Source of the DNA: a virus
Taxonomy: Duplodnaviria > Caudoviricetes
DNA: 64,000 nucleotides
Reading direction: 5' to 3' (one strand)
Virus record (IMG/VR): IMGVR_UViG_2934069824_000002
Span: 14,437 to 78,436 of that record
The position numbers and the translations under genes are program-made. The notes beneath the pieces are model-generated. The model ran no database searches and had not been told where the DNA came from. It was given only the letters and a program-made list of their open reading frames with translations. Positions 1 to 64,000 of the stretch are shown piece after piece; within the stretch, counting starts at the first letter, position 1; every line of letters starts with the position of its first letter.

Positions 1-519
1 CATGTCGGTGGCCAGGCCGTCACCGCCGTAGGTGACGGCGTAGTCCCCGATCCGCTCGGAGGTGACGATCTGGGTGCCGAGGCTGGCCCCGCCGTCGTCG
101 GCCCGGTAGGAGGCCAGGGCCCCGGCGACCAGGCGGCCGACGAGGTCGACCAGGTCGGCCGGGACTTCGGGCAGGCCGTGGGTGATGGTCGCCTCGATCT
201 CGGACGGACCGCTGCCGCGGGTCCATCCGCCGAAGCGCCACAGCCGGTCCGAGCGCAGCCGCCAGTCGTTCACGGCTTCGCCGTCGATCGTCACGGCGGT
301 GACGGCGGTGACCGGAGAACCGGGCAGCCGCAGACGCTGGTCCCGTTCACCGTCCAGCTTCACCGTCGATGTGGTCTGGCTGATCGGTGACCCGGCCGCG
401 TCGCGGAGCGCGGCCGAGGCGACGGCCAGGTAGTTCTGGACGATCGGGAGTTCCGAGTCGTCCACGGTCAGGCCGAGGGCGACCAGGTCGGCCACCGTCG
501 CCAGGGGTTCCAGTGCCAC
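1..519 (-). CDS. Head-tail connector/adaptor (3' end outside window)
   Basis: GTG at 519 after a GGAGG RBS, MALEPLATVADL...; clear homologue of 38165..38758 (MALQPLATVADL). Confidence 0.8.
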   Translation of the reverse strand, partial: MALEPLATVADLVALGLTVDDSELPIVQNYLAVASAALRDAAGSPISQTTSTVKLDGERDQRLRLPGSPVTAVTAVTIDGEAVNDWRLRSDRLWRFGGWTRGSGPSEIEATITHGLPEVPADLVDLVGRLVAGALASYRADDGGASLGTQIVTSERIGDYAVTYGGDGLATDM

Positions 520-531
520 GGTGGCCTCCCG

Positions 532-915
532 TCAGTCGGCCATCTCGATGAGATCGGCCTTCGTGTACGAGGACGCGTCCTCGATGGTCATGTGCTTGAG
601 CCCGGCGACGTAGGCCGCCCAGTCGCCCTTGGGGGCGCTCTCTGCCGGGCGGCGCGGATCGCTGCTGGGCGTCTTGCCGTCCGGGTGGGGCTCCACCTCG
701 GTCTGCGGCTGCGGCCCGGCCGGGGTGGCGGTCGGCTTGGGCGCCTTCTCCTTGCGCGGCCGGGGCCCCGTGTCCGACTCGCGGTGCCATTCGCGGGAGT
801 TCAGCCGGGCCTCGATGTCCCGCACGGAGAACGGGCGGCCCACCGTCAGCAGGACCGGGGCGCCGCCGGAACCGATCAGGCGAACCTCGTCGCCGTCCTT
901 CAGCTCACCGGACAT
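532..915 (-). CDS. Phage protein with C-terminal small helical motif (APKGDWAAYV...TKADLI)
   Basis: C-terminal 127 aa of the ORF track entry; TGATG coupling to the capsid stop; homologous motif in 38772..39311. Confidence 0.7.
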   Translation of the reverse strand: MSGELKDGDEVRLIGSGGAPVLLTVGRPFSVRDIEARLNSREWHRESDTGPRPRKEKAPKPTATPAGPQPQTEVEPHPDGKTPSSDPRRPAESAPKGDWAAYVAGLKHMTIEDASSYTKADLIEMAD

Positions 916-1766
916 CAGATGATCACGTCCGCCGCGGCGAGACCCTTGGGCCGGACGACCTTCGCCCCGTACAGGTGGAGGCCCTTCACGATGTCCGCGA
1001 AGCCCTTCTCCTTGCGGGCCGCCTCGGTCTTGTTGATCTGCTCGGCGTAGCTGACCGCACCGTTGTACCCGGCGATGATCAGCTTGCCCGCACCGGCGCC
1101 CGGACCGTTGGGGGCGTTGTTCGACTTGCGCAGGGAGAACCCTGCGGCCGAGCCGATGACGCCGTTGGCGCGGGTCGCGGCGGCGGCGGGGTCGCCGGCG
1201 GACACGAACCGCGGGTCCTTCTGGAGCAGGCCGTGGAACTTCGGGGTGACGACCGCCCAGCGGCCGCTGTCGGGAACATCGTCCTCGTCGAGGACGACGC
1301 CGAGGTCGACCAGCAGGTCGTAGGCGGCTGCCGCGTCGGCCAGGGTCTGCTCGGCGATGAGGTTCCCCGCGTCGACACCGGCGGCCATGAGCCCGGCCAC
1401 GTAGGTGTCGGACACGTCGCGGAGCTTGTACCCGGCCTTGCGGGCCTGCTCGGACAGCACCTTGCCGCCGCTCTTGGCCTGCCGCTTCTCCACGTCGTCG
1501 ACCTCGAACGCGAAGTACTTCGACTGGTCGATGAGCAGGGTCGAGTCGACGTCGTCGACGTCCTCGATGGTGATGTCGGTGTGCGGGGTGTAGGTGCCGA
1601 TGGTCGGCTCCGCCAGGGACACGATGTGGACGGTGTCGCCGAACGCGCCGATCTCGCCCTCGTAGTCGCGGTTCACGACGCCGGGGGCGCCGTAGACGTG
1701 GGACTTCTCCAGGGTGACCAGCAGTTCCGAGGACCACACCTCGGGGATGAATGCCGTGATGGCCAT
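915..1766 (-). CDS. Major capsid protein (P22-coat-like family)
   Basis: FIPEVWS...VNRDYEGEI...GDTV...KGLHLYGAKVVRP motifs; follows the scaffold gene. Confidence 0.92.
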   Translation of the reverse strand: MAITAFIPEVWSSELLVTLEKSHVYGAPGVVNRDYEGEIGAFGDTVHIVSLAEPTIGTYTPHTDITIEDVDDVDSTLLIDQSKYFAFEVDDVEKRQAKSGGKVLSEQARKAGYKLRDVSDTYVAGLMAAGVDAGNLIAEQTLADAAAAYDLLVDLGVVLDEDDVPDSGRWAVVTPKFHGLLQKDPRFVSAGDPAAAATRANGVIGSAAGFSLRKSNNAPNGPGAGAGKLIIAGYNGAVSYAEQINKTEAARKEKGFADIVKGLHLYGAKVVRPKGLAAADVII

Positions 1767-1788
1767 GGTGTTCTCCTTGTGGCCGGGG

Positions 1789-2496
1789 TCAGCCGGCGTT
1801 GCTGAGGATGTCGTCGAGCTGGCCGTCTTCCTTGGCCTTGACGATCTGCGCAGGGGTCATGGACTTCAGGTCTGCTCGTGTGAGCTGCTTCGGCCGGCCC
1901 GCCTTGCGCGCTGCTCCGCCGTCGCCCGTGCCCTGGAACCGTCGGCCCGTTGCGGCCGCGAGGTAGGGCTTGGACTTGATGAGGTCGTCGATCGCCTCCG
2001 CGACCTCGTCGGAGTCGACGTTTCCGTCGTCGTCGACCTCGAACTGGTCGAGGTCGAGGAACTTGTAGGCGTCGGCCGGGTCGGCGAGCTTGCCCGCCGC
2101 CGCGGCCTTCACCTCGGCCCGCAGGATCCGGGCGTTGGCCTTCGACAGGGCGGCGCTCTCGGCTTCACGCCGGGTCTTCTCCGCCTCGTCGGTGCCGTCC
2201 TTCTCGGCGAGCTGCTGCTCCAGGGTGCGGCGCTTCTCCCGCTCGGCCTTGAGCTTGCCCTTCATGCTGTCCAGGGCCCGCTTGCCCTTGTCGCCGAGGT
2301 CGGCGGCACCGTCCGGGTCCTGCTCGTCGTCCGGCTCGGTCTCGTCCGGCTCGTCGTCCGGCTTCGGCTCGTCCTCGTCGCCGGGCTGCCCCTCTTCCTC
2401 GCCGCCGTCGGCGTAGAGAGTGAACGGGTCGGCGTAGGGGTGGGTCCAGCCGGGCGCGTGCGCGCGGGCGTGCCGGGGCAGGGTGCTGCGGTTCAT
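1789..2496 (-). CDS. Capsid scaffolding protein
   Basis: Acidic N-region, coiled coil, KPYLAA C-terminal motif; position upstream of capsid. Confidence 0.85.
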   Translation of the reverse strand: MNRSTLPRHARAHAPGWTHPYADPFTLYADGGEEEGQPGDEDEPKPDDEPDETEPDDEQDPDGAADLGDKGKRALDSMKGKLKAEREKRRTLEQQLAEKDGTDEAEKTRREAESAALSKANARILRAEVKAAAAGKLADPADAYKFLDLDQFEVDDDGNVDSDEVAEAIDDLIKSKPYLAAATGRRFQGTGDGGAARKAGRPKQLTRADLKSMTPAQIVKAKEDGQLDDILSNAG

Positions 2497-2504
2497 CAGG
2501 GACT

Positions 2505-2541
2505 CCCGTTGCGGGTGCGGGCCCGCGCGTTGCGCGCGGGC
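2505..2541 (-). promoter_or_regulatory. Tandem CAA-loop hairpins overlapping the scaffold RBS
   Basis: Minus strand GCCCGCGCG-CAA-CGCGCGGGC and CCCG-CAA-CGGG(AG); conserved at 41344..41381. Confidence 0.55.
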
Positions 2542-2544
2542 GGG

Positions 2545-3486
2545 TCAGAAGATGTAGGCGTGCTGCCGCAGCAGCCGGACCGCGTGCGCGCGGTTGTCGG
2601 CCAGGCGGAAGATCTCTTCGGGCATCAGGCGCGGAGTACGGCGGCCGGCCGCCCGCATGCGCTTTCCGGCGATGCCCCGGGCCGTGGTGCTCTCGGTCGT
2701 GGCGAGCACCTTGCGGCCGAACACGGTGGCTGTCGCCATGCCGCGCCGGGCGTTGACGAGCAGCCCCAGGTCGGCGCCCTCGGCGAGCGCCTTTGCCCCG
2801 GCCTCGCCGAACGTCTTCTTGCGCTGGGCGTCCGACATGGCGTCGACCAGCTTGCGCGGGTCCTGCGCGGTGGGCCGGTGGTCGCGGGTGACGGGCTCCA
2901 TCCCGCACTGGCAGCGCGGGTGCCGCAGGAAACCCGTGGACGTGCCGTACTCCTTCCCGGCCAGGACCAAGCAGCGGGAGCAGGCCCCGGACTCCGTCAC
3001 CCGGATGTACGCGGTGACCGACGGCCGGGTCACCATGCCGACCTGATCGGCGGCCCGCCCTGCGTCCGCGACGGCGGTGCGGGCGACGATGTCGATCAGG
3101 GCCTGGCCGCGGGCCATGGCCTGGGCGATCGGGGCCCCGGCGGTGACCATCCGGAACGCGGCCCACATCGGGCCGGCCAGCACGTCGGCCAGGGGCAGGC
3201 CCTCGCCGGACACCCCGGCCAGCATCTGCGGGTTCAGCCGGTCGGCGTCCGGCCGGTCCGGGTCCTCGTCGCCGAGCAGCCGTGTCAGCCACGACTCGGT
3301 CGACTCGGCGGCCGCGAGCTGGGCTCCGGACACGACCACCAGGAGGCGGGCCATGAGCGGCAGCCAGGAACCGCGGATGTCCTGCGGGTCCGTCTGCCTC
3401 CACAGCCGCACAGCGGCCCGACCGGCGGCCTGCCCGAGCCGCTCCCTGGCCGCCTGGTGGGTCAGCGCGAGAGGCGACGGGCTCAT
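2545..3486 (-). CDS. Head morphogenesis / MuF-like minor capsid protein
   Basis: ACSRCLVLAG...FLRHPRCQC motif; between portal and scaffold. Confidence 0.82.
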   Translation of the reverse strand: MSPSPLALTHQAARERLGQAAGRAAVRLWRQTDPQDIRGSWLPLMARLLVVVSGAQLAAAESTESWLTRLLGDEDPDRPDADRLNPQMLAGVSGEGLPLADVLAGPMWAAFRMVTAGAPIAQAMARGQALIDIVARTAVADAGRAADQVGMVTRPSVTAYIRVTESGACSRCLVLAGKEYGTSTGFLRHPRCQCGMEPVTRDHRPTAQDPRKLVDAMSDAQRKKTFGEAGAKALAEGADLGLLVNARRGMATATVFGRKVLATTESTTARGIAGKRMRAAGRRTPRLMPEEIFRLADNRAHAVRLLRQHAYIF

Positions 3487-4973
3487 GCCGCTGGCTCCTC
3501 TACCGGCCCGTCAGGGGCGTCCTCCTGTCCGGGCGGCGCCGGTGCGGGGGTGCGCCCGTCGACCATCATGCGGGTGATCTCCGAGACCGGGTCGGCCTCC
3601 ATCTCCCGGGCCCGCATCGCGAGCATGTCGGACACCTCGGTCGGGGTGAGCCCGTACTTCGAGGCCAGCCACTCCAGCGGGAAGCCGATGCCCTTCAGCT
3701 TCACCAGGGCGTCCGCGAGCTGCGCGTGGCTGCGCGACTCGGCGTCCGCCCACAGCACCCGGCCCGAGCGCAGCGCGTCGGCCTTGCGGTCGTCCCCTTG
3801 GGCCAGGGCGATGAGCCGGGCGGCCTCGCGGATGCCCTGCCCGTACCAGAGCTGTTTCTCCTCGACGCGCTTCACCAGTCCGGTCTCCGCCGCGAGCAGC
3901 GCGTCGGCGGACAGGTTGGCCATCTTCCCGATCAGGTAGTGCTGCGGGGTGCGGGTCTGGGCGGCGAGGTGGCCGACCGCCACCTCGATCAGGCCCGTGT
4001 ACATGGTCAGGTTCGCGGCCTGCCACTCGGCGATCTTCGCGTCCTTGCCGTTGAACATCATCACGCGGTCGACGGCGAACTTCTCGATGTCGACCGGCTT
4101 GTCGCCGACGACGATGCCCTCGCTGTTCAGCACGGGCAGCTTCGGTGCGTCGGCGCCGAGGATGACCCGCTGCGGGAACGACGCGTAGTCGGAGGCGGTG
4201 AACAGCTGCGCCCACAGGAGGTTGATGGCGTCCTGCATGGCGATCACACCGGCCACGTCCGACATCGGCTCGCCCACCAGGGACGGCTTGTTCGGCAGCT
4301 CCACCATCGGCACCACGCCCATGGGGTTGATCTGAGGGTTCGGCTCCTCGTCCAGCTCCCGCGGCTTCCATCGCTTGAGCTCCTCGTCGACCTCGGTCAT
4401 GGCCGGCGACTTGGCGTCCTCCCCGTACATCACCGGGCGGGAGAACTTCCACACCTGATCGGGCAGGTACAGGGTCGCGAAGTCCTCGCCGCCGTCCTGC
4501 CACCGCTTCAGCGCCGCCCGCCGGTGCCGCCTCGACCCGGGCTCGTAGGCGACGATGCACTGGGAGGCGTCCTCGAACGTGACGACCGGCATGTCCGGGT
4601 CATCCGGGTCGCCCCACACCAGCACGAAGCAGCGGGCCCCGGTCACCGCACCGAGGAACCCCAACTGCGAGTCGGCGTCCAGGCCGTTGACCTGCCACAC
4701 CTTCCACAGTTCCTTGTCCGCCTGTGTCTCCCCGGCGGCCTGGATCCCGTTCACGGTCAGCCGCTCCACCGGGGAGTCGGCCACCACCTGCACCCAGTTG
4801 TCGCAGAAGTCCTGGTAGCGGTCCCCGTGGAACTTGCTGAACGCGTCCGAGGCGTACTTCAGCCGGCCGCGCCCCCGGTAGTAGGCGTTGTGCCGGTCGA
4901 TGTCCGTGCGCCGGTTGACGAGCTCCTGTTCCAGGACGGTCACCAGCTGGAGAGCACGCTCCATCGTTGCCAT
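3483..4973 (-). CDS. Portal protein (SPP1 gp6-like)
   Basis: Start MATMERAL at 4973; YYRG, FPQRVILG, NLSADAL motifs; follows the terminase. Confidence 0.92.
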   Translation of the reverse strand: MATMERALQLVTVLEQELVNRRTDIDRHNAYYRGRGRLKYASDAFSKFHGDRYQDFCDNWVQVVADSPVERLTVNGIQAAGETQADKELWKVWQVNGLDADSQLGFLGAVTGARCFVLVWGDPDDPDMPVVTFEDASQCIVAYEPGSRRHRRAALKRWQDGGEDFATLYLPDQVWKFSRPVMYGEDAKSPAMTEVDEELKRWKPRELDEEPNPQINPMGVVPMVELPNKPSLVGEPMSDVAGVIAMQDAINLLWAQLFTASDYASFPQRVILGADAPKLPVLNSEGIVVGDKPVDIEKFAVDRVMMFNGKDAKIAEWQAANLTMYTGLIEVAVGHLAAQTRTPQHYLIGKMANLSADALLAAETGLVKRVEEKQLWYGQGIREAARLIALAQGDDRKADALRSGRVLWADAESRSHAQLADALVKLKGIGFPLEWLASKYGLTPTEVSDMLAMRAREMEADPVSEITRMMVDGRTPAPAPPGQEDAPDGPVEEPAA

Positions 4974-4983
4974 CGCTCTCCTC

Positions 4984-6618
4984 TCACGCGCCGTAGTAGT
5001 AGGACTGCTGCCGCACCGCGAGACCCGCGGCGATGACGTCGCCCAGCGCCTCATGGGCCAGGACGCTGGCCATGGTGGCGTCGATCTTCTGAGCCGAGCT
5101 GGCCTTCTTCAGGACGTACCGGTCGGCCGGCCGTGCGGCCGCGCGGGTGTTCGCGACGTGCGCCTCGGTGATCGGGCACCCGTCGTGCGTGAACGCGGCC
5201 CCGTCCGAGTTCCGTTTCAGGACGTCCGTGCGCAGCCGCTCCGTCGCCTTGTGGATCTGCACCGGCCGGGTGGTGTACCAGCGCACGACGCGCTCCTCCC
5301 CGTACAGGTCGACCCACTCGTCGACTTCGGTCTGCCAGTACGGCGGGTCCGCGTACAAGCGGACCACGTCGTAGCGGCGGAACAGCTGCTCCACCGCCGC
5401 GCGCACCTCCGCGCGCGGGACCTGGCCGCCGTAGTCGGCCGGGTTCCAGATCGTCGGCTCGTCCTCGTCGCCCCACTGCGGGGTGAACTGGTAGCCGGTC
5501 ATGGTCTCGGCGCGGATCGCGGTCCAGTCGTCCATGTCCGAGCCGTCGAACCCGAGGACGATGCGGGTGCGCGGGCGCACACGCTGCGGCTTCTCCTTCG
5601 CCGCCCACTTCGCGCCGTCCAGCCAGGAAGCAGACCCGGCCACGCACCGGTTGCCGAAGAAGCGTTCCGCCTGGGCGGGGTCCTTCTCCATGATCTCGGC
5701 GGCCTCGGCCTCGATCGCGTCCAGGTCGACGTGCGTCGACCCGGCGTACACCACCGTGTGGATCTTCCGGCGGTCCCGCTTGTTGCCGTAGGACAGCGTC
5801 TTCGGCGCCTGCGGGTGGTAGCGGAAGATGTCCTTCGCCTTCGCCTCGGACGTCGTCTGCGCGACGCTGTTCTCCGAGGGGTCCCACCCGTTCGTCGTCT
5901 CCATCGACCGGCCACCCATACCGGCCGTGCCGCGGCGCTGCGTCTCGGCGACCCGGCGCAGCTTGTTCGCCGTGTTGTACAGGCCGGTCTCGTCCTGCAT
6001 CGCAAAGATGATCGGGTTGCCCAGCCGGGACAGCGCCGACGAGGTGACGACGTCGATCCGGCCGTCGTCCCCGACCCGGGTGAACTCCTCACCGGACTGC
6101 ATCAGCTCGGACAGCGGACCGCGCCGCACCATCGACCGCAGCGGCCGGTAGACGTTCGCCACCTGGTCCTCCGACGTCGCCGTCAGCTGAATCAGCGGCG
6201 TCGGCCACGGTGTACCCATCGGTTCGCCGGGCTCGTAGTCGTACCACCACCCGCAGCCGCACCCGTGATCCGAACACCGGTAGCGCTCGCCGCCCTTGGC
6301 CCAGCCGTCGAAGACGACGGGGCCGGCGGCCTCGGCGAGGACGATCGTCGCGGACCACGGCCCCTTGCCCGTCTTCTGCGGGGCGACGACCTGGCTGCGC
6401 CGGTAGTGGAACGCGGGCGCGAACTGCCCGACGACGGCTGCGGGCTTCACCCGGTAGTGGTTGACCGTGCACCACAGCTGCCACGGATACAGCTCCATGT
6501 CCTCACCCGCGCGGAACCCGTCCGGGACCGGGCAATGGCGCTCGATCCAGTCCGGGACGATCCACAGGGTGGGGAAGTCGACGACGAACTCGGCGGCCGC
6601 GTCAGCTGCCTTCGCCAC
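4984..6618 (-). CDS. Terminase large subunit
   Basis: Walker A PQKTGKG, Walker B MQDE, nuclease LGFDGS...D and KIDA motifs. Confidence 0.95.
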   Translation of the reverse strand: MAKAADAAAEFVVDFPTLWIVPDWIERHCPVPDGFRAGEDMELYPWQLWCTVNHYRVKPAAVVGQFAPAFHYRRSQVVAPQKTGKGPWSATIVLAEAAGPVVFDGWAKGGERYRCSDHGCGCGWWYDYEPGEPMGTPWPTPLIQLTATSEDQVANVYRPLRSMVRRGPLSELMQSGEEFTRVGDDGRIDVVTSSALSRLGNPIIFAMQDETGLYNTANKLRRVAETQRRGTAGMGGRSMETTNGWDPSENSVAQTTSEAKAKDIFRYHPQAPKTLSYGNKRDRRKIHTVVYAGSTHVDLDAIEAEAAEIMEKDPAQAERFFGNRCVAGSASWLDGAKWAAKEKPQRVRPRTRIVLGFDGSDMDDWTAIRAETMTGYQFTPQWGDEDEPTIWNPADYGGQVPRAEVRAAVEQLFRRYDVVRLYADPPYWQTEVDEWVDLYGEERVVRWYTTRPVQIHKATERLRTDVLKRNSDGAAFTHDGCPITEAHVANTRAAARPADRYVLKKASSAQKIDATMASVLAHEALGDVIAAGLAVRQQSYYYGA

Positions 6619-7081
6619 TGGGCACGACCTTCAGCCGGTCCCGGGCAGACGGGCGCCGCACGGGCGCCGCGAGCACCGGGCCGTCGGCGGCCGGCTCGTC
6701 CGTGGCCGGGGCGATCTTCCACCGGTTGCGGTTCATGCCCGCCACGCTCAGCCCCAGGCTGTCGAGGTAGCCGCGCACCATCTTCTTGATGTCGACCCGG
6801 GCATCGGGGCGCTCGACCTCGGCCAGCGTGCGGACGAAGAGCGCCACCTCCAGCTCCTGCCCCATGTCCTCCCACGCCAGAGCCTGCGGTTTCACCCACA
6901 GGCCTTCCCACAGCTCCAGTTCCCGGCCGGTCGGCTCCGTCAGCGGCCACTCGGGCGGGTCGCCCGGCCTGCCCTCGGCGGGCAGCGTCCGCCATCCACC
7001 CTTCTCGATCGACGCGGCGCTCTTCAGCGACCGCGGGTCCGGCGGTGGCCCGGACACGGTGCGCGCTCCACCACGGGGCAT
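6602..7081 (-). CDS. Terminase small subunit
   Basis: MPRGGAR..SGP.PDP N-terminus and LGLS..GM.RNRW motif; immediately upstream of terL. Confidence 0.82.
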   Translation of the reverse strand: MPRGGARTVSGPPPDPRSLKSAASIEKGGWRTLPAEGRPGDPPEWPLTEPTGRELELWEGLWVKPQALAWEDMGQELEVALFVRTLAEVERPDARVDIKKMVRGYLDSLGLSVAGMNRNRWKIAPATDEPAADGPVLAAPVRRPSARDRLKVVPSGEGS

Positions 7082-7089
7082 GACGATCA

Positions 7090-7230
7090 CTCCTTCAACG
7101 CTGCGTTGCGCAGCACCGAGAGCCGTCACCTTGCGTGACAGCGGGGACCCTATGAACCCGGCGGACCTCCGAGCGCCCTCCCCCGCGTTGCTCGCCCCCA
7201 GGTCAGCCGGGGGTACCCCCCTGGGTGGAC
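7090..7230. other. Putative cos/packaging-initiation region of prophage A
   Basis: Non-coding gap between HNH and terS; blocks ggaccct(a/t)tgaacc, gccctcccc and acccccctggg are conserved at 46000..46135. Confidence 0.5.
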
Positions 7231-7261
7231 GTCGCAGAGTGTGACAGTCGGGTCGGATGGT

Positions 7262-7618
7262 TCAGCGGCCGAACGTTTCGAGGGCGGTCTTGCGGCTGTG
7301 ATGGCGTCTGCTCATCGCCTGCCAGTTGGTGGGGTCGAAGCCGCGGGGTCCGAGGGGGCCGAGGCCGTCGATGTGGTCGACCTGGGTGGCGAGGTCACGT
7401 TGCAGGGGCAGCAGGGGCGCGCACTCGTCGCACTCGCAGTACGGATGGTCTTCGAGGTAGCGCGCGCTGGCGGTGCGCCATCGCCTGTCGTAGCCGCGGG
7501 TGTGGGGGGTGGGGCGGGCTGCTCTGGCCTTGGCCTGGCATGGGGGGCAGGGGCCGGAGGTGGTGAGGGTGGGACAGCCTGGTGTCGGGCAGACCTGCTT
7601 GGCCCTCATACGAGGCAT
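7262..7618 (-). CDS. HNH endonuclease (terminase-associated)
   Basis: CPTPGC, RGYD..W, VDHIDG...NWQ.M...HHSRKT. Confidence 0.88.
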   Translation of the reverse strand: MPRMRAKQVCPTPGCPTLTTSGPCPPCQAKARAARPTPHTRGYDRRWRTASARYLEDHPYCECDECAPLLPLQRDLATQVDHIDGLGPLGPRGFDPTNWQAMSRRHHSRKTALETFGR

Positions 7619-7683
7619 CAGCGCCTCCTGGCGTGCCGAGGCCCGGCGGCGCGTGTGCGCGGCCGGGCCTGGGTGGTGTGTGG

Positions 7684-8091
7684 CTACCCCTTGGGGTCGG
7701 GGCAGTTCATGAGGATGGCGGGCCAGGTGTCGCCCTTGATGCGGCCGCCGGTGTAGATGTCGGAGGCCTGCTGGTCCTTGGCCCATTCGCCCATGCAGAC
7801 GTACACCTTGTCGGCGTCGCTGCGGACGACGGTGATGCCGTAGTTGAGGAACTGGTCGCCGATGCTCTCGGCGTAGTCCTGGATGGCGGCCTTGGCCGTG
7901 TCGACGGTGGCGTCGGGGACGACGAGGTCGACGCTGCCGGTCTTCTTCTTCTCGTCCTTGTTGGCGACGGTGTAGGCGGGCGGCTTGGGTGTGTCCACGT
8001 TCTTGGCCTTCTGGTCGTCTTCGCCGCAAGCGGTGAGTGTCAGGAGCAGGCCGGCCGTGATGAGTGCGGCGGTGGTGGTTCGGGTGCGCAT
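7684..8091 (-). CDS. Lipoprotein (moron; superinfection-exclusion candidate)
   Basis: Signal peptide MRTRTTTAALITAGLLLTLTA-C with lipobox; GGGGGA RBS. Confidence 0.75.
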   Translation of the reverse strand: MRTRTTTAALITAGLLLTLTACGEDDQKAKNVDTPKPPAYTVANKDEKKKTGSVDLVVPDATVDTAKAAIQDYAESIGDQFLNYGITVVRSDADKVYVCMGEWAKDQQASDIYTGGRIKGDTWPAILMNCPDPKG

Positions 8092-8162
8092 GGTCCCCCC
8101 AGGGATGTGCGTGATGAGGGGGACATCATCGGGCACCGTGGGGCGTGCTGTCCTGGGTACGA

Positions 8163-8195
8163 CGAAGCCCCCGGCCGTTGTGGCGGGGGCCTGCT
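8163..8195. terminator. GC-rich hairpin, probable intrinsic terminator
   Basis: gcccccggcc...ggcgggggc inverted repeat flanked by cgaa. Confidence 0.45.
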
Positions 8196-8251
8196 GTGCG
8201 CTTCGGGGCATGCGTGTTGTGCCCAAATCGTGGCGCATGGAAGGCCGCAGG

Positions 8252-8473
8252 TCAAGCGGCCTTGACGGCGCGCTGCCCTTCGCGCGTGGGCTTGGCGGCG
8301 TATCGGGCTGCTTCGACGTCGGCGACGCGGTAGAGGGGGCGCTTGGGGGTGCCGCTGCAGCGGGTGAGGAGGCCGCGGCGTACCCAGTCGCGGATGGTGG
8401 CGGGGGCGACGCCGGCGGACATGGCGGCGAGGCGGGTGGTGAGGGTGCCGATGGGCGGCAGTTGGTACTCCAT
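8252..8473 (-). CDS. MerR-like HTH DNA-binding protein
   Basis: AGVAPATIRDWVRRGLL...YRVADV; homologue at 47309..47548. Confidence 0.8.
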   Translation of the reverse strand: MEYQLPPIGTLTTRLAAMSAGVAPATIRDWVRRGLLTRCSGTPKRPLYRVADVEAARYAAKPTREGQRAVKAA

Positions 8474-8550
8474 GGGCCCATTGTGGCGTGCGTGGGCCCC
8501 GGTCGTCGTGGTGACGGCCGGGGTCCGGTGTGCAGGTCGTGGCGCGCGGG

Positions 8551-8793
8551 CTACAGGTCGAATCGCTCGGCTTCGTCGGGGGCGGTCTCCAGGCGGGTGA
8601 GGTTCTGCTGCCCGTCGTGGGGCCAGATCCAGCAGGTGCGCGGGCCGGTGTAGTAGGAGTGCCCGGCCCGGTTTTCCTGGACGAGGTGGGCGGCCAGGGC
8701 GGCGGTGTCGGGGTCCGGTCCGGCGGTGATGACACCGGAGCTCATGCGGCGGCCGTTGTCGGCGCTCTGGAGCAGGTAGGCGAAGCGCGGCAT
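8551..8793 (-). CDS. Hypothetical protein
   Basis: ORF with GAGAGG RBS, co-oriented with its neighbours. Confidence 0.6.
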   Translation of the reverse strand: MPRFAYLLQSADNGRRMSSGVITAGPDPDTAALAAHLVQENRAGHSYYTGPRTCWIWPHDGQQNLTRLETAPDEAERFDL

Positions 8794-8806
8794 GGCGGCG
8801 GTCCTC

Positions 8807-8905
8807 TCAGTGGCTGTGGGCGGGGTAGTTGCCGCCGCAGCGGGCGCAGTACGGGAGGGGCTGCTGGGTGAAGTGGGCGGCGGCGAGGAGGGCGAGGAGT
8901 GCCAT
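8807..8905 (-). CDS. 32-aa CxxC/HxH peptide (MALLALLAAAHFTQQPLPYCARCGGNYPAHSH)
   Basis: Hand translation; AGGA RBS; near-identical ORF at 48700..48798. Confidence 0.72.
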   Translation of the reverse strand: MALLALLAAAHFTQQPLPYCARCGGNYPAHSH

Positions 8906-8983
8906 GATCGTGGTCCTGTCTCGTGAGGGATGGGGCCATGGGGCGGCCGGTCGCCTGGCAGTGAGTCGGCCGCCCCGCGGGTG

Positions 8984-9274
8984 CTAGGTGGTGGGCAGTG
9001 CGCGGCAGGTCTCGGCGTGGGCCTGCGCCCACTCGCGGGCGGCAGGGAGGGCGGATTCGCCGGTGGCGTCGAAGTTGGGCTGCGGGCCGGTGCCGAACTC
9101 GTCGTGGTGGGCGTCGAAGCCCCATCCCTCGGTGTGTTCCTCGCCGCAGCCGTTGCACCGGACGCCGTGCTCGGTCGGGTGCTCCACCCAGTAGACGCCG
9201 GACTGTTCGGCGATGGTGACGATGGCTCCTCCGAGGGTCTTGTACTGGGCGACGGTCTTCGTCTCGGTGCTCAC
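8984..9274 (-). CDS. Hypothetical protein with CxxC and HxxxC
   Basis: GTG start after AGGAG; RCNGC...WAQAHAETCRA motif. Confidence 0.7.
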   Translation of the reverse strand: MSTETKTVAQYKTLGGAIVTIAEQSGVYWVEHPTEHGVRCNGCGEEHTEGWGFDAHHDEFGTGPQPNFDATGESALPAAREWAQAHAETCRALPTT

Positions 9275-9314
9275 GTGGGTCTCCTGAGTGATGTGGATGC
9301 CGGGCTGTCCGGCT

Positions 9315-9478
9315 CCCCTCACCGCCCCTCTCACGCGGGCGGATCGGGCAGCCGTCAGGCGGCAGAAGCGGGCTCTTCGGTGCGAGAGGGGGCACTCTCC
9401 GGCCGCTCTTCAGGGGCAGAGCAGGGGGTCTCACCTGCGTCTTCACCCTTGGAGAGGGGGTGGTCTTCCCGAGAGGGG
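9315..9478. repeat. GAGAGGGG repeats at the 3' end of the TM-wHTH gene
   Basis: GAGAGGGG at 9384, 9452 and 9471; inverted CCCCTCTC at 9325 and CCCCTCAC at 9315. Confidence 0.45.
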
Positions 9479-10137
9479 AGGGGGGTGGCCAGGTCGGCGA
9501 GGCGGATGCCCGAACGACCTCTGACGTCGCCGATGGTGAGGCTCCGGGTGATGGGGATGTCGAGGGCGGTGAGGGCCTCTCGAAGGGCGGCCTCTTCGTG
9601 CCTTTCCATGCCGGGCAGGGCGAGCATCTTGGGGTACAGCTCGTAGAGGTGGATTCCGGTCCGGTCGCCGATGGTCTCGGTGAGCCACTGGACGATGGCG
9701 TCGCGGGGGCTGGCCGGGGCTGCGCTGGGGGTTCCCTGCTCTGCCTTGGCGGGTTCCTCGTCGGGGGTGCCGACCATGTACGCGGCGACGACCCAGCCGA
9801 GGGCGGCCGTAGCGGTCGCGTAGGTGGTGTAGTCGGACACTGCGGTGACGTAAGCGCACCCGAGGAGGAGCCCGACCCGCTTGAGCGGCGCCCGCTTGTC
9901 GAGAACGGGTTCCGGCTCCTCGGCGGGTGCTGGCTTCTTCTGCTCGCCCTTGCCGTCGGCGGCCTGGTCGCCCTTCTTCTGCTGGCCCTTGGCGGGCTGC
10001 TGCTTCTCGGCGGGCGGTTCGGGCTGCTCGGGGGTGCGGTACTTCGGGGAGGAGATCCAGGTGGTGATGCGGTCGTAGAGGATGACGGAGCCGTCGCCGA
10101 GGGGCTGGATGAGCGGCTTGAGGGGCTTGAGGTTCAT
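9355..10137 (-). CDS. Membrane protein with C-terminal putative winged-helix domain
   Basis: Two hydrophobic segments, then IGDRTGIHL...LREALTALDIP...SGIRLADL; homologue at 49169..49756. Confidence 0.7.
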   Translation of the reverse strand: MNLKPLKPLIQPLGDGSVILYDRITTWISSPKYRTPEQPEPPAEKQQPAKGQQKKGDQAADGKGEQKKPAPAEEPEPVLDKRAPLKRVGLLLGCAYVTAVSDYTTYATATAALGWVVAAYMVGTPDEEPAKAEQGTPSAAPASPRDAIVQWLTETIGDRTGIHLYELYPKMLALPGMERHEEAALREALTALDIPITRSLTIGDVRGRSGIRLADLATPLPSREDHPLSKGEDAGETPCSAPEERPESAPSRTEEPASAA

Positions 10138-10457
10138 CGGCCGGTCCCGATCGTGGTGACGCTGTCGCCGACCTGGTCGCCGATGTCCTGGACGCTGCCG
10201 AAGATGTCGGCGATGATCCCGCCGGCGCTTCCGGCGAGGAGGATGCACGCGATGGCGGTGATGATGATCGCCTTGCGCTCGGCGTCCTTGTAGACCCCAG
10301 ACTTCCACTTGACGACGATGACCGTGCACATGATGAGGCCGATGAGGAGTGCGCCGAGGGCGCCGCCGTTGACGTCTAGGGCTGGCACCTGTTCGGGTGC
10401 GGCGGCCATGGTGTGGCGGGCGGCGGTGTCGATCGCGGCGGTGAGGCTGGTGCGCAT
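10134..10457 (-). CDS. Small 2-TM membrane protein
   Basis: Two hydrophobic helices; resembles the C-terminal half of 49756..50265. Confidence 0.7.
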   Translation of the reverse strand: MRTSLTAAIDTAARHTMAAAPEQVPALDVNGGALGALLIGLIMCTVIVVKWKSGVYKDAERKAIIITAIACILLAGSAGGIIADIFGSVQDIGDQVGDSVTTIGTGR

Positions 10458-10469
10458 CAGGGGTGCCTT

Positions 10470-10613
10470 TCAGAGGCCGAGAAGCTTGGCGATGGTGGTG
10501 GCGGACGCGGCGTAGATCGCCCAGATGGCGAGCCGGTCACTGCGGAGAAGCGCGGCGGGGACGCGGACGACGATGTACGCGATGAGGCCCCAGCCGAGGG
10601 CGTAGGCGATCAC
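10470..10613 (-). CDS. 47-aa 2-TM membrane peptide
   Basis: GTGA overlap with the upstream stop; hydrophobic. Confidence 0.55.
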   Translation of the reverse strand: MIAYALGWGLIAYIVVRVPAALLRSDRLAIWAIYAASATTIAKLLGL

Positions 10614-11440
10614 GACCGGTTGCTGTCGACGACGTGGCGGCGGAGCTCGGTGGCGTCGCGGCGGGACAGCCCGTACTCGTCGCGGAGGCGTTCGATGGTC
10701 ACGGGGCGGCCGGTGTCCCTGACCAGTTCCCGGTTGAGCGCGCGGGCTTGTTTCCGCAGTTCGGATGGGGTGATGGCGACCGGGACGGTGACCACCTGCC
10801 GGACGTCCTGGGCGGGCACGGCAGCGGTCATCTTCCGGACGGCAACGGTGGCACCGGGGAGCGTGGCGGTGGGCCAGGTGATCGGGCGGAAGGCCTCGAC
10901 GGTGACTGGCCGGGTGACCACCTGCTCCGGCCCCGGGGTGAGGCGTTCGAGGGTGGCCGTCGGCGGCTCGGCCGGTACGGCGGGCTCGTCGGGGGTGGTC
11001 ACCTTGGTGGAGACGATCGGCAGCGGGCGTACCCCTGCGGGCACCACCTCGGGCACCGGCAGGGTGAACGCGACGGAGGGCGGCGAAGTGGTCACCGTGA
11101 CCAGCTCGGCCGGCTCGGCCGCCGGTTCGCTGAGCCGGTGGACCCGCCACAGGACGAGCGGGGCGATGGCGGACACGGCGACGACGAGCGGCCAGTCAAC
11201 GGGCAGCAGCCCGGCGGACGCGAGGTGGCTGGCGGCGTTCACCGCGACCAGGGCCACGACGACGATGAGGACGTCGCGCTTGGCCCGCAGGGCGCGGATG
11301 GCGTAGATGTCGAGGGCGGCCGGGACGCCGGCGGCGACGTACTTCCCGAACCCGCAGGCGCGGGCCAGGTCGTACTCGGCGGACGCGAGGACCACCAGGA
11401 CGGCGGCGAGGGCGCCCCAGACGAGCGGGTCCTTCTTCAC
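10610..11440 (-). CDS. Multi-TM protein with C-terminal HTH (Spd/DUF2637-like)
   Basis: About four N-terminal TM segments (EYDLA..CG..PAALD), V/T/P-rich linker, TIERLRDEYGLSRRDATELRR. Confidence 0.7.
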   Translation of the reverse strand: MKKDPLVWGALAAVLVVLASAEYDLARACGFGKYVAAGVPAALDIYAIRALRAKRDVLIVVVALVAVNAASHLASAGLLPVDWPLVVAVSAIAPLVLWRVHRLSEPAAEPAELVTVTTSPPSVAFTLPVPEVVPAGVRPLPIVSTKVTTPDEPAVPAEPPTATLERLTPGPEQVVTRPVTVEAFRPITWPTATLPGATVAVRKMTAAVPAQDVRQVVTVPVAITPSELRKQARALNRELVRDTGRPVTIERLRDEYGLSRRDATELRRHVVDSNRS

Positions 11441-11799
11441 TGGCCCTCACCGGCCTGGAGGATCTGCACCCATCCGGCGAGGCGCCGCAGCTGCCCGACG
11501 GCGGTCTCGTAGTCGTCGGCCAGCTCGCGGACGGCGTCGGGGGTGAGGGTGATGGCGAGGTCGGCCTGCTCGACGAACAGGCCGATGTCGCGGGGGCCGT
11601 TGCCGTGCGGGTACTGGGAGACGAGGGCGGTACCGACGGGGTCGCTGGGGCGGCCGAGCGGGTGCTCGATGCTGCGGTGCCCGAGGTCGACGAGCGCGTC
11701 GACCGGCTGCCCGGCATGGCCGACGCACCAGGACGGCTCGGGCACGGTGACGGTGCCCTGGTCGGTGGTGGGCACCGTGACGGTGCGCTGGGTGCTCAT
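11437..11799 (-). CDS. Actinobacterial mobile-element protein (EPSWC..H motif, DUF6907-like)
   Basis: MSTQRTVTV...EPSWCVGH; ATGA coupling. Confidence 0.65.
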   Translation of the reverse strand: MSTQRTVTVPTTDQGTVTVPEPSWCVGHAGQPVDALVDLGHRSIEHPLGRPSDPVGTALVSQYPHGNGPRDIGLFVEQADLAITLTPDAVRELADDYETAVGQLRRLAGWVQILQAGEGQ

Positions 11800-12071
11800 C
11801 CGGCGGTCACCCCGCGGGCGATGAGGCGGAGGAGCGCGGCGTACTCGGCCCGGGTCTGCCCGGCGCGCACCCGGGGGGCGGCGGCGAGGAGGTCCTGCTC
11901 GGCGGCGAACGCGGCTTCGGTGGGGCCGTGCAGCTGCTCGGCGAAGACGAGCGCCCGGGCGAGGCGGATCTCCTCGCGCATCTCGGCGTCGGGCCGCTGC
12001 CGGTCGAGGGTGTCGGCGAACTGGCCGAGGAGGAGCACGGTGTCGTCGCTGAGGACGAGGGGCGTGGTCAT
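11796..12071 (-). CDS. Hypothetical protein (TRAEYA..LR motif)
   Basis: Coupled start/stop; motif shared with 52297..52596 and 52596..52946. Confidence 0.65.
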   Translation of the reverse strand: MTTPLVLSDDTVLLLGQFADTLDRQRPDAEMREEIRLARALVFAEQLHGPTEAAFAAEQDLLAAAPRVRAGQTRAEYAALLRLIARGVTAG

Positions 12072-12244
12072 CGGGCACCGCCGGTGGGGCGGATGCTGCC
12101 GGTGACGCCGGCCTCGGTGGCGCGCACCGTGGTGGTGCGTCCGCCGTGGCGGCTGATGGTGCCGACGGCGATGAGGCGCCGGTCGGGCGGGGGGCCACCG
12201 ACTCCGCTGCCGCATGGCAATGCAATACGATTCGAGGTGTCCAT
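12068..12244 (-). CDS. Hypothetical 58-aa protein
   Basis: Hand translation MDTSNRIALPC...GGAR; ATGA overlap with the next gene. Confidence 0.45.
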   Translation of the reverse strand: MDTSNRIALPCGSGVGGPPPDRRLIAVGTISRHGGRTTTVRATEAGVTGSIRPTGGAR

Positions 12245-12377
12245 GACGAGGGCTCTTCTCGTTCGTGGGAAGTGCCGGGGCGCTGATACGCCTCGGTGCG
12301 TCAGGGAGTCGGTCGACGCGCGCGCCCCTCCGGTGTTCGAGCACCGGAGGGAGCTGTTGGCCGGCTCCCGCTCTGCG

Positions 12378-12614
12378 TTATGGGGTTGTGGTGGGGCCCT
12401 TTCGAGTGGGCCCGTTGTGCTTCTTGATCGCCTGGTCGACGGTGGTCCAGCCCTTGCCGAGGTCCTTGGCGACTGCGTAGACGCTTCCGAGTTCGGCGAC
12501 GCCCTCGGCGAGAGCTGCCGCCCTTCGTTTGGCTGCGGCGTTCACCTGGGTCTGGAGCTGTTCGAGCAGCTCTTCCTCCTGGCGAACCCGGTCTCGCCAG
12601 GGTTTCGCTTCCAT
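12378..12614 (-). CDS. Small HTH regulator
   Basis: SVYAVAKDLGKGWTTVDQAIKK. Confidence 0.7.
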   Translation of the reverse strand: MEAKPWRDRVRQEEELLEQLQTQVNAAAKRRAAALAEGVAELGSVYAVAKDLGKGWTTVDQAIKKHNGPTRKGPTTTP

Positions 12615-12625
12615 CCCCCGGACCG

Positions 12626-12667
12626 TATCACTGGGGGGCAGTGATAGTCCAGTGTCACGCAACACTG
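12626..12667. promoter_or_regulatory. Palindromic operator(s) upstream of the small HTH gene
   Basis: TATCACTG-N5-CAGTGATA (12626..12646) and CAGTGT-N6-ACACTG (12650..12667). Confidence 0.55.
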
Positions 12668-13299
12668 CGCGCCTTCGTGTCCTCGTCGACCCACGTCTTC
12701 AACTGGGCCCACACGTAGGGCGGGTACGAGCACGTGCACCACGGGCAGACGATCGCCTTCTCGCCCGGCGCCAGGTGCAGCACAGCCCCGCAGATCGCCC
12801 CGGAGGGGTCAACCGCCGGACAGTTGCCCACCCGGGCCCCACGCTCGGGCGCCGGCGGCCGGAGTATCGACGCCACGGACCCGGCCAGGTCCCGGATCTC
12901 TCCAGCGAACTCGCCGGCCTGCGGCCACGACACGGTGATCCACGGCATGTGGCGCAGCAGACCTTCCACGGCGGCGTCCAGGCGCCCGTCGACACCCCGT
13001 CGGGCGGCGGGGTGCTGCCGCATCCCGCGGTCCTGGCGGACGGCGGACAGCCAGTCCTCCAGCGTCCCGACCATCACGCCCCGCATGTCGAGGATTCCCT
13101 CGGCCACGGGGAGCGGCGGCGGGCCGCCCTTTCCGCCTCGCCCCTGGGACACGGCGGTAGAGGGGGTGAGCAGGACGCCGAGCCCGCGGTACAGGACAGG
13201 CAGGCCCTCCAGCCGGACCCGGGTCGACTTCGAGCAGCCGGGGCAGAGGTAGCTGCCGGTCTCGTCGGGCTGCTCGCACAGCAGGCAGGTGGTGGGCAT
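12655..13299 (-). CDS. Zn-binding phage protein (possible late-gene regulator)
   Basis: N-terminal CxxC..CxxC and C-terminal CP..CG..CPWC; homologue at 54058..54798. Confidence 0.7.
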   Translation of the reverse strand: MPTTCLLCEQPDETGSYLCPGCSKSTRVRLEGLPVLYRGLGVLLTPSTAVSQGRGGKGGPPPLPVAEGILDMRGVMVGTLEDWLSAVRQDRGMRQHPAARRGVDGRLDAAVEGLLRHMPWITVSWPQAGEFAGEIRDLAGSVASILRPPAPERGARVGNCPAVDPSGAICGAVLHLAPGEKAIVCPWCTCSYPPYVWAQLKTWVDEDTKARSVA

Positions 13300-13314
13300 C
13301 GCTCGTCTCCTCGA

Positions 13315-13836
13315 TCAGAACGGGGGTTCGTCCGAGTAGCCCGGGGCGGGCGCCGCCGGGGCGGCAGCTGCGGCGGGCGGCGGGCTGCTGGCCCACCCGC
13401 CGCCGGTCTGCTGCTGCTCGGGGGGCTTGGCCCCCGCCCACGCGTCGCCCTGCGCCTGGCCGCCGTTGCCGGACGGGTTCTTCGTCACCGCGGCCGACGC
13501 GCGCAGCAGCGACGGGCCGACCTCTTCGACGTCGATCTCGTACGCGGTGCGCTTCACCTGCTCCCGGTCCTCGTAGGAGCGCTGCTTCAGCCGGCCCTGG
13601 ACGATGACCCGCATGCCGCGGGCCAGGGTGGCGGCGGCGTTCTCGGCCTGCTGCCGCCATACGGAGCAGGTGAGGAAGAGGCCTTCGCCGTCCTTCCACT
13701 CGTTGGTCTGCCGGTCGAGGATGCGGGGGGTGGAGGCGACGCGGAACTTCGCGACGGCGGCACCGGCCGGGGTGAAGCGGAGCTCGGGGTCGTCGACCAG
13801 GTTTCCGACGATCGTGATGGTGGTCTCGCCTGCCAT
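13315..13836 (-). CDS. ssb: Single-stranded DNA-binding protein
   Basis: [23 protein letters not shown]...DEPPF, an actinobacterial SSB signature. Confidence 0.96.
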
Positions 13837-13868
13837 CAGGGGTTCTCCTTCTTGGCCTTGATCAAGCG

Positions 13869-14055
13869 GTGGACGTGCGCGTGGACGTGGACGCGGGATG
13901 TGGACGTGGACAACGTGGACGGCGTCCACATGGGCCCGTCTCGCGTCGCGGGAGTGAAATAATTCATTGTTATGTCCCTTTATGTACTAGTTAGGGGCGT
14001 GGCGGATTGAGGGACGGGACGACGTGGACAACCGTCCACGCGTCCACATGTCCAC
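13869..14055. repeat. Putative replication origin: GTGGAC/GTCCAC iterons around an AT-rich core
   Basis: 7 direct and 4 inverted hexamers flanking an AT-rich tract at ~13956..13993; directly downstream of the primase-helicase. Confidence 0.72.
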
Positions 14056-14060
14056 ATCGC

Positions 14061-16685
14061 TCACCCCGTCTGAACGCAGACCCGATCGCCCTCCACGAAC
14101 ACCCAGTCGCGGGTCTCCGCGACCTCGACGGACCGCCGCAGGAACGGCCTGTCGCTGCTCCTGAGTCGACGGTTCAGCTCGCCGAACGTGATCCCGCCGA
14201 CGGCCGACGAGTGCTTCTTCACGAGGCGGGCGATGCGCTCCAGGCTGCGGTCCGTGTCGTTCTTCGCCTGGTGCGAGCGGAGCTCCTGCGCGACCTTGGC
14301 GTCCTCCTCGCGCCGCCGGGCAGCCTCGGCCTCGCGGGCCGCTCGCTGGATCAGCGCGGCACGGACGGTGCACGAGGACTTCCAGACGATCTCGGCGAGT
14401 TCCCAGTCCTGCTCGGTCGCTTCGACGCGGCCGCCGTCGAGCAGCGCCAGGAGGGCGGTGATCTTCACCTTCATCAGGTTGGCGTGGCCGTCGAGCTCGT
14501 CGATCTCCAGCTCGCCGCGGTTCCGCGCGACGTGCTCGGCCCAGAGCATCCGCCGGATGCGCTCGGGGAGCACGATGTTGAGGTCCTCCATCGGCTGGAC
14601 GGAGGCGGGGTTGACCGGCAGTGGGCCGGGTGAGACGGGCGGCTCGTCGGGGATCGACGGGTCGGCGGCCCAGGCCCAGAGGAAGCGCTGCGGGGTGCCA
14701 GTGCTGGCGTCGGCGATGACCGGCATAGCGGTTGACGGCTGGAAGCCGACGACCATGCCGAGGCTGTAGGAGCCCGCCGCGACGTACCGGGTGCGCTCCT
14801 CAGAGGCGTTGGTCTGGCCGAGGGTCTCGCCGATCGCGGCACGGCGCAGCGTCTCGCCCAGCACGCTGCCGGCGCGCTCCGCCAAGCTGGCCAGGGTCTG
14901 GCCTTCGTCGACGTAGAAGTAGGCGTTGTGCCGGACCTGCTTCCGGACCTTCCGTGTGACGGGGTCGCCCTTGAGCGGGCCCTTGGCGTGGATCTCGCCC
15001 GTCTCCTCGTCGACCGTTCCCATGAACGCCTCGGCGATGCCCTCCCCGGACCCGATGGGGAGTCCGTCGCGGAACTCCGGGTCGATCGGGGGGAGCAGCG
15101 ACCGGGCGACCTTCGTGCCGATGGACTTGCCACCGCCGGATGCGGCGACGACCGCGACGAACATGTTCAGCGACGCGCGGCCGCCGATGCCCGACACGGC
15201 GGCGATGCGGTGCGACACCATCGCCGACATACGCGCGAGGAGCGAGAAGAACAGCACGTCGCCGCTGGAGCCTTCGGCGTGGGCGGCCAGGCGGATGTGC
15301 TGGAACACCGGGCGGGCGTTCCAGAACTCCTCGGGCAGGAGCCCGGGGTGGGCCTTCGGGTCCGGCTGGTCGTCGCCTGGGCGCGCGTGTTCCGGCTCCG
15401 GCTCGACCAGCTGGCCCGCCCCCCAGAGGTCTGCGGGCGGCGGCGGGCTGGAGCGTTCGGCGCGCGGCGGGCGGCACTGCTGCTTCACCCGCGCCAGGAC
15501 GGGGGAGGGCAGCGACCGCGCGGGCGAGGAGCACGGCTGGTCGTAGGCCGCGCGCAGCACGTCCCGCGCAGCCTCGCGCTCGTCCCCGTTGTAGTGCAGA
15601 TGCGCCCACAGGGTGGGGACGGTCAGCTTCCGCCCGGACGGCTGCTGACCGACCGGGAGCCCGGACCGCTCGGACCAGTTCACCGCGACGTGGTCGTCGC
15701 ACATGAGGCTGTGGTCGCTCTCGGCAGAGCCCTCCGCGCTGGCCGGGCGCAGCCACTTCTCGCGGCCGCCGGACGTGCCGCGGTACGTCCACCCGGCGGG
15801 CTCCAGGACGTCCCGGAAGGTGAGCATGGACGCGAGGATGTCGAAGACGCTGCTGCCGCCCGTGCTCGTCGCGCGGGCGCGCGGCGGCGGGACAGCGGGG
15901 CGCCCGTGCCGGGCGTCCTGGCGGGCGCGCTTCTCTGCGGCGGCCTTCTCCAGTGCCGCGCGTGCTGTGGGCTCCAGGGCGGCGGCCTGCTCGTGCATCA
16001 GTTGCAAGGGCACGGGATGTCCGCTGCCGGGCACGCTGCCCGTCGGCCGGGCCTGTCCGCCCTTCCTGTTGACCGTGCCGGGCACGCGCATCAGCCGGTC
16101 GAGGTTGCCGACCTGGGTGTCCCAGGTGCAGCCGTGCCCGTAGGCGGCGGCGCCGAGGATGGTTTGCACCGAGGCGGTCATCGCCTCGACGCGGGCCCGG
16201 TCTTCGGCGGTCTCCATGACGTACGGGGTTTCGAGCATCCAGACGGGGTTGAGGCCGCCGCCGGACAGCACCCAGCCGGTGGGCTCGGGGAGTCCGGACG
16301 ACGCCACGATCTGGCGGACGTGGTCGGCGTCGTCGGGGTGGGGCATCTCGTCGGGGCCGGGCTTGTGGCCCAGGCCGCCGAAGTCTCCGTCCGCCCAGAT
16401 GAAGGTGACGGCGTGCGCGAGGTCCTTCCCGCCGCGCCCCTTCTCGGGGTGCTCTCGCAGGGTGGTGACCTGCGCGTAGATTCCCTTCGGGTCGCGGGTG
16501 TCGAGCTGGAGGACGTAGTCGACGGCGGCGGTGATGCCCGCCTCGTTGGTGGTGAAGCGGCGACCGGCCCAGTCGGCGTCGCTGCAGATGCTGAGCAGCC
16601 CGGGGACGTTCTGGTACTGGAAGGCCAGGGACCGGTGGACCAGGTCCTTGTCGACGACGGCCGGGGTGGGGAGCGGTTCGGTCAC
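14061..16685 (-). CDS. Primase-helicase replication protein
   Basis: GTG at 16685; primase motifs WADGD, SGGG, RLMRVPGTVNRK; P-loop SGGGKS and Walker B YVDE. Confidence 0.85.
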   Translation of the reverse strand: MTEPLPTPAVVDKDLVHRSLAFQYQNVPGLLSICSDADWAGRRFTTNEAGITAAVDYVLQLDTRDPKGIYAQVTTLREHPEKGRGGKDLAHAVTFIWADGDFGGLGHKPGPDEMPHPDDADHVRQIVASSGLPEPTGWVLSGGGLNPVWMLETPYVMETAEDRARVEAMTASVQTILGAAAYGHGCTWDTQVGNLDRLMRVPGTVNRKGGQARPTGSVPGSGHPVPLQLMHEQAAALEPTARAALEKAAAEKRARQDARHGRPAVPPPRARATSTGGSSVFDILASMLTFRDVLEPAGWTYRGTSGGREKWLRPASAEGSAESDHSLMCDDHVAVNWSERSGLPVGQQPSGRKLTVPTLWAHLHYNGDEREAARDVLRAAYDQPCSSPARSLPSPVLARVKQQCRPPRAERSSPPPPADLWGAGQLVEPEPEHARPGDDQPDPKAHPGLLPEEFWNARPVFQHIRLAAHAEGSSGDVLFFSLLARMSAMVSHRIAAVSGIGGRASLNMFVAVVAASGGGKSIGTKVARSLLPPIDPEFRDGLPIGSGEGIAEAFMGTVDEETGEIHAKGPLKGDPVTRKVRKQVRHNAYFYVDEGQTLASLAERAGSVLGETLRRAAIGETLGQTNASEERTRYVAAGSYSLGMVVGFQPSTAMPVIADASTGTPQRFLWAWAADPSIPDEPPVSPGPLPVNPASVQPMEDLNIVLPERIRRMLWAEHVARNRGELEIDELDGHANLMKVKITALLALLDGGRVEATEQDWELAEIVWKSSCTVRAALIQRAAREAEAARRREEDAKVAQELRSHQAKNDTDRSLERIARLVKKHSSAVGGITFGELNRRLRSSDRPFLRRSVEVAETRDWVFVEGDRVCVQTG

Positions 16686-16960
16686 TGCTGCACCGCCGGG
16701 AAGTAGTAGCTGCCGGTCGGGCGGCCGACGCACCGGGACTGCCGGGGGCAGACGTGTGGTGCCGAAGCGGGGCCGGCGGGGTGGATGTGCTGGCAGTCGC
16801 AGAACGGGCAGGCCACGACGAGGTGCGTCTGGAGCTCGCCGGTGTGGGCGTCCCGGTAGGCGACGAGGCGGGCCGCGGCGGCGACCATGCCGAGCCGGGC
16901 CGTCGGTGGCCGGGGCTCGGTGTCCTTCCCGAAGATGGGGAGGGTGGTGGTGCTGGTCAC
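16682..16960 (-). CDS. Zn-finger protein
   Basis: CPFC...HIH...C. Confidence 0.65.
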   Translation of the reverse strand: MTSTTTLPIFGKDTEPRPPTARLGMVAAAARLVAYRDAHTGELQTHLVVACPFCDCQHIHPAGPASAPHVCPRQSRCVGRPTGSYYFPAVQQ

Positions 16961-17056
16961 GAACGTGCTCTCTTCTACGAGCGGGGCTGGTGGTGTTCGT
17001 GAGGCGCGTGCCGCCCGGGCCGCAGATACGGCCCGGGCGGCGTTGCGCTCCCGGGG

Positions 17057-17497
17057 TCAGCCGCCGGGCGTCCGCAGGGAGTTGAGCATCCGCGCGTGAT
17101 CCGCGGTCATGATGCGGAGATGCTGCTGCACGTCGCCGACGATGAACGCCCACCGGGTTCCGGCCGGGACGTGCACCTCAATGTGCTTCGCGGAGAGGTA
17201 GAAGTGGGAGGCGATGGCCTGCCCGAGGCCGAACCCGCAGCGCAGTGCTTCCTCGCCGAGGCGGACGACTGCGGTGTGGCAGTCGACGGAAGGGTTCGTC
17301 TGCTTACGCAGGTCCTCGCTGACGTCGCTGCTTCGGTCGTAGCGGCCGGTGAGGTCGACGGTGACGACGAGCCGCACCTCGGGGACCGGCACCACGACGG
17401 GCGGCGCCACCGGCGCGGGCTCCGTGGCCGGGGCCGGGAGGGAAGCGAGGCGGACGGGGTGCTTGACCGGCCACTGGCCGACGGTGTGGTCGCTCAT
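17057..17497 (-). CDS. Hypothetical protein
   Basis: ATG at 17497 coupled to the upstream stop. Confidence 0.6.
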   Translation of the reverse strand: MSDHTVGQWPVKHPVRLASLPAPATEPAPVAPPVVVPVPEVRLVVTVDLTGRYDRSSDVSEDLRKQTNPSVDCHTAVVRLGEEALRCGFGLGQAIASHFYLSAKHIEVHVPAGTRWAFIVGDVQQHLRIMTADHARMLNSLRTPGG

Positions 17498-17715
17498 GCT
17501 GCCTTCTCCTTCGGCGTGGCCTGCTGGCGCAGTGCGGTGACGGCGGGGGCGAGCGCGGCGCGGATGGTGGCCCGCTGCTCGTCCGACAAGGGGGGCGCGG
17601 CGTCGACGATGCGCCGGACGCGCGCCCAGTAGGCGGCGTCGCCGTGCTTGGCGTGGGCCGGGCGGCCGGGGACGGTGAGGTCCCCGGCCGTGCCGGTGGT
17701 CTGCTTGTCGGTCAC
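17494..17715 (-). CDS. Hypothetical protein (APPLS.EQ motif)
   Basis: VDAAPPLSDEQRATIR; coupled on both sides. Confidence 0.65.
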   Translation of the reverse strand: MTDKQTTGTAGDLTVPGRPAHAKHGDAAYWARVRRIVDAAPPLSDEQRATIRAALAPAVTALRQQATPKEKAA

Positions 17716-18662
17716 GCGCGGGCCTCGCTGTCCATCTGGCCGCGCATCGTCCGCAGCGCGCTGGTGAGGGCTTCGAGCTGGCTGATGGTGGAGTCGACGC
17801 CGTTGGCGTCGAGCCCGAGGACGTCGAGGTCACCGGCGGCGAGGTACACCTTCGGGCCGCTGGTGTAGGACTCGTCCTTGCCGAGGCTGGCGGTGATGCG
17901 GATGTCGTCGGCGGGGTGGCCGTCGGACAGGGTGATGGTGGTCTCGTGCCCGGCGTGCTCGATGTAGCTGCCGCCGCCCTCGTGCTCGTCGTACTGGTGG
18001 GTGATGCACTCGGCGACGTTGCACCACGGGTAGTGGCCAAGGTCGGCCAGCGGGCTGGGGAGCTGGGGGACGGTGCCCTGGGCGATCGCGGCCAGGTGGT
18101 CGCGCTGGGCCCGGAGCCGGGGGAGGAACTGCTCCAGGTCGGCGGTGAGCTGGTCGGCTCCGGCGACGTCGAGGTCGGCGTCTGCGCTGGGCTGTGTGAA
18201 CACGGCGATCCGGGCGGTGGGGTCGCCGGGCTTCGGGTCGTCGAGGTGGTAGATCTCCGAGCTGATGAGGGCTCCGCTCGCACCGGCGGCGGTGACGGAG
18301 TACGTCTCGGTGCCGGGTTCCAGCGGGGCCCGGCCGTCGACGATGTCGGCGAGCACGGCCACGGCGTCGAGGTGGCGGTGGAGCTCAGCGACCCGGGCCC
18401 GGGTCTGCGCGGCGGTGAGGTTCAGGTCGAGCCATCCGACGCTGATGTCGACGCCGTCGGGGCCGTCCTCGGCCATGACGTTGGCGAGGAGGACGCAGTC
18501 GCCGTACCCGTCGACGGTGGGGGCCTCGACGTAAGCGGTGAGGTGCATCGAGTGGTCGCCGGTCTCGGCGCACCAGGCGTAGGCCCCGCACGGCGCGGCG
18601 GCGGCCGGTTCCGTCTGGCCGAGGTTCAGCTGTCGGGTGTCGGTGGCGTCTGAGATACTCAT
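17712..18662 (-). CDS. Protein with repeated WC..H (DUF6907-like) domains
   Basis: YAWCAETGDH and YPWC..C..H units each followed by a helical segment. Confidence 0.65.
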   Translation of the reverse strand: MSISDATDTRQLNLGQTEPAAAAPCGAYAWCAETGDHSMHLTAYVEAPTVDGYGDCVLLANVMAEDGPDGVDISVGWLDLNLTAAQTRARVAELHRHLDAVAVLADIVDGRAPLEPGTETYSVTAAGASGALISSEIYHLDDPKPGDPTARIAVFTQPSADADLDVAGADQLTADLEQFLPRLRAQRDHLAAIAQGTVPQLPSPLADLGHYPWCNVAECITHQYDEHEGGGSYIEHAGHETTITLSDGHPADDIRITASLGKDESYTSGPKVYLAAGDLDVLGLDANGVDSTISQLEALTSALRTMRGQMDSEARA

Positions 18663-18685
18663 GGTGGATCGGCCCTCTCTGCTAT

Positions 18686-18973
18686 TCACGTGGTCTGGTT
18701 GGTCGGTTCGCTCGAAGCCGTCGCAGTTACCGCTGCGGCGGCTTCGCTGGTTTCCGGGGAGATGTGGAGGACGCGGTGCAGGTCCGCCGTGATCGCCCGG
18801 TAGGCCCTGCCTGCCCGGATGACCTGGCACGGGAACTCGCCGGCCTTGGCCAATGCGTACGCGGTCGAGCGCCCCAGGCCGAAGGCGCGCGCTGCCGTCT
18901 CCAGGCCCACGACCGCCGGAAGCTCCAGCAGCTCAGCGCGGGTCAAGGAACGCCGGTCAGTGACTGTTGTCAT
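18686..18973 (-). CDS. Excisionase/Cro-like HTH protein (RDF candidate)
   Basis: LPAVVGLETAARAFGLGRSTAYALAKAGEFP; divergent from the repressor. Confidence 0.8.
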   Translation of the reverse strand: MTTVTDRRSLTRAELLELPAVVGLETAARAFGLGRSTAYALAKAGEFPCQVIRAGRAYRAITADLHRVLHISPETSEAAAAVTATASSEPTNQTT

Positions 18974-19097
18974 TATTCGTGACACTCCTTGCGGAAGTTG
19001 CTTCCTGGGGAAGTGGTCCGAGTCTGAGCTGTGGTCCAGTCGCTGTCAAGCTGTGTTGTCTTGTGCGAGCACAGAAAGCGTGCGAGCGTCTCCCCTG

Positions 19098-19131
19098 TGA
19101 CACAGGATCCGGGCTAGGGCATCCTGTGTCA
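19098..19131. promoter_or_regulatory. Operator of the prophage A switch
   Basis: TGACACAGGAT-N12-ATCCTGTGTCA; a further half-site TGACACAGGA overlaps the repressor start at 19171. Confidence 0.7.
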
Positions 19132-19169
19132 GATAGTCCACACACAGAGATCAGGGGAGTCTTGCCGTC

Positions 19170-20036
19170 ATGACACAGGAGACCAGCGATGTGAGCTGGC
19201 CTGCGCGCCTCGCGCTGGCGATCGCCAGCGAAGTGCGTCGGCACCGCCAAGCGCAGCGCCTGAGTGCTCAGCAGCTCTCCGACCGCTGCGCGGAGCTCGG
19301 CATGCCCATCCAGCGCTCTGTGCTGGCGAACCTTGAGAGCGGTCGCCGGACCACGGTGACCGTTGCTGAGGTGCTCGTGCTGGCGGAAGCGCTTGAAGTG
19401 GCGCCAGCGGCGCTCATGTTCCCAGCGGGCTACAGCCAGGAAGTGGAGGTTCTGCCATCAGTCGAAGTCAGTCCACTTCGCGCGGTCGATTGGCTCGGCG
19501 GCTACACGAAGCTGAGCGGTTTCCCGAAGCATCGATCGAATTCTCCGCTGGTTGCCTTGAGACGTCATCGGATGATCGTGTCGGAGCTCCGTACAGCACT
19601 TCATGACCGCGAAAAGCAGAGGGCTGAGGCTCTGTTGGCGCGACGTCGGGCAACTGACGTGCAGCGTCGGCAGCAGCTTAAGCAAGTGCTGGTGCTTGAC
19701 CTTGAGGAGAAGATCGCGAACTCCGCTCCAGAGGCGGCGGACCTACAGGATGAGCTGGAGAAGCGGCGCGTTGAAGTAGCAGCTGCACGAGCGGAAGCTG
19801 CGCAAGCGGAGCAGGCCGCTGAGTTCATGGCCTACAAGGTGGAAGCTGGCGAAGACGTCATTTCGCTTCTTGCTGGGCGACTAGGTAAAGCTCAGAAACA
19901 AATCGAGGAAAACGGGTGGCTGGCGCCACCGTTGCCTGAAGATGTATGGCGAATTGTGCAGCAACGCGCCGATCTGGAGACCTTGGCAGGGATTCGTACC
20001 CCGCCTGCTCTTCTTCGCGATGGGGACCCGCTTTGA
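19170..20036 (+). CDS. XRE-family immunity repressor with coiled-coil C-terminus
   Basis: LSAQQLSDRC...RSVLANLESGRR HTH; position next to the integrase. Confidence 0.85.
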   Translation: MTQETSDVSWPARLALAIASEVRRHRQAQRLSAQQLSDRCAELGMPIQRSVLANLESGRRTTVTVAEVLVLAEALEVAPAALMFPAGYSQEVEVLPSVEVSPLRAVDWLGGYTKLSGFPKHRSNSPLVALRRHRMIVSELRTALHDREKQRAEALLARRRATDVQRRQQLKQVLVLDLEEKIANSAPEAADLQDELEKRRVEVAAARAEAAQAEQAAEFMAYKVEAGEDVISLLAGRLGKAQKQIEENGWLAPPLPEDVWRIVQQRADLETLAGIRTPPALLRDGDPL

Positions 20037-20059
20037 GTGTGCCAAGCGCGTAGCGATTT

Positions 20060-21559
20060 TTACCGCTTCCAGCGCGTCTCGACTGCTTCGTAGTCGAAGT
20101 ACCCGCCGTCCGGCATACGGCCCTGGCGCGGCGGGCGCAGCGTCACCTCCAGCAGGGCCTGCAGCACCTTGCGCTGCCGTCCCAGCTCGCACGCTTCCCA
20201 CGCCGCCCGCACGTCCTTCACGCCGACCAGGCCGACGAGCGGGTCCTTCACCGCAGCCCGGGCCAGCTGCGCCGTCACGCCCTCCAGCTGGGCGCGCGCG
20301 ACGTCGGAGCCTTCGGTGAACTGGGCCATGCTGATCTGCCCGGACCCGAACATCGCCGCGAGGTCGGTCAGCCGCCGGCGGATGGTCTCGCTCTCGACCT
20401 GGAGCTTGCCCACGTTGATGCCGTCCGGGGTGGGCCCCAGCAGGTCGACCGCGTCCGGCTTCGACAGCCGCTCGACGAGCAGGTCCTGGATGTACGCGTC
20501 GAGGACCGCCGCGTTCCGGCCGCCGCCGTGGTTGTCCTGGCACCGGTAGCTGGGCGCCCCGGATCCGCCGACCTTGGTGTTGCGCACGGTGGTCTTGCAC
20601 CCCAGTCGCCCGCACTTGTAGATCAGGGAGCCGAACCACTTCACCTCGGAGCCGGTGGTGGTCACCCGGTTCGGGTCCGTGAGGATCGCGACGACCGCCC
20701 GGAACTTCGGCTCGGGCACTGCCGGCTCCCACAGGCCGCGGCCGATCTCCTCGCCCTGGTAGATGGCGATGCCTGCGTTGCGCGGCCGGAGCAGCAGGTC
20801 CCGTGCCGCGTTGTGCGTGATCGGTCGGCCCGTGGTGGACAGCAGCCCCTTGGCGGCGAGCCACCGCGCCCAGCCCTTCACCGACCCGGCGGCCAGGATC
20901 ATGTCCGTGCCGGCTTCGAGGGCTGCTCCCTCCTCGGGGACCAGCTTGGTCATGTCGAGCACGGGCACGTCGATCTCCTCGTCGGTGCCCTTGATCGCCT
21001 TCTTACGGGTCTCTCCGGTGGGCATGCCCCACCCGAACGGCCTAAGCCCGCCGCCGAACTTTCCGGCCTTCGCCTTCTGGAGTCGGGCACGGGCCACGCG
21101 CTCGGCCTTGTGCTCGGACTCGTGCCGGGCGACGGCTCCGTGGATGCGGGCGGTCATCCGGCCGGACGATGTGGAGAGGTCGAGCTCACCGGCCTGGCAG
21201 GTGTGGGTGTCGACGCCGCGCCGCTGGCTGAGGTCGATGTACTCCTCCAGCTCGGTGGGGGAGCGGTGCAGGCGGTCGGTGTGCCAGGCGACGACGACGG
21301 TGGCGGTGCCGAGTTCGAGGTCGGCGAGCATCCGGCGGTAGTCCTTGCGGGGCTTCCCGCTGTACGCGGAGAGGTCGTTGTCGACGTACACCTCGACGAC
21401 TTCCCAGCCGCGTGACTCGGCGAGCGCCTCGCAGTCTTCGCGCTGCCGGTCGACGCCGAGGTGCGCGCCGGTCCGGTCCTGGCTGATGCGGACGTAGATG
21501 ACGGCGCGGGGCGTCCCGCCGTTGGCGACGGAGACGGCGCTTCGCAGGCGGCGGCTCAT
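20060..21559 (-). CDS. Large serine integrase A
   Basis: YVRIS catalytic motif, DRLHRS, recombinase domain, CxxxxC...C Zn ribbon; start MSRRL. Confidence 0.95.
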   Translation of the reverse strand: MSRRLRSAVSVANGGTPRAVIYVRISQDRTGAHLGVDRQREDCEALAESRGWEVVEVYVDNDLSAYSGKPRKDYRRMLADLELGTATVVVAWHTDRLHRSPTELEEYIDLSQRRGVDTHTCQAGELDLSTSSGRMTARIHGAVARHESEHKAERVARARLQKAKAGKFGGGLRPFGWGMPTGETRKKAIKGTDEEIDVPVLDMTKLVPEEGAALEAGTDMILAAGSVKGWARWLAAKGLLSTTGRPITHNAARDLLLRPRNAGIAIYQGEEIGRGLWEPAVPEPKFRAVVAILTDPNRVTTTGSEVKWFGSLIYKCGRLGCKTTVRNTKVGGSGAPSYRCQDNHGGGRNAAVLDAYIQDLLVERLSKPDAVDLLGPTPDGINVGKLQVESETIRRRLTDLAAMFGSGQISMAQFTEGSDVARAQLEGVTAQLARAAVKDPLVGLVGVKDVRAAWEACELGRQRKVLQALLEVTLRPPRQGRMPDGGYFDYEAVETRWKR

Positions 21560-21903
21560 GAGCGGTCGCCGTGGTCCGGGGCCTGGCACTGCCGCAGGGC
21601 GAAGTCCCAGTACCAGGAACTGCCGTTGACGTAGAGGCGCGTCCAGCCCGCGCGGATGCGGTCCACAGGGAGGCCGGGCATCTGGACCTCGACGTGCCGC
21701 CCGTCGGTCATTCCGAGGTCGAAGGCGAACCTGCCCTCGCCGTAGTCGGCGAGGGGGGTGCGGTCGATCGAGGCCACGGCCAGGCCGTGCTCCTTGGCCA
21801 GGTCGGCGATGAACGTCTGGATGTTCTCGGCGGCCTGCTGCTCGGTCGCCCCTTCGACGGGGCCGGAGCCCGGGTTGATGAACGTCATCTTCCGAGTGTC
21901 CAT
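21556..21903 (-). CDS. Hypothetical protein coupled to the integrase
   Basis: ATGA overlap with the integrase start; protein-like sequence (RLYVNGSSWYW). Confidence 0.6.
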   Translation of the reverse strand: MDTRKMTFINPGSGPVEGATEQQAAENIQTFIADLAKEHGLAVASIDRTPLADYGEGRFAFDLGMTDGRHVEVQMPGLPVDRIRAGWTRLYVNGSSWYWDFALRQCQAPDHGDRS

Positions 21904-21930
21904 CACTAAGGGTGTCTCTGCCAGAGTTTC

Positions 21931-22172
21931 GGGAAGACGACGCTCCTCGCCAGCCTGCTGGGCGCGGTCGGGGTGAACGAGCGGATCGTGCTCGCCGAGG
22001 ACTCCGCCGAACTGCGGCCGGACCATCCGCATGTGGTCCGCCTGGAGTCCCGTCCCGCCAATCAGGAGGGAGCGGGCCGGGTGACTTTGCGAGATCTGGT
22101 GCGGCAGGCACTGCGCATGCGGCCCGACCGGCTGGTGGTCGGAGAGGTGCGGGGCGCTGAAGTCACCCAGCT
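21931..22172 (+). pseudogene. tadA: Internal fragment of host TadA/CpaF-family ATPase flanked by two att junctions
   Basis: [11 protein letters not shown]...[12 protein letters not shown]...[23 protein letters not shown]; similarity stops abruptly on both sides. Confidence 0.9.
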
Positions 22173-22245
22173 GACTGGTAAGAAACCACCAATACAAGCG
22201 CTACGTGATTACCCCTGGTCAGAGGCCTTCCTGCCTCAAGCATGA

Positions 22246-22277
22246 CTGAACCCCGGCGCCGTCGCGCCGGGGTTCAG
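22246..22277. terminator. 14-bp perfect stem-loop just inside prophage B
   Basis: CTGAACCCCGGCGC-CGTC-GCGCCGGGGTTCAG, directly after the TGA (22243..22245) that ends tadA read-through. Confidence 0.6.
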
Positions 22278-22496
22278 CAGCCGCTCCCCGCCCTGCCGGG
22301 GGAGGAAGAGGGGGAGGGCTGATCGGGGCCCCTCCATCAGAGGGGAGCGTCGGCGGCCCAGTCGAGTCGTCGGCGCCGACTTCACTCGAACGAGTGAGCG
22401 AATTCGACAGCTTCACCGTACACGCAGCGTGCTTGATCGGCAGATTTAAGGTCAACCCTAAAGACAAACGATCATGGCCCCGGTGAGCGTTGCCGG

Positions 22497-22736
22497 GTGT
22501 ACCACGAGCCGCTGCCTCCCGACCGCGTCCGGGCCCGGCGCCTGCAGATCGCGGACAACATCCGCGCAGCCCGCATCTACACGGGCTACACCCAGGAGGA
22601 GGCCAGCATCCGGGCAGGCATTTCGCTCGACAGCTACAACCGGATCGAGCAGGGGCACGCGTCCCCCAGGATCGACACCCTGATCAAGATTGCGGACGGC
22701 ATCGGCGTGGAGCTCGAGACCTTCGTACGCAGGTAG
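22497..22736 (+). CDS. XRE-family HTH regulator
   Basis: TQEEASIRAGISLDSYNRIEQG...TLIKIA. Confidence 0.85.
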   Translation: MYHEPLPPDRVRARRLQIADNIRAARIYTGYTQEEASIRAGISLDSYNRIEQGHASPRIDTLIKIADGIGVELETFVRR

Positions 22737-22765
22737 GCCCCCGGCCACTGCTCGGTCGGGGGCCT
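22735..22765. terminator. Hairpin between convergent genes
   Basis: aggcccccggcc...ggtcgggggcct. Confidence 0.6.
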
Positions 22766-22773
22766 GCCTGTGC

Positions 22774-23874
22774 CTACGCCCTGCTGGGCTGGACGACCAG
22801 GTGCGGATCGCGCAGCCACACCTGATGGCCGCGGGGTGTCACGGTCAGGCCGAACTGGTCGGCGTCGGGTCGGCCGGCCTCTTCGTACTCCCGCCAGGCC
22901 CGCTCGATCTCCTCCCACAGGAAGCCGGGCCCGTACTGCAGCACCTCCTCGCCGGTGGCGGCCATGACTCCCGCCCCGTCCACGCTGCTCACCCAGACCC
23001 GGGCACCGTCGGCGGTCTCGTGGCCGGAGACCCGGACACCGGGCATCCTCGCCCCGGCGTACAGAGCGAACCCGAGGTCGAGAATCCGCGCGGGGTCCAG
23101 GCCTGCGGCCCGGGCCCGACCGCTGCCCGTGATCTCGTGGTGGACCGGGCGGTGCGAGCGCATCGGCATGTACATCGCCGAGCCGCAGAACGGGCCGACT
23201 GCGGTCCCGTCGCCCTGGACGTGGAGTTGGACCAGCGCACCGGACCAGAAGTCGCGGGCGAGCGGGGCCACGATGACCCCGCCGGGCCGGACCTGCCCGA
23301 CGAGCGCGTACGGGATGTATCGCAGCGCGCACGTGGCGATGACGCGGTCGACCAAGCCCATGCCGGGGATCGCCTCCGCACCGTCGCCGACGTGGAGGTG
23401 CGGCCGGTATCCGGATCCGGCGATGGCATCGGCGGCCTGCTGCGCCAGCACGGGGTCCACCTCGACGCTGTAGACCTGCTCGTCGCCGAGCCGCTCGCTG
23501 AGCAGCGCGGCAACGTACCCGGTCCCGGTGCCGATCTCGAGGACCCGGTGACCGTCCTCGACTCCGAGGAGCCCGAGCATCCGGGCCACCATCGACGGCT
23601 GCGAGTTCGACGACGTCGCGATGCCGGGTCCGCCCACGGCCCCGTCGTCGAGCTGGGTGACTACCGGCTCGTCGCTGTTCACCAAGGCCAGCCAGTCGTC
23701 TGTCCCTACCACCGGCTCGCACCGGTCGGGGAGCTGACGCCAGATGTCCGCCGGCACGAACTGACTGCGGGGAACGGCCTCCCAGACCTGCCGCCAGCGG
23801 GCATCGAGCAGCCTGCGATCGGCGAGGTCCTGGACGAGGGCCGGGTACGTGCCGGTCTCCTGCGCCGTGCTCAC
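22774..23874 (-). CDS. PIMT-like (protein-L-isoaspartate O-methyltransferase family) RiPP methyltransferase
   Basis: TSSNSQP, VLEIGTGTGY SAM motif, C-terminal extension LWEEIE...FGLTVT...VWL; GTGA overlap with the precursor stop. Confidence 0.88.
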   Translation of the reverse strand: MSTAQETGTYPALVQDLADRRLLDARWRQVWEAVPRSQFVPADIWRQLPDRCEPVVGTDDWLALVNSDEPVVTQLDDGAVGGPGIATSSNSQPSMVARMLGLLGVEDGHRVLEIGTGTGYVAALLSERLGDEQVYSVEVDPVLAQQAADAIAGSGYRPHLHVGDGAEAIPGMGLVDRVIATCALRYIPYALVGQVRPGGVIVAPLARDFWSGALVQLHVQGDGTAVGPFCGSAMYMPMRSHRPVHHEITGSGRARAAGLDPARILDLGFALYAGARMPGVRVSGHETADGARVWVSSVDGAGVMAATGEEVLQYGPGFLWEEIERAWREYEEAGRPDADQFGLTVTPRGHQVWLRDPHLVVQPSRA

Positions 23875-24005
23875 TGGGCGCGCTTCTGCGGGCGGCTGCC
23901 GTCGGGGGACGGGGCAGGTGCCGGGTCCGGCTTCCACGGCGTGTCGGACGGCTGCCCGCCGTGCTTGCCGTCGTCGGCCTGCTGGGGCGTCTGGGGATTC
24001 GTCAT
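23871..24005 (-). CDS. 44-aa putative RiPP precursor (MTNPQTPQQADDGKHGGQPSDTPWKPDPAPAPSPDGSRPQKRAQ)
   Basis: Hand translation; translationally coupled on both sides; two Asp-Gly motifs. Confidence 0.75.
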   Translation of the reverse strand: MTNPQTPQQADDGKHGGQPSDTPWKPDPAPAPSPDGSRPQKRAQ

Positions 24006-24214
24006 CGGTCTGCCCTTCGTCCAGGACCGCCGGGTGCGGCGGCCAGGTGGTCCGCAGGGGCGACGCGCTGTCGGGCCTCACGCCACTTCCGGCCGAGCTT
24101 GGAGGCGGTGGCGCACGCCGTGCCTGCTCGGCATCCGGCGCAGGTCCTGGTGTGGCGCAGCCACTTCCTGTACGCCGCGTCGCCCGGTGCGGTCTGTAAG
24201 GTCTCGGCGCTCAT
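24002..24214 (-). CDS. Small HxxxCxxC-C protein
   Basis: YRKWLRHTRTCAGC....C; AGGGG RBS. Confidence 0.65.
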   Translation of the reverse strand: MSAETLQTAPGDAAYRKWLRHTRTCAGCRAGTACATASKLGRKWREARQRVAPADHLAAAPGGPGRRADR

Positions 24215-24360
24215 GGGTGCTCGCCCCCTACGGGATGGGTTGCGGCACCGGTCGATCCTGGCGGGGGGACCGGTGCCGCTGGTTACTGGGATCACGCTAG
24301 GTGCCCGCGCGATCACACCCCAGGGGCGAACCCCACCACTCTAAGCGGCCGCACCCCACC

Positions 24361-24385
24361 GAGGTAGGGCGCTACGTCCTACCTC
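24361..24385. promoter_or_regulatory. Palindrome upstream of the methyltransferase operon
   Basis: GAGGTAGG-gcgctacgt-CCTACCTC. Confidence 0.5.
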
Positions 24386-25589
24386 ACAGGGCCGGGTCAA
24401 CGCCGAGCCGCGACGCGAGGCCGCGAAGCGAGGAGTTCCGCCGGCGCTCGGCCTCGAGCATCTCCCGCACCGTCGCCGCCGCCCCGGCCTGGAACCGGAT
24501 CCACTCCGGCTGATCGGTCTCCACCTCCAGGAGCAGCGTCAGCGCACCCTCGTTGTCGCCGGTCTGGTAACGGGCCTGCGCCACGTCCACCCGGTACGAC
24601 GCCGAGTGCACCGGACGGCTGATGTTGCCGAGGTGGACATCGGCGGCGGCGTCCAGCGCAACGTTCGGCATGCCGTCGGTGCCAGCCAGGGCTGCATTCA
24701 CCTTCTGCGTCAGCACGTCGGTCACGCTGAACGCGGTCCCGTACGCGCGGACCGGGCCGGACTGCACGGCAGCACCCTCGGCCAACCCGAGCAGGTAGAG
24801 CGCCTCCTCGTGCTGGTCGGCACGTGCGTACGGCGTCGCCGCTGCGATCAAGAGATTTCCGTAGACGGCGAGCTGGTCCGCTGTCGCACCGCGCCGCCGC
24901 GGCTCGAGCTGGTCTGCCTTCCGTTCCGCGATGTCCCGCGCCTGCTCCCACCGGCCCTGACGCAAAAGGACCCAGGACAGCGTCGATACGCCCATGCCCT
25001 CAAGCAGCGGATCGGACGCCCGCGCGGCGGCAGACAGTTGCTTCTCCACCGCGGTGTACGCCCAGTCGGGATGACCGGCCTGGGTAGAGAGGGACGCGGC
25101 CAGCTGGTAGGCGAGGGCGAGACTCCGCCACACGCTCTCGGTGTCGTGCTGGCGCGCGGTGGCGCGGCCGTCCCGGAGCAGGCCCGGCAGTACGCCAGCG
25201 AGCTCGGAGTAGCCACCGGTCCAGTACGTGTCGGTGGCGGCCGTCACCTGCCGCGCCCACTCGGCAGGGCTCGGCGGGTCCTCGAGGTCCTCGTCGCCCA
25301 GAATGCCGGGCAGTGACCCGGGATCCTGGATCGCGTCGCGCATGGCCAGGAGGCCGCCGTCAGGGGGAAGTTCGCTGGTCACGGTGGGCTGTCCTACGAG
25401 GCGCTCGAGCTGGACGTCCAGCGCCCGCGCGATACTGCGCAGAGTGTTGATCCGCGCGGCCTGCCGTCGGTTCTGCTCAAGCTTCCGGATGGTGTCGATG
25501 GACACTCCGGACCGGTCGGCCAGCGTTTCCTGGGTGATGTCGCGGAACTCTCGCAACGCGCGGATGCGGTCGCCAATGGACGTATTCAT
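24384..25589 (-). CDS. XRE-HTH plus TPR-like transcriptional regulator
   Basis: N-terminal TQETLADRSGVSIDTIRKLEQ followed by ~300 aa of helical repeats. Confidence 0.88.
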   Translation of the reverse strand: MNTSIGDRIRALREFRDITQETLADRSGVSIDTIRKLEQNRRQAARINTLRSIARALDVQLERLVGQPTVTSELPPDGGLLAMRDAIQDPGSLPGILGDEDLEDPPSPAEWARQVTAATDTYWTGGYSELAGVLPGLLRDGRATARQHDTESVWRSLALAYQLAASLSTQAGHPDWAYTAVEKQLSAAARASDPLLEGMGVSTLSWVLLRQGRWEQARDIAERKADQLEPRRRGATADQLAVYGNLLIAAATPYARADQHEEALYLLGLAEGAAVQSGPVRAYGTAFSVTDVLTQKVNAALAGTDGMPNVALDAAADVHLGNISRPVHSASYRVDVAQARYQTGDNEGALTLLLEVETDQPEWIRFQAGAAATVREMLEAERRRNSSLRGLASRLGVDPAL

Positions 25590-25634
25590 GTGGACCCCCG
25601 CCAGAAGGTTGAATCCACGGTACTCCGAAACGCA

Positions 25635-25670
25635 GAAATGCCCCCCACCGCCGAAGCGGTGGGGGCGTTC
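25635..25670 (-). terminator. Intrinsic terminator ending the late operon
   Basis: GCCCCCACCGC-TTCG-GCGGTGGGGGGC-ATTTC on the minus strand. Confidence 0.75.
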
Positions 25671-26306
25671 TCACGGGCGGCGGCGGGTGGGGTCCAGGGC
25701 GAGGGCGAGCGGGCTGGGTGTGCTGGCGGGTTCCTCCGGCTGCGACGGTGTGGTCCGCCGGCAGACGAGGGCGTCCGGGTCGGTGGGCGGCGGCTGCAGG
25801 GTGTACCCGTCCGGGCAGGTCTGACCATCGGCACCATCGCGCCCGTCAACGCCGTCCTTCCCGTCCTTGCCGACCCCGTCCTTCCCGGCGGGCCCTGGCG
25901 GGCCAGCAGGCCCCGCGGGGCCCGTCGGGCCGGGGACCACCGAGTCGGCCCCGGCCTGACCGGCCGCGCCGGACGGGCCGGGGATCGGCGTCGCCGCTGC
26001 CCCGTCGCGTCCGTCTTCCCCAACTCCGGCCTTTCCCGGAGGACCGGACGAGCCCGGCGGACCGGGTGGGCCGGACGGGCCGACGAGGCTCTCGCCCGGC
26101 TCGCCGCGCGTCCCCGGCGGCCCGGCGACGGGGGACGCCCCGAGGCGCTCGACCTGCTGCGCCAGCTGGTCCCGGGCGAGGTTCGCCGCTCGGAGGTCGG
26201 AGGCGAGGTCCTGCACCGTGAGGATCGCCGCCCCGGCGAGCAGCGCGCCCAGGAGCGTGAGCAGGTTGCCGAGCCAGGGCCGGGCGTGCTCGCGTCGGTG
26301 CGTCAT
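25671..26306 (-). CDS. Membrane-anchored collagen-like protein of the lysis cassette
   Basis: N-terminal TM, short coiled coil, Gly-X-Y repeats, CPDGY...C. Confidence 0.8.
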   Translation of the reverse strand: MTHRREHARPWLGNLLTLLGALLAGAAILTVQDLASDLRAANLARDQLAQQVERLGASPVAGPPGTRGEPGESLVGPSGPPGPPGSSGPPGKAGVGEDGRDGAAATPIPGPSGAAGQAGADSVVPGPTGPAGPAGPPGPAGKDGVGKDGKDGVDGRDGADGQTCPDGYTLQPPPTDPDALVCRRTTPSQPEEPASTPSPLALALDPTRRRP

Positions 26307-26596
26307 GCTCCGGCCCCCTTCACGGTCATGGCGAGGTACGGGAGCAGCGCGACCACGACGGTGATGACGACGCCGATCATCCACCGGCGGGTCGCGATGA
26401 GCTTGTCGGTGTCCTTCTCCCGTTGCGTCTCCAGCGCGGTCACGCGGGAGGCGATCTGCTCTTTCTCGATCGTGTAGACGTCGCGCGGGACGACGGCGTC
26501 GAGCCGCGCGTTCAGGTTCCCCAGGTCCTCGCGTACGTCGTCGCGCAGGGACTGGATGAGCCGCCCGAGCTCGCCGTTCGACGGCTCATCAGCCAT
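26303..26596 (-). CDS. Coiled-coil protein with C-terminal TM (lysis cassette)
   Basis: MADEPSNGELGRL...RRWMIGVVITVVVALL. Confidence 0.75.
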   Translation of the reverse strand: MADEPSNGELGRLIQSLRDDVREDLGNLNARLDAVVPRDVYTIEKEQIASRVTALETQREKDTDKLIATRRWMIGVVITVVVALLPYLAMTVKGAGA

Positions 26597-26612
26597 GGGT
26601 GGTGCTCCGTTC

Positions 26613-26831
26613 TCAGATGCTCGCCGGGTCCTTGGCGGCGGGCAGCGTGGACGCGGTGCCCTTGCGGCCGAGCCGCCCGGCCACCCACGACTTAGCCGAC
26701 GCGGCGAGCAGCGCGACCGGGGCCGCCCACCACACCGGCACATCAGCCAGCTCGACGACGGCCAGGCCGAGCGCGGCCTCCGCCCCCGTCCACGCGGACC
26801 GCTCGACGAGGTCCAGCAACAGTCTCTGCAT
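26613..26831 (-). CDS. Holin (r1t-like)
   Basis: DLVERSAWT, two TM segments; directly after the endolysin. Confidence 0.8.
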   Translation of the reverse strand: MQRLLLDLVERSAWTGAEAALGLAVVELADVPVWWAAPVALLAASAKSWVAGRLGRKGTASTLPAAKDPASI

Positions 26832-26870
26832 GATCAATCTCCTAGGGGTTGGTGAAGCGAGTTGGTGGGG

Positions 26871-27746
26871 TCAGACGTTGGGGACCTTGAGCCGGTCCCA
26901 CGAGCCCTTGCCGGGGATGCCGTCGGCGGCCGCGCCGGAGTAGCCGCACTTGCGCTGCCAGGCGGCGTACGACTTCCGGTCCGCCTCCGACCACCTCGGG
27001 CCCGGGCCGACCGCGTACCGGCCGCAGCCCTCGGCGGCCAGGCGGCGGCCCATCGCGGTGACGACCGGGCTGTTGCGGCCGGCCTTGAAGAACGCCGCCC
27101 CGGGGAACGGCTCGTACCGCGGCTTCGCCGGCGGCTCGGCCGGGCCGTCGGCGGAGCTCCCGAGCCGCTTGCCGATCCGCGTGCGCATCGAGTTCATGGT
27201 GAATCCGCGCGGATCGACCTTGCCCGGCTGCCACTCCAGGTGGCCGAGCACGGACCGGGGCCCCCAGCCGTGCGCCCGGCAGACGGCGGCGGCCGCGCGC
27301 TCGATCGCGAGCAGCTGCTCGGCCGGCCACGGGTCCTCACCGTCGCCGAGGTTCACCGCTTCGAACCCGTAGAAGTGGCGGTTCCCGTCGGTGTTGGCCT
27401 CGTTGTCCGGCGGGAGCTCCCTCTCGGCGATGACGGCCTGGAGGACGTCGTCGTCGCCGGACCCGGCGTGGTTCGCGCGCCCGTGGCCGACGAGGTACAC
27501 GGTGCCGTCCTTGGCGATGACGCCGTGGCAGAGCGGCCCGGGCAGGGCGGAGTGGCCGTTGTAGCAGAGCTCCACGGAAGAGGCGGTTCCCGACGTCACG
27601 GTGTGGTGGATCATCACGCCGTGCATCGGGCCCACCGGACCCTTGTGGTTGCGGCTGTTGGTGCGCCAGCTCCGGTGTTCGACGACGTGGAGGCCCTCGT
27701 CGCGGAGGGCTTTCAGAAGTTTGTCGGCGGAGAGGAATGTGGCCAT
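26871..27746 (-). CDS. Endolysin: N-acetylmuramoyl-L-alanine amidase plus peptidoglycan-binding domain
   Basis: IHHT, RANHAG, GHLEW...KVDP motifs; C-terminal ADGIPG..SW. Confidence 0.93.
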   Translation of the reverse strand: MATFLSADKLLKALRDEGLHVVEHRSWRTNSRNHKGPVGPMHGVMIHHTVTSGTASSVELCYNGHSALPGPLCHGVIAKDGTVYLVGHGRANHAGSGDDDVLQAVIAERELPPDNEANTDGNRHFYGFEAVNLGDGEDPWPAEQLLAIERAAAAVCRAHGWGPRSVLGHLEWQPGKVDPRGFTMNSMRTRIGKRLGSSADGPAEPPAKPRYEPFPGAAFFKAGRNSPVVTAMGRRLAAEGCGRYAVGPGPRWSEADRKSYAAWQRKCGYSGAAADGIPGKGSWDRLKVPNV

Positions 27747-27810
27747 GTAGGCCCTCCAGACATGACGACGCCCCGGCCGTTGCGGCTCGGGGCGGGGGTG
27801 AACGGGTGGA

Positions 27811-28251
27811 TCAGACGGCTTCGTAGACCGTGAGGAGCACCGACGAGTAGACGTTGAGGTTCATGCCGGTGGCGAGGGTGACGACGAGCTTCGCGGTGTG
27901 GTTGCCCGCCGCAGGGATGACCTCGCGGTACGTCTGCGGGGTGGACCCGCGGTCGCCCGTTGTACCCGGCCCCTGCTGGTAGACGGCGAACTCCCCGACG
28001 CCGGCCCCGTCGATGAAGAGGCGTCCGGAGGACAGGCCGCCGATCGTGGTTGTCGGGTCGAAGTCGCACACGATCGTGGCGGTGATCACCGCGCCTGCGG
28101 TCTGGGTGGTGAAAGGGATGCTGATGCCGGGCGCGTCCGCGTTGGTCAGCGGCCCGGTAAGCGCGGCGGTCTGGGTGCCAGCCCGGTAGGTCTTGGGCTG
28201 CAAGCGGTTGAGCTGGTCGGCGGTCACCCGCTGTCCGGCGAGGATCGGCAT
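27811..28251 (-). CDS. Minor tail protein
   Basis: MPILAGQRVTADQLN start; beta-rich; follows the large tail protein. Confidence 0.72.
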   Translation of the reverse strand: MPILAGQRVTADQLNRLQPKTYRAGTQTAALTGPLTNADAPGISIPFTTQTAGAVITATIVCDFDPTTTIGGLSSGRLFIDGAGVGEFAVYQQGPGTTGDRGSTPQTYREVIPAAGNHTAKLVVTLATGMNLNVYSSVLLTVYEAV

Positions 28252-28262
28252 GATGCCCCCTT

Positions 28263-31200
28263 TCAGAGTGCGGCGCGCATCGGGTGGGTGAGGGACAGGT
28301 CGGTCCCGGCCGTCTGGTCCTTGACGATGCCGTTGATGGACCGGGTGACGTGGAAGGGCACCGGCCCGGACACCTCGAACTGATCGGTGGCGACGATCAC
28401 GGGCAGCGCGTTCGTGTTGTTGACCTGCAAGTTCATCCGGACGCCGGTTTGCCCGGCCGTCGTGATGCTGCCGTCCGTGGCGGTCGCCTGCCACGTTCCC
28501 GGCTCCGCTGTCCCGTCGCGCCAGCCGCGGGCCTGGAGGCTCGTGCCGGTGGTCTGAAGACGGATCCAGTAGGTGTCCCCGGCCGCGTACGTTCCGGCAA
28601 GGAGCGAGCTGATCGACAGGGTCGTGTACGTGCCTCCAACGACCTTGCGGATCCGGACGTCGATCGTGGCGTCCGCGTGGCAGTGGAGAACAGCGTGGTA
28701 GTACGTTCCGCTGTCCTGGTACCGGGACATGACGGCCATGTCGATGGAGTCGGTGGCAGCCACCACCGGCACCGTCATCGCCGCACGGATGTCGGTGTCG
28801 GCCAGCGTCGGGCCGGTGATGATCCGGCGCGAGGAGTCCACCGACGTGAGCGCGATCAGGCCCCGCCCGCCGTCGACCGTGTACTCCGTGGCGGATCCGC
28901 CGGAGCGGGTCCAGGCGTGCCCGGAGGAGCTGGTGCCCCACCCCGAACCGACTGCGGTGACACGCACGTTGTCCCATGTGGCGACGACCGGCAGCGCGTT
29001 CGTGTTCCCGCCGGACAGGATGGTGCGGGTCCCGACCGGCCCGGCCGCCGGGATCGACGTGGTGTATGCCTGCACATCCCAGCCGGTCGGCTCGGCGGTG
29101 GCGGTGGCCCACAGTTTGGCCTGCAGCACGCTGCCGACCAGGCGGGCGCGCACCGTCCACGTCTGCCCACCCGAGTAGGCCCCCTTGGAGACTGCTGCGG
29201 CGATCGTGGTGGACACGCCCGCGACCCGGGAGACGAGGAGCACGCTGATCGTTCCGGCGGTCGCCCTCACGACCTCGACGTAGTAGTAGTCCGCGGTGCT
29301 GGCCGCGCGCAGGCGCAGGCCCGTGGAGATCGAGGCGCCCGTCGCCACGACCGGCACGGTGATGTCGGCCTGCATGTCGACGTCGGCCAGGGCCACGGCC
29401 GACAGCTGCGTGAACCGGCTGCTGTTGACGACGCCCGCGCTGACGGTGCCGGCGCCGCTGCCGACCGCGTAGTCCGCGCTGGTGCCGCCGGAGTTGGTCC
29501 ACGCCTGTCCGGTGGTGGCGGTGCCCCAGCCGCCCGTCACCGTGCGGTCGAACGCGTCGGTGACGGTGGGCGGCAGGGCGCCCCGGGTGAACGTGTCGGT
29601 AACGGTGGGCGCCGTGGAGGAGCCGATGCTGTGGACCGTCACGACCTCGCCGCCGACGGTGACGTCGAACGGGAACTGGTCGCCCATGTCCGGACCGGTG
29701 TGGGTGTCGGTGCGGGCGAGGCGCACGTCGTCGGTGATCCACCACTCGCCGACGGTCCAGGTCGAGCGGCCCTCCACGCCGAGCCGGACACCGACCGCCC
29801 CGGCCGGGAGCGTCGCGGACACGCTGAGGTACGTCCACGTGCCGGCCGACACCGACGGCGCCGCCCCGTAGATGAACGACTCGACACCGCCCGCGTCTCT
29901 CCAGACGATGGCGACCCTCATGTTGTTGGCGGCCGCGCCGCCGGAGCGCACCCAGGCGCCGCCCGCCCACGTCTGCCCGGTGGCGGCGGGCTGCACGGCC
30001 GACGGGTCCCAGAGGTTGAGCGTGCCGGTGTCGGTGGGGTGCACGCGGGTGACCCGCAGAGCGCCCGTCCCGGAGTGGACGATGCCGGTCTCGTGGGAGA
30101 CGACGCCGATGCTGGCCCCCCGGGTGCATGCCCACGCCCCGGTCCCGGACTCGAACCCGGGGTCCGCGAGGACGTTCGGTGCGGCCGTGACCCAGGACGG
30201 GCCTGCCGTCACCGTTACGGGGAGCACGGTGTCCGCAGCCGCCACCGCCCCGGCCAGCTCCGATCCGTCCGTGTCCGCCCGGCCCAGCACCGGGTCCTCC
30301 ACCACACCCACCGTCCACGGTCGGGCGGGGACGCAGTTCATCTCGAGCGTCCACTGGAACTGGTCGAGGACCTCGGTGTAGCCGAGCACGTGCTGATCGA
30401 TCGTGTCCGGCGGCAGCCACCGCGGCGGGTTTCGGACCTGGACCCGGTCGCCGATGTCCATCGCGAGGACGTCGTCGACCAGGTGGGGTGCGGCGTGGAG
30501 CCACACGCTGATCGTCGGGTATCGGGCCTCGTCCCAGGTGCCGAGGTGGGTGCGCCACTGGGCGATCGGCTCGGGCTGGTTGTCGTCGTACAGCGACAGG
30601 GTCAGCGCCTCGTCGTACGGGCCGACACCGTCGGGCGGCGGCTGCACGGACAGCGGCCCGGTCGCCACCACCGAGCGAGCCGATGTCCCGCCGTCGCGGG
30701 TGACCGTGACGTCGTTGCGGAGCCGCTGGTCGTCCTCCACGGGATCCAGCGGTGGCGGGACCTCCCCGGGCGCGGTGTAGTCGAGGGCCAGGGCGACGGG
30801 CTGGTTGTAGAGCGTCCGACGGTCCCGGTACACCAGCCCGGTGCGGTCGCGCCGCTCGTAGAGGATCCCGCCGTCCGCGTTCTGGATTTCCTCCAGCAGG
30901 CTCAGGAGGGTGTCCGGGCGCTGGGGGCCGAGCCGGGTGGACCGGTCCGGGTAGTCCGAGCCGCGGCCGACCAGGTCGACGGTGGCGGCCTCCTCGGCCC
31001 CGAGCCGGGCTATGCGGGCCAGGCTGCTTTCGCCGAGGAAACCGTCGTCGGCTCCCTCGAAGATCGTGGTGGTGGGCGGCGCGTCGAGAACACCGGTGCC
31101 GGGCGTGGTGAAGATGGCCATGTGCCCGAGGGACATGCCTTCCATGGTCGAGTCCCAGGCGCCGGACACGCTCGCGATGCGCCCCTGCCCGGTGGTGGGG

Positions 31201-32759
31201 GCGGTGCCCAGGTAGTACCGCTGCCCGGTGGTGACGTCCCGCCAGGTCGCGGTGATGAGGCTGGCTCCGCCGCCGTAGTTGCCGCTGTAGATCGACAAGC
31301 GGTTCCATTTCCCGGCGAAGGTGGCCAGCGCCCCGGTCGTGCTGAGGGAGAACGCCCCGATGACCGTGCCGTCCCCGCTCAGCGTCTCGAGGCGGATGGC
31401 AGAGGAGGACGCGTAGAGAACCACCGATCGCATCGTGGCCCCGGCGATCGTGAGGCGCAGGACCTCCGTCTGCACGGGTGGCAACGTGGGCAGGTTGTAC
31501 ACCCATTCGATCTGCCAGCCGGTGACGGCGGCCGCCGGGACGCGCGCGAGCAGCGTCGTGCCGGCCTTCACGGTGGGGAGCGGAGCCGATCCGCCGAGGG
31601 TGTCCTCGGCCGCCCAGTTTGCGCCGGTCAGGGCTAGGGGCTGGGCACCGGGCACCGGACTGTATGCCTGTGTGCCCGCGGTGGCGGACTCCTCCATCGG
31701 CCAGTACGCCAGCAGCGACGGAGCCGACGGGATACGCCTGCGGAGAGTCGATGCCAGGGCCTTCTGCCCTTGGCCCAGACGTCGGGTCGTGCCTGCTGCC
31801 TCGACCGGCACGTAGACGTCCTCGCCGGAGACGTCCCATCGGGCCGGCCACGAGCTGATCTCACCGTGGAACCGGTACGCGCGGTCGCCGATCGCCGCAG
31901 CGGGGCCGAGAGTCCAGGCGCGGCCGGCGCTGTCGCTCCACCCGGTCGTCCCGGCGGGCAGGGCCCGAACGTCGAGGTCGGCGACCAGGGGGCCGTTGAT
32001 GCCTGACCGGACCTCGGCCCGGTGCACGATGCCGCGCATGGGCGGCACTCCGGCGACAGCCTGCGGGGCGATCTCCAGCGGCGCGGTCCCCGCATAGATG
32101 CTCGTGGGCGGGGTGCTGGTGATCGGGTCCCCCACCTGGATCCACGGTCCGGAGATCGTGGCCCCCCAGTAGAACTGGATGGTGAACCCGGTCCCGTTGT
32201 TCACGTCCATCGTGGCCCGGAGTGCCGCCCGCCGGGGGAGCTCCGGCAGGGACCGCTGAGCAAACACGCTGGCAGTCCCGGCGGTCGACCAGTTGAAGAA
32301 GACGACCCCGGCCTGGACCCGCAGCAGGTAGCCGCGCTGGTTGGCCGCACTGTCCCATTTGCCGATGAGGGCCTGGCCCTGCGCGGCGGTCCAGTCGCAC
32401 GTCGCCTCGATCCGCAGATCGAGGTCCCCGGTGATGTCGAGGGCGGCGGCGTCCGGGGTGCGGGCATAGGACGCGGTCGTGCCGTCCAACTGCAGGTACG
32501 ACTCCGGCCCCGGCACGGACACCCGCACCGGGGTGTTGCGCCCGATGAGCCCGTAGTACGGGCTCATCGGGTTGCGCGGGCTGTAGCGGCCATGCCGGTT
32601 GTTGAGCTGGAACTCGCACGTGGAGTGCTCGAGGGACGACGCCTCATCGCCTGCCCCGCGGGTGATGGCCATCGGCGTGCTGACCCGGACGTCCGTGCTG
32701 ACGTCCGTCCACATCCCTCCGATCTGCAGCTCGGTACGGATGTCCAGGGGAAACGCCAT
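28263..32759 (-). CDS. Large tail/baseplate receptor-binding protein with LamG-like, CBM-like and duplicated beta-sandwich modules
   Basis: LNNRHGRYSPRNP N-terminus, AYWPME, PNVLADPGFESG, two GWGT...AW domains. Confidence 0.88.
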   Translation of the reverse strand: MAFPLDIRTELQIGGMWTDVSTDVRVSTPMAITRGAGDEASSLEHSTCEFQLNNRHGRYSPRNPMSPYYGLIGRNTPVRVSVPGPESYLQLDGTTASYARTPDAAALDITGDLDLRIEATCDWTAAQGQALIGKWDSAANQRGYLLRVQAGVVFFNWSTAGTASVFAQRSLPELPRRAALRATMDVNNGTGFTIQFYWGATISGPWIQVGDPITSTPPTSIYAGTAPLEIAPQAVAGVPPMRGIVHRAEVRSGINGPLVADLDVRALPAGTTGWSDSAGRAWTLGPAAAIGDRAYRFHGEISSWPARWDVSGEDVYVPVEAAGTTRRLGQGQKALASTLRRRIPSAPSLLAYWPMEESATAGTQAYSPVPGAQPLALTGANWAAEDTLGGSAPLPTVKAGTTLLARVPAAAVTGWQIEWVYNLPTLPPVQTEVLRLTIAGATMRSVVLYASSSAIRLETLSGDGTVIGAFSLSTTGALATFAGKWNRLSIYSGNYGGGASLITATWRDVTTGQRYYLGTAPTTGQGRIASVSGAWDSTMEGMSLGHMAIFTTPGTGVLDAPPTTTIFEGADDGFLGESSLARIARLGAEEAATVDLVGRGSDYPDRSTRLGPQRPDTLLSLLEEIQNADGGILYERRDRTGLVYRDRRTLYNQPVALALDYTAPGEVPPPLDPVEDDQRLRNDVTVTRDGGTSARSVVATGPLSVQPPPDGVGPYDEALTLSLYDDNQPEPIAQWRTHLGTWDEARYPTISVWLHAAPHLVDDVLAMDIGDRVQVRNPPRWLPPDTIDQHVLGYTEVLDQFQWTLEMNCVPARPWTVGVVEDPVLGRADTDGSELAGAVAAADTVLPVTVTAGPSWVTAAPNVLADPGFESGTGAWACTRGASIGVVSHETGIVHSGTGALRVTRVHPTDTGTLNLWDPSAVQPAATGQTWAGGAWVRSGGAAANNMRVAIVWRDAGGVESFIYGAAPSVSAGTWTYLSVSATLPAGAVGVRLGVEGRSTWTVGEWWITDDVRLARTDTHTGPDMGDQFPFDVTVGGEVVTVHSIGSSTAPTVTDTFTRGALPPTVTDAFDRTVTGGWGTATTGQAWTNSGGTSADYAVGSGAGTVSAGVVNSSRFTQLSAVALADVDMQADITVPVVATGASISTGLRLRAASTADYYYVEVVRATAGTISVLLVSRVAGVSTTIAAAVSKGAYSGGQTWTVRARLVGSVLQAKLWATATAEPTGWDVQAYTTSIPAAGPVGTRTILSGGNTNALPVVATWDNVRVTAVGSGWGTSSSGHAWTRSGGSATEYTVDGGRGLIALTSVDSSRRIITGPTLADTDIRAAMTVPVVAATDSIDMAVMSRYQDSGTYYHAVLHCHADATIDVRIRKVVGGTYTTLSISSLLAGTYAAGDTYWIRLQTTGTSLQARGWRDGTAEPGTWQATATDGSITTAGQTGVRMNLQVNNTNALPVIVATDQFEVSGPVPFHVTRSINGIVKDQTAGTDLSLTHPMRAAL

Positions 32760-35524
32760 CAGGAGGTCCTCGTCTTTCCGTAGCCGAAGGTCTTCTGCAC
32801 GTCACCGGTGCCGTCCTTGCGGACAATGCCGCGGATCAGCGCCTTGAACTCGGGAGCTCCGGCGAGCTCGATGATGAGGTGGTCCGTTGCTCCCACATCC
32901 GTGCCGCTGGCGCGGGGCTGCTGCATCTTCTTGATGCCGGGGACGTCGACCAGGTGGCGCATCGTCCGGTCCAGCGAGCCGCGGGCGCCCTCGGCCCCGA
33001 CCTCCACGCCGGTCGGCACGTGCCGGCCGACCTCGCGCGCCATCACCCGCGACGGGGAGTTGATGCCGAGCGCCTTCTTGATCGCCTTGGTCATGCCCTT
33101 GGCGATGGTGACCATCTGCTTCTCGATCAGCTTTTGCTGCGAGGCGAGGCCCTTGATCAGGCCTTGTGCGGCCTGAATGCCGGTGCCATACATGGCTGTT
33201 CCGGCGGTCGCCCCCGCGGCGGTCGCAGCGTTGCCGAGCGCTTTCTGCTGCGCGTTGAGCTGCTGGACCTGGGCGGACGACGCGTTCGCGAGAGCGGCGG
33301 CCGTGGCCGACCCCTGCTCCACTCCGGCCTGCCCGATCTGGGCGATGAGGTCGGCGGCCACCCCCTTCTTGCGGAGCTTGGCGAGGTTGGCGGTGAACTG
33401 CAGGGCCTGGGTGACCTTCGCGGTGAGACCGGCGATCAGGGAGGTGGCGGTGACGGGGACGTCCTGGACGAGCTGGGTGATGTTCGCGCTGTCCATGACG
33501 CCCTTGCGGACGTCCGCCATCAGCTTGTCGCGGGCCTTGACCTGCGCGGCCAGCCTCTTGCGGGCGTCCTGCAGCCGGGACGCGACGTTCGCGTCCCGCT
33601 TGGCCAGGGCCACCAGCGCCCGGGACCCGTCGCCGATCCTGCCCAGGGCCTTGGAGCGCTTCTTGCCCGGGGCGAGGCTGCCGCGGACGATACCGGCGAG
33701 CTTCTCGGCGGCGGCCTTCACCTGCTTCGCGGTGCCGAGGAGGCCGACTCCGAGGCCCTTGCCGATCCACTGGCCCTGCGCCTTGGTGACTTTCGACGGC
33801 GACGCGATGCCGAGGGCCTTCGCGATCGGCCCGGGCACCGCCGACTTCGCGAAGCTCATCAGCTGGCCCTTGAGCCAGCCGCCCATGGACTGGATGCCCC
33901 GCCACAGGCCCTGCACCACGGCGATGCCTTTGGAGTAGAGCAGGTTGTTCAGGCTGGACAGGGCGGCGAGGATCCGGCCGGGCATGCCCCGCACGTACGC
34001 GATCAGCGCGGTGACCTTGGAGACGGTGCCGGACTTGATGCGGTCCCAGTGGTTCAGGAAGAACTTGACGATGAACCAGCCGGTGACGAACGACAGGATC
34101 GTCATCAGCGTGCTCTTGATCTTCGACCAGACCCACGTCCAGGCGGCCGCGGTCCACTTCTTGATCTTGTCCCAGTTCGCGATGATCAGGACGGCGAGGC
34201 CGATCACTGCGGCGATGACCCAGCCGATCGGACCCATCGCAATCAGCCACTGAGCGGCCATGATGACGGCCCACGCGATGGCGCGGGCGGCCATGAGGGC
34301 GAACTGCACGGTGGCGGTGACCGCAGCCCGTACGACGGCGGCGATCCACGTGCCGATCGACAGGAGGGCGCTGCCCATCCACGCGGCGGCGGTCCGGGCC
34401 GCCGATACGACGGCTGCGGCACCGAGCCGGATGTAGGCCATAAGACCGACGGCCATCATCCGCGTCCAGGCGGTGACGGCCAGGTAGCTGGACGACGCCA
34501 TGAGCCGGTTGGCGACGGCGACGCCGGCGGCCCCCACCTTGTAGCCGATCATCCCGACCTTGACGGCGACCAGGACGGCGGCCAGCACCTTCAGCACCGG
34601 CGCGGGCGTGCTGTTGATGATGTTGGCCAGGTACAGGGCCAGCGTCGCGGTGGCCCCGAGCACCGGGGAGAGCGCCACCAGGAGCTTGAGGAGCGCTCCT
34701 GCGACCGCACCGAGGGTTTCACGGCCCTGTTCTGCGAGCGCCAGGAAGTCGGCCAGGCCGTCGCTGCCCTTGAGGCCGCTGCCCCACGCGGCGAACGCAC
34801 CGGTCATCGAGACGAGGCCGCCGGTCATCCCGTCGGAGGCGGGGAGGAACGCCTGCAGCAGCCCGGCGACCCCGATCGCGAGGTTCTTGATGACGGTGAG
34901 GAAGTCGCGCAGCGCGGGGCCGGCGGCCTTCGACATGTCGTCGGCCCAGTCCTTGAACCGGGCCGACTTCACGCCCTTGGCGATGTCGTCGAAGAACCCC
35001 GAGAGAGCGCCGGCGGCCGCCTTCACGAACGGGGTGAGCATCGGCAGCAGGCGCCGCAGCAGCTCAATGCCCTTGGTGTAGACGGGCATGGTCGTGCTGG
35101 CCATGCTGTCGGACCACTTCTGGTGGTCCTTCTGCAGCCCGATGTACGCCTTCGCGGTCGCCCGGGTCGCCGGGGGCAGGTCAGCAAGGGCGGCGTTGTA
35201 GGCCTTCTGCGCCTCGGCGGCCTTCTCCCCGCCCTCCGCAGCCGCCTCCTGGGCGGCCGCAGCGAGCTCGGCGACGTTCTTGACCGCCTCCATCTGCGGT
35301 CCGGCCGCCGCCTGGAACGCCTTGTAGGCGAGGCCGGCCGCGACGGCCGCCGCGGCAATGCCCAGCACGCCCGTCGCGACGGCCGCCGCCACGGGGACAC
35401 CGACGCCGAGGCCTGCGGCGGCCTTGGCGACACCCAGGAGCATCTTCTTGGCGCGGTCGGCACCGGCACGAAGCTGGTCGGTGTCGATGCCGAGACGCAC
35501 CGTCATGGACGCGAGAGTCGCCAC
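32759..35524 (-). CDS. Tape measure protein
   Basis: 921 aa, Ala-rich, W-spaced repeats, two LGI.SPS.V motifs. Confidence 0.93.
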   Translation of the reverse strand: MATLASMTVRLGIDTDQLRAGADRAKKMLLGVAKAAAGLGVGVPVAAAVATGVLGIAAAAVAAGLAYKAFQAAAGPQMEAVKNVAELAAAAQEAAAEGGEKAAEAQKAYNAALADLPPATRATAKAYIGLQKDHQKWSDSMASTTMPVYTKGIELLRRLLPMLTPFVKAAAGALSGFFDDIAKGVKSARFKDWADDMSKAAGPALRDFLTVIKNLAIGVAGLLQAFLPASDGMTGGLVSMTGAFAAWGSGLKGSDGLADFLALAEQGRETLGAVAGALLKLLVALSPVLGATATLALYLANIINSTPAPVLKVLAAVLVAVKVGMIGYKVGAAGVAVANRLMASSSYLAVTAWTRMMAVGLMAYIRLGAAAVVSAARTAAAWMGSALLSIGTWIAAVVRAAVTATVQFALMAARAIAWAVIMAAQWLIAMGPIGWVIAAVIGLAVLIIANWDKIKKWTAAAWTWVWSKIKSTLMTILSFVTGWFIVKFFLNHWDRIKSGTVSKVTALIAYVRGMPGRILAALSSLNNLLYSKGIAVVQGLWRGIQSMGGWLKGQLMSFAKSAVPGPIAKALGIASPSKVTKAQGQWIGKGLGVGLLGTAKQVKAAAEKLAGIVRGSLAPGKKRSKALGRIGDGSRALVALAKRDANVASRLQDARKRLAAQVKARDKLMADVRKGVMDSANITQLVQDVPVTATSLIAGLTAKVTQALQFTANLAKLRKKGVAADLIAQIGQAGVEQGSATAAALANASSAQVQQLNAQQKALGNAATAAGATAGTAMYGTGIQAAQGLIKGLASQQKLIEKQMVTIAKGMTKAIKKALGINSPSRVMAREVGRHVPTGVEVGAEGARGSLDRTMRHLVDVPGIKKMQQPRASGTDVGATDHLIIELAGAPEFKALIRGIVRKDGTGDVQKTFGYGKTRTS

Positions 35525-35555
35525 GGGGACCGGCCCCCTCTCGCTGCTCAGATGT

Positions 35556-35900
35556 TCAGTTGTCGGCGCGCACCCGGCCGCCCAGCGCGACGTTCGCCTG
35601 CATGGCCTTGGCGAAGAGCTCTTCGGGGGTGAGGGTGCGCTTGCCCTCCCAGGAGGGCAGGAAATCGTTCGGGGTGAGCATGCGGCCCTTGGCCCGCTGG
35701 GAGTTGGCGATCACGGCGGCGAGGATCGCCATCTGAACGTCGCCGCGGTGACCGCCGAGCGGCCCCGTCAGCTGCTCTACTGCTTGCCACTCCGAGAGCT
35801 CGCGCGAGCTGACCCGCCCGAGGAGCTCGGCGACGGTGTACCCGAGGTGTCCGGCGAGCCGGAAGTAGAAGAGCCGCTCGGGGCGGCGTCGGAGTTTCCC
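35556..35900 (-). CDS. Tail assembly chaperone GT extension via -1 frameshift
   Basis: Slippery GGGAAAC at 35894..35900; the -1 frame reads RRPERLFYFRLAGHLG...SSRELSEW...GPLG to TGA at 35556. Confidence 0.8.
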   Translation of the reverse strand, partial: GKLRRRPERLFYFRLAGHLGYTVAELLGRVSSRELSEWQAVEQLTGPLGGHRGDVQMAILAAVIANSQRAKGRMLTPNDFLPSWEGKRTLTPEELFAKAMQANVALGGRVRADN

Positions 35901-36261
35901 GTCAGCTCCTCCACATCCTCCTGGGTGAGGCCGGAGAGGCGGTTGGCGACGTCGACAACGCGCTGCAGGGCCTCGGCGTTCTTGTCGGACAGGCGCTTGA
36001 TCTCGCCGACGGACCGGAACATCTTGTTGCCGGCCTGGTCGACGAGGCAGGCCGCGGCGATCCTGGCCCGGTAGTACTCCAGGCCTTGTCCTTGGGCAGC
36101 TGCTTCATGTCGTTGCCGACGAACCCGGCCTCGAACCGGTCGCGTTCGGTGCCGGACATGCCCTTCACGCGGACGGTGCCGCCCCACTCGGGCACGGCGA
36201 CGTCCTCGATGGCGAGGTCGTCGGCGTCGAGGATCTGCTCTGCGGACAGGTAGTTGGTCAT
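35777..36261 (-). pseudogene. Tail assembly chaperone G with an apparent 1-bp deletion near 36083
   Basis: N-half (VPEWGG..) and C-half (YRARIAAACLVD..) lie in different frames; one extra C restores KDKALEYY. Confidence 0.7.
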
Positions 36262-36263
36262 GT

Positions 36264-36683
36264 TCAGATTCCCGGGTTCAGTACGGGCTTCCCCGACACC
36301 TTGAAGGTGAGGGACGCGGCCAGCTTGTCGTCGTGGGGGGCTTCGGGCTCGAAGCCCTTGAGGATCGCCTTGAACGCCCAGTCGCCCAGCGTTCCGGGCC
36401 AGACCACCTTGTAGCTGCGGGGGTTGGGGTCGTCCAGGTCGGCGACCAGGGTGTCGTGCACGCGCGGGTCGTAGTTGATGTCGATGGACACCTCCCCGCC
36501 GTCCTTCAGACCGCCGATGTGCTCACGCCACTGGTCGGGCGACCCGTGGGTGGTGACGTCGATCGTTTCCCGCTCGAGGGCGGGGGGCGTGATGTCGGTG
36601 ACGTTCGCGATGGCCGTGAAGACCTCCGGCCCCGCCCCGTTCCCGCGCTGCAGCTGTGTGCCGAAGGCATCCAGACCAGCCAT
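36264..36683 (-). CDS. Major tail (tube) protein
   Basis: ETIDVT...WREHIGGLKDGGE...FKVSGKP. Confidence 0.9.
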   Translation of the reverse strand: MAGLDAFGTQLQRGNGAGPEVFTAIANVTDITPPALERETIDVTTHGSPDQWREHIGGLKDGGEVSIDINYDPRVHDTLVADLDDPNPRSYKVVWPGTLGDWAFKAILKGFEPEAPHDDKLAASLTFKVSGKPVLNPGI

Positions 36684-36694
36684 GGGCTTCTCTC

Positions 36695-37096
36695 CTATTC
36701 CTTGGTCAGCCAGACCCGGTAGGCAACGTTGATGTGCCTGATGTCGGGGTCGGGGTCACGTACGTGCTGGTGTTGCTGATGGGCGACGGACACGTCCCGG
36801 AACCCGGCGACGGTCAGCGGCTGCCGGTCCAGGACGGCGTCCAGGGCGGCGAGGATCGCGGCGGCCTCCTTGATGCCGCGGTACTTCGACCAGATGTGCA
36901 GGACGAGGTTCACGGTCAGGCCCCGCTGGTTGTGAGCGTCGTCCACCACCTCCGTCGCCGAGCCGAAGCTGACGTAGGGGTGGGCGACGGTCTCGGGGAC
37001 CTCGTCGAACAGCCCCTTCACCAGGGCCATGAACGCCGTGTCGGCGGTGAGCTTGGCGTACACGGCTTCCTGCAGGGGCCACTGGGACGTCGTCAC
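36695..37096 (-). CDS. Tail terminator (DUF3168-like)
   Basis: LQEAVY..L, PYVSFG, LHIWS. Confidence 0.85.
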   Translation of the reverse strand: MTTSQWPLQEAVYAKLTADTAFMALVKGLFDEVPETVAHPYVSFGSATEVVDDAHNQRGLTVNLVLHIWSKYRGIKEAAAILAALDAVLDRQPLTVAGFRDVSVAHQQHQHVRDPDPDIRHINVAYRVWLTKE

Positions 37097-37476
37097 GGTC
37101 CGGCCGCCCCGCCCATGTGCCGGCGGAACGCGGCCCGGTAGGTGCGGGGCACTGCGGCCCGGTGCTCCTCGAACGCGGGGACGAGGTAGGGCTGATCGGG
37201 CATGCTGCTGGTGCCCTTCTCCACGTAGTACGCGTACTCGAGCTCCTCCGGATCCCAGACCCCGACCTCAGCCCGCCCGTACTGCTCGGTGACCTTCTGG
37301 TCCAGGGCCTCCCACAGGTCGCCCTTGTCCTGCGGGACGCGGTCCTCGGCGGTATCTAGGACGCGGTCGGCCCAGTCGTTGAGGGTGTCCTTGCGGGCCT
37401 CGCGGGCGGCCTCGGGGATGCGGCCGATCGCGGCCAGGGCGCCCGCCAGGCCGTCCACCCGGTTGCGTCGGGCCAT
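37093..37476 (-). CDS. HK97 gp10-like tail completion protein
   Basis: YAYYVEKGTSSMPDQPYLVPA. Confidence 0.88.
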   Translation of the reverse strand: MARRNRVDGLAGALAAIGRIPEAAREARKDTLNDWADRVLDTAEDRVPQDKGDLWEALDQKVTEQYGRAEVGVWDPEELEYAYYVEKGTSSMPDQPYLVPAFEEHRAAVPRTYRAAFRRHMGGAAGP

Positions 37477-37488
37477 GACCACCACCTC

Positions 37489-37815
37489 CTAGGGCAGTTG
37501 CAGGACGGCGACGGTGACGCTGGTGACGCCGCTGTAGGTGAGCGCGGCCCGGCCGGTAACCGGGTCGCGGTAGACGGGTCGCAGCGGCACGAACGCGGAA
37601 GCGCCGGCCGCGATCGAACGCGCGGTGTCCGCGATGGCCAGGCCGTCGGAGGTGCCCGGGGTGACGATCGTCAGCGTGACTGGGGCCCCGCCGCCGTTGA
37701 TGACGTGCAGGAGCAGGTTCGTGCCGATCGGCGCGGTGTCGCCGCCCACGGCCGCGGCCGCGTACGCGGGGCTGAAACCGGCGGTGGGTACGGGCTGAGC
37801 AGTGAGTGCGGCCAT
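37489..37815 (-). CDS. Virion structural protein (beta-rich; resembles 39313..39684)
   Basis: MAALTAQPV...LHVINGG...; GGAGG RBS. Confidence 0.65.
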   Translation of the reverse strand: MAALTAQPVPTAGFSPAYAAAAVGGDTAPIGTNLLLHVINGGGAPVTLTIVTPGTSDGLAIADTARSIAAGASAFVPLRPVYRDPVTGRAALTYSGVTSVTVAVLQLP

Positions 37816-37829
37816 GGGCGGCACCCTCC

Positions 37830-38168
37830 TTAGGTGGTGAGGGGCTGGTCGGTGGTGCAGTCCGCCCGGAGATAGGTGCCGTCCACGGACGGCTCGAAGG
37901 TGGCGAACACCTTGTGCACCGCCCCGCCGGGCTCCCGCAGTTCGTCGCCGCGCCGTACGTCCGCGCGCGGGCTGAAGTACCACGTGAAGTCCAGGCGGGC
38001 CTGCGCCTGGTGGGCGGCCTGGCGCTCGCGGGCGGTGGGCTGGGAGCGGCGGCCGCGCGGCGTGGACACGTGGGCCCACACCTCGCTGCGGCCGCCCCCG
38101 CCGTCCTCCACGGTGGTGGCCCGCCACACCTGAACGGGCCGGTTCAGGCGGCGGCCGATGCGGCTCAC
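37830..38168 (-). CDS. Head-tail adaptor / head closure protein
   Basis: GTG at 38168; DGGGG, ADVRRGD motifs. Confidence 0.8.
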   Translation of the reverse strand: MSRIGRRLNRPVQVWRATTVEDGGGGRSEVWAHVSTPRGRRSQPTARERQAAHQAQARLDFTWYFSPRADVRRGDELREPGGAVHKVFATFEPSVDGTYLRADCTTDQPLTT

Positions 38169-38758
38169 CGCGACCTCACCAGCTCGGCCCCGCCGCCGAA
38201 GCGGGCGGCCAGGCGCTCGCGCAGGTAGTCGGGGAGCTCCATCTCGGAGATCAGCCCGTCGTCCCCGTAGGTGACCGCGTAGTCGCCGATCCGCTCCGAG
38301 CGGATGTCGGCCGCGGCGATGCCGGTGCCGTCGTCCTCGGACCGGTGGGACAGGAGCGCCGCGGCGGCGATCCGGCACACCAGGTCGACGATGTCCGCGG
38401 GCACGTCCGGCAGGCCGTGCGTGTAGGTGATGGTGGCCTCGCTGGGGCCGCTGGTCCCGGCCCAGCCGGCGGCCCGCCACAGGCGACCGCCCGTCAGCCG
38501 CCAGTCGGTGACCGCCGCCCCGTCGAGCAGCACGCTGGCGACGGCGGTGACGGGCGGCCCGGGCAGCCGCAGGCGGGTATCCGCCTCGCCCTCCAGGGTG
38601 ACGGTGGACGTCGTCTGGGAGATCGGGCACCCGGCTGCCTCCCGGACCGCAGACGAGGCGACCTCGAGGAACGTGCCGACGACGACCGTTTCGGATGGGT
38701 CGACGGTCAGGCCGCGGGCGGTGAGGTCGGCCACCGTCGCGAGGGGTTGCAGTGCCAC
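38165..38758 (-). CDS. Head-tail connector
   Basis: LATVADL, YTHGL..VPADIV, SERIGDYAVTY. Confidence 0.82.
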   Translation of the reverse strand: MALQPLATVADLTARGLTVDPSETVVVGTFLEVASSAVREAAGCPISQTTSTVTLEGEADTRLRLPGPPVTAVASVLLDGAAVTDWRLTGGRLWRAAGWAGTSGPSEATITYTHGLPDVPADIVDLVCRIAAAALLSHRSEDDGTGIAAADIRSERIGDYAVTYGDDGLISEMELPDYLRERLAARFGGGAELVRSR

Positions 38759-38771
38759 GGTGGCCTCCCTC

Positions 38772-39311
38772 TCACTTCACCAGGTCGATCAGGTCGTCCT
38801 TGGTGAACGTCGCGGCGTCGTCGGCGGACAGGTGTCCCTGCCGGACCGCGTAGGCGATCCACTCGGACTTGGGTGCGTCCTCGGACGGCTTGCCCGTTCC
38901 CTTGGGCTGCGGCGGCTCGCCCGGGCGGGCGGCCTCCGGCTCCTCGGGCAGGTCCTGCAGGGCCGCCTTGGTGAGCTCCTCGGCTTCCTCCACCGTGTAG
39001 CCGTGGGCGCCGACCGCCCAGGCCACCCACTCGGCCTTCGGGGCCCGGTCGGACGGGCGCGGCGTGCGCCCGGCCGTCAGCGCACTGCCCCGGCCCGGGT
39101 CCACGTCACCGGTGTAGGGGGCGCCGTCGTAGGAGACAGGGAACGTCCCGCCGTACGGAGACCCGTCCTTGTTGACGCGGCGCAGGGTGCCGGTCGCCAG
39201 CCGGTCGGCGATCGCCTCCGGCAGGGGCAGGTCCATGCCGATGACCTGCCCGCCCTCCCCGCGCACGTAGATGCCGGGCTCGGGTCGCTTCCTCTGTTCG
39301 TCCTCGGCCAT
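38772..39311 (-). CDS. Phage protein with two APK.EW.A.AV...TK..L helical repeats
   Basis: Start MAEDEQ; repeat shared with 532..915. Confidence 0.7.
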   Translation of the reverse strand: MAEDEQRKRPEPGIYVRGEGGQVIGMDLPLPEAIADRLATGTLRRVNKDGSPYGGTFPVSYDGAPYTGDVDPGRGSALTAGRTPRPSDRAPKAEWVAWAVGAHGYTVEEAEELTKAALQDLPEEPEAARPGEPPQPKGTGKPSEDAPKSEWIAYAVRQGHLSADDAATFTKDDLIDLVK

Positions 39312-39312
39312 C

Positions 39313-39684
39313 TCAGGTGTTCCTCGGGATCTTGAAGGCGCTGATGCTGCCTGCGACGAACCCGGTGGCGATGTCCACCAGGAGGGACCCGTCGGCCTGG
39401 AGGAACCGACCGGACTCGAACGGTCCGATCCACCGGGTGGCACCGTTGCCGACGGCGACGACGAGATCGCCCATTGAGGCCGCGATGGCCGGGGGGTTCT
39501 GGCCGGCCTTGATGGTGACGTTGCCGCCGGTCGCTCCGGCGACCAGGCGCAGGACGGTGAGTTCGGGCACCGCCTTCGCGATGGTGTGGCCGTTGCCGAC
39601 ACCGGCGTTCGTCGCGGTGCCGGCCGGATCGGCGACGTCGGTGTTCGGCAGGAGACTGCTGTACGGGACTGCTGTGCGTGCCAT
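39313..39684 (-). CDS. Putative capsid decoration protein
   Basis: Directly after the capsid gene; WIGPFESGRF motif. Confidence 0.65.
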   Translation of the reverse strand: MARTAVPYSSLLPNTDVADPAGTATNAGVGNGHTIAKAVPELTVLRLVAGATGGNVTIKAGQNPPAIAASMGDLVVAVGNGATRWIGPFESGRFLQADGSLLVDIATGFVAGSISAFKIPRNT

Positions 39685-39699
39685 GTGCGGGACCTCCTA

Positions 39700-40563
39700 T
39701 CAGGGGGTGGCGTCGATGTACGCCACGGCGATGCCCTCGGGGCGGATGAGCTTCGCGCCGTACAGCGCGAGGCCCTTCACGGCGTCCGAGAACGACGACT
39801 CGGGCCGGTAGGCCTCGGTCTTGTTGATCTGCTCGGCGAACGTGAGCGCCCCGTTCACTCCGGCCTGAACGACGTGGACGCCCGCGGTCGGCTCGGGAGC
39901 GTTGTTCGACTCGTAGATGCGGAACCCGGCGGCCTCGCCGACGGCACCGTTGCGCAGGGCCTCGGTCTGGCCGCTCTTGGAGTAGTCGGTGAACCGGTCG
40001 TCCAGGAGGAGGCTGGCGTAGCCCTCCGGGGGGACGATGCAGTACCGGTTCGCGGTGGGGGCGTTGGACCGCTTGAGCTTGGTCCGCAGCGGCACCAGGA
40101 CCTTGCTGTAGAAGTCCCCGGGCGTGGAGTGCACGTTGATCGGGGCACCGGTGGAGCCGAGCACGTTCGCGGGGACGGCCCCGGTGTAGAACCCGGCAAC
40201 GTACCGCTCGGCGACGTCGGCCAGGGCGTAGGCGGCCTCGTTCATGGCCTGCGGCATGACGTTGCCCTTGGCCTGCCGCTTGTCGACGTCGTCGACCTTG
40301 AACGCCCAGTACTTGGACTGGTCGACGACCAGCGTGCGCTGCGCGTCGGTCAGCTCCTCCGGCACGATGACCGTGGAGTTCGGCACGTAGGTACCGACGG
40401 TGGGCCGGGAGATCGACGTGATGCGGACGGTGTCGCCCGCCTCGGCGATCTCGCCCTCGTAGTCGCGGTTGACGACGGTGGGACCCGCGTAGACGAGCTC
40501 GTTGCGCCAGGCGACGAGCAGGCGCGCGGCCCAGATCTCGGGCCGGAATCGGGTGATGGCCAT
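39700..40563 (-). CDS. Major capsid protein
   Basis: Homologue of 915..1766. Confidence 0.92.
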   Translation of the reverse strand: MAITRFRPEIWAARLLVAWRNELVYAGPTVVNRDYEGEIAEAGDTVRITSISRPTVGTYVPNSTVIVPEELTDAQRTLVVDQSKYWAFKVDDVDKRQAKGNVMPQAMNEAAYALADVAERYVAGFYTGAVPANVLGSTGAPINVHSTPGDFYSKVLVPLRTKLKRSNAPTANRYCIVPPEGYASLLLDDRFTDYSKSGQTEALRNGAVGEAAGFRIYESNNAPEPTAGVHVVQAGVNGALTFAEQINKTEAYRPESSFSDAVKGLALYGAKLIRPEGIAVAYIDATP

Positions 40564-40580
40564 GGTGGGTGGATCTCCTG

Positions 40581-41336
40581 TCAGCTGGAGCCGAGGAGGT
40601 CGTCCAGGCGCCCGTCATCCTGGGCCTTGACGATCTGTTCGGCGGTCATCTTCTTGAGGTCGCTCTCGGTGAGCTGCTTCGGTCGGCTCGCCTTGCGCGC
40701 TGCTCCGCCGTCGCCCGTGCCCTGGAACCTGCGTGCCGGTGCGGCTGCCAGGTAGGGCTTGTCCTTGACGAGCGTCTCGATCGCTTCGGCGATCTCGTCG
40801 CTGTCGATGTTGCCGTCGTCGTCGACCTCGAACTGTTCGAGGTCGAGGAACTTGTACGCGTCGCCCGGGTCGGCGAGGACGCCCTTTGCGGCCGCCTTCA
40901 CCTCCGAGCGCACGATGCGTGCGTTCGCCTTGGACAGGGCGGCCTGTTCCACCTCGCGGCGGGCCTGGTCGGCCTCGTCCCCGGCGCTCTTGTCGGCGAT
41001 CTGCTTCTCGAGCTGGCGGCGCTTGTCGCGCTCGGTGCGCCACTTCCCCTTCATGGACGCCAGCGCACGCTTGCCCTTGTCGCCGAGGTCGGCGGCCCCC
41101 TCGGGGTCCGCGTCCTCCTGGTCGTCGTCCTCCTGGCCGCCGCCGCCACCGCCACCGTCGCCGGTGGCGTCGTCGTCCTGGTCGTCGGCGCCCTGATCGG
41201 TGTCATCGTCGGCGCCCTCCTGGTCCTCGTCGCCGTCCGCGTAGAACACGGACGAGAAGGGGCCGGTCTCGTAGGGGTGGGACCAGCCGGGCTCCCCGTT
41301 GCGGCGGGCACGGCGGGGCAGGGTGCTGCGGTTCAT
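40581..41336 (-). CDS. Capsid scaffolding protein
   Basis: Homologue of 1789..2496. Confidence 0.85.
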   Translation of the reverse strand: MNRSTLPRRARRNGEPGWSHPYETGPFSSVFYADGDEDQEGADDDTDQGADDQDDDATGDGGGGGGGQEDDDQEDADPEGAADLGDKGKRALASMKGKWRTERDKRRQLEKQIADKSAGDEADQARREVEQAALSKANARIVRSEVKAAAKGVLADPGDAYKFLDLEQFEVDDDGNIDSDEIAEAIETLVKDKPYLAAAPARRFQGTGDGGAARKASRPKQLTESDLKKMTAEQIVKAQDDGRLDDLLGSS

Positions 41337-41393
41337 CAGGGCTCCCGTTGCGGGTGTGTGGCCCGGGCGTTGCGCGCGGGCGCGAGGGGGTGG

Positions 41394-42362
41394 TCAGACG
41401 ATGTAGGCGTGGCGGCGCAGCAGCCGGACGGCGTGCTCGCGGTCGCCGTCCGCCATGCGGTAGATCTCTTCGGGCATCAGCCGCGGCGACCTGGCGGTGG
41501 CGTACCGGGCCCCGGCGGTCCGCTCGAACTTCTTGGAGCGGCGCCCGGCGATGCCGCGGCGGGTTGTGCCCTCGGTCGTCGTCTGCACGGTGCGCCGGTA
41601 GTACGTCGCGGTGGTCATGCCCCGGCGGGCGTTGACGACCTGCTCGATGTCCGCGCCGTCGCCGATCGCCTTCACCGCGGCCGCGCCGAACGCCTTGTGC
41701 CGCTGGGCGGCGGTCATCTGCGCGAACACCTGGCGGGCGCTCGTCGTTGGCGGGGTGAAGCTGCGGGTGACCGGAGCCATGGTGCAGTCGCACCGCGGGT
41801 GCCGCTGGAACCCGGTGCTCAGGGTGTACTCGCGGCTGGCGAGGACGATGCACCGCGCGCACGCGGGGAGCTCCACCACGCGGACGTAGGAGGTGATGGC
41901 AGGGCGGACGATCATCCCGATCAGGTCGGCGGCCCGCCCCGTGTCCGCGATGACCGTACGGACCAGGAGGTCGAGCAGGGCGGCGCCGCTCGCCCACGCG
42001 AACGCGACCGACGCGCCGCGGGCCAGGGCGCCGAGCGTCGCCCACAGCGGGTACATCAGCAGGCCCGCCAGCGGCCGGCCGTCCGGGGCGGTCCCGGCGA
42101 GGGCCTGCGGGACGAGCTGGTCGGACTCGGCCCGGTCCGGGTCGGTGCCGAGGAGCCGCTGCAGGTAGGGGTCGGTGGAGGCGGCAGCCGCGGACTGCGC
42201 CCCGGTGACGATGAGCAGGAGCTCGGGCAGCAGTTGCTGCCACGACCCCTTCATGTTGTCGCGGTCCAGCTGCCGCCAGAGCTTGCCCGCGGCCCGGGCG
42301 GTCGCCATCGCGAGCCGGGCCCGCTCCTCCTGGTGGAGGCGGACCGGGGCGGGCGCGCTCAC
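41394..42362 (-). CDS. Head morphogenesis / MuF-like protein
   Basis: ACARCIVLA...FQRHPRCDC; GTG at 42362. Confidence 0.82.
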   Translation of the reverse strand: MSAPAPVRLHQEERARLAMATARAAGKLWRQLDRDNMKGSWQQLLPELLLIVTGAQSAAAASTDPYLQRLLGTDPDRAESDQLVPQALAGTAPDGRPLAGLLMYPLWATLGALARGASVAFAWASGAALLDLLVRTVIADTGRAADLIGMIVRPAITSYVRVVELPACARCIVLASREYTLSTGFQRHPRCDCTMAPVTRSFTPPTTSARQVFAQMTAAQRHKAFGAAAVKAIGDGADIEQVVNARRGMTTATYYRRTVQTTTEGTTRRGIAGRRSKKFERTAGARYATARSPRLMPEEIYRMADGDREHAVRLLRRHAYIV

Positions 42363-43870
42363 GCGAGGACCTCCTCCTGGTCCTCGGCGGCCGCCGCGCC
42401 CGGATCGCCGCCGGCGGGCGGGCGCCGCGCCATCATCTGTGTCACCGCGCCGACCGGGTCCATCTCCATCTCCTTCTCCCGCAGCGCCACGACGTCGGCG
42501 ACCTCGGTCGGCGTCAGTCCGTAGCGCAGGGCCAGCCACTCGAAGGGGAACCCGATGTCCTTGAGCTTGAGCAGGGCGTCGGCCAACTGCGCGTGCGACC
42601 GGGACTCTGCATCGGCCCACAGGACCCGGCCCGCGCGCAGGGCCTTCGCCTTCTCGTCCTCGCCCCGGGCCAGGGCGATGAGCCGCGATCCCTCGCGCAG
42701 GCCTTGGCCGGACCACAGGTGCTTCTCCTGGACGCGCTTCACGAGACCGGTCTCGGCGGCCAGCAGCGCGCCTTCGGCGAGGTTCGCCATCTTCCCGATC
42801 AGGTAGTGCTGGGGGGTCCTCGTCTGGGCGGCGAGGTGGCCGACTGCCACCTCGATGACCTCGGTGTACATCGCCAGGTTCGCGGCCTGCCACTCGGCGA
42901 TCCGGGCGTCCTTGCCGGTGATCCACGCGACCCGGTCGACCTGGAACTTGTCCAGGTCGACGGCCTGCGTCCCCACGATCTCGCCAACGCTGTTCAGCTT
43001 GGGGATGACCGGCCGCTCGGCGCCGAGGATGACCCGCTGCGGGAACGATGCGTAGTCCGAGGCGGTGAACAGCTGTGCCCACAGCAGGTTGATGGCGTCC
43101 TGCATCGCCGTCACCCCGGACACGTCGCTGATGGGTTCCTCCACCAGCATCGGCTTGTTCGGGAGCTCCACCATCGGCACAACGCCCATGGGGTTGGGCT
43201 GCGGGTTCGGCTCGTGCAACATCTCCCGCGGTTCCCACGTCTGCCGGCGGCGCTGCTCCCCGGGCGGCAGCCACAGGCTCATCGCCTCGTCCACGTTCGC
43301 CATCTGCGGGCTCTTGGAGTGCCGGGACAGCGGCCGGCTGAACTTCCACACCTCGTCTGGCAGATAGAGGGTGGCGAACTCGGCGCTGCCGTCCTGCCAG
43401 GTCTTGAGTGCCGCCCGCCGGTTGCGGCGGGACCCGGGCTCGTACGCCACGATGCACTGGGTGGCGTCCTCGAACGTCACGACCGGCGTGTCCGAGTCGC
43501 TGGGATCCCCCCACACCAGCAGAAACGACCGGGCCCCGTTGATGGAACCGAGGAACCCCATCTGGCTGTCCGCGTCCAGCCCGTTGACCTGCCAGATGTT
43601 CCACAGTTCCTTGTCCGCGGACACCTCTCCTGATGCCTGGAACCCAGTGACCGTTAGCCGCTCCATTGGACTGTCGGCCACGACCTGGACCCAGTTGTCG
43701 GAGAAATCCTTGTAACGGTCGCCATGGAACTTCGCGAACTCCGAGGAGGCGAAATTGAGGCGCTGCTTGCCCCGGTAGTAGTCGTTGTTCCGGTCGACCT
43801 CCGAGCGCCGGTTGATCAGCTCCGACGAGAGCAGTTCCACCAGCTCGAGGGCCTGTACGTACGTAGCCAT
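42359..43870 (-). CDS. Portal protein
   Basis: Homologue of 3483..4973. Confidence 0.92.
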   Translation of the reverse strand: MATYVQALELVELLSSELINRRSEVDRNNDYYRGKQRLNFASSEFAKFHGDRYKDFSDNWVQVVADSPMERLTVTGFQASGEVSADKELWNIWQVNGLDADSQMGFLGSINGARSFLLVWGDPSDSDTPVVTFEDATQCIVAYEPGSRRNRRAALKTWQDGSAEFATLYLPDEVWKFSRPLSRHSKSPQMANVDEAMSLWLPPGEQRRRQTWEPREMLHEPNPQPNPMGVVPMVELPNKPMLVEEPISDVSGVTAMQDAINLLWAQLFTASDYASFPQRVILGAERPVIPKLNSVGEIVGTQAVDLDKFQVDRVAWITGKDARIAEWQAANLAMYTEVIEVAVGHLAAQTRTPQHYLIGKMANLAEGALLAAETGLVKRVQEKHLWSGQGLREGSRLIALARGEDEKAKALRAGRVLWADAESRSHAQLADALLKLKDIGFPFEWLALRYGLTPTEVADVVALREKEMEMDPVGAVTQMMARRPPAGGDPGAAAAEDQEEVLA

Positions 43871-43880
43871 GCGGGCCCCC

Positions 43881-45518
43881 TTATGCGGAGTAGAAGTAGG
43901 ACTGTTCCTTCACGGCCAGGCCTGCGGCGATGACGTCGCCGAGCGCTTCGTGCGCCAGGATCGAAGGGATCGTGGCGTCGATCTTCTGGGACGGACTGGC
44001 CTTGCGCAGGACGTACTTGTCGCTCGGCCGGGCGGCCATCCGGGTGTTCCCGATGTGCGTGTAGGTGATGGGGCATCCGTCGTGCGTGAACGCGGCCCCG
44101 TCGCTGTTGCGCTTGAGGACGTCGGTGCGCAGCCGCTCGGCGGCGGAGTACATCTGGATGATGCGGCGGGTGTGCCACCGGATCACCCGCTCCTCCCCGT
44201 AGAGATCCACCCACTCGTCGACCTCCGTGTCCCAGTACGGCGGGTCCGCGTAGAGGCGGACGACGTCGTAGCGGCGCATCAGCTGGTCCATCGCCGCACG
44301 CACTTCGGCACGCGGGACCTGGCCGCCGTAGTCGGCCGGGTTCCAGATGGTCGGCTCGTCGTCGTCCCCGTACAGCGGGGTGAACTGGTAGCCGTCCATC
44401 GTCTCGGCCCTGATCGCCGTCCAGTCGTCAGAGTCGGATCCGTCGAACCCGAGGACGATCCGGGTGTGCGGGCGGACCCGGCGCGATGTGGCCTTGGCGG
44501 CCCACTTCGCGAGGTCCAGCCACGACGCGGTACCGGCGACGCACCGGTTGCCGAAGAAACGTTCGGCCTGCGCCGGGTCCTTCTCCATGATCTCGGCGGT
44601 CTCGGCCTCGATCGCGTCCAGGTCGACGTGCGTCGATCCGGCGTAGACGATCGTATGGATCTTCCGGCGCTGCCGCTTGTCGCCGTACGACAGGGACCGG
44701 GGCGCTTCCGGGTGGTACCGGAAGATGTCCTTGCGCTTCGTCTCCGACGTCCGCTGCGCGACCGAGTCCTCCGAGGGGTCCCACGCGTTCGTCGTCTCCA
44801 TGACCCGGCCGCCCATGCCGGCTGCGCCACGGCGCTGCGTCTCGGCGACCTTCCGCAGCTTGTTCGCGTCGGTGTACAGCCCGGTCTCGTCCTGCAGCGC
44901 GGCCGTGATCGGGTTGCCGAGGCGGGACAGCGCGGACGACGTGACCGTCTCCACCTTGCCCTCGTCGCGTACGCGCGTGAACTCCTCCCCGACGCGCATG
45001 AAGTCGGACAGCCACCCTTGCTTCACCATCGACTGGAACGGGCTGTAGACGTTGGTGACCTGGTCCTCCGACGTCGCGACCAGCTGAATCAGCGGCGTCG
45101 CCCACGGGCGGCCCATCGGCTCGCCCACCTCGTACCGGTACCACCATCCGCACCGGCACCCGTGATCCGCGCACCGGTAGCGCTCCCCACCGTTGGCCCA
45201 CCCGGCGAACACGACCGGCCCGCCGGCCTCGGCGCACGTGATCGTCGCCGACCACGGGCCCTTGCCGGTCTTCTGCGGGGCGACGATCTGCGACCGGCGG
45301 TAGAAGAACGCGGGCGCGAGCTGGCCCATGCGGGCGGTGGGCTTGATCCGGTAGTGGTTGACGGTGCACCACAGCTGCCAGGGGTACAGCTCCAGGTCCT
45401 CGCCGCGGCGGAACCCGTCGGGGACCGGGCAGTGCGCCTCGATCCAGTCCGGCACGATCCACAGGGTGGGGAAGTCGACGACGAACTCGGCGGCAGCGGC
45501 GCTACGCCCCGGGGCCAC
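43881..45518 (-). CDS. Terminase large subunit
   Basis: PQKTGKG, LQDE, LGFDGS, KIDA. Confidence 0.95.
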   Translation of the reverse strand: MAPGRSAAAAEFVVDFPTLWIVPDWIEAHCPVPDGFRRGEDLELYPWQLWCTVNHYRIKPTARMGQLAPAFFYRRSQIVAPQKTGKGPWSATITCAEAGGPVVFAGWANGGERYRCADHGCRCGWWYRYEVGEPMGRPWATPLIQLVATSEDQVTNVYSPFQSMVKQGWLSDFMRVGEEFTRVRDEGKVETVTSSALSRLGNPITAALQDETGLYTDANKLRKVAETQRRGAAGMGGRVMETTNAWDPSEDSVAQRTSETKRKDIFRYHPEAPRSLSYGDKRQRRKIHTIVYAGSTHVDLDAIEAETAEIMEKDPAQAERFFGNRCVAGTASWLDLAKWAAKATSRRVRPHTRIVLGFDGSDSDDWTAIRAETMDGYQFTPLYGDDDEPTIWNPADYGGQVPRAEVRAAMDQLMRRYDVVRLYADPPYWDTEVDEWVDLYGEERVIRWHTRRIIQMYSAAERLRTDVLKRNSDGAAFTHDGCPITYTHIGNTRMAARPSDKYVLRKASPSQKIDATIPSILAHEALGDVIAAGLAVKEQSYFYSA

Positions 45519-45987
45519 GGAACGGCACGACCTTCATCCGGTCCCGGGCGGAGCGCCGCACGGGCGGGTCGAGGGCCTCGTCGTCGTCCTCGTCCGCATC
45601 GGCGTCGACTGCGGTGACGATCTTCCACCGGTTGCGGAGCATGCCCTGCACGGTCAGCCCGAGGCTCTCCATGTACTGACGGGCGAGCTTGCGGGCCTCC
45701 ACCTTCGAGTCGGGCTGCTCGGTCTCGGCGAGGGTGCGCACGAAGAGAGCGACCTCGAGGACCTGGCCGAGCTGCTCCCACATCACGGCCTGCGGTCGGC
45801 TCCAGAGCTCGTCCCACAGCTCCCGCTCGCGGTGAGTCTGCTCGGTCAGCGGCCACCAAGGCGGCCTGCCCGGACGCCCCTCGGCGGGCAGCATCGTCCA
45901 ACTTGACTGGTCGGACGGCCGGTTGCGCCGGAGCGCGTTCGGGTCCGGCGCCGGTCCGGATACTGCGCGAGCTCCTCCACGAGGCAC
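45502..45987 (-). CDS. Terminase small subunit
   Basis: PRGGAR..SGP.PDP; GGAG RBS. Confidence 0.82.
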   Translation of the reverse strand: MPRGGARAVSGPAPDPNALRRNRPSDQSSWTMLPAEGRPGRPPWWPLTEQTHRERELWDELWSRPQAVMWEQLGQVLEVALFVRTLAETEQPDSKVEARKLARQYMESLGLTVQGMLRNRWKIVTAVDADADEDDDEALDPPVRRSARDRMKVVPFRGPGA

Positions 45988-45999
45988 GGCGATCACTCC

Positions 46000-46213
46000 T
46001 CCTGCTGCGGTGCGCAGCACTCGGCGACCATCACATTGCGTGACGATCTTGGACCCTTTGAACCTGACTGGCCTTCCGGAGCCCTCCCCGGCGTTCCGGC
46101 CCCCCTACCCCGAAGGGGTCACCCCCCTGGGGCCGGCCACCCAAAGTGATCTCAGAAAGATCTGATTTGAAATCGAATCCAAATGAAAACAATTTCCATT
46201 TGATTCGAGATCA
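46000..46213. other. Putative cos region of prophage B with adjacent AT-rich inverted repeat
   Basis: Blocks conserved with 7090..7230; AT-rich tcgaatccaaatg...catttgattcga at 46173..46208. Confidence 0.5.
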
Positions 46214-46540
46214 TTTCGGATCGTCCAGCAAGCTTTCGGGAGGCGTCCAGCCCATCGCGATCAGAGCCTTCACTGTCTCGTCGGGCAGAAGGATCTCTGT
46301 GTCCTTCGAGTTGAGCCTCGTCACGTCGTGGATAGCGAGTTCCAGCTCGAGGGATGGCATCTCGTGCATGGATGCCCTGTACGTGAAGCCCCGCACTCCC
46401 CTGATCGGCGTGCCGCCTACCGAGACGCGGCCCGTCGGACCGTTCACCTCGATGTCCACGTTGTGACGTCGCACCTTGCCCACGCCAGGCAGCAGGGGGA
46501 CGTCGTGGCGCCCTTCGTAGTAGTCGTCATGGACCGGCAT
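46211..46540 (-). CDS. Hypothetical protein
   Basis: GAGGT RBS; ends ALIAMGWTPP. Confidence 0.65.
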   Translation of the reverse strand: MPVHDDYYEGRHDVPLLPGVGKVRRHNVDIEVNGPTGRVSVGGTPIRGVRGFTYRASMHEMPSLELELAIHDVTRLNSKDTEILLPDETVKALIAMGWTPPESLLDDPK

Positions 46541-46543
46541 GCG

Positions 46544-46918
46544 CTACCTCTCTCTGTCGTTCCATCCGCCGGGCTGTTCGCGCGCGGTATGGCGTGAGTG
46601 GTGGGCCTTGGTCATGGCCTGCAGGTTTGTCCAGTCATGCCCACGTGGTCCGTTGGGTCCCAGGCCGTCGATGTGGTTGACCTCCGTGGCGACCGGGCGC
46701 AGAAGGGCCGGCAGGAGCAAGCAGCCGTCGCAGGCGCAGTACGGGTTCGCACGCAGGTAGGCCTCGCGTGTGCGTTCCCATCGGCTGTCGTAGCCCTTCG
46801 CCCTGGCACTGCCCCGCATGCTGCTCGCCGAGGCCTGGCAGGAGGCGCAGCGGCCTTGCGCGGTGAGGGTGGGGCATCCGGGCGTCGGGCAGACCTGCAG
46901 CGCCCTACGCTGCGCCAC
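46544..46918 (-). CDS. HNH endonuclease
   Basis: CPTPGC, VNHIDG...NLQ.M...HHSRHT. Confidence 0.87.
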   Translation of the reverse strand: MAQRRALQVCPTPGCPTLTAQGRCASCQASASSMRGSARAKGYDSRWERTREAYLRANPYCACDGCLLLPALLRPVATEVNHIDGLGPNGPRGHDWTNLQAMTKAHHSRHTAREQPGGWNDRER

Positions 46919-47183
46919 GGGCCCGGGCGGGGTACGGGCGCTGTGGAGTGCTGCGGTCCTCGTACGCCATCTGGATCCTGCCAAAGGCCTGCACGATGGT
47001 TCCCTGGAGCCGCTTGGTGTTGGCCAAGCAGGGGTCGCTGTGTTCTCTGCCCTGCGACATGAGGCCCGGGTCGCAGCAGGGCATGCCGAGGATGTGCCGC
47101 TGAGGGAAGCGCCCGTAGAGGTAGGTGCCGCGATTGCGGTGGAGGTGGCGTACGGCGCGGTCGCGGTTCGGGTAGACGGCCAC
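46905..47183 (-). CDS. Hypothetical protein
   Basis: GTG after AGGAGG. Confidence 0.5.
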   Translation of the reverse strand: MAVYPNRDRAVRHLHRNRGTYLYGRFPQRHILGMPCCDPGLMSQGREHSDPCLANTKRLQGTIVQAFGRIQMAYEDRSTPQRPYPARARGAA

Positions 47184-47308
47184 GGGGCCCTCCTGATGTG
47201 GATTGTGGTGTGACCGCAGGGCCGCCGGGAGTCTCAACGCCCCGCGATGGTCTGCCGACTGGTCGCCCACCAGGCGCTGCGCCAGAGCAGCCGGCGGCCC
47301 TGCGGGGT

Positions 47309-47548
47309 CTAGGTACTGACGTGGCGCAGCGCGCGGGCACGGGTCTTGAGTTCGGCGCGGGCGACGTCGGCGAGGCGGTAGGTGCGTGACCGGTTGTCGG
47401 CGGCGAGGCCGGTCGCGGTGAGGTGCCCGCGGTGGACCCAGGAGCGAATGGTGGCGGGAGTGATGTGGGCTGCTCCGGCGCTGAGCGCCTGGCGGGCGCG
47501 GTTGGCGTGCGCGGCGGCCTGGGCGGCGGTGAGGTGCTCGATGTCCAC
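47309..47548 (-). CDS. MerR-like HTH protein
   Basis: ITPATIRSWVHRGHL...YRLADV. Confidence 0.78.
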   Translation of the reverse strand: MDIEHLTAAQAAAHANRARQALSAGAAHITPATIRSWVHRGHLTATGLAADNRSRTYRLADVARAELKTRARALRHVST

Positions 47549-47763
47549 GGCGCATCCCTTCGTCCGGGCGTACGAAAGCCCCTGACGGCGTCGGTCAGGG
47601 GCTGGTGGCACACGTGTGGTGGTGGCAACAGTGTTGCGCTAGGCGTGGATCTTGTCCAGCGGCGTTGTTGCGGCGGGGTGTTGAGGGTGGGATTCCGGGA
47701 GTAGGTGGGGCGAGTGTTGCGCTGTCGGTACGATCCGCTCACAACGTGGGAGGGGATGGGGAA

Positions 47764-48300
47764 ATGGCGTCATTCAACGTACGTCCGGACATCGACGCGG
47801 CAGCAGAGAGACTGGGTTCGACGTTCGGCTCGAAGCGGGAGATCCAGCGGCTGCCCGAGGTTCTGTGGGAGGGCGAGGCGGTGGAGATGCTCGCCACGGG
47901 CATCTACGGGAAGGGCAACGGGCTGTTGGCGATGACCAGCATGCGGCTGATCTTCCTGAAGCACGGGGTGATGAGCCAGCAGGTGGAGGACTTCCCGTAC
48001 AGCAAGATCTCCTCGGTGCAGTGGTCGGGCGGGATGATGTTCGGCTCGCTGATCGTGTTCACGTCGGGCAACAAGGCCGAGATCAAGCAGATCCCGAAGG
48101 CGGACGGGAAGGCGCTCGCCGACCGGCTGCGGTCGTACATCGCCGCCGGGGCCGTGCCCGCGGCGGCGCCGGTGCCGGCGGCCGGGGCGCAGCAGGATGT
48201 CGGGAGTCGGCTGGCGACGCTGGACCAACTGCGCGCGGCCGGCGCGATCACGGACGTTGAGTACCAGGACCGTCGTACGCAGATCCTCAACAGCATCTGA
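47764..48300 (+). CDS. Bacterial PH domain plus SHOCT protein (moron)
   Basis: GLLAMTSMRLIF...PYSKISSV; C-terminal LDQLRAAGAITDVEY..RRTQIL; opposite strand with its own terminator. Confidence 0.85.
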   Translation: MASFNVRPDIDAAAERLGSTFGSKREIQRLPEVLWEGEAVEMLATGIYGKGNGLLAMTSMRLIFLKHGVMSQQVEDFPYSKISSVQWSGGMMFGSLIVFTSGNKAEIKQIPKADGKALADRLRSYIAAGAVPAAAPVPAAGAQQDVGSRLATLDQLRAAGAITDVEYQDRRTQILNSI

Positions 48301-48313
48301 ACGCTGGGCATGG

Positions 48314-48348
48314 CGAAGCCCCCGCCGGTACGGGTCGGCGGGGGCGTC
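48314..48348. terminator. Hairpin terminator
   Basis: gcccccgccg...cggcgggggc. Confidence 0.6.
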
Positions 48349-48408
48349 TGGCCGGGAGCTACCCGGCGTGCAGGGGGCAGGCTACTGCGGGGTTGTGGCG
48401 GCGGGCGG

Positions 48409-48582
48409 TCAGTCGTCCCAGGACATCTCGGGGACGGCCGGGAGCCCGGCTGCCTCTCGGCGGGCCATCTCGCTGCGCACCGAGTCGGCAGCCTCAGCGC
48501 TGAGGCCGGGGGCGGCCCGGCCGAGGAGCGTGTCGACGTGGGCGTCCGGCTCGTGGTCGTCGCTGGTGTAGGGCTGGGTCAT
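48409..48582 (-). CDS. Hypothetical 57-aa protein
   Basis: Hand translation MTQPYTSDD...EMSWDD; GAGAGG RBS. Confidence 0.55.
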   Translation of the reverse strand: MTQPYTSDDHEPDAHVDTLLGRAAPGLSAEAADSVRSEMARREAAGLPAVPEMSWDD

Positions 48583-48699
48583 GGTGGGTCCTCTCGGAGC
48601 TGGTGTCGGTCGGCATACCCGCGCTCGAACCAGTGAAGTACGGGCGGCCGGGGGCGCGTTGGCGCGTGTGGAATTTCGTGACGGGTGTGACTGGTGTGG

Positions 48700-48798
48700 T
48701 CAGTGGGTGTGGGCGGGGTAGTTGCCGCCGCAGCGGGCGCAGTACGGCAGGGGCTGCTGGGTGAAGCGGGCGGCGGCAAGGTGGGCGAGAAGTGCCAT
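48700..48798 (-). CDS. 32-aa CxxC/HxH peptide (MALLAHLAAARFTQQPLPYCARCGGNYPAHTH)
   Basis: Hand translation; homologue of 8807..8905. Confidence 0.72.
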   Translation of the reverse strand: MALLAHLAAARFTQQPLPYCARCGGNYPAHTH

Positions 48799-48873
48799 GA
48801 TCGTGGTCCTGTCTCGTGAGGGATGGGGCCCGCGGGCGGCCGGTCGCCTGGCAGTGAGTCGGCCGCCCCGGGG

Positions 48874-49071
48874 TCACTCGTTGGCGGCGGCGCCCGCCTT
48901 GCTGATCACGCGGGCCATGCCCTCGAACGCGTCGAGCGTGCGGCTGTCGAACTGCCCGTTCTGGGCGCGGCTGGTCTCGCCGGCCTGACGGTAGAGGTGC
49001 ATGGCCTCGCGGTACTGCCCCTGCTCCTCGGCCTGTTCGGCCTTGGCCATGCGGTCGTCGATGTCGGTCAT
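48874..49071 (-). CDS. Small helical (TPR-like) protein
   Basis: GQYREAMHLYRQ; GGAGG RBS. Confidence 0.6.
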   Translation of the reverse strand: MTDIDDRMAKAEQAEEQGQYREAMHLYRQAGETSRAQNGQFDSRTLDAFEGMARVISKAGAAANE

Positions 49072-49089
49072 GGGGTCCTCCGGGTGGTG

Positions 49090-49167
49090 GGTAGACCGGC
49101 GGCAGATGGGCCGGTAGATCGGGGTAGCTGCGGTGGTAGACCCGCAGGTAGACGGGGGTGGTAGACC
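49090..49167. repeat. Seven phased GGTAGACC-type direct repeats (clt-like)
   Basis: Units start at 49090, 49101, 49113, 49123, 49135, 49147 and 49160, directly after the TM-wHTH stop. Confidence 0.75.
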
Positions 49168-49168
49168 G

Positions 49169-49756
49169 TCACGCGGCCTGCTGCTGGCCCTCGGCCGGGG
49201 AGGGCTGTGGGAGGTCGTCCCGGTGCACCCCAGACGCCACCTTCCGGGCGACCTTCACGGACTTCCGTACGGGCACCTGGAGGATGGTGAGCCGGGCCCG
49301 GAGATCGGGCACCTCCCAGCCCTCGGCCTGCCCGTGCTTCTGGAGGTGGTCGAGGAGGGTGGAGAGGTGGACGCCGGGGCGGTCGCCGATGAGGGTTCGG
49401 ATGAGGTCGAGGAGCTGCTCGCGCTGGGCGGCGGTGTCCCCGGCCGTCGGCGGCTGCTCTTCAGCGGGCGGGGCGTCGGCCTTGGGGATGGCGCGGATCG
49501 CGGCCCAGCACCACACGGGCACGGCGAGCCAGAGCACGGAGGGCCAGCGGCGGATCAGGAGCCACGCTCCGTACGCTCCGGCGGCGAGGACGGCCAGGCG
49601 TACGACGCAGCCGAGGATCGCGGCCACACCGTCGAGGTCGTCCCGGCGGCCGGCGCGAACCCAGGCGGCGGCCCGTGCGGTGAGGCGGCGGAGGAGGAGT
49701 CGTTGCCCGTGGGTGAGGGTGCGGGCGTGGCGCTGCATGGCGGTCGGCTCGGGCAT
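49169..49756 (-). CDS. Membrane protein with C-terminal putative winged-helix domain
   Basis: Two TM segments, then IGDRPGVHL...LRARLTILQVP...SGVHRDDL. Confidence 0.72.
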   Translation of the reverse strand: MPEPTAMQRHARTLTHGQRLLLRRLTARAAAWVRAGRRDDLDGVAAILGCVVRLAVLAAGAYGAWLLIRRWPSVLWLAVPVWCWAAIRAIPKADAPPAEEQPPTAGDTAAQREQLLDLIRTLIGDRPGVHLSTLLDHLQKHGQAEGWEVPDLRARLTILQVPVRKSVKVARKVASGVHRDDLPQPSPAEGQQQAA

Positions 49757-50265
49757 CAGACGTTCCTTTCCAGGGCGTTCCGGCCGGACAGGCCCAGCGA
49801 GTTGATGAGGTCGGGCAGGCCGTCGAGCATTCCGGCGACTCCGGCGGTGACGCAGAGGACCGCCCCGGCGACGAAGAAGCTGATCAGGCGGGCCTTGTCG
49901 TCCTTCGGTGCGGCCTTGTAGATGACGACGAGGAGCACGAAGAGGAAGAACACGACCACTCCGCCCTCTTCGCTGAGGCGGCCGAGGGACCCGGCGGCGA
50001 GGGTGTCTCCGGATGGGGTGCCGGTGGTGCCGGAGACGGCTTTGCCGCCGATGCTGCCGACGGCCTGGCGGGCGCATCCCGCGAGCCATCCGGCGAGGCC
50101 GCCGAAGCAGATGGTGGCCAGTCCTCCGCAGACGAAGCCCTGGATCATGGGCGCGAGGTCTTTCAGGGCGCGTCCGCCGACCCACCATTTCCGCAGGTAG
50201 ATGGCCATGAACGTGAGGGCGATGGCGCAGGCGGCGAGGCTGGCGCCGGTGGTGGCGGTGTTCAT
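49756..50265 (-). CDS. 4-TM membrane protein
   Basis: Four hydrophobic segments; TGATG and ATGA coupling. Confidence 0.72.
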   Translation of the reverse strand: MNTATTGASLAACAIALTFMAIYLRKWWVGGRALKDLAPMIQGFVCGGLATICFGGLAGWLAGCARQAVGSIGGKAVSGTTGTPSGDTLAAGSLGRLSEEGGVVVFFLFVLLVVIYKAAPKDDKARLISFFVAGAVLCVTAGVAGMLDGLPDLINSLGLSGRNALERNV

Positions 50266-50843
50266 GACGGGTCTACTCCAGTGAGCCAGGTGACGGGGTC
50301 GTACAAGTCGATGGCGCCCATGAGGCCGACGAGGCTGATCGCGAGGAGCAGGAGGCGGCGAAGGGTGCCGCCGCCGCGGACGATCCGCATCACGGCGATG
50401 GCCAGAGGCGTGAGGGCGAGCGCGTATCCGGCGTCCTGCCCACCCTCGGCGCGGGCGGCGGCGACGGCGGACGCCCAGAGCGTCGCGACGCTGTGCCCGT
50501 CGAAGAGCGGCACGGAGGCGAGGGCGAGCGCTCCGCAGATCTGCCAGGGCCGGCCGATCTGGCGGAGCCACGCCCAGAGCCGTTCCCGCCGGGTGGGCTC
50601 GGGCTCCTCGTAGTACGGGGCGACGAGGTGGACGTGGATCTGCGGGACCGGCGGGGGAGGCGGCGGCGCGGGGGCCGGTACGGCGACGGTCGGGGGTGCG
50701 GGCGGCGGCGGGAGCGGCGGTGCAGCCGCAGCCGGGGCCGGGGCGCGCCACGGGGGCACCGCGCCGGGCGGCGGCGGTCCGGACGGGAGCGGCGCTCCCC
50801 CGGGGATGATCATGCTCGGGATGATCGGTTTACGGGTGGTCAC
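50262..50843 (-). CDS. Pro-rich membrane protein
   Basis: Poly-Pro N-terminus with three hydrophobic segments. Confidence 0.7.
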   Translation of the reverse strand: MTTRKPIIPSMIIPGGAPLPSGPPPPGAVPPWRAPAPAAAAPPLPPPPAPPTVAVPAPAPPPPPPVPQIHVHLVAPYYEEPEPTRRERLWAWLRQIGRPWQICGALALASVPLFDGHSVATLWASAVAAARAEGGQDAGYALALTPLAIAVMRIVRGGGTLRRLLLLAISLVGLMGAIDLYDPVTWLTGVDPS

Positions 50844-52057
50844 TTCTTGCCTCCGAGGGCGTCACGGATGCGCTGGGCGCGGGCCTGGCCGATGCCGTAG
50901 GTGACCTTGAGGCGGGCTACTCCGCCGGGTACCTCGGTGCCGAAGTCGCGGCGGGCCTGCTCGATGAGGGGGTCGGGGTCGGGGACGTCGCGGTCGCCCT
51001 CGGGTACCTCGTCGTCGTCCTGGCCGGGTACCTCGTCGGCCGGGGCTACCTCGGCCTCGGGTAGGTAGTCGGCGCGGACGACGGTGCGGGTAGCCGAGGC
51101 GGCGAAGACGGGGGTAGCCGGGCGGATACTGCGCCTGCAGATCACCCGGAGGAACGGAGCTCCGTCCGGGACCACGGGAGCGGGGGCGGGTAGGGCGGGT
51201 ACCTCGGTTTCCGGCAGGGGTACCCGCTCCACCGTGGTGGCGGCGGGGACCTCCCAGGGTGAGGTGATCGCGACGGTGTGGAGCTGCTCGGCGGAGCGGC
51301 GGGCAGCGAGCTGGTGCATGAGGCGGTCGCGCTGTTCGGGGTCGGTGGCTGCGCCGGAGCGGGCGACGGCGGCGGCGAGGCGGTGGCGGCCGAGGGGGGT
51401 GCGGAGCTTGCGGGAGGCGAGCCGTACGGCGCGGGCGGTGGCCCGGTCGCGGGTGATCTGCGCTGCGGTGCGGTCGCGGGTCGCGAGGCCGAGGTAGGAG
51501 AGGAGGCGTTCGCGGAGCTCCCGGCCGATGAGGGCGAGTAGCCCGGTGGAGAGGGCGGCGGGGCGGGCTACCCGGATCTCCAGTCCCATGGCGAGGTGCC
51601 ACAGGAGGCCGGCCATCACGGGGCCGATGACCGCGCGGACGGTGCCTCCGACGATGCCCGAGGTGGAGTAGCAGGCGACGACCTGGACGCCGGTGATGAC
51701 CCAGACGAGTATCCCCGGGGTACCCGGGCTACCCGCGTCGCCCTCGGTGGAGGTGGCGCGCTTGGTGGCGCGGGCCATGATCGCGCAGGCGAGGAGGGCT
51801 ACCTCCCCCGCGGCGAACATGATGACGCGCTCGGTGTCGTCGACCATGCCGAGGTGGGACCCGGCGAACCGCCAGCTGGTGTCCGCGGAGTAGGCGGTGC
51901 AGACGAGGGCGCCGATCGTGGCGGCCGCGACGGGCAGGGTGAGGGTGCGGGTAGCCCGCCAGACGCTGACGACGAGGACGACGAGGACCAAGAGCGCGGC
52001 GGCGAGGGCGTACAGGGGATGGGTGGTGGCCCAGCGTGTCAGCTGGTCGATGATCAC
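50840..52057 (-). CDS. Multi-TM protein with C-terminal HTH (Spd-like)
   Basis: SADTSWRF...MFAAGE...LLWHLAMGLE TM block; EVP-repeat linker; GVARLKVTYGIGQARAQRIR. Confidence 0.75.
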   Translation of the reverse strand: MIIDQLTRWATTHPLYALAAALLVLVVLVVSVWRATRTLTLPVAAATIGALVCTAYSADTSWRFAGSHLGMVDDTERVIMFAAGEVALLACAIMARATKRATSTEGDAGSPGTPGILVWVITGVQVVACYSTSGIVGGTVRAVIGPVMAGLLWHLAMGLEIRVARPAALSTGLLALIGRELRERLLSYLGLATRDRTAAQITRDRATARAVRLASRKLRTPLGRHRLAAAVARSGAATDPEQRDRLMHQLAARRSAEQLHTVAITSPWEVPAATTVERVPLPETEVPALPAPAPVVPDGAPFLRVICRRSIRPATPVFAASATRTVVRADYLPEAEVAPADEVPGQDDDEVPEGDRDVPDPDPLIEQARRDFGTEVPGGVARLKVTYGIGQARAQRIRDALGGKK

Positions 52058-52129
52058 GGGGTAGCTCCGAGGTAGGGGTACTCGGCCTGGGCGGATAGGT
52101 GCCCGCCCAGGCCGGGTAGGGGCGCTCGG

Positions 52130-52297
52130 TCAGCGGGCGGAAGCGCCGGCGGTGTTGCCCGAGGTGCGGGCGGAGCCGAGCTGCGTGCGGGTCTCGGCGG
52201 TGGAGGGACTGGGGCCCTGGAGGGCGGCGGCCTGCGCGGCCGTGTAGGCGCGGGCGGCGTCGGCCGGGCTGATCTCCCGGGCGTCGTCGGCGGCCAT
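52130..52297 (-). CDS. Hypothetical 55-aa protein
   Basis: Hand translation MAADDAREISP...; TGATG coupling. Confidence 0.55.
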   Translation of the reverse strand: MAADDAREISPADAARAYTAAQAAALQGPSPSTAETRTQLGSARTSGNTAGASAR

Positions 52298-52596
52298 CAG
52301 CGGGTCACCGCCGTGGAGGCGGCGCGCAGGCGAGCGGCGTACGCGGCGCGGGTGCCGGTGAGGGGCACGTCGCGGACGGCGGCGAGGGTGGCGGTGATGT
52401 CCCGGCCGACGGCGACGTCGTTGTAGACGCCGTGGTGGTCCCAGACGCTGATCTGGATCTCGAGGTGGCGGGCGTGCTCGCTCATGGCGGCCTGCGGCGT
52501 CATCTGCTCGAGGCGGCCGGCGGCCGCGGTGAGGATCGCGGGGAGCCGGTGGGCCAGGGTGCGGGAGCTCGTGGCGGCGAGCTGGGCGGCGGCCAT
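52297..52596 (-). CDS. Hypothetical protein (TRAAYAARLR motif)
   Basis: TGATG coupling. Confidence 0.62.
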   Translation of the reverse strand: MAAAQLAATSSRTLAHRLPAILTAAAGRLEQMTPQAAMSEHARHLEIQISVWDHHGVYNDVAVGRDITATLAAVRDVPLTGTRAAYAARLRAASTAVTR

Positions 52597-52946
52597 CAGA
52601 CGGTTCCGGCGGCGGCGTGCAGGCACAGGGCCCACTCGCCTCGGGTGCGGGAGATGGCCCACATGCCGGGGTCCAGGGCGGCCATGGCGCGGCAGCTGGC
52701 GTTCTGGGCGATGGTCGGCGGGTAGCCCGAGAGGATCCGGGCGTCGGCGCGGGCGAGGGCGCGGCCCCATCCGGCGAGGGTGAGCGGTTCGGTGGGGCGG
52801 ATCGCCGTCAGGTGGTCGGCGGCGTGCTGGAGCAGCTGCGCGGAGAGGCTGGGGCGGGCGAGGAGCTCGCGCAGCTGCTCGGCGAAGGGGTCGTCCTGGG
52901 GGTTGCGGGCTGCCGGTACGGCACGCCCACGGTTACGATCGCGCAT
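52596..52946 (-). CDS. Hypothetical protein (TRGEWAL.L motif)
   Basis: AGGAGG RBS. Confidence 0.65.
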   Translation of the reverse strand: MRDRNRGRAVPAARNPQDDPFAEQLRELLARPSLSAQLLQHAADHLTAIRPTEPLTLAGWGRALARADARILSGYPPTIAQNASCRAMAALDPGMWAISRTRGEWALCLHAAAGTV

Positions 52947-53042
52947 GGTCGTCCTCCTGGTGATGCAGGTGGGTGACCGGCCCCGGTCATATGGCGTCGC
53001 AAGCGCCGACCGGGGCCGTTCTGTTGGCGAGTACGACCGTAG

Positions 53043-53073
53043 CGAGAAGTGTGGACATTGTCCACACTTCTCG
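53043..53073. promoter_or_regulatory. 31-bp perfect palindromic operator
   Basis: CGAGAAGTGTGGACA-T-TGTCCACACTTCTCG between divergent genes. Confidence 0.78.
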
Positions 53074-53087
53074 GAGAGGATGGCCCC

Positions 53088-53348
53088 ATGCCCGCACCTC
53101 CCGAAGGGCCAGAGCAGGAGAAGGTGACCATGACCATCCCGAAGCTGGCCGAGCGCGTCGGCCGCAGCCGCACCCTGATTCACCGGCTGGCCACCAACCC
53201 GGCCGAGAAGTGGCCCGCCCCGGTCTTCCGCGCGGGCAGCAGCCGCCCCGAGTACGACGTCGCGTGGTTCGACGCCTACTGGACGGAGCGGCAGAAGGGC
53301 ATGACGCAGGGCAGGCGCACCGACCTGACCAACCCCGAAGAGGACTGA
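53088..53348 (+). CDS. Small HTH (AlpA-like) regulator
   Basis: MTIPKLAERVGRSRTLIHRL...WPAP; GAGAGG RBS. Confidence 0.75.
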   Translation: MPAPPEGPEQEKVTMTIPKLAERVGRSRTLIHRLATNPAEKWPAPVFRAGSSRPEYDVAWFDAYWTERQKGMTQGRRTDLTNPEED

Positions 53349-53350
53349 CC

Positions 53351-53611
53351 GTGACAGACGTTCACAAGATCACCAGTCTCGATGCGACCTGGAAACCCGG
53401 GGACGTCGTCCTGGACGCGAAGGGTGACATTCGGGTCCGCTCGGATCACCCGCAGTGGGTATGGGACTACCCCAACGAGGGCAGCACGCTGGACGCTCTC
53501 GGGGGCACGTTGATCCCGTCAGGTGGACTCGAGGAGCAGGACGTCACCAGGCCGCTGATCCTGCTCGTACGAGAGGGGCGCGCCGTCAGCGGCGTAGCCA
53601 TCACGGAATAG
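53351..53611 (+). CDS. Hypothetical protein
   Basis: GTG after GAGG; WKPGDVVLDA. Confidence 0.6.
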   Translation: MTDVHKITSLDATWKPGDVVLDAKGDIRVRSDHPQWVWDYPNEGSTLDALGGTLIPSGGLEEQDVTRPLILLVREGRAVSGVAITE

Positions 53612-53620
53612 TCGAACGGA

Positions 53621-53659
53621 CTGTGCCCCCTGCTCATGGGAGTTGAGCAGGGGGCACGG
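53621..53659. terminator. Terminator between convergent genes
   Basis: gtgccccctgctca...tgagcagggggcac. Confidence 0.7.
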
Positions 53660-53724
53660 TGCTGTCCGAGAGCGTACGGGCCAGGCGGCGACGAGGCGCC
53701 CCGGGCCGTGATGGTCTGCCGGGC

Positions 53725-53991
53725 TTACCTGTGGGCGATCTCCTGCAGCAGCGCGTCAATGAACTCCAGGTCCTCGTCGTGAAGGCCGATCCGTGCGGAG
53801 CTCATGCCAGCGGCCTGAAGGCGGTCACGGGTGGACGCGTGGCCGGGGTGGAGGCGCTGAAGTTGCTGTGCGTACGGAGTGGCCTCCTCGGCGCGGTCCA
53901 GGAGGGCGGCGAACTGACGGTGGGTGAGGTGGGTAAGGCCGGTGGCGGCGAGGGCGCGTCGCGCGGCCCGCTCGTAGGCGTACATGGGCAT
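53725..53991 (-). CDS. Hypothetical protein
   Basis: Protein-like ORF, co-oriented with the early genes. Confidence 0.55.
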   Translation of the reverse strand: MPMYAYERAARRALAATGLTHLTHRQFAALLDRAEEATPYAQQLQRLHPGHASTRDRLQAAGMSSARIGLHDEDLEFIDALLQEIAHR

Positions 53992-54057
53992 CTACCGTAG
54001 CCGCGAGTGGCTGCGCCCCGCAGCAGATCAGGGGCGGGGCGCAGCGGCGTACGGCGG

Positions 54058-54798
54058 TCAGGCGGCGGGCTGTTGGGGGACGGCGATGCGGAGAGCCAGA
54101 ACGGCGAGCGCGGGCATGACGGCGGCACGGTGGGCGTCGTACTGCTCGGGGGTGAGGCGGGCCGGGCAGAGCGTGCACGTGATGTGCAGCTCGTCTTCGC
54201 GCTCGACCAGCGACCAGGCGGAGCAGCTCGGGCACGGGGCGTCCCGGGGCCGAGTGACGGGCCGGGTGTGGGTGAGCCGGCGGACCCGGTGGAGCAGCTG
54301 CTCGACCTGGTCGTGCAGGGCGTCCCACCACGGGCGCGTCGCGGCGTACGGGAGGTACGCGTCGAGCCATCGGCAGAGGCCGGGGACATCGGCACCGGTC
54401 CGGACGTGGGCGCCGTCGCACCGTTCAATGTGGACGGTGCCGTGGGCGTCGGTGCGGATCGATGGGTAGTCGGCGGCAAGGAATCGTGCCCACCCGTAAA
54501 GGAGCGGCGTCATGGGGATGCCGCCGGTCTGGTCGCCGTGCGGGTCGTCCAGGAGCACGGGCTGCCCGGGGCCGGTGAGGTCGAGGACCTCGAGGCGGAT
54601 CGGGAGCGGGGCGTGGGCGCGGCCGATGCCGCCGCGCCGGGCGGGTCCGGTGTCGGGGCGAAGCATGTCCTGCAGGAGCGGGAGGTGGCGAGGGAGCTCG
54701 CGGAGCCAGGTGTGGACGCTGTACTGGCAGGCCTCGCAGCCCGTACGCGGGGAGTCGTCGGGCAGGTGGCCGTGGCAGGAGAGGCAGGTGGCGTTCAT
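54058..54798 (-). CDS. Zn-binding phage protein (homologue of 12655..13299)
   Basis: CLSC..CEAC N-terminus; CPSC..CTLC C-terminus. Confidence 0.72.
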   Translation of the reverse strand: MNATCLSCHGHLPDDSPRTGCEACQYSVHTWLRELPRHLPLLQDMLRPDTGPARRGGIGRAHAPLPIRLEVLDLTGPGQPVLLDDPHGDQTGGIPMTPLLYGWARFLAADYPSIRTDAHGTVHIERCDGAHVRTGADVPGLCRWLDAYLPYAATRPWWDALHDQVEQLLHRVRRLTHTRPVTRPRDAPCPSCSAWSLVEREDELHITCTLCPARLTPEQYDAHRAAVMPALAVLALRIAVPQQPAA

Positions 54799-54823
54799 GG
54801 TGGCGCTCCGGTGGTGCGGCGGG

Positions 54824-55012
54824 TCAGAGGTAGGGGCCGGTCGGGACGTCGGCGATGGGGCGCAGCAGGTTCGCGGGCAGGGTCCAGGCGGCCGGGCGGG
54901 GCGCGGGCGCCGCGCGGGTCTTGCGGTGGCAGACCGGGCCGGTGCCGCGCGCCCGGGAGGCCGGGTCGCGCAGCGGCCGGCCGCACACGTTGCAGGGGCG
55001 GGGGTCAGCCAC
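54824..55012 (-). CDS. Zn-ribbon protein (DUF6011-like)
   Basis: CNVCGRPLRDPASRARGTGPVC. Confidence 0.75.
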   Translation of the reverse strand: MADPRPCNVCGRPLRDPASRARGTGPVCHRKTRAAPAPRPAAWTLPANLLRPIADVPTGPYL

Positions 55013-55220
55013 CGTCGGCCTCCGTCAGCTCGTCGTCGGGCCACTCGATGCGGGCGTCGGGGTATCCGGCCTGGAGGAGGTCGACGGTGCGGGCGGTGCT
55101 GCCGAGGCCCCAGAACGGGTCGTCCATGACCATCGCTCGCCCGTTGGGGAACTGCGCGCCGTCGAGGACCTGGCCGTGGGGCAGATGAAGCCGGAACCCA
55201 CGGGCGAACTGGGCGGTCAC
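55005..55220 (-). CDS. Hypothetical protein
   Basis: GTGA coupling; LDGAQFPNGR. Confidence 0.58.
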   Translation of the reverse strand: MTAQFARGFRLHLPHGQVLDGAQFPNGRAMVMDDPFWGLGSTARTVDLLQAGYPDARIEWPDDELTEADGG

Positions 55221-55534
55221 GGGCTCACCACCGTGGTGCAGCGGGTGGGGTGGTGGAGGTCGCCGCGGGTGATGAACCCGCGCTCGCAGCACCAGTCGGC
55301 CCACGGCTCGACCCAGACGCCCGGGGGCAAGGCCTCGAGCTTGCGGGCCTGCTCGGTCTGGACCCGGTAGGCGGTGTGCCGTATCCGGGTGCAGCCGAGG
55401 AGGCAGAACGCGGTGAGCCACAGACAGGCAGCGGCCCCGGGCCAGACGCCTGCCTGCGCCCAGAGCAGCCCGCCGGTGAAGCAGGCCAGGGCGATGAGGG
55501 ACATGGCGGTGTAGCGGAGGCGGGCGGAGATCAC
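55217..55534 (-). CDS. Membrane protein with CC...H...C tail
   Basis: Two TM segments. Confidence 0.6.
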   Translation of the reverse strand: MISARLRYTAMSLIALACFTGGLLWAQAGVWPGAAACLWLTAFCLLGCTRIRHTAYRVQTEQARKLEALPPGVWVEPWADWCCERGFITRGDLHHPTRCTTVVSP

Positions 55535-56058
55535 TGGGCACCGCCGGTCGCCTCGCGCCAGGCCGTAACGATCGTGTTCGGCACGGTGCCAGCCGCGGGG
55601 ACGTCGAGACCGGCTCCCCTGGCCCAGGCACGGACCTCGGCCGGCACGTAGTCCCGCACCGGAGACTTCCGCTTCTGCGTCGGGCGCAGCCTGTCCTTAC
55701 GGGCACGGAGTTCGGCGAGCTGCTCGACCAGGCGCTGCTCCTCGGCGTCGGCCTGGGCGAGCTCCTCGGCCTCGGCGTACAGGCCGCGGAGCTCCCGCAG
55801 GAGCGCCCGGGCCTGCTCGCCCTTGCGGGCCACGAACCGTGTCTCGTGTGCCTCGGCCCAGGCGAGCAACTTGCCGACCGCGAGCGGCGCGGCACCGGCC
55901 GGGGACGTCTCCTGATGAGCGGGCGGGCTGGGTACCGGTCGGGGCTGCTGCATGAACTTCCTCTTCCTGGCGGTGATCTGAGGGATCTCGGGTGCCGGAT
56001 GGCGGACGACGTCGGGCTGCTCCTCGTCCAGGAGCCGGATCAGGGCGGCGATCGTCAT
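55531..56058 (-). CDS. Coiled-coil protein with Lsr2-like DNA-binding domain
   Basis: EVRAWARGAGLDVPAAGTVP..IVTAW. Confidence 0.78.
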   Translation of the reverse strand: MTIAALIRLLDEEQPDVVRHPAPEIPQITARKRKFMQQPRPVPSPPAHQETSPAGAAPLAVGKLLAWAEAHETRFVARKGEQARALLRELRGLYAEAEELAQADAEEQRLVEQLAELRARKDRLRPTQKRKSPVRDYVPAEVRAWARGAGLDVPAAGTVPNTIVTAWREATGGAQ

Positions 56059-56267
56059 GCCGGGGGCCACGGGTGCTTGGCCCGGTCGCCGAGACGCCAC
56101 CCCTCCAGGGCCTCGAGGAGCTCCTGGACGTGCTCGGCCGCGTCCGGGTCCGGCTGCCCGGCCGTACGCGGGGGCCTGGTACCGGCGTATGTGCCGTCGG
56201 GCCATTCCTCCTGGCCGGCCTCGGCGCGCTCCAGGGCTGCGGCGTCCTCGGACGTCAGTGCTGCCAC
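56055..56267 (-). CDS. Hypothetical protein
   Basis: Overlaps the neighbouring genes at both ends. Confidence 0.45.
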   Translation of the reverse strand: MAALTSEDAAALERAEAGQEEWPDGTYAGTRPPRTAGQPDPDAAEHVQELLEALEGWRLGDRAKHPWPPA

Positions 56268-56566
56268 GGGACCGGCCTCACTCCCGACGTCGCCCGCTGC
56301 CCGCCGCTGCTGCGCCTCGGCGGCGGGGACGGGCAGGTGGCGTGATGCGGCATCGCCCGCCACTCCGACGGGCGCGGCTCCGGGTGGGCCTTGGTGAGGG
56401 ACCGGACGTACAGCAGGCCGTCGGCCCCCTGCGTGACCGCAAGGTTCCCTTCCTCGGTCGGCTCGGCGTCGACCGGCTGGCGGCGGCCGTTGGCGGTAGT
56501 GAGCGCCCAGCAGATCGGGGCGCGGCAGCCCTTGCAGTGGGTGATGTGGTCACGGCTCGGCTTCAT
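56255..56566 (-). CDS. Zn-binding phage protein
   Basis: CKGCRAPICWA...PVDAEP...GNL...HHATCP. Confidence 0.72.
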   Translation of the reverse strand: MKPSRDHITHCKGCRAPICWALTTANGRRQPVDAEPTEEGNLAVTQGADGLLYVRSLTKAHPEPRPSEWRAMPHHATCPSPPPRRSSGGQRATSGVRPVPWQH

Positions 56567-58215
56567 GCTGGGGTCCCTCCGTCGTCGTGCTGGGCGGTTA
56601 GGTGGGGCAGGACGAGGGCCCTGCCGTACAGGCGGATGGCGGCGGGGGCGCCGAGCTCGGCGAGCGCCTGGCGGACCGTGTCGTCGGTGGCGGCCGCGCG
56701 CAGCTGCTCCCGCTCGTCCGGGCCCGGGGGCTCCGGGCCGGGCTCCGGCCGGGGCATCGGGAGCCACGTTGTCGGCGGCCGCGCCGGGGCCGGCGGTTCG
56801 GGCGGTGCCTCGGTCGTGACGGGCTGCTGCGCCCGGGTCTCCTCGATGGCGGCCTCGGCGGCGGCGATGTTCGCGCAGAGGTGGCAGCGTTCGCCGGTGG
56901 CCCAGGTGGTGCCGTCCTCGCAGGAGGGCAGGCGGCATCCGTGGCGGGGCAGGCCTGCGCCGAGGATCCACCGGCCGACGTCGCCGCGCCGTGCCCGCTC
57001 GGCGGCGGGGCCCCGGGCGGTGAGGCGGGAGTACCGGGTCAGGAGCCGGGTCGTGAGGCGCTCGGCCCCGACCCCGGCGGACAGCTGTACGCCGATCTCC
57101 CGGCCGATCCGGCGCAGCACGTACGGGCTGATGCCGGGGAGCTCTGTGCGTACGGGCTCGAGGACCTGCCACACCCGGGGCGACAGCTGCAGTCCCGGCC
57201 CGCGGTACGCGCCAGCCTCGCTGTTGCTGCGCTTTTCGTCTTGAGCCGCGCTCTGGAACGTCGGCTCAGCCGGGTTTTCCACAGGCCGAGGCCCGTAACT
57301 CCCCGAGTCTCGCCTCCGGCGGATCTCAAGATTGCCCGCGCGCCCGTCAGGTGTAAGGGAGTTGTCTTCCCTAGTCGCGAGGGACCCGTCTTGATCGTCC
57401 GGACCCACCCCGTCATGGATGTCCGTAGCGGGCGGGGCCAGCAGGTCGGAGACGGGGAACAGGGCGTCATCCACATCGTCGTCCACAGCCGGGGCCGGGA
57501 CGGCGGGGACAGCGTGCAGGGGATGGGTGTTGACGGTGACGGCGTGGCGGCCGCGGTGCCCGGCCCGGCGGCCGAGGGTGAGCCACCCGGCGGCCTCCAG
57601 GTCGCACAGGAGGCGGCGACCAGTCTTCTCGCACAGCGGCTTCCCAGCGCTCTCACCGCTGTGGTGGCGCAGTTCCCCGGCGAGCTCCGCCCCGGTGACG
57701 GGCAGGCCCATGGCGGTGGCGCGGGCGAGGTGGAGCCAGGCGCGCAGGCGGCGCGGGGTCAGGGCCTCGGCGACCCGTACGGGGACCTCCAGGGCGGGCT
57801 GGTCGCGCGGGACGAGGCGGGCGTAGCGCAGGGCGGAGCGGCCGTCACCGCCGCGGTGGGTGCGCTGCTTCGTCCGGAGCCACGGCTCGCCTTCGGGGCC
57901 GGTCCGGTTGAGCTGGGTCAGGCCGCGTTCCACGGCGGACGGGGACATGCCCAGCGCGGCGGCGAGCTCCGCGACCCGGGCGGTACACGGGTCCTCGCCC
58001 GGTCGGGACGCAGGCCACGTGCGGCGGGCGTCCAGGGCGGCGACCTTGATGTAGACGGCCGCCGCCTCGTCGCAGTAGTCGCCGCCCCTGTAGAGGGACT
58101 CGGGGATCCAGACGCTCTGCTCGCTCCTCCGGCGGGGCCGGTTGTAGCGCACAGCACTGCTGGCCCCGCCGCGGGTGCGGCGGGGCTCAGCAGTGGCGAG
58201 CAGAGCGGAGGACAT
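56563..58215 (-). CDS. HTH-containing replication initiator-like protein
   Basis: Two HTH regions (VAELAAALGMSPSAVERGL; GAELAGEL...) and C-terminal C..CEDG..W.TG..C..C. Confidence 0.7.
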   Translation of the reverse strand: MSSALLATAEPRRTRGGASSAVRYNRPRRRSEQSVWIPESLYRGGDYCDEAAAVYIKVAALDARRTWPASRPGEDPCTARVAELAAALGMSPSAVERGLTQLNRTGPEGEPWLRTKQRTHRGGDGRSALRYARLVPRDQPALEVPVRVAEALTPRRLRAWLHLARATAMGLPVTGAELAGELRHHSGESAGKPLCEKTGRRLLCDLEAAGWLTLGRRAGHRGRHAVTVNTHPLHAVPAVPAPAVDDDVDDALFPVSDLLAPPATDIHDGVGPDDQDGSLATREDNSLTPDGRAGNLEIRRRRDSGSYGPRPVENPAEPTFQSAAQDEKRSNSEAGAYRGPGLQLSPRVWQVLEPVRTELPGISPYVLRRIGREIGVQLSAGVGAERLTTRLLTRYSRLTARGPAAERARRGDVGRWILGAGLPRHGCRLPSCEDGTTWATGERCHLCANIAAAEAAIEETRAQQPVTTEAPPEPPAPARPPTTWLPMPRPEPGPEPPGPDEREQLRAAATDDTVRQALAELGAPAAIRLYGRALVLPHLTAQHDDGGTPA

Positions 58216-58670
58216 CAGGCCGACGGCTCCGAGGGCCGGTCGGCCTGGGCGGCGGCGTCCGTCTGGGCGAGCTCGGTCGCGCGGGCGCGGCGGGCGCGGG
58301 CGAGTGCGCCCGGGGGCAGGGTGAGGACCAGGTCGACGCTGTCGATGGGTCCGTCGGCCGGGGGCCGGCGGAGGAAGCCGCGGTCGATGAGGGTGGCCAG
58401 GGCGACGTGGACCTGGCGGACGTGCAGCCCGGTGGCGTGGACTAGGCCGATCACCCGGGGCTGGCGAGCGATGTGCCCGCGGCCGTCAGCGTGGGTGGCC
58501 AGGGCGATCGCGACGAAGCGGTGGTTGCCGGGCAGCGACGACGCGAGGATGGCCCGTTCCCACGGCTGCCGGTGCGCCGGCCGACTGTCCAGGGTCGGGG
58601 TCTCGGCGGCGGCCGGGGTGGGGCGGCGGCGTGGCATGTGGGCCGGGGTGGGGCGGGCGGCGGTCGTCAT
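58215..58670 (-). CDS. Winged-HTH protein coupled to the replication gene
   Basis: WERAILAS...VAIALATHAD...L...TGL..RQV..AL..L..RGFL. Confidence 0.68.
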   Translation of the reverse strand: MTTAARPTPAHMPRRRPTPAAAETPTLDSRPAHRQPWERAILASSLPGNHRFVAIALATHADGRGHIARQPRVIGLVHATGLHVRQVHVALATLIDRGFLRRPPADGPIDSVDLVLTLPPGALARARRARATELAQTDAAAQADRPSEPSA

Positions 58671-58882
58671 GACGGCGGCTCCAGTTCTTCGGGCGGTTCG
58701 GTGCGGTCGGGGTGGTTGAGGTAGTTGCCGGGCGGCCAGCCCGGCCCCGGCGGGGGCTCGGGCAGGCCGCGTACGGCTCGCGGTGTGTGCCGGTCGCACT
58801 TCCAGCCGGTGACGTACCGGCGGGCGTAGACCAGGCCGTGCGGCTGGCCGAGGTCGCCGCACGGACGGACGGAACCGCTCAC
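58667..58882 (-). CDS. Hypothetical protein
   Basis: RRYVTGWKCDRHTP; coupled. Confidence 0.58.
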   Translation of the reverse strand: MSGSVRPCGDLGQPHGLVYARRYVTGWKCDRHTPRAVRGLPEPPPGPGWPPGNYLNHPDRTEPPEELEPPS

Positions 58883-59124
58883 GACGAGGGGGCGTTGATC
58901 TCGCCGCAGCGGGAGCAGCGCAGGCCCTCGGCCGTGACGTCGTGCGGCCACTCGATGTGTCCGCACGACGGCCGGTGACAGGCGACGAAGATGCGGGTCT
59001 CGGTGTCCCGGTCGGGCGCCGGGACCACCACGACGCCGCGCCCGGTGGCGAGTGCGGCGGACAGCCACCGGACGGCGGCGACCAGACCGAGGGCCAGGAG
59101 CAGAAAGGGGAGCTGTTCAGACAT
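58879..59124 (-). CDS. TM plus Zn-ribbon protein
   Basis: CHRPSCGH...H...CSRCG. Confidence 0.62.
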   Translation of the reverse strand: MSEQLPFLLLALGLVAAVRWLSAALATGRGVVVVPAPDRDTETRIFVACHRPSCGHIEWPHDVTAEGLRCSRCGEINAPSS

Positions 59125-59599
59125 CGGTGAGGACCTCCATGCGGAGCTCGGCGAGGGCCAGGCCGTAGACGGCGCAGAGGCCCGAGCACCACAGGCGCAC
59201 CCCGTCGGTGGAGTCGATGACCTGGGTACGGATCCACCCGGACGTGTCAACCGCCGCGGCGTCGACCGTGGCCGTCCCGCATCCCTGCTCCTGGCAGGTG
59301 CCGGGGCCGCCGACCGCGCGGCGGGTCGGGCGGGCCAGGGCGTAGGACGCGCAGAGGCTCGAGCACCAGGCACGGGCCGACGGGCGCCGCCCGAGGACCT
59401 GGACCCGCGCCCACCCGGACGGAGCCGGTTCGGGGTGCGAGCTTCCGCATGCCCGGGTCCGGCACGTGCCGGGCAGGTCCGCCGGCAGCGGCACCCGGGG
59501 AATCCCGTACGCCTCGCTCGCCTCGCTCTTGGCGTTCGCCGGTCGGCGCATCCGCGACGACGGCGCGTCGTTGAACCCGCGGGACAGAGAGGCCATCAC
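59117..59599 (-). CDS. Protein with two Cys-rich repeats (WCS.LC..Y.LA)
   Basis: Internal duplication C...CG...GW...WCS.LC. Confidence 0.65.
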   Translation of the reverse strand: MMASLSRGFNDAPSSRMRRPANAKSEASEAYGIPRVPLPADLPGTCRTRACGSSHPEPAPSGWARVQVLGRRPSARAWCSSLCASYALARPTRRAVGGPGTCQEQGCGTATVDAAAVDTSGWIRTQVIDSTDGVRLWCSGLCAVYGLALAELRMEVLTDV

Positions 59600-60279
59600 T
59601 CGGCCTCGGTGTCGTGCTCGGCGGCGACGGTGAGCGGGACGACGACGTACCCGGTGAACTCCTGGGGCCCACCGTCGACCTGGACGACGAGCTCGTACGG
59701 CTCGTCGGAGTCGCCGTCGTCGCCGAGGCTGGCCCAGGAGAAAAGAAGGGCCCGGTCGGCCGGGTGCTCGTCGCTGACGAGGGCCTCGCAGTGCCGACGG
59801 GCAGCGGCCTCGGTGGTGTAGTGGCCGACGTGGATGGTCTCGTGCTCGGCCCGGTAGTCCGTGTGCGCGGCCGCAGGCTGCGCCTCGGCGGCGCCGAGGG
59901 CGTCATCGATGTGCGCCAGGCTGGCGAGAGCGTCCGACCACGCGGCGATCTCGCCGAGGTCCTCGCATACGACCGCTTCGCCGAGCTCGTCCAGGCCGTC
60001 GAGAAGCCGGGCGGCGGTGGGCTGCTCGCGCAGAGCGCGGGCGATCGAGACGAGGACGGTCGTACGGGCGTCGCGGGCGGAGATCGTCGGGGTGGACTCG
60101 CCCTCGCGGGCGTCCTTCCCCTCGAGGGTGTCGGCGATCCGCTGGGCGAGGCCGGACACGGTGCCGGTCCAGGTGTCGCGGCCGGTCTGGAGCGGCTGCT
60201 CCAGGGTGATCCGGGCGTCCGGGGTCGCACCGGGCAGGACGCCGAGGATCGCGGCGGTGGCCGTGGTGTGCAGCGTCAT
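59596..60279 (-). CDS. Hypothetical protein
   Basis: ATGA coupling; GHYTTEAAARRHCE. Confidence 0.62.
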   Translation of the reverse strand: MTLHTTATAAILGVLPGATPDARITLEQPLQTGRDTWTGTVSGLAQRIADTLEGKDAREGESTPTISARDARTTVLVSIARALREQPTAARLLDGLDELGEAVVCEDLGEIAAWSDALASLAHIDDALGAAEAQPAAAHTDYRAEHETIHVGHYTTEAAARRHCEALVSDEHPADRALLFSWASLGDDGDSDEPYELVVQVDGGPQEFTGYVVVPLTVAAEHDTEAE

Positions 60280-60635
60280 CGCTCCACCGCCGTGGGGGCG
60301 TCGGCCGGGTTGCTGGTCCAGATACGGACGTCGACCCCGTCGACCGGGACGACCACGCTGTACGTGGTGGTGCCTCCGCCGGCCTTGAACTCGGTGACCG
60401 GGACGTCGTACGCCTCGGCGATCTCCAGGAGGGGGGCGAGCAGCAGGTAGCCGATCTCCCCGACGTACGCGCCGTCGCGGCCCCAGGTCTTCTGGCCGGT
60501 GTAGAACGGCTCGGCGGCCGTCGGGATCCCGATCGTCTTCCAGGTGGCGTTTGTCGCCAGTTGCAGGCTGCGCTGCCAGGTGGGCGTAGGCGGTTCGGAT
60601 GTGGTCGGCGCGGTGCCGATAGTCTCGGTGGACAC
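60276..60635 (-). CDS. Hypothetical protein
   Basis: GTG after GAGG. Confidence 0.6.
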   Translation of the reverse strand: MSTETIGTAPTTSEPPTPTWQRSLQLATNATWKTIGIPTAAEPFYTGQKTWGRDGAYVGEIGYLLLAPLLEIAEAYDVPVTEFKAGGGTTTYSVVVPVDGVDVRIWTSNPADAPTAVER

Positions 60636-60717
60636 GGTTGCCTCGATTCATGGTTGAGGTGTGCCGGTTGAGGGGCCGTCCAGGGACCAGGCCCGGTCCC
60701 GGCGGCCCCGACGTACG

Positions 60718-60903
60718 TCAGGCAGCGCGCGGCGCGGGCGTGGCGACGTCGGTGGTGGTGGCGAGATGCCGATACAGGACGGCGAGCGAGGAGACCTCGC
60801 TCGGGGTCAGGCGGCAGGTAGGGCAGTCGGCCGGATCGGTGCCGTGGTCGCAGTCGTCCGCCATGCCGGCGGCGAGCGCCTCGGCGGCGGTGCGGCAGAT
60901 CAC
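60718..60903 (-). CDS. Small Cys-containing protein
   Basis: C.H.....CPTCRLT; GTGA coupling. Confidence 0.55.
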   Translation of the reverse strand: MICRTAAEALAAGMADDCDHGTDPADCPTCRLTPSEVSSLAVLYRHLATTTDVATPAPRAA

Positions 60904-61190
60904 GGGGTGCCAGCCAGTGCGGGCGTAGCTCCGTCGGCGGGGATGGACCGGCCGGTCGGGGCCCAGAGGACGAGGTGGTCTACGCCGAGGACCCGCGCGA
61001 TGTCGTAGGCGACCTCGGCCGGTTGCGTTCGGACGTCACCCGAAAGGAGGTGATCGATCGTGCTGTGCGGTATGCCGACCTCGGCGGCGAGCGCACGCTG
61101 TGTGATTGCCGCCCCGGTCCCGGTGCGCGCCATGAGCATGCGCAGCCGATCGGGGTTGACCAGCCGAAACCGGTGTTTTGCATGTTCCAT
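60900..61190 (-). CDS. Cro-like XRE HTH protein
   Basis: TQRALAAEVGIPHSTIDHLLSG. Confidence 0.82.
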   Translation of the reverse strand: MEHAKHRFRLVNPDRLRMLMARTGTGAAITQRALAAEVGIPHSTIDHLLSGDVRTQPAEVAYDIARVLGVDHLVLWAPTGRSIPADGATPALAGTP

Positions 61191-61200
61191 GTGCGACCCC

Positions 61201-61352
61201 TTGGGCAGAGCGCCTAAAAAATTGGGCAAGCACAACGTAAGCATTCCTTGGGCGCGCTGTCCAGTTTCTTGGGCAGAGTGCGGGCATGGATTTGGTCAAC
61301 ATCTTGAGACGGGGTGGCGGTCGCCGCCCAAAAACCTGGACACTATGGCCAG
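61201..61352. promoter_or_regulatory. Operator array of the prophage B switch
   Basis: 17-bp imperfect palindromes TTGGGC-N5-GCCTAA (61201), TTGGGC-N5-GTCCAG (61248), CTGGAC-N5-GGCCAG (61336); extra TTGGGC at 61222 and 61269. Confidence 0.6.
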
Positions 61353-61451
61353 GGGGGCGGACTCCTCCTGTGCCTGAGCTGGGAAGATGGGGTGTACGCA
61401 TCTTTGGTCAGTTGGGCACCCGGACGCCCCACGCACCCCCGGAGGATGATC

Positions 61452-61850
61452 ATGGAGACTGCACCGGATCCAAGATGGGACCTCGCCGACCTCGTTCGCC
61501 GGCGCATGGGCGAGCTCGGCCTCTCGTTCCGGAAGCTCGCCGAGGCTGCAGTCGACCCTGCCGACGAAGGCGCCGGCCCCCTCTGGACGCGGGGCACGCT
61601 CGAGAACCTGGCGAAGCGCGAGCCGGTCAAAGCGCCTTCGGCGCCGCAACTTCGGGCCCTCGCGGCAGGGTTGCAACTGCCCCTGCGTCTCGCGCAAGAG
61701 GCTGCCGCCGCCCAGTGGTTCGGCGTGGAGACGGTCTATGACGACGAGGGTGACCCTGAAACTCGACTCCTCGTGCGCCGCTACCAGCAGATGAGCCCCG
61801 AGGATCGACGGCGGCTGCAGATCATCGCGGAGACGTATGACCCATCGTGA
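61452..61850 (+). CDS. Immunity repressor (XRE-like HTH)
   Basis: GLSFRKLAE...TRGTLENL...LRALAAGL; GGAGG RBS; divergent from Cro. Confidence 0.82.
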   Translation: METAPDPRWDLADLVRRRMGELGLSFRKLAEAAVDPADEGAGPLWTRGTLENLAKREPVKAPSAPQLRALAAGLQLPLRLAQEAAAAQWFGVETVYDDEGDPETRLLVRRYQQMSPEDRRRLQIIAETYDPS

Positions 61851-62037
61851 CTGCGTTACCGGGTTCAATAATCGTAACTATGGGTGAGATCTTGTAACCC
61901 CCTGGTCGGATTCTGATCGTCGTTGCATGATGAACGTCCTGCCGGGGGGCGGAACGCATGACTCCATTAGTCGTGCCCTGCGGGATCGAACTGACGTGCG
62001 ATCCTCGGGTGGAGTCGTTACGGGGAAGTAGGCGCAC

Positions 62038-62505
62038 ATGAGCAAGACGATCAGTGGCAGCAGGACGCCCGTGCGAATCGCGTTCGAGATCGTCCCGGAG
62101 AGCTCGCTGCCGCCGGACAAGGCGGTCGCCCTGGACGAGGTTGACGGGCTGATCACCGCCCGCATCGGCGAGGGACACATCACGCCCGAGCTCCGTGCAG
62201 AACTCGAGGAGCTCCACCGCACCGTGACTCAGCAGGAGCGGTGGGTGCAGACCTCGCCGGAGCTGGACCCGCACCGCCTCGAACAGCCGGCGGAAGGGCT
62301 CGGGATTGCCCACGTGGCGTGGGAGCGGGTCGCCGCCGGGGTGCTCCCGCGCACCGTGCTCGCGGCCCCGGTGGAGCGCGACCGCATGCTGGTCTGGCTC
62401 CTCCACGAGGATCACGCCTCGGCGCAGCTCTGCGCCGAGATATCCGAGTACGGGCGCCGGATCGCCGGAGACGGACTCTGGGAGCAGCGATGGCCTACGG
62501 CTTAG
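62038..62505 (+). CDS. Hypothetical protein between repressor and integrase
   Basis: Protein-like ORF with an apparent internal duplication ending W.Q. Confidence 0.65.
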   Translation: MSKTISGSRTPVRIAFEIVPESSLPPDKAVALDEVDGLITARIGEGHITPELRAELEELHRTVTQQERWVQTSPELDPHRLEQPAEGLGIAHVAWERVAAGVLPRTVLAAPVERDRMLVWLLHEDHASAQLCAEISEYGRRIAGDGLWEQRWPTA

Positions 62506-64000
62506 CCTTATCCGCCTCCTGGCCGGGGGCGGCATCCGTACGGGCCCGGACGATACGAATCGCATTCGTATCGAATCCGGGCCCTCTGCGTTGGGTCGGC
62601 AGGATGACCACGCCGAAGAGGATCCGCACGGTGGTGGCCCGGATGCTGATGGGCGTGGCCTCCCACTGTTCGGGAGTGATGCCGATCATGCGGCCGAGGA
62701 GGCGGCGCTCGGCGGTCGCCCCGATCTCGGCTCGAGCGGTCGCGATCCGCTTCTCGAGCGACGCGAGACCGACCAGGGCGAGAGCCGTGTCGATCTCGGG
62801 GTTGTCGGCCAGTGACTCGATCTGCTGACGTACCGTGTCCCGGCGTCGCTCGAGCTTGACCAACTCGTCGGCCAGGTTAGGGTTCTCGGCCCGCGCGGAG
62901 AGTTCGGTCAGCAGCTCGGGGCTGTTCAGCAGGCGTATCGCTCGACCGCTGACGTAGGCCTCGGTGTGCTCAAGGTTCCGCCCGACCTTGCGGCAGGTGT
63001 CGCAGTAGTAGATGCGCGAAGTCTTCCTGTTCCTGCCCCCGGTCGGCTTGGTCGACATCCACGACCCGCAGTTCCAGCACTGCGCCCCGCCCGTTCCGGA
63101 CAGCAGGTACTTGCGTTCCCGACCGGCGTGGGGGCGCAGCTCGGCGCCGGCCGCGTAGTACCGGTGGAGGCTCTCCCACATCTCCCGCGGGAAGATCCCG
63201 TCCCATGCCGCATCGTAGAGCTGGCCGTCCCGCTCGATCAGCCCGGCGGACCGCGGGGCCAGGAACAAGTTCCGCACGGTCTTGGTCTGCCAGGGGTTGC
63301 CCTCGGTCGTGGTGCACAGAGTGTCCATCCACCGGACGACGCCAGCCTGCGGCTGGCCAGCGAGTACCCGCTCGCCAGCCTCGAACAGGATGCGGGCCTC
63401 CTCGGGTACCTGCTGGCTCATGTCGTAGACGGGGACCTCGACCTCCACACCGTCAATCAGCTTTGTCCGGGTGCCGATCTGCACGCCGTACCCGAAGGCG
63501 CGGTGACCGCCGCTCTGCGTGAGGCCGGCCTCCAGTCGGGCGTCCAGGGCGCGCTTCACCCGGCGGCTGATGTTGTCCGACTCCCGGCAGGCCTGGGCTG
63601 CCTCGATGCGCAGGATGAACCTGTCGTCGGGTGAATCGAGGTCGCGCGTGCCGGACGGGCTGGCGATCCGCATGCCCCGGCTGTCCGAGATCCCAATGAG
63701 CGTCTCGAGGTCGAAGGGCTGCCTGATCAACCTGTCGCCGTGGTAGACGATCACGGCGTCGATCTCGCCCGCCTCGATGCAGCGCAGCATGCGGTCCCAC
63801 TGCGGCCGTGAACGGTTCCTCTGCCAGGCGCTGCGCGAGTTGTCCGGGAAGATGTGCGCCTCGCTGACGCCCCAGCCCAGGCGGTCCGCCAGGTCCCGGC
63901 AGTCGCCTTCCTGGCGCTCCACCTTCTCGAGCGATCCGTCCGGCGCGTACGACAGTCGGCAGTAGATGCCGGCCCTCTGAGGCAGTCGCTGATTCCGCAT
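62495..64000 (-). CDS. Large serine integrase B
   Basis: IYCRLS catalytic motif, DRLIR, CWNCG...CDTC Zn ribbon. Confidence 0.95.
   Translation of the reverse strand: MRNQRLPQRAGIYCRLSYAPDGSLEKVERQEGDCRDLADRLGWGVSEAHIFPDNSRSAWQRNRSRPQWDRMLRCIEAGEIDAVIVYHGDRLIRQPFDLETLIGISDSRGMRIASPSGTRDLDSPDDRFILRIEAAQACRESDNISRRVKRALDARLEAGLTQSGGHRAFGYGVQIGTRTKLIDGVEVEVPVYDMSQQVPEEARILFEAGERVLAGQPQAGVVRWMDTLCTTTEGNPWQTKTVRNLFLAPRSAGLIERDGQLYDAAWDGIFPREMWESLHRYYAAGAELRPHAGRERKYLLSGTGGAQCWNCGSWMSTKPTGGRNRKTSRIYYCDTCRKVGRNLEHTEAYVSGRAIRLLNSPELLTELSARAENPNLADELVKLERRRDTVRQQIESLADNPEIDTALALVGLASLEKRIATARAEIGATAERRLLGRMIGITPEQWEATPISIRATTVRILFGVVILPTQRRGPGFDTNAIRIVRARTDAAPGQEADKAKP

Follow-up and report, generated by a model that had tools for sequence, protein, structure and literature searches.

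A spread-like operon of membrane proteins with predicted DNA-binding tails in two neighbouring Streptomyces prophages

Main features

Each of two neighbouring Streptomyces prophages, A and B, in the window (the whole stretch of 64,000 nucleotides analysed, part of a 78-kb record) has a small operon whose products are membrane proteins with tails predicted to bind DNA. Its gene content, coupling, predicted folds, conservation, homology to a plasmid module and lack of TraB were observed or computed directly. In the explanation favoured here, given about an even chance, each prophage carries an Spd-type (plasmid 'spread'-like) membrane module that is common to temperate Streptomyces phages and small plasmids and aids the passage of DNA through hyphae.

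Organization of the two modules

All module genes of both prophages are on the minus strand, and coding is supported by the GC3 signal. In both modules the genes are translationally coupled and have the replication genes on one side and the terminase on the other; module A is flanked by an SSB gene (13315-13929) and a primase-like gene (14061-17153) on one side and by TerS/TerL/portal on the other. At eight junctions, read directly from the sequence, the stop codon of one gene overlaps the start of the next as ATGA, GTGA or TGATG. Strand, GC3, neighbours and these overlaps bear out the coupled operon between replication genes and late region given in the preliminary description, which overlooked the genes at 12068-12244 (A) and 52596-52946 (B). 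Its core products are a 4-TM protein that ends in an HTH and a TM protein that ends in a winged helix; between these are encoded one or two small TM proteins and another protein of four TM helices or, at half that size, two.

Module A (prophage A)
12655-13299, minus: 214-aa zinc-ribbon protein, phrog_1467 (PHROGs 9.5e-26; Pfam DZR_2, weak)
12378-12665, minus: 95-aa protein, possible HTH (weak Pfam match only, HTH_Tnp_ISL3, E 0.018)
12326-12351: 26-bp palindrome (13-nt arms, 92% complementary, no spacer)
12068-12244, minus: 58-aa ORF (ATGA overlap with next gene)
11796-12068, minus: 90-aa protein, motif TRAEYAALLR (blastp to Kromp gp76, 2e-4)
11437-11799, minus: DUF6907 protein (Pfam PF21848, 2e-18)
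10610-11440, minus: 276-aa first-slot protein, 4 TM, disordered linker and C-terminal three-helix HTH-like domain (AF2)
10470-10613, minus: small hydrophobic ORF, about 47 aa (GC3 frame signal; GTGA overlap)
10134-10457, minus: 107-aa 2-TM protein (171-aa family HMM, 13.8 bits)
9355-10137, minus: 260-aa protein, Lys/Pro/Glu-rich N-terminal part, hydrophobic segment and C-terminal winged-helix-like domain
8984-9274 (ORF start possibly up to 9334), minus: protein of about 96 aa (GC3 0.90)
8941-8976, minus: GC-rich hairpin, GGGGCGGCCG, 17 nt, then complement; 10-bp stem
8807-8905, minus: 32-aa peptide, ends PLPYCARCGGNYPAHSH

Module B (prophage B)
53130-53348, plus: 72-aa excisionase/AlpA-like HTH protein, divergent from module (phrog_66, 0.0012)
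53043-53073: perfect palindrome in the divergent promoter region (15-bp arms, 100% complementary)
52596-52946, minus: 116-aa protein, first operon gene (GGAGG ahead; TGATG overlap with next)
52297-52596, minus: 99-aa protein, motif TRAAYAARLR (blastp to Kromp gp76, 2.8e-5)
50840-52057, minus: 405-aa first-slot multi-TM protein, C-terminal HTH-like tail
50262-50843, minus: 193-aa proline-rich membrane protein, phrog_15316 (PHROGs 6.3e-21)
49756-50271, minus: 171-aa 4-TM protein, phrog_16379 (PHROGs 2.4e-38; four hydrophobic segments)
49169-49756, minus: 195-aa protein, helix, two TM helices and C-terminal winged helix, phrog_5650 (PHROGs 1.7e-47)
48874-49071, minus: 65-aa protein (weak TPR/MIT-like Pfam matches only; homologue in locus L019)
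48834-48869, minus: same hairpin as in A
48700-48798, minus: 32-aa peptide, counterpart of that in A

The two modules were described as alignable and of the same order. This holds for four pairs with support of their own, the 90/99-aa proteins (via Kromp gp76), the 260/195-aa proteins, the 32-aa peptides and, weakly, the 107/171-aa proteins; the 276/405-aa pair is marginal.

Upstream and downstream ends

The zinc-ribbon protein is the module's conserved upstream neighbour (loci L010, L015, L018, L020, L062, L066, L081, L088 and L093), and the 95-aa protein is conserved in L015, L018 and L020. An HTH regulator with a palindromic operator had been proposed. In A the HTH match is at E 0.018 and the palindrome comes just past the stop of the 95-aa gene, where it may be a terminator or an operator; module B has another, plus-strand protein as regulator, and the perfect palindrome at 53043-53073 is a likely operator candidate. 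The 58-aa ORF of A resembles, as judged by eye, an ORF in L020 (5459-5665), and the 116-aa protein of B matches the 90-aa family HMM weakly (8.9e-4). The TR.EYA..LR protein described earlier was found as the TRAEYAALLR protein at 11796-12068, with the 99-aa protein as its counterpart in B. Its family includes Kromp gp76 and VWB gp22, the latter matched by the family HMM at 4.4e-9. The DUF6907 gene overlaps the previous gene by ATGA and the next by GTGA.

At the downstream end of A, the 96-aa gene has a GTG at 9274 with GGAG ahead, and its product has no family match in Pfam or PHROGs. The hairpin is kept in A, B and L020, and that at 8941-8976 is probably the end of the operon. The 32-aa peptide noted earlier is conserved at the protein level, apart from R/K and N/H substitutions, in four of four aligned loci (A, B, L018, L020). 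The short, clt-like DNA repeats once suggested here are at chance level: the commonest 8-mer occurs three times, and shuffled sequence gives a mean of 2.7-2.8 for this count. The stretch instead holds the gene at 8984-9274/9334 and the conserved hairpin.

First-slot proteins

The AF2 model of the 276-aa protein has helices at residues 5-28, 33-52, 57-75 and 83-104 and a C-terminal three-helix bundle (residues 225-275, pLDDT about 94), which agrees with the multi-TM plus HTH protein of the preliminary description. Foldseek places the C-terminal domain beside LexA and sigma region 4 (44-47 columns, rmsd 1.9-2.1), at E >= 0.6. On this model the architecture would be SpdB/DUF2637-like. The 405-aa protein of B has at least 1601 relatives. 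It has the same slot and architecture as the 276-aa protein and a marginal similarity to it (hhalign probability 7-35%; HMM 13.9 bits, reached by none of 2000 shuffles). The first slot is interchangeable, as is seen in locus L023, which joins a 276-type first gene to a trio of the B type (193, 171 and 195 aa).

An SpdB-family profile made from relatives of pIJ101 SpdB matched the first-slot ORF in 12 of 35 related Streptomyces loci, over the TM domain, with E values of 3.9e-23 to 6.2e-6; judged by sequence, the first gene of these 12 is a clear member of the family. For the window's own proteins, membership in SpdB or DUF2637 by sequence is unproven. The SpdB-family HMM scored 18.7 bits on the 405-aa protein (0/2000 shuffles reach this, the highest being 18.2) and -4.8 bits on the 276-aa protein; neither has a Pfam match, and hhalign against SpdB profiles gave probabilities of 0.2-11%. 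The earlier suggestion of DUF2637 applies to relatives (VWB gp24, 1.2e-35) but not to the window's own proteins. The 405-aa family HMM matches VWB gp24 at 8e-8, and PF10935 is matched by 3 of 20 members of the 276-aa family. The BLAST matches that link DUF2637 proteins with the SpdB family fall in the C-terminal rather than the TM domain.

Small membrane and winged-helix proteins

The small TM proteins described earlier are two in A: the ORF at 10470-10613, previously absent as a separate entry, with a 47-aa homologue in L020 (7518-7661), and the protein at 10134-10457, 88% identical in L020. The latter matches the 171-aa family HMM with E 1.8e-4 among about 86 proteins, a score reached by 4 of 2000 local shuffles, and is probably related, at half the size, to B's 4-TM protein. 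The 171-aa protein shares 48% identity with VWB gp25 over the latter's C-terminal half, and 40% with a 167-aa protein of plasmid NZ_CP109464.1. The 193-aa protein matches Kromp gp83 (2.6e-12) and a 158-aa protein of the same plasmid (7e-15); no homologue of it was found in module A.

The TM plus winged-helix-like protein is the 260-aa product of 9355-10137, which matches the B 195-aa protein (blastp 1.7e-7), VWB gp26 (blastp 2.5e-6) and phrog_5650 (3e-5). In the B copy the domain is seen in an AF2 model (pLDDT 65; H-b-H-H-b-b at residues 109-178), for which most of the VIA-align matches that carry a description are winged helices, with Z up to 7.8; this copy also matches the plasmid's 306-aa protein at 4e-16. 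The AF2 models are of moderate confidence (pLDDT 64-65) and the fold matches weak (Foldseek E >= 0.09, VIA Z <= 7.8). A specific likeness to the TraB winged helix, as was proposed, is not supported: the matches are to generic winged helices, and none was found by sequence to two TraB proteins.

The several small hydrophobic proteins would suit a role in lysis timing or elsewhere in the envelope that has nothing to do with DNA, for example as holin-like proteins or in remodelling of the cell wall. This is very improbable given the DNA-binding folds predicted in two module proteins and the finding of the same module on plasmids; also, the endolysin-like amidase of prophage B (26871-27746) is about 21 kb off, where the late region ends on its far side.

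Distribution

All 11 related proviral loci from IMG/VR keep the order of the 193/171/195-aa trio. Among 401 Streptomyces genomes searched, 35 have the 171-aa family, with a 195-type companion in 30 of these loci and a 193-type in 25; in a set of ten genome loci, 171- and 195-type genes are adjacent in 10/10, nine of which have the 193-type as well. Two isolated temperate phages carry the module, VWB (gp24-26) and Kromp (gp82-85), both with tyrosine integrases; the remaining carriers are proviruses or prophages.

That all carriers examined are temperate would also fit superinfection exclusion or defence, in which prophage membrane proteins block incoming phage or conjugative DNA, for example by DNA trapping or interference with the TraB pore. 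Prophages often carry membrane exclusion genes, and such a role would be compatible with membrane proteins whose DNA-binding domains are predicted to face the soluble side. We consider this unlikely. PADLOC matched 0 of 10 module proteins, a coupled operon of four to seven genes is unusually large for such a role, and the genes are inside a co-directional early-to-late block, coupled to lytic-type genes and not beside repressor or integrase. That a 10-kb plasmid has this module under a Kor-like repressor speaks for a function of the kil or transfer type.

Plasmid kinship

This plasmid, NZ_CP109464.1 (10.3 kb, Streptomyces sp. NBC_01454), carries little beyond Rep and the module: a DUF2637 gene, a 62-aa gene, and genes for the 158-, 167- and 306-aa proteins, which are homologous, in this order, to those of 193, 171 and 195 aa. 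The module is divergent from a GntR (Kor-like) regulator 30% identical to pIJ101 KorA; no FtsK/TraB domain was found in the plasmid record. Plasmid relatives of the 405-aa protein are located two genes after traA-traB (17-kb plasmid) and directly before an FtsK-like gene (18-kb plasmid). The plasmid, these neighbours and the SpdB profile (12/35) speak for the kil/kor-spd-like unit of the preliminary description; against it, no Kor-type GntR was found in the whole 78-kb record. No relatives of pIJ101 SpdA, KilB or orf66 were found in the module.

A plasmid of little except Rep and module is also compatible with a membrane tether, in which HTH and winged-helix tails anchor phage or plasmid DNA for replication, segregation (compartments or spores) or packaging hand-over, and serve stability rather than transfer. 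The module directly follows replication genes (SSB, primase-like). According to PMC4170104 and PMC4447253, SpdA2, a homologue of pIJ101 SpdA, was characterised as serving stability, and spdB2 is reported to stabilise the linear plasmid SLP2. A tether is nevertheless given a small chance: no partition ATPase or centromere-like repeats were found beside the module, and Kor-type GntR control suggests a product that is harmful if unregulated, unlike typical partition genes.

Proposed function

In the favoured spread-type explanation, the module genes form a single translationally coupled operon at the transition from early to late genes. The first-slot 4-TM protein (SpdB/DUF2637 class) would expose an HTH tail on a flexible linker at the soluble side, with one or two small hydrophobic proteins, the 4-TM (or 2-TM) protein and the membrane-anchored winged-helix protein as partners. 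We infer that these proteins form a complex, bind DNA and act in spreading: the complex would sit in the hyphal membrane, with cross-walls as the probable site, and would hold double-stranded phage DNA or guide it, so that replicating or excised genomes could pass into neighbouring mycelial compartments. The proposal is modelled on the supposed role of Spd proteins for plasmids.

No FtsK_SpoIIIE domain was detected in the 78-kb record, whereas an annotated TraB used as positive control was, which confirms the earlier statement that a motor is lacking. Plasmid spreading requires TraB, according to PMC4447253. Because the module has no ATPase, it would depend for any motor on the host (an FtsK-like translocase) or on a resident TraB element.

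Comparison with known systems

The idea was thought undescribed for tailed phages. In their discussion, Thoma et al. 2015 (PMC4447253) already name SpdB2 homologues on actinophages, citing papers on phiC31 and VWB, and consider that they may help phage DNA spread; the link is not new, being briefly in print. VWB gp22-gp26 and Kromp gp75-gp85 have the same gene order as the window, with 171- and 195-aa homologues 36-48% identical, and are annotated as hypothetical throughout; their first slot is clear Pfam DUF2637, unlike that of the window. The Streptomyces plasmid-phages pZL12 and pFP4, as cited in PMC3583192 and PMC4170104, combine a tailed-phage genome with plasmid behaviour and have transfer functions, whereas the present prophages have no tra gene. 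Plasmid NZ_CP109464.1 and the prophages have four homologous genes in common order, but the plasmid has Rep and a divergent GntR regulator and is without phage genes. The GntR regulator (Kor) accompanies the module in plasmid copies, while the phage copies are without Kor and without TraB. Plasmid pIJ101 is not known to have the 193/171/195-aa trio. The spd operons of pIJ101 (spdA-spdB-orf66-kilB) and pSVH1 (spdB3-spd79-spdB2; Thoma et al. 2015, PMC4447253) are likewise coupled, with small, diverse and mostly hydrophobic products, the pSVH1 operon being likened by description and the protein comparison being with pIJ101. Both the spd operons and the module include a 4-TM protein whose C-terminal domain binds DNA or partner proteins, as is predicted for the module.

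Setting of the two modules

The window covers the final 64 kb of an IMG/VR provirus record of 78,436 bp; its G+C content is approximately 71%, and nearly all its genes are on the minus strand. It holds two phage genomes in tandem, A and B. Each carries a portal, terminases and its own serine recombinase, which bears out the term prophage used in the preliminary description. The landmarks are listed below in window coordinates, together with modules A and B, the two membrane-protein operons under study.

3483-5054, portal, prophage A
5005-6399, large terminase (E 8e-40), prophage A
6602-7129, small terminase, prophage A; without a Pfam match, named by its position and because related loci are hit by it together with the B copy
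8807-12667, module A
~21059-21505, serine recombinase, prophage A
42359-43870, portal, prophage B
43902-45296, large terminase (E 1.5e-38), prophage B
45502-46020, small terminase, prophage B; Pfam Terminase_7 match
48700-53348, module B
~63524-63967, serine recombinase, prophage B

Both large terminases are approximately 30% identical to the annotated gp33 of VWB, an isolated temperate Streptomyces phage. Directly upstream of module A, prophage A encodes an SSB and a primase-like DUF3987 protein, in agreement with the earlier placing of the operon between replication and late genes.

Several neighboring genes were recorded. DUF6907 occurs twice in prophage A, in a 120-aa module gene (11437-11799) and in the C-terminal part of a 372-aa protein (17712-18830) that adjoins the primase-like gene. 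The stretch from the prophage A integrase to the late end of prophage B (21556-26600) contains a PCMT-type methyltransferase-like gene (22774-24081) and, at 24384-25589, a gene for an Xre-HTH protein of 401 aa, both of which may belong to host DNA or to cargo at the junction. In prophage B, a bPH_3 (bacterial PH) and SHOCT gene (47605-48300, plus strand) separates terminase from module; all its neighbors are on the opposite strand, and it looks like an added cargo gene. Downstream of module A is a lipoprotein gene (7684-8100; signal peptide, lipobox-like LTACG), which has full- or near-full-length matches in two related loci (L010 and L028) and partial matches of 27-41 aa in four others.

Organization of modules A and B

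Gene order was established by GC3 frame analysis and reading of the ORFs. Module A runs from high to low coordinates:

214-aa zinc-ribbon protein (phrog_1467)
95-aa protein, weak HTH matches only
26-bp palindrome
58-aa ORF
90-aa TRAEYAALLR protein
DUF6907 protein
10610-11440, 276-aa multi-TM protein
hydrophobic ORF of ~47 aa
107-aa 2-TM protein
260-aa protein
~96-aa protein
8941-8976, GC-rich hairpin
8807-8905, 32-aa peptide

Module B has a divergent side followed by minus-strand genes:

excisionase-like HTH gene, plus strand
perfect palindrome with 15-bp arms
116-, 99- and 55-aa genes, minus strand
50840-52057, 405-aa gene, minus strand
193-, 171-, 195- and 65-aa genes, minus strand
48834-48869, the same hairpin as in A
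48700-48798, near-identical 32-aa peptide

Start and stop codons overlap (ATGA, GTGA or TGATG) at eight junctions by direct reading, and a promoter and terminator scan found none on the minus strand. The observation of a coupled operon with a set gene order and a terminal small peptide is largely real. The short DNA repeats reported with it, which were likened to clt, were not confirmed. The supposed repeat stretch contains a gene and the conserved hairpin, and its most frequent 8-mer occurs three times against a shuffle mean of 2.7-2.8, without enrichment. The 32-aa peptide is a real small gene, with the C-terminus PLPYCA[RK]CGG[NH]YPAHSH conserved at the protein level in all four aligned loci. 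The peptide, which has a CxxC motif, and the preceding hairpin are conserved between A and B far above the flanking proteins. It also recurs in two related loci (L018 and L020), and could be a small zinc-binding regulator.

The two modules had been described as having the same order and alignable proteins. Four pairs each have support of their own. The 90- and 99-aa proteins are homologous, as both match gp76 of Kromp, a second isolated temperate Streptomyces phage; the 260- and 195-aa proteins (1.7e-7) and the two 32-aa peptides are also homologous. The 107-aa protein matches the 171-aa family weakly, at 13.8 bits, a score reached by 4 of 2000 local shuffles. The description holds less well for the 276- and 405-aa proteins, which share slot and architecture but only marginal similarity (hhalign probability 7-35%; 13.9 bits, reached by 0 of 2000 shuffles), and for the 193-aa protein, which has no homologue in module A.

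NCBIfam gave the module no match at E below 0.019, and ESM Atlas placed the 171-aa protein in unnamed clusters only. PADLOC found nothing among 10 module proteins; this result, and also the position and coupling of the genes, speak against a function in exclusion or defence, which we consider improbable.

Relatives in phages, proviruses and genomes

The 193-aa (proline-rich membrane), 171-aa (4-TM) and 195-aa genes of module B are referred to as the trio, and the place held by the 276-aa gene in A and the 405-aa gene in B as the first slot. Among 50,697 phage records, tblastn of the 195- and 171-aa proteins matched only VWB (two records) and Kromp; the 405-aa protein had no match in phages. 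The homologues stand in the same order in VWB (gp24-26) and Kromp (gp82-85), and both phages encode tyrosine integrases. Their first-slot proteins, VWB gp24 (1.2e-35) and Kromp gp82 (1.4e-6), are members of Pfam DUF2637. The 129-kb Streptomyces phage Gilgamesh (MN234216.1), which is absent from the phage matches of the 171- and 195-aa proteins, encodes at 75832-76392 a "membrane protein" with 44% identity to the DUF2637 part of VWB gp24.

A synteny survey, suggested in the preliminary description, found the order conserved. The IMG/VR loci retrieved by the 195-aa protein have the trio in order in 11 of 11 cases; L020, an additional locus, carries an A-type module. Adjacent 171- and 195-type genes were seen in 10/10 Streptomyces genome loci, nine of which also have the 193-type gene. 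A profile of the 171-aa family matched in 35 of the 401 Streptomyces genomes searched, some of these loci overlapping the ten just mentioned. At distances of up to ~10 kb from the match, the 195-type gene was found in 30 of the 35 loci (contig ends truncate two of the five without it), the 193-type gene in 25, a large terminase in three, and a KorA-like GntR gene in four, being adjacent and divergent in one of them (L067). In one Streptomyces genome locus (L029) an ORF approximately 3 kb downstream of the module (13388-13585) resembles KilB of the conjugative plasmid pIJ101 (2.8e-7; 66 aa aligned at 38% identity).

Relatives on plasmids

Relatives of the 405-aa protein occur on 20 actinomycete plasmids. 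In a 17-kb plasmid of S. canus the relative follows traA-traB at a distance of two genes and has a GntR regulator upstream; in an 18-kb S. goshikiensis plasmid it stands directly before an FtsK/HerA-like gene. A 21.6-kb S. chartreusis plasmid has a gene matching the TM part of the 276-aa protein, in a same-strand gene run that begins beside a divergent GntR gene. The 195-aa protein had no tblastn match on plasmids.

The most telling plasmid case is NZ_CP109464.1, a circular plasmid of 10.3 kb. Beside a divergent GntR gene, whose product is 30% identical to pIJ101 KorA, follow a DUF2637 protein, a 62-aa ORF, and the 193-type (7e-15), 171-type (40% identity) and 195-type (4e-16) genes. The plasmid carries Rep, GntR and the module; no FtsK domain was found in it, and no space is left for one. 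NZ_CP109459.1 (20,689 bp) contains the match in two places and appears to be this plasmid in dimeric form. By its ordered homologues on such a plasmid, the phage module is of plasmid type.

Absence of a TraB motor

The absence of an FtsK/TraB motor, stated in the preliminary description, was confirmed. PF01580 (FtsK_SpoIIIE) was detected in the positive controls, an annotated TraB and an FtsK-like plasmid protein, and was found in none of the 78-kb record, VWB, Kromp and two small plasmids. In the 78-kb record, tblastn of three TraB-type proteins, KorA and the plasmid's GntR protein matched nothing. By blastp with three TraB-type queries, a search of limited sensitivity, TraB was found near 0 of the 35 genomic loci, and Walker-A ORFs near three related loci had no FtsK match in a PDB sequence search. 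The arrangement typical of spd and kil/kor genes, beside traB and under a GntR-type Kor, is lacking in the record and present in the plasmid relatives. What the module does share with spd operons is the translational coupling of genes for small, largely hydrophobic proteins.

Predicted folds

Modeled by AF2 from a 20-row alignment (pLDDT 64 overall), the 276-aa protein has four TM helices, a disordered region at 109-209 and a C-terminal three-helix bundle with a pLDDT of approximately 94. The best neighbors of the bundle are weak, namely LexA and sigma region 4 HTH domains (rmsd ~2 Å, 44-47 columns, E at least 0.6). As modeled, the protein has the layout of SpdB/SpdB2, four TM helices and a C-terminal soluble domain, which in that family binds DNA or partners and is here predicted to be HTH-like. 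In its AF2 model (pLDDT 65) the 195-aa protein begins with a helix, continues with two TM helices and ends in an H-b-H-H-b-b domain. Foldseek against the PDB gave no match at E ≤ 0.001 for either model. VIA-align of the 195-aa model reached Z scores up to 7.8, and the matches that describe a fold are mostly winged helices (PadR, MarR, ORC, cullin, PCI). Because of the modeled topology and these matches, a TM plus winged-helix protein is a reasonable prediction.

The likeness of this domain to the TraB winged helix, proposed earlier, finds no specific support: the winged helices matched are generic, FtsK-gamma is not among the VIA-align matches listed, and an HMM of the 195-aa family does not match pIJ101 Tra or S. 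canus TraB at E up to 1. Such membrane proteins might also be read as a tether that holds phage DNA at the membrane for replication or inheritance, which seems unlikely, or as serving the envelope or lysis, which we regard as very remote.

Membership of the first slot in the Spd and DUF2637 families

The SpdB/SpdB2 family, which includes pIJ101 SpdB and carries the precomputed labels PF27080 and PF27079, was represented by pIJ101 proteins and by profiles of our own. No module protein was matched by blastp of pIJ101 SpdA, SpdB, orf66 or KilB. A shallow SpdB profile gave hhalign probabilities below 1% with both first-slot families and was set aside. A deeper profile of 16 rows was built from a search of 1.84 billion representatives. 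The 405-aa protein scores 18.7 bits against the SpdB HMM, which is marginal, as 0 of 2000 shuffles reach it and the top local shuffle has 18.2; its hhalign probability is 10.7%. The 276-aa protein gives no signal (-4.8 bits; hhalign 3%). Conversely, SpdB scores 8.1 bits against the HMM of the 276 family, a value that 3 of 2000 shuffles attain. Neither the 276- nor the 405-aa protein matches PF10935 (DUF2637) with an E cutoff of 0.1, and a six-frame search with a cutoff of 10 gave no match either. The Pfam gathering threshold is reached by VWB gp24, Kromp gp82, the NZ_CP109464.1 protein and, among 20 relatives of the 276-aa protein, by three; for the 16 SpdB-family members DUF2637 gave no hit.

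In 12 of the 35 genomic loci the SpdB profile matches the first-slot ORF directly upstream of the trio (E 3.9e-23 to 6.2e-6), covering the N-terminal TM domain and in some the full length. The remaining first slots are 405-type (9), 276-type (4), Kromp gp82-type (4) or unassigned (6). One locus (L023) joins a 276-type gene to a B-type trio.

A BLAST network connects SpdB, DUF2637 proteins and the 405-aa protein. Taken by single linkage as proof that the TM domains are homologous, this network was rejected: its bridges run through the C-terminal domain, and therefore point to shuffling of different 4-TM heads with shared tails rather than to homology of the heads. C-terminal tails common to DUF2637 and SpdB-family proteins were also seen, as were mosaics in the first slot (L065 7901-8989, L084 12517-13971 and others), the L065 protein having an SpdB-type TM head and a Kromp gp82-type tail. 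The first-slot proteins look like domain mosaics on sequence grounds.

We read the first slot as open to exchange among proteins of the SpdB/DUF2637 class, with which the trio works. On this reading, context and architecture make the module one of the Spd kind, while strict family membership of the window's own 276- and 405-aa proteins is unproven. The Spd-like interpretation of the preliminary description is partly supported, by that context and architecture and by the SpdB-family first slots; for the two proteins themselves, the signal against SpdB is marginal (405 aa) or absent (276 aa), and neither has a Pfam match.

Proposed role and comparison with known systems

To one explanation we give an even chance: the proteins would form a membrane complex that handles dsDNA, the complex would help phage genomes to spread within the mycelium, and any motor would come in trans. 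A bolder form is a self-contained dsDNA conduit, motor-less or using a host motor and common to temperate phages and small plasmids, for virion-free, TraB-independent movement between compartments and hyphae. This form is held to be doubtful; if true, it would add a TraB-independent route of spread in mycelial bacteria. Such spread would also explain the gene set of NZ_CP109464.1, with the module, Rep and a Kor-like repressor but without TraB.

A search of the literature, with the primary phiC31, pZL12 and VWB genome papers outside its scope, found no paper describing the larger phage module, the trio or the TraB-less plasmid twin. The earlier statement that such a unit had not been described for tailed phages was nevertheless too strong, since the core idea is already in print in the discussion of Thoma et al. 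2015 (PMC4447253). Little is understood about how plasmids spread, and the route of phage genomes through a compartmented mycelium is still an open question. A concrete gene set is now defined, in 35 of 401 Streptomyces genomes, in the culturable phages VWB and Kromp and on a 10-kb plasmid; therefore the printed idea of phage DNA spread through Spd-like proteins is directly testable.

According to the same discussion, SpdB2 is a dsDNA-binding 4-TM protein that forms oligomers; spreading requires spdB3-spd79-spdB2, and neither it nor pock formation occurs without TraB. A module without TraB, in phages as in plasmids, questions whether functions of the Spd type always require TraB.

Follow-up and report, generated by a model that had tools for sequence, protein, structure and literature searches.

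The locus described here raises the question of how a short fragment of a bacterial pilus gene came to lie between two prophages, and what its interruption means for the phages and their host. The window (the whole stretch of DNA that was analysed, 64,000 nucleotides) is part of a 78,436-bp provirus cut-out record, whose left end lies within or at the edge of the left prophage (prophage A) and whose right end coincides with the ATG of the integrase gene of the right one (prophage B). The outer parts of the interrupted gene, tadA/cpaF, are outside the record in this genome, so that the three-piece state of tadA in this very genome rests on relatives. We consider it probable that the locus is a true double lysogen, formed when two phages with their own serine integrases entered two attB sites 234 bp apart, a case of ordinary insertional inactivation; what is out of the ordinary is the target, an undescribed multi-site hotspot.

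A middle piece of tadA between two prophages

The host piece occupies 21934..22169 on the forward strand (236 bp) and runs from the GKTT of Walker A to three codons past Walker B, in good agreement with the initial annotation, which had proposed that only about 240 bp of host DNA separate the prophages. It matches the Pfam family T2SSE (PF00437) over positions 154-228 of 370 (74.5 bits, E = 1.6e-22), and the Pfam search returned no further T2SSE match elsewhere in the whole 78,436-bp record. The tadA reading frame is frame +1 of 21901-22248, ending in ...QA*. The 80 loci listed include 39 tadA genes of Streptomyces, with which the piece shares 85-96% protein identity, and contigs of runs X3 and X7 show only four differences, over 289 and 261 nt. 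The crossovers were placed by comparing the window with intact and singly occupied tadA genes; they fall at AA (21934-21935) and CA (22168-22169), which sets the host piece at 236 bp. The left junction is therefore within Walker A (the G-K of GxGKT) and the right one three codons past GEVRGAE (Walker B), just where the initial annotation had put them.

The interrupted gene is a TadA/CpaF-type ATPase gene of a tadZ-tadA-tadB-tadC-flp locus. Walker A, Walker B and the His box of a T2SSE protein are found in the window piece and an intact relative (locus L004) taken together, the orthologue in L004 scoring 227 bits with NTGH present. The Tad/Flp neighbours are those of L004 rather than of the window's own genome, and comprise a ParA/MinD-like gene (CbiA/ParA), T2SSE, two T2SSF genes, DUF4244 and TadE.

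Prophage A and its attachment site

Prophage A fills 1..21933 of the window; with the 14,436 bp that precede the window in the record, it measures at least 36,369 bp. Related prophages at the same site (site A) span 32-44 kb. Its PHROGs matches include a terminase large subunit, portal, head protease, tape measure, phrog_5313 tail protein, endolysin and primase/polymerase. The large serine integrase IntA (499 aa; 20060..21559, reverse strand) matches PF00239 Resolvase with 108.4 bits and PF07508 Recombinase with 22.6 bits (cut-off 21.1). Between intA and the junction is a 110-aa ORF (21556..21888, reverse strand) that matches no Pfam family and is absent from the closely related A-type prophages of X3 and X7, where 30 or 438 nt of different sequence stand instead.

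The attR of prophage A (21911..21958, forward strand) consists of a P arm, the crossover AA and a B' arm in tadA. The P arm, GGTGTC followed by 17 nt and then AA, recurs in 22 attP-form viral contigs in which the right half is mirrored; the 51 of 54 viral loci that were examined yielded these 22 and six in attR form. Overlap of attL and attR in one lysogen (G001) is limited to AA. Close relatives of IntA (at least 64% identity) were found in nine of 401 Streptomyces genomes, and eight of them adjoin tadA at Walker A (from residue 272-274), the ninth being at a contig end. None of nine distant relatives (46% identity or less) adjoins tadA.

The left junction of the window is shared by three of the 80 tadA loci listed, where the 5' and 3' parts are 35-44 kb apart, and five more tadA genes split at site A were found. 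The 5' part in A-type relatives ends at model position 154-159 and is 32-44 kb away. Lysogens that carry prophage A only have tadA uninterrupted from Walker A onwards, X3 and X7 among them, in which the gene continues into LAALNTGH after 22173 and 22170. Since their intA genes differ from that of the window by 3.4-4.3% and the host piece by only 1.4-1.5%, the A prophages of X3 and X7 may be separate acquisitions. All four downstream tad genes are present in three A-type lysogens (one stop in 2 of 12 alignments, with query ORFs over-extended at their 5' ends), an observation that fits a recent or reversible insertion and a regulated switch equally.

Prophage B and its attachment site

Prophage B occupies 22170..64000 (41,831 bp up to the record end), with PHROGs matches to a terminase, portal, major head protein, tape measure, phrog_5313, endolysin and XRE-TPR regulator. 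Its first gene is a small HTH gene of the XRE type (22497..22736, forward strand; HTH_3, E = 2.6e-11). IntB (501 aa; 62495..64000, reverse strand), whose ATG forms the final three bases of the record, matches PF00239 Resolvase with 80 bits, and PF07508 Recombinase gave no match at E = 0.001 or better. The attL of prophage B (22145..22195, forward strand) has its B arm in tadA, the crossover CA and then the P' arm, as judged from alignment to five B-type attL/attR pairs.

Seven relatives of IntB were found in the 401 Streptomyces genomes, and the five with 58-63% identity all adjoin the 3' part of tadA (residues 351-459; 5/5 at 58% identity or more). This 3' part starts at model position 229, 40-46 kb away, and the 5' part (positions 3-228) is 40-46 kb away in four of the B-type genomes and on another contig in the fifth, T2SSE positions 3-228 being uninterrupted in lysogens with prophage B only. 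More similar integrases (84% and 91% identity) in viral records have the attR junction. Phage B contigs in the attP form numbered seven; their arms mirror each other about a centre of 4 nt, in both an outer and an inner motif, and in soil contig X2, from a phage B relative 97.6% identical, the P arm stands directly before 22167, again the attP form.

The outer tadA parts that the initial annotation predicted are thus present in every related lysogen examined, in relatives rather than in this genome, and the continuity of the host gene in A-only and B-only lysogens bears out the view that one tadA gene holds two separate attB sites.

Two distinct integrases in two related phages

The two integrases had been described as clearly divergent, and they share 30% identity. 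IntA is less than 40% identical to any deposited phage integrase and IntB at most about 30%; no close deposited phage was found for either, all matches being below 60% identity and the best of those listed at 29-37%. Both proteins, about 500 aa long, can be aligned end to end with annotated serine integrases and have an N-terminal resolvase domain, reading ...YVRISQD... in IntA and ...YCRLSY... in IntB, which we take to be the serine motif; a zinc-ribbon model matched neither. Their att sites are short and dyad-symmetric (the A arms mirrored 17 nt from the centre), with a 2-bp crossover and hybrid attL and attR.

The late regions of the two prophages are collinear (65-94% nucleotide identity in 11 blocks of at least 150 nt, 12.5 kb in total), and outside these blocks the prophages are unrelated. 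With full sets of structural and lysis genes, A and B are full-size, complete and lytic-capable siphovirus prophages, of related but separate, presumably heteroimmune temperate siphoviruses of Streptomyces.

The stop codon and hairpin at the right junction

After 25 codons of phage DNA the truncated tadA frame meets its first in-frame stop, a TGA at 22243..22245 on the forward strand. Directly behind it is a hairpin (22246..22277) with a perfect 14-bp stem and a loop of 4 nt; the initial annotation had noted both the stop and the hairpin. The hairpin is strong (-34.4 kcal/mol, z = -5.96, none of 200 shuffles as good). The stop is incidental, because in X2 an A>G change at 22245 turns it into a sense codon and because its distance varies among relatives. 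Comparable hairpins are found 35-75 nt inside the P' arm in four of six integrated B-type prophages, and a hairpin stands beside attP also in unintegrated phage contigs, which marks it as a phage feature rather than a device made for tadA.

The stem-loop is terminator-like and lacks the T tract of an intrinsic terminator, and a scan of 21500-22800 for promoter and terminator consensus sequences found none. Terminators without a T tract are common in high-G+C actinomycetes, so the hairpin may still terminate transcription. It would then be the phage's own terminator-like element next to attP, and in the prophage state it would also be expected to block read-through from the tad operon.

tadA as a target of several elements

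Sites A and B are part of a larger pattern. A third serine-integrase site (site C) is about 40 bp past site B, at the His box and immediately behind NTGHEGG, and there are at least four insertion points within about 280 bp of tadA, used by three serine-integrase lineages and by other elements. The three lineages are those of phages A and B and of a low-G+C element of 9-10 kb; the other occupants are a Tn7-like element and one further element. More than one element is present in 6 of 24 occupied tadA loci, in the combinations A+C, B+C and a triple. Occupancy is low and strain-specific: among the 401 Streptomyces genomes, A was found in nine, B in five and both together in none. A T2SSE search in 14 genomes found a second complete T2SSE gene elsewhere in all of them (14/14).

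That the attB sites lie in conserved motifs, as the initial annotation stated, is correct for the protein and not for the DNA. Ranked by conservation within 32 intact Streptomyces tadA genes (hand-chosen from the 80 loci listed), attB-A falls at the 19th-47th percentile, attB-B at the 11th-37th and attB-C at the 62nd-85th, the ranges reflecting the window size used in the ranking. The attB sites of A and B as the best-conserved DNA of tadA were therefore rejected.

A proposed mechanism

In the mechanism that we propose, IntA would recombine the attP GGTGTC-N17-AA-N17-G(A/C)CACC with the Gly-Lys codons of Walker A, and IntB would recombine a different dyad-symmetric attP with the site three codons past Walker B, its crossover corresponding to the first two bases of a variable codon. 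With the P-loop cut and the gene in three pieces, both the ATPase and the pilus that it powers would be expected to be knocked out. Because serine integrases excise precisely, an intact tadA could be regained, going by the chemistry of the family, but only if both prophages leave; by analogy, the exit of each would need its own integrase and a directionality factor. In our reading, tadA is a dispensable landing pad, used by three or more serine-integrase lineages as well as by other elements, and not a regulated switch. Once tadA is broken, further insertions would cost nothing, which would explain the stacking. This reading leaves the convergence of unrelated recombinases on tadA unexplained, and there is room for a selective reason in that sites A and B are not the best-conserved DNA of the gene.

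Alternative explanations

The record is a computational provirus cut-out and the tadA piece is shorter than a read pair, so that a chimeric assembly of A-only and B-only strains, or carriage of a tadA fragment by phage A or B, might be suspected. However, a 9,825-nt contig of run X1, made with another assembler, spans 20000-23172 and crosses both junctions with no differences, at even depth and free of loose ends at the two crossing points. X1 is possibly the sample from which the record came, and its contig counts as a second assembly rather than as a second biological sample. Furthermore, A-only and B-only lysogens place the piece in the host gene, and the attP forms of both phages are free of tadA sequence. 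Against this evidence an artefact is extremely improbable.

The other alternatives concern what the interruption is for. The initial annotation had offered two functions, and neither gained positive evidence. One is that Tad pili act as a phage receptor and that a lysogen with a cut tadA is thereby shielded from superinfection. There is no doubt that the gene is cut, and Tad/Cpa pili serve as phage receptors in Caulobacter, but the second phage, whichever it was, entered a cell in which tadA was already broken, and the stacking of elements (6 of 24 loci) implies that late arrivals did not need this ATPase for entry; with occupancy at only nine and five of 401 genomes, we regard receptor knockout as very unlikely. 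Exclusion of other phages by this means is conceivable. The other function is a switch with two keys, in which excision of both prophages at a given stage would give TadA back, like skin in sigK and SPbeta in spsM. Precise excision and the retention of downstream tad genes in lysogens would suit such a switch, and heterocyst-forming cyanobacteria do rebuild genes cut by several recombinase-bearing elements (available parts of PMC4874684 and PMC11249958). However, the interrupted state is neither fixed nor normal among the 401 genomes (A in nine, B in five, both in none), close relatives of the host carry A only, and a non-systematic inspection turned up neither a host-type regulatory element nor a directionality factor. 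In addition, A and B are both complete and lytic-capable, and the excision of such phages normally ends in lysis. Together these points make a switch highly improbable.

A third alternative asks why tadA is chosen, and is compatible with the double-lysogen anatomy. Losing the Flp/Tad pilus could help the elements, for example by stopping the uptake of DNA that could delete them through recombination, and the double insertion would then be a by-product of several lineages sharing one profitable target. The insertion points clustered within about 280 bp and the number of lineages using them favor such sabotage, and conservation alone does not explain the choice, given that A and B do not occupy the most conserved tadA DNA. 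In the actinobacterium Micrococcus luteus, tad genes are needed for natural transformation (PMC4322843, in the portion available), competence genes are strongly enriched among serine-recombinase targets (PMC10083194, likewise in part), and a conflict framework of this kind is in print (PMC4774983 and PMC12378983, as far as their available text goes). The second complete T2SSE gene kept in all 14 genomes searched and the low occupancy weigh against it. We also know of no work that establishes natural transformation through a tad locus in Streptomyces. Sabotage as the reason for the choice of tadA, together with the by-product view of the double insertion, is thus possible, though we would not expect it. 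A more elaborate version, which we consider doubtful, pictures tadA as a contested docking strip of about 280 bp on which three or more unrelated lineages of serine integrases, as well as the Tn7-like element and one other, have each evolved a site; silencing of the pilus, as the DNA-uptake pilus of actinobacteria, would protect them from transformation-borne deletion. The phage B crossover dinucleotide, which differs from phage to phage in step with the host allele, would then act as a lineage key for lysogeny.

Relation to known systems

The double lysogen that we favor has parallels in several systems. Like phiC31, phiBT1, TG1, phiJoe, Bxb1 (in groEL1) and MabI/MabJ, phages A and B have an integrase of about 500 aa with an N-terminal resolvase domain, a dyad-symmetric attP and a 2-bp crossover, and disrupt a host ORF; serine-integrase prophages of M. 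abscessus also disrupt ORFs, with short common cores (PMC8092301, available in part). Unlike those phages, A and B have integrases less than 40% identical to deposited ones, target tadA and sit together in one gene. Skin (sigK), SPbeta (spsM) and A118/phi10403S (comK) are likewise prophages or remnants with a serine recombinase in a gene that precise excision restores, SprA/SprB-mediated excision of SPbeta being a case in point (accessible text of PMC5499854). In their species such elements have become fixed or are common, and they excise as part of host development, whereas here 1-2% of genomes are occupied and no such tie was seen.

Heterocyst elements (in nif and hup genes) provide the parallel of one gene cut at several places by elements each with its own recombinase, serine or tyrosine in that case; 10 of 87 interrupted heterocyst genes carry several elements, and nifD up to four (PMC4874684, in the part available). 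They are mostly small, non-phage and excised in terminally differentiated cells, whereas here two complete actinomycete phages are involved. The convergence of distant recombinases on one gene recalls the target clusters of serine recombinases such as the comM-type Mg chelatase (Durrant et al. 2022), and competence-related genes are over-represented among their targets (PMC10083194, seen in part). As far as that source goes, many recombinases share one site there, whereas tadA offers three lineages three sites within about 280 bp, and these can be occupied together; the words 'T2SSE' and 'secretion' are absent from its main text, and its supplements may list the target. The literature searched held nothing on point for an attB in tadA/cpaF or a Streptomyces prophage in a Flp-pilus gene, and the main texts of mycobacterial prophage surveys mention neither tadA nor the pilus.

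Significance

Two new and mutually distinct sets of serine integrase, attP and attB are defined here, three with site C. Most Streptomyces have the gene that holds these attB sites, and integration vectors are the main means of genetic work in this genus, which makes the sets candidate orthogonal integration tools. The crossover dinucleotide of phage B matches a variable host codon, a simple candidate determinant of which host lineages are lysogenised. The known bias of serine recombinases toward competence-type genes is extended to the Tad/Flp system, and tadA becomes a concrete locus for asking whether mobile elements gain by silencing a pilus ATPase.

Host gene piece between two prophages

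The window is the right-hand 64,000 of the 78,436 bases of a record that its source classed as a provirus, beginning 14,436 bases in. The sole match to Pfam T2SSE in the whole record is the tadA piece, 236 bp of a Tad/CpaF ATPase gene at 21934-22169 (+) (positions 154-228 of 370, 74.5 bits, E = 1.6e-22). It lies in frame +1 of 21901-22248, where a stop is followed by a tadA-like reading frame that is closed by a stop at 22243-22245. With its 78 residues as query and one genome per species, we recovered 80 loci, the best from Streptomyces (85-96% identity). In the intact relative L004, the Tad-type locus encodes a ParA/MinD-like protein, the T2SSE ATPase, two T2SSF proteins, a DUF4244 Flp-like pilin, and a TadE-like protein. 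All 14 Streptomyces genomes searched for T2SSE carried, in addition, another complete T2SSE gene at a different place.

Two serine recombinase genes, both on the minus strand, belong to the flanking prophages: IntA of prophage A (20060-21559; N terminus 375 bases from the tadA piece) and IntB of prophage B (62495-64000). The initial annotation had described two prophages with divergent serine integrases around one host tadA piece, and this is borne out by the T2SSE match, by the two integrases (30% identity over 493 aligned residues), and by contigs X1, X2, X3, and X7 of public sequencing runs. No integrase in 50,697 deposited phage records reached at least 40% identity to IntA or IntB. The outer tadA flanks fall outside the record, because its last base is the first base of the IntB start codon (minus strand). 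Between intA and the left junction lies a 110-aa ORF of no family (21556-21888, minus strand); it is missing from A-type prophages of two other organisms that are otherwise 96% identical, so this gene beside attP appears to be a recent gain or loss.

X1 is possibly the source sample (99% of sampled words of 20000-24000 present), and its contig of 9,825 bases (depth 197) spans 20000-23172 with 0 differences, thus bridging both junctions. X3 and X7, from other organisms, carry an A-type prophage (62 and 49 differing bases in 1,447 of the integrase gene) and beyond it comes the tadA piece, differing from the window at 4 positions; the contigs continue beyond 22173 and 22170, respectively, into LAALNTGH coding sequence, the codon at the prophage B crossover being CAG. 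They are A-only lysogens, with the prophage B site empty and a nearly identical host gene. A soil metagenome contig (X2) matches 22167-23034 with 21 differences, and the 30-base stretch just before 22167 is like other B-type P arms and mirrors the P′ arm of the window; this is the attP form of a close phage B relative. Combined, X1, X3/X7, and X2 show that the 236-bp segment comes from the host and phage B starts at 22170, and they rule out a stitching error as the source of the double junction.

In both prophages, genes for terminase, portal, head, tape measure, tail, and endolysin fall in the same PHROG families, and regulators and replication genes are also present. The late regions of the two match collinearly, with 65-94% nucleotide identity (11 blocks of at least 150 nt, 12.5 kb in total); the early regions, integrases, and left-end cargo are unrelated. 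By sequence, A and B are related phages whose integration modules differ, as presumably does their immunity. They stand in tandem in one orientation (late genes at record 5090-23416 and window 26871-48900), and homologous recombination between the collinear late genes could delete a unit-length hybrid phage. The left-end cargo of prophage A (L128:2084-4225, record positions left of the window), possibly defence or moron genes, comprises a DUF6879 protein, an HTH_31/DUF5753 regulator, and a GmrSD_C-type nuclease-like protein. That of prophage B (22774-25589) comprises a 435-aa protein containing a PCMT-type methyltransferase domain, plus an XRE-type regulator of 401 aa (phrog_5823). Between this regulator and the lysis genes lies an ORF (25671-26384, minus strand) that encodes long collagen-like Gly-X-Y repeats.

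Attachment sites in tadA

We searched 401 Streptomyces genomes with IntA (E of 1e-60 or better) and obtained 18 places in 15 genomes. Eight of the nine relatives at 64-80% identity directly adjoin a tadA part starting at residue 272-274 (numbering with GKTTLL at 274), and the ninth lies 95 bases from a contig end; tadA was beside none of the nine at 46% identity or less. Three of the 80 tadA loci (L029, L039, and L047) have the frame upstream of GKTT swapped for window-like sequence, and in these genomes 35.3, 40.7, and 44.2 kb, respectively, separate the tadA 5′ part (model positions 3-154) from the 3′ part. Five more genomes have tadA split at this site (site A), with gaps of 32-38 kb. Comparison of attL and attR of three genomes with the intact gene places the crossover at AA within GGG-AAG, the Gly-Lys of Walker A (21934-21935 in the window); in one genome (G001), attL and attR overlap by AA and nothing more. 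The P arm of prophage A reads GGTGTC, 17 bases, AA. Among 54 viral-contig IntA relatives, 51 were examined: 22 are in unintegrated form, with the P arm of the window followed by AA and, in mirror image, a right arm that ends with G(A/C)CACC, and six have a tadA junction. Site A is a recurrent attB.

IntB relatives were found in seven of the 401 genomes. In all five at 58-63% identity, tadA residues 351-459/463 are encoded immediately upstream of the integrase gene, and neither of the two at 39-44% has tadA there. In the same five, the other tadA part spans model positions 3-228 unbroken, 39.9-45.8 kb away in four and on a separate contig in one; the window piece likewise ends at position 228. 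B-type arms have mirrored outer motifs, GTGT[A/T]GGTGC and GCACCAACAC, mirrored inner hexamers, and a 4-base centre, whose position puts the crossover (site B) at the first two bases of the codon after GAEV-(T/V), three codons past Walker B (CA, 22168-22169 in the window). The central pair of B-type attP varies among phages (CA, TC, and GA; window 22166-22171, L097-L106, and L144-L152), attP-form contigs included. Because in each lysogen it is identical to the opening two bases of a host codon that varies (Q/H, E/D, S), the pair may decide which host alleles get lysogenised. Fourteen viral-contig IntB relatives comprise seven in attP form, two with a tadA junction (84% and 91% identity), two ending at the integrase, and three distant ones with unrelated upstream sequence. 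Site B, too, is a recurrent attB.

Prophage B had been credited with supplying a stop and a hairpin. Both are present, but the stop is not conserved: X2 has a sense codon in its place (22245 A>G), and its distance, measured by script, differs among relatives. The stem-loop at 22246-22277 is strong (-34.4 kcal/mol, z = -5.96, 0/200 shuffles as good) but is without a T tract. It belongs to the phage, since comparable hairpins of other sequence occur 35-75 bases inside the P′ arm in 4/6 integrated B-type prophages and also beside attP in unintegrated B-type contigs.

In two viral records with an A junction (L133 and L134), a second break in tadA immediately follows NTGHEGGC or NTGHAGGC, the His box; the insert there, of 9-10 kb (59-66% G+C), ends in its own 516-residue serine integrase. 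This protein has resolvase, recombinase, and zinc-ribbon domains, is 27-31% identical to the IntA N terminus, and gave no tblastn match to IntB. The viral records L143 and L151, with a B junction, have a second cut at the His box about 40 bases past the B crossover. This third serine-integrase site, site C, right after NTGHEGGC, is seen in L133:3180-3420, L134:3180-3420, L140 (whole), and upstream of the integrase in L143 and L151; its elements thus co-occur with A-type (two records) and B-type (two records) prophages. The motif GGTCAG(A/G/C)GGCCT recurs about 35-50 nt into the element-side arm of phage B (22217-22228) and of site-C elements (L133 and L134 near 3290-3310; L143), which are otherwise unrelated to phage B.

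Genome G006 (C7:15000-93100; L125, L126, and L127) has tadA in four collinear pieces: Walker A is cut by an A-type prophage, a 17.8-kb element follows NQEGAG, and a 20.4-kb element sits near the His box. The recombinase of the 17.8-kb element has a weak tyrosine-family match (21.4 bits, under the cut-off), and this element also carries an asparagine-synthase-like gene. The 20.4-kb element, possibly Tn7-like, encodes two TniQ-domain proteins and an AAA_23 protein. Multiple occupancy was seen in six of 24 distinct occupied tadA loci (10 A-type and five B-type genomes, six A-type and two B-type viral records, and the window), a count that the viral records skew towards multiple occupancy, since a provirus call keeps the host piece only with elements on both sides. 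In the 401 Streptomyces genomes, an unbiased sample, A and B were never found together.

Why tadA is targeted

A choice of the most conserved tadA DNA was tested and rejected: in 20-50-base windows centred on each site across 32 intact Streptomyces tadA genes, conservation lay at the 19th-47th percentile for site A, the 11th-37th for site B, and the 62nd-85th for site C. The site motifs are conserved at the protein level, but the attB sites extend into variable codons. Sabotage of competence or the pilus would be a reasonable explanation because, in published work, distant serine recombinases often target one common gene, with competence genes enriched among targets (PMC10083194), Micrococcus luteus transformation needs tad genes (PMC4322843), and mobile elements may profit from silencing DNA uptake (PMC4774983, PMC12378983). 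More sparing is the reading that tadA is a dispensable gene, in which later insertions would be free.

The initial annotation had proposed either loss of a phage receptor or a switch restoring tadA only when both prophages excise. Receptor loss is improbable, given that the second (elsewhere third) element entered a cell with this ATPase already cut. The switch is very improbable: occupancy is rare and not uniform even among close relatives, and each element is a complete phage. The closest actual parallel, heterocyst genes interrupted by more than one element, involves fixed, non-lytic elements (PMC4874684).

The integration mechanism is the known one. In the literature searched for them, we found neither tadA as an attB, nor three separate serine-integrase sites within about 280 bases, nor co-occupation of such sites, nor a phage crossover pair that agrees with a variable host codon, as in phage B. 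The practical value of these elements is as a source of candidate orthogonal integrases for Streptomyces.

Follow-up and report, generated by a model that had tools for sequence, protein, structure and literature searches.

The closest described counterparts of the locus analysed here are the imiditides and type I pamtides, RiPPs whose precursors are modified by stand-alone PIMT homologues. The founding imiditide pair, NmaA/NmaM from Nonomuraea maritima (10.1101/2023.04.07.536058), consists of an unannotated precursor (~45 aa; Gly, His, Pro and Lys conserved) and, immediately downstream, a PIMT homologue of ~370 aa that has a C-terminal recognition domain and takes a linear substrate; the modification falls at Asp28-His29. 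The same paper gave criteria for further pairs (a PIMT homologue of 300-450 aa and an unannotated ORF of 30-75 aa upstream on the same strand), defined the imiditide enzymes by a 41-aa C-terminal motif published as a logo figure, and reported no further conserved genes. Type I pamtide precursors, such as SpaA of the SpaA/SpaM pair from Streptomyces sparsogenes, are described as ~45-aa peptides with a high content of Gly, Pro and Asp and with a conserved Asp near Pro/Gly, and the account of this pair gives +14 and -18 Da intermediates en route to isoAsp (PMC10787088). Cysimiditides, or type II pamtides, are described as combining a PIMT-type enzyme and an Asp-Gly site with a precursor that itself bears two CxxCxGxG zinc motifs flanking the Asp, often with HTH regulators nearby (19/56 clusters; 10.1101/2024.10.02.616296).

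The window (the whole 64,000-nt stretch of DNA analysed) holds a peptide-enzyme pair that is likely to be accessory cargo of a temperate Streptomyces phage, namely an imiditide/type I pamtide cassette. The chemistry itself is already known; the carrier is what the searched literature does not contain. The word 'phage' is absent from the main texts, as distinct from the supplements, of the imiditide, cysimiditide and pamtide papers (10.1101/2023.04.07.536058, 10.1101/2024.10.02.616296, PMC10787088) and of a review (PMC13001092). Moreover, our literature search found no paper joining RiPP, prophage and isoaspartyl methyltransferase, and a preprint on phage-borne gene clusters mentions no methyltransferase. 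The present peptide family may be among the 1183 precursors in the supplements of the pamtide paper (PMC10787088).

Layout of the locus and its peptide gene

On the minus strand an XRE-HTH/TPR-like regulator is followed by a hairpin and then by three overlapping genes, as follows.

24384..25589, minus strand: regulator, XRE-family HTH plus a TPR-like superhelix of ~300 aa, 401 aa (Pfam, PHROG, AF2, structural matches)
24361..24385, minus strand: hairpin, 8-bp stem GAGGTAGG/CCTACCTC with a 9-nt loop ACGTAGCGC, overlapping the regulator TGA (sequence)
24215..24383, minus strand: leader between regulator and mini-protein, highly conserved and strongly structured (comparison, RNA folding)
24002..24214, minus strand: mini-protein, 70 aa, H21-x3-C25-x2-C28-x5-C34, with a disordered tail ending on the peptide start codon
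23871..24005, minus strand: precursor peptide, 44 aa, MTNPQTPQQADDGKHGGQPSDTPWKPDPAPAPSPDGSRPQKRAQ (GC3, conservation)
22774..23874, minus strand: PIMT-like O-methyltransferase with C-terminal extension, 366 aa, GTG start (Pfam, TIGR04188, PHROG)
22497..22736, plus strand: 79-aa HTH-only XRE protein, convergent with the methyltransferase (Pfam HTH_3, 2.6e-11)

The initial annotation had reported the regulator, hairpin, mini-protein, peptide and methyltransferase, and a re-check of the sequence found each of them where it had been placed. The reported ATGA/GTGA coupling was likewise recovered, with the peptide ATG on the mini-protein stop and the methyltransferase GTG on the peptide stop, as were a palindrome at 24361..24385, which is the hairpin, and two Asp-Gly sites in the peptide, D12-G13 and D35-G36. 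The arrangement goes beyond chance: the coding frame of highest third-position G+C changes three times, each precisely at a cassette gene border. The stretch from the lysis genes to the neighbouring integrase contains no ORFs other than those of the regulator, mini-protein, peptide, enzyme and 79-aa XRE protein and a 115-aa ORF. As judged from this ORF list, the cluster lacks any primary modifying enzyme typical of other RiPP classes, and PADLOC returned generic methyltransferase-domain and HTH matches alone, with no defence system.

The 44-aa peptide gene, unannotated as the initial annotation had noted, has a GC3 of 0.91, against 0.63 for the methyltransferase frame over the same stretch. 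In 28/28 Streptomyces genome loci the methyltransferase gene is immediately preceded by a peptide homologue, the two genes overlapping or adjoining in every one, and no more than 8 clusters have such a homologue annotated, as 'hypothetical protein'. Variable sites fall 6/9/20 by codon position, so that substitutions are mostly at the third. Eleven positions are invariant across 23 aligned peptides (K14, H15, G17, P23, W24, P30, P32, S33, P34, G36 and P39), and D35, within an S-P-D-G motif, is retained in 22 of the 23, the exception (L022) having Gly. By these sequence measures the 44-aa peptide is a real gene. It is rich in Pro (22.7%), Asp (11.4%, five residues) and Gly (9.1%), lacks Cys and is near neutral (pI 6.5). 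The absence of a signal peptide and of an exporter, both claimed earlier, was upheld: there is no hydrophobic segment (top 9-residue hydropathy -0.74), and in the ORF map none of the genes separating the lysis genes from the adjacent integrase is large enough to encode a transporter.

The enzyme, its class and the accompanying genes

The methyltransferase matches Pfam PCMT (4.2e-25, residues 89-240), has a GTGTG sequence at residue 115 in keeping with the GxGxG SAM-binding motif, and continues for a C-terminal domain of 126 aa beyond PCMT; its best PDB sequence matches are PIMTs. Full-length matches were obtained to phrog_13505 (2.1e-88) and to the RiPP-associated family TIGR04188 (7.7e-89), the latter at 298.6 bits and thus under the curated cut-off of 380, so by profile score it is a relative, and no member, of this graspetide-associated methyltransferase family. 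Among 8000 candidates scored, 2256 homologues were found at E<=1e-10, and the best 120 are mostly 366-367 aa long. A mechanically called ORF of 435 aa (22774..24081) is an over-extended methyltransferase, as GC3 and these homologue lengths indicate.

The criteria applied here also include an enzyme C-terminal domain of 110-180 aa and a precursor with at least one Asp, on the same strand within 500 bp upstream. The locus has a PIMT domain with GxGxG, a 366-aa enzyme with a 126-aa C-terminal domain, and a 44-aa upstream precursor rich in Pro, Gly and Asp. The imiditide/type I pamtide-like reading of the initial annotation thus agrees with each testable criterion, the class assignment resting on domain, size, position and composition, apart from the 41-aa motif. 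Because the pair fits every such criterion, its chemistry would be of a known kind. The arrangement resembles NmaA/NmaM in the unannotated precursor directly upstream of the PIMT homologue, the C-terminal domain, the linear substrate and the conserved Gly, His, Pro and Lys. By description it also resembles SpaA/SpaM in its Pro/Gly/Asp-rich precursor, its stand-alone enzyme and its conserved Asp beside Pro/Gly. However, NmaA-type precursors are characterised as strongly cationic (PMC13001092) whereas the peptide here is near neutral, and a regulator and a Cys/His mini-protein accompany the pair on a phage, unlike the two-gene imiditide clusters. The founding imiditide is modified at Asp-His whereas the candidates here are conserved Asp-Gly, and the modification site proposed below is therefore a guess.

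A cysimiditide/type II pamtide identity was considered and rejected, since the precursor is Cys-free and the mini-protein lacks CxxCxGxG. As far as those clusters are described, the PIMT-type enzyme, Asp-Gly site and nearby HTH regulator are shared, but the Cys/His motif here is on a separate mini-protein, reads H-x3-C-x2-C-x5-C and has no conserved Asp-Gly.

The mini-protein had no match in Pfam (E<=0.1), NCBIfam, PHROG or PADLOC, Foldseek gave nothing at E<=0.001, and a protein-atlas search returned only unnamed actinomycete clusters (0.89-0.90). Its homologues form 36 cluster representatives, mostly of 41-60 aa, in which Y15, H21, C28, C34 and W44 are invariant, and AF2 predicts a helical hairpin (pLDDT 86-95 at residues 11-40). 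ZAS-type zinc anti-sigma domains carry HxxxCxxC inside an anti-sigma domain of ~80-90 aa; the mini-protein shares this motif, its conserved part being only ~40 aa long.

Upstream, the leader (24215..24383) probably holds the cassette promoter or operator. Six relatives all keep the hairpin stem unchanged, while in two of the six (L005, L045) the loop appears as the exact reverse complement, and a wider stretch of 621 nt is ~90% identical among the window and the IMG/VR proviruses L004 and L005. Simple promoter and terminator scans gave 0 sites, hairpin included, and Rfam gave no match at E<=1 across 22300..25800. The leader RNA folds at -110 kcal/mol (z -4.4), but only 4/59 pairs of the consensus fold show a compensatory change, and with such scant covariation we do not claim an RNA element.

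The regulator matches Pfam HTH_3 (6e-10) and HTH_31 (3e-9) and, over its full length, phrog_5823 (1.3e-111). The initial annotation had called it an XRE-TPR protein. Pfam bears out the HTH; its TPR_4 match is sub-threshold (E 0.003), but a confident all-helical AF2 model (mean pLDDT 85.7) and the structure search support the TPR part. The 79-aa XRE protein matches the HTH part of phrog_5823, is 35-43% identical to the regulator N-termini of relatives, and occupies the same position in L004, L009/L010 and L025; it resembles the N-terminal domain of the 401-aa regulator. In phage R4, gp52 is a phrog_5823-type protein, and the R4 repressor is located between the lysis and early genes (PMC10276819). 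A search for stoperator-like repeats, as for an R4-type repressor, found no exact 12-14-mer more than four times in either prophage of the window, and the recurring ones are GC-rich.

Phage carriage of the cassette

The window holds two tandem prophages, A and B, whose junction should lie beside the cassette.

21904..22381, no strand: zone expected to hold the junction between prophage B (with the cassette) and prophage A; homology to a relative's phage contig stops at 22381
26613..27746, minus strand: lysis genes of prophage B, holin 26613..26837 (phrog_443, 1.7e-6) and amidase endolysin 26871..27746
20060..21559, minus strand: large serine integrase of prophage A (Pfam Resolvase, 4.3e-31, plus Recombinase)
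62495..64000+, minus strand: serine integrase of prophage B, cut at the record end (Pfam Resolvase, 2.5e-22)

Prophage B runs in the order integrase, early genes, terminase, head, tail, lysis and cargo, collinear with prophage A, and its endolysin is matched in Streptomyces phages. Gene order and Pfam matches show that the integrase beside the cassette, which an ORF at 21556..21903 abuts, belongs to the second, tandem prophage A, the cassette phage's own integrase being at 62495..64000+. The prophage-end location proposed earlier was supported, in that the cassette comes after the lysis genes of the complete, collinear prophage B and before that prophage's end. Self-BLAST found no att repeat for prophage B in the junction zone or elsewhere; with serine integrases, a lack of att repeats detectable in this way is expected.

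A relative whose methyltransferase is 81% identical has the same set of five genes, 733 bp in from a 25-nt repeat; the repeat is present at each end of a 42,537-bp contig and at two places in the chromosome. Among isolated Streptomyces phages, 8 records of 5 phages contain a full-length methyltransferase homologue (39% identity, E 2e-63). All are of the genus Austintatiousvirus (PapayaSalad, Ididsumtinwong, Bioscum, Austintatious and Alderaan), and their records annotate merely 'O-methyltransferase' and 'hypothetical protein'. As here, the methyltransferase gene is immediately preceded by that of a peptide (48 aa, containing the motifs GKHGG and DGSGP), and the cassette adjoins the lysis genes, in their case between these and the integrase/regulator region; in PapayaSalad a regulator of the same family (407 aa) adjoins it. 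In contrast to the window, the middle of the Austintatiousvirus peptide is Gly/Ser-rich rather than Pro-rich, cassette and lysis genes point in opposite directions, and different small proteins lie upstream, with no H/C3 mini-protein. Alderaan has the pair and no phrog_5823-type regulator. Scans of IMG/VR with clade-specific patterns found the enzyme on 4 other viral contigs, which is a lower bound and not a frequency. Phage carriage is thus shown in relatives and in isolated phages.

Mode of action, alternatives and significance

In the proposed mechanism, translation of the 44-aa peptide would be coupled to that of the mini-protein encoded just before it. By analogy with the known pairs, the 366-aa enzyme would bind the linear peptide and methylate one Asp side chain in a SAM-dependent manner. 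The modified residue would most likely be D35, in S-P-D-G-S, which is invariant save for the one exception above, with D12 (D-G-K-H-G-G) as second candidate. The amide of the next Gly would then attack the ester to give an aspartimide (-18 Da), whose ring may then open to form isoaspartate. We take the phrog_5823 HTH/TPR regulator, downstream of which the cassette lies, after the lysis genes and beside the attachment site, to be the transcriptional controller of the cassette. As there is neither an export signal nor a transporter, the product would most likely act within the cell carrying, or infected by, the phage.

Three other readings concern the nature of the pair itself. It is extremely improbable that the 44-aa ORF is untranslated and that the methyltransferase begins upstream at GTG 24081 (435 aa). 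The methyltransferase frame does stay open back to 24210, but the higher GC3 in the peptide frame, the 366-367 aa of most of the best 120 homologues, an isolated-phage homologue that aligns starting at residue 1, and third-position-biased conservation of the peptide all go against it. That the cassette is not phage DNA at all, being a host or island remnant caught between two tandem prophages, might be argued from the junction zone, which has no recognisable att repeat to mark the end of prophage B, and from the many relatives in non-phage settings, such as tRNA-His islands (7/28). This is highly unlikely, however, given that homology with the relative's att-bounded phage spans the entire cassette to 22381, that regulator and methyltransferase each match a PHROG family over their full length, that the genomes of isolated virions have a homologous pair in the same place on their maps, and that L004 and L005 have the same genes after their lysis genes. 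Very unlikely, too, is the idea that the enzyme really acts on some other protein of the phage or host, the peptide being a tight-binding regulator or decoy and not the product. In its favour, 8 M urea does not release NmaA from NmaM, and turnover is low (10.1101/2023.04.07.536058), the pamtide paper describes PIMT homologues beside large Pro/Gly-rich proteins, many with no precursor (PMC10787088), and Alderaan, called virulent in one paper (PMC9239200), retains the pair, as would suit a function during infection. On the other side, the peptide and enzyme genes are joined in 28/28 loci, the Asp-Gly site is conserved, and two homologous pairs are reported to yield modified peptide (10.1101/2023.04.07.536058; PMC10787088).

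The initial annotation had further suggested a signalling or phage-conflict role. In its RRNPP/arbitrium-style form, the modified or unmodified peptide would be the ligand of the adjoining HTH/TPR regulator and so control transcription of the phage or of the cassette (lysis-lysogeny, immunity). Both systems place a small peptide gene on a phage beside a regulator with HTH and TPR parts (PDB 8rte, 4gpk, 3u3w), and the modelled superhelix matches phi105 Rap with peptide (Z 16.8), NprR-NprX (15.4), RapI (13.2) and PlcR (12.9), with PlcR and ComR also among its Foldseek matches. A full-length member of the regulator family lies immediately upstream in the same orientation in 13/28 genome loci, 5 of which belonged to the seed of the search profile; these loci include minimal tRNA-His islands with little other content, and PapayaSalad has the same neighbour. 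However, generic TPR proteins (APPBP2, Z 21.1; MalT, 17.7; and others) match as well as or better than RRNPP members. The regulator family is full-length in 55 phage records, against 8 for the methyltransferase, hence in at least 47 without it, which keeps peptide sensing speculative; in L045 and L047 it is followed by other cargo and no peptide, and conversely the pair occurs with no phrog_5823-type regulator in 15/28 genome loci and in Alderaan. Moreover, the peptide core hardly varies, whereas members of the regulator family have drifted apart to ~25-27% identity; a receptor and a peptide that diversified together would show the reverse pattern. Unlike RRNPP systems, the locus shows neither a secreted and re-imported propeptide (no hydrophobic segment, no transporter-sized gene) nor consistent receptor-peptide co-occurrence, the peptide is predicted to be enzyme-modified and the host is an actinomycete. 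The fold and the structural matches thus stand, but the signalling role is not supported by these comparisons, and we regard it as unlikely. A bolder and slightly less likely version is that temperate actinophages use an aspartimide/isoaspartate peptide as an intracellular signal or timer, read by the phrog_5823 regulator and with the zinc mini-protein as third partner, in deciding immunity, induction or exclusion of rival phages. If true, this would be an export-free actinomycete counterpart of arbitrium and a first biological role for imiditides.

The preferred reading, an imiditide/type I pamtide cassette as phage cargo, bears on peptides that a 2026 review describes as having no known biological role (PMC13001092). 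That an HTH/TPR regulator and a Cys/His mini-protein recur alongside the pair suggests that the functional unit extends beyond the two genes published. Some carriers are cultured phages growing on the laboratory strain Streptomyces venezuelae, which offer a direct test system, and finding the pair as temperate-phage cargo recasts the role of imiditides as a phage-host or phage-phage question.

Gene layout and conservation of the 44-aa peptide

The three overlapping genes, two Asp-Gly sites, hairpin and upstream XRE regulator described in the initial annotation were all found in the sequence at the places it had assigned to them. The mini-protein, peptide and methyltransferase genes are coupled by ATGA and GTGA overlaps, and the Asp-Gly sites lie at residues 12-13 and 35-36 of the peptide.

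Features of the cassette and its flanks, read from the sequence unless a family match is given
25671..26384, minus strand, collagen-like (Gly-X-Y) tail-fibre-type gene (phrog_18350, 1.9e-23)
25589..24384, minus strand, XRE-HTH regulator, 401 aa
24385..24361, minus strand, hairpin across the regulator stop codon
24215..24383, minus strand, 169-nt leader from the regulator to the mini-protein gene
24214..24002, minus strand, mini-protein, 70 aa
24005..23871, minus strand, peptide, 44 aa
23874..22774, minus strand, methyltransferase, 366 aa, GTG start at 23874
22497..22736, plus strand, XRE HTH-only protein (XRE79), 79 aa, convergent with the methyltransferase

Past the lysis genes, the collagen-like gene separates the holin region from the regulator. 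XRE79 is similar to the N-terminal part of the regulator, with 35-43% identity to the regulators of relatives, and its position is unchanged in several relatives. The 9-nt hairpin loop is the exact reverse complement in two of six relatives (L005, L045) with the 8-bp stem unchanged, which is a small flip of the loop. The leader is highly conserved, has a predicted fold much more stable than those of shuffled sequences (z -4.4) and carries a TAGAGT hexamer invariant in 6/6 sequences; it has no match in Rfam.

The 44-aa peptide is a real gene. In a sliding third-position G+C plot the coding frame changes exactly at the cassette gene borders, and GC3 across the peptide is 0.91 in the peptide frame versus 0.63 in the methyltransferase frame; the latter is open here by chance only. 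A search for related loci returned 28 Streptomyces genome loci with enzymes of 50-88% identity (five weaker, non-family matches were disregarded) and three IMG/VR contigs carrying the enzyme. By tblastn, all 28 genome loci have a peptide homologue just upstream of the enzyme on the same strand. The peptide alignment holds 23 intact sequences; L010 (identical to L009) and L017 (GTG start) were excluded, as were loci missed by the motif rule (L011, L019, L027, L029, L030, L032), among which the peptides of L011 and L032 look degenerate and L027 and L030 have a GRHAG variant. The consensus of the 23 is ADDGKHGGxPSDKPWTPPPxPPSPDGSGP, with K14, H15, G17, P23, W24, P30, P32, S33, P34, G36 and P39 invariant and D35 kept in 22, the exception being a Gly in L022. 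Variable sites in the 29-codon core of eight close relatives fall 6/9/20 on codon positions 1/2/3. Only 8 protein clusters in public annotation contain the peptide, each named 'hypothetical protein'. Decayed copies were also seen: the L007 enzyme has an early stop, the L024 regulator is split, in L011 the enzyme is split and the N-terminus of the peptide disrupted, and a deletion in L032 joins the peptide start to the enzyme.

Enzyme family and class assignment

Residues 89-240 of the enzyme match Pfam PCMT (4.2e-25), with GTGTG at residue 115 and a C-terminal domain of 126 aa. Full-length matches were obtained to PHROGs family phrog_13505 (2.1e-88) and to TIGR04188, the methyltransferase of ATP-grasp peptide systems; since the latter score, 298.6 bits, is below the cut-off of 380, the enzyme is a relative of TIGR04188 rather than a member. 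At least 2256 homologues were found at E<=1e-10 among 8000 candidates scored, and the solved structures related by sequence are canonical PIMTs only.

An imiditide locus is defined as pairing a 300-450-aa PIMT homologue, which has a C-terminal recognition domain, with an unannotated, Asp-containing ORF of 30-75 aa on the same strand, other conserved genes being absent; in the founding pair, NmaA has 46 aa and NmaM 373 aa (10.1101/2023.04.07.536058). Type I pamtide precursors are given as ~45 aa and Gly/Pro/Asp-rich in the available text of PMC10787088. The cassette agrees with this class in every feature that was compared, the 41-aa enzyme motif, published only as a figure, standing outside the comparison. 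The earlier proposal of an imiditide/pamtide-like peptide with its PIMT homologue was therefore upheld. Judged by sequence, the window pair is assigned to the known imiditide/type I pamtide class and its chemistry would not be new. The peptide differs from the founding member in being near neutral (pI 6.5) where the NmaA type is cationic, and in its conserved candidate sites, Asp-Gly in place of the Asp-His that is modified in NmaA. D35 is favoured as the predicted modification site, on the grounds that the S-P-D-G-S motif hardly varies and that D-G-S-G-P is retained in the phage peptide, which has no Asp ahead of GKHGG.

Placement in prophages, isolated phages and genomic islands

The ORF map and self-comparison resolve the whole IMG/VR provirus record (78,436 bp) into two collinear prophages in tandem. 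Each runs on the minus strand in the order integrase, early genes, terminase, portal, capsid, tails, lysis and cargo. Their lysin, tail and head genes share 74-90% nucleotide identity (window 1..64000 plus L040, record positions 1..14436). The two have separate serine integrases and differ in the cargo past the lysis genes.

62495..64000+, serine integrase B, of prophage B
20060..21559, integrase A, last gene of prophage A (Resolvase domains)

The initial annotation had put the cassette at a prophage end. This stands in that the cassette is cargo of prophage B, but the adjoining integrase (20060..21559) is that of prophage A, whose own cargo comprises HTH_31/DUF5753, DUF6879 and an 86-aa protein. 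Homology of prophage B to a relative's phage ends at window position 22381. The genome of the relative (G001) carries the same five genes, set 733 bp in from a 25-nt repeat. This repeat bounds a 42,537-bp contig at either end, and two chromosomal copies of it are separated by 34.8 kb, a shorter span than the contig. The enzyme is matched four times in this genome: two of the matches are identical, and the others stand at 76% and 41% identity.

Among 50,697 phage records searched by tblastn, the enzyme was matched in 12, and the match covers ~90% of it in eight, representing five Streptomyces phages of the genus Austintatiousvirus. The isolated phages PapayaSalad and Alderaan encode a ~48-aa peptide (MSGKHGG...SSDGSGP) directly upstream of the enzyme, the pair having the lysis genes on one side and the integrase/regulator region on the other. 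Alderaan retains the pair although it is called virulent in the available text of PMC9239200, and no integrase was seen in the stretch of this phage that was viewed (L001). The Alderaan annotation extends the peptide gene upstream, giving an ORF of 69 aa.

A phage endolysin lies within 10 kb in 7/28 genome loci. Another seven, from seven species (L008, L015, L016, L023, L025, L028, L032), are found at a site typical of integration, 2-3 kb downstream of a tRNA-His gene and next to adpA and orn. The pair is accompanied solely by the regulator in L023, and by the regulator and a small Cys protein in L025 and L028; such loci resemble minimal islands at a hot spot for integration.

The regulator and the mini-protein

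The AF2 model of the regulator (mean pLDDT 85.7) has an HTH followed by a TPR-like superhelix, and the full-length protein falls in PHROGs family phrog_5823 (1.3e-111). In 13/28 genome loci the family profile finds a full-length member immediately upstream and on the same strand (five of these are in the profile seed and one is split). PapayaSalad has a divergent member, and distant members share ~25-27% identity with the window regulator. This linkage to the pair across very different contexts, the minimal tRNA-His islands included, argues that the regulator belongs to the cassette module.

That the peptide signals through this protein is a minority reading. The initial suggestion of an HTH-TPR protein is borne out as regards the predicted fold. 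RRNPP-type proteins gave VIA-align Z scores of 16.8 (phage phi105 Rap with peptide), 15.4 (NprR-NprX), 13.2 (RapI) and 12.9 (PlcR), values below ~13 being common among helical repeats, and generic TPRs gave 21.1 (APPBP2) and 17.7 (MalT domain III). Foldseek returned generic TPRs, PlcR being eighth and ComR further down. Several findings speak against an obligate peptide-receptor pair: the regulator occurs in 55 phage records (R4, phiHau3, Janus and others) against eight for the enzyme. In phage R4 it adjoins the integrase and is followed by two other small genes, at loci L045 and L047 it precedes other cargo, and the peptide core barely varies whereas the regulator does.

Residues 1-49 of the mini-protein define a family (H-x3-C-x2-C-x5-C) of mostly 41-60 aa, with 36 cluster representatives at E<=0.001 (P0261-P0296), in which Y15, H21, C28, C34 and W44 show no variation and C25 is almost invariant. 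It is modelled as a helical hairpin with a disordered tail, and the four H/C motif residues, placed at the turn, are likely metal ligands. The tail evolves freely in all frames and terminates on the peptide start codon, upstream of which GAAGGG is perfectly conserved. In some family members a second small module (VYEV...CxCPxC) is fused on, and at other loci this module is itself encoded upstream of the peptide; of 35 loci examined, 19 have one of the two modules within 2.5 kb upstream. Neither has a name in any family library searched.

In the literature searched we found neither phage carriage of an imiditide pair, cultured phages included, nor a recurrent regulator and mini-protein beside one; supplementary cluster lists may include the family.
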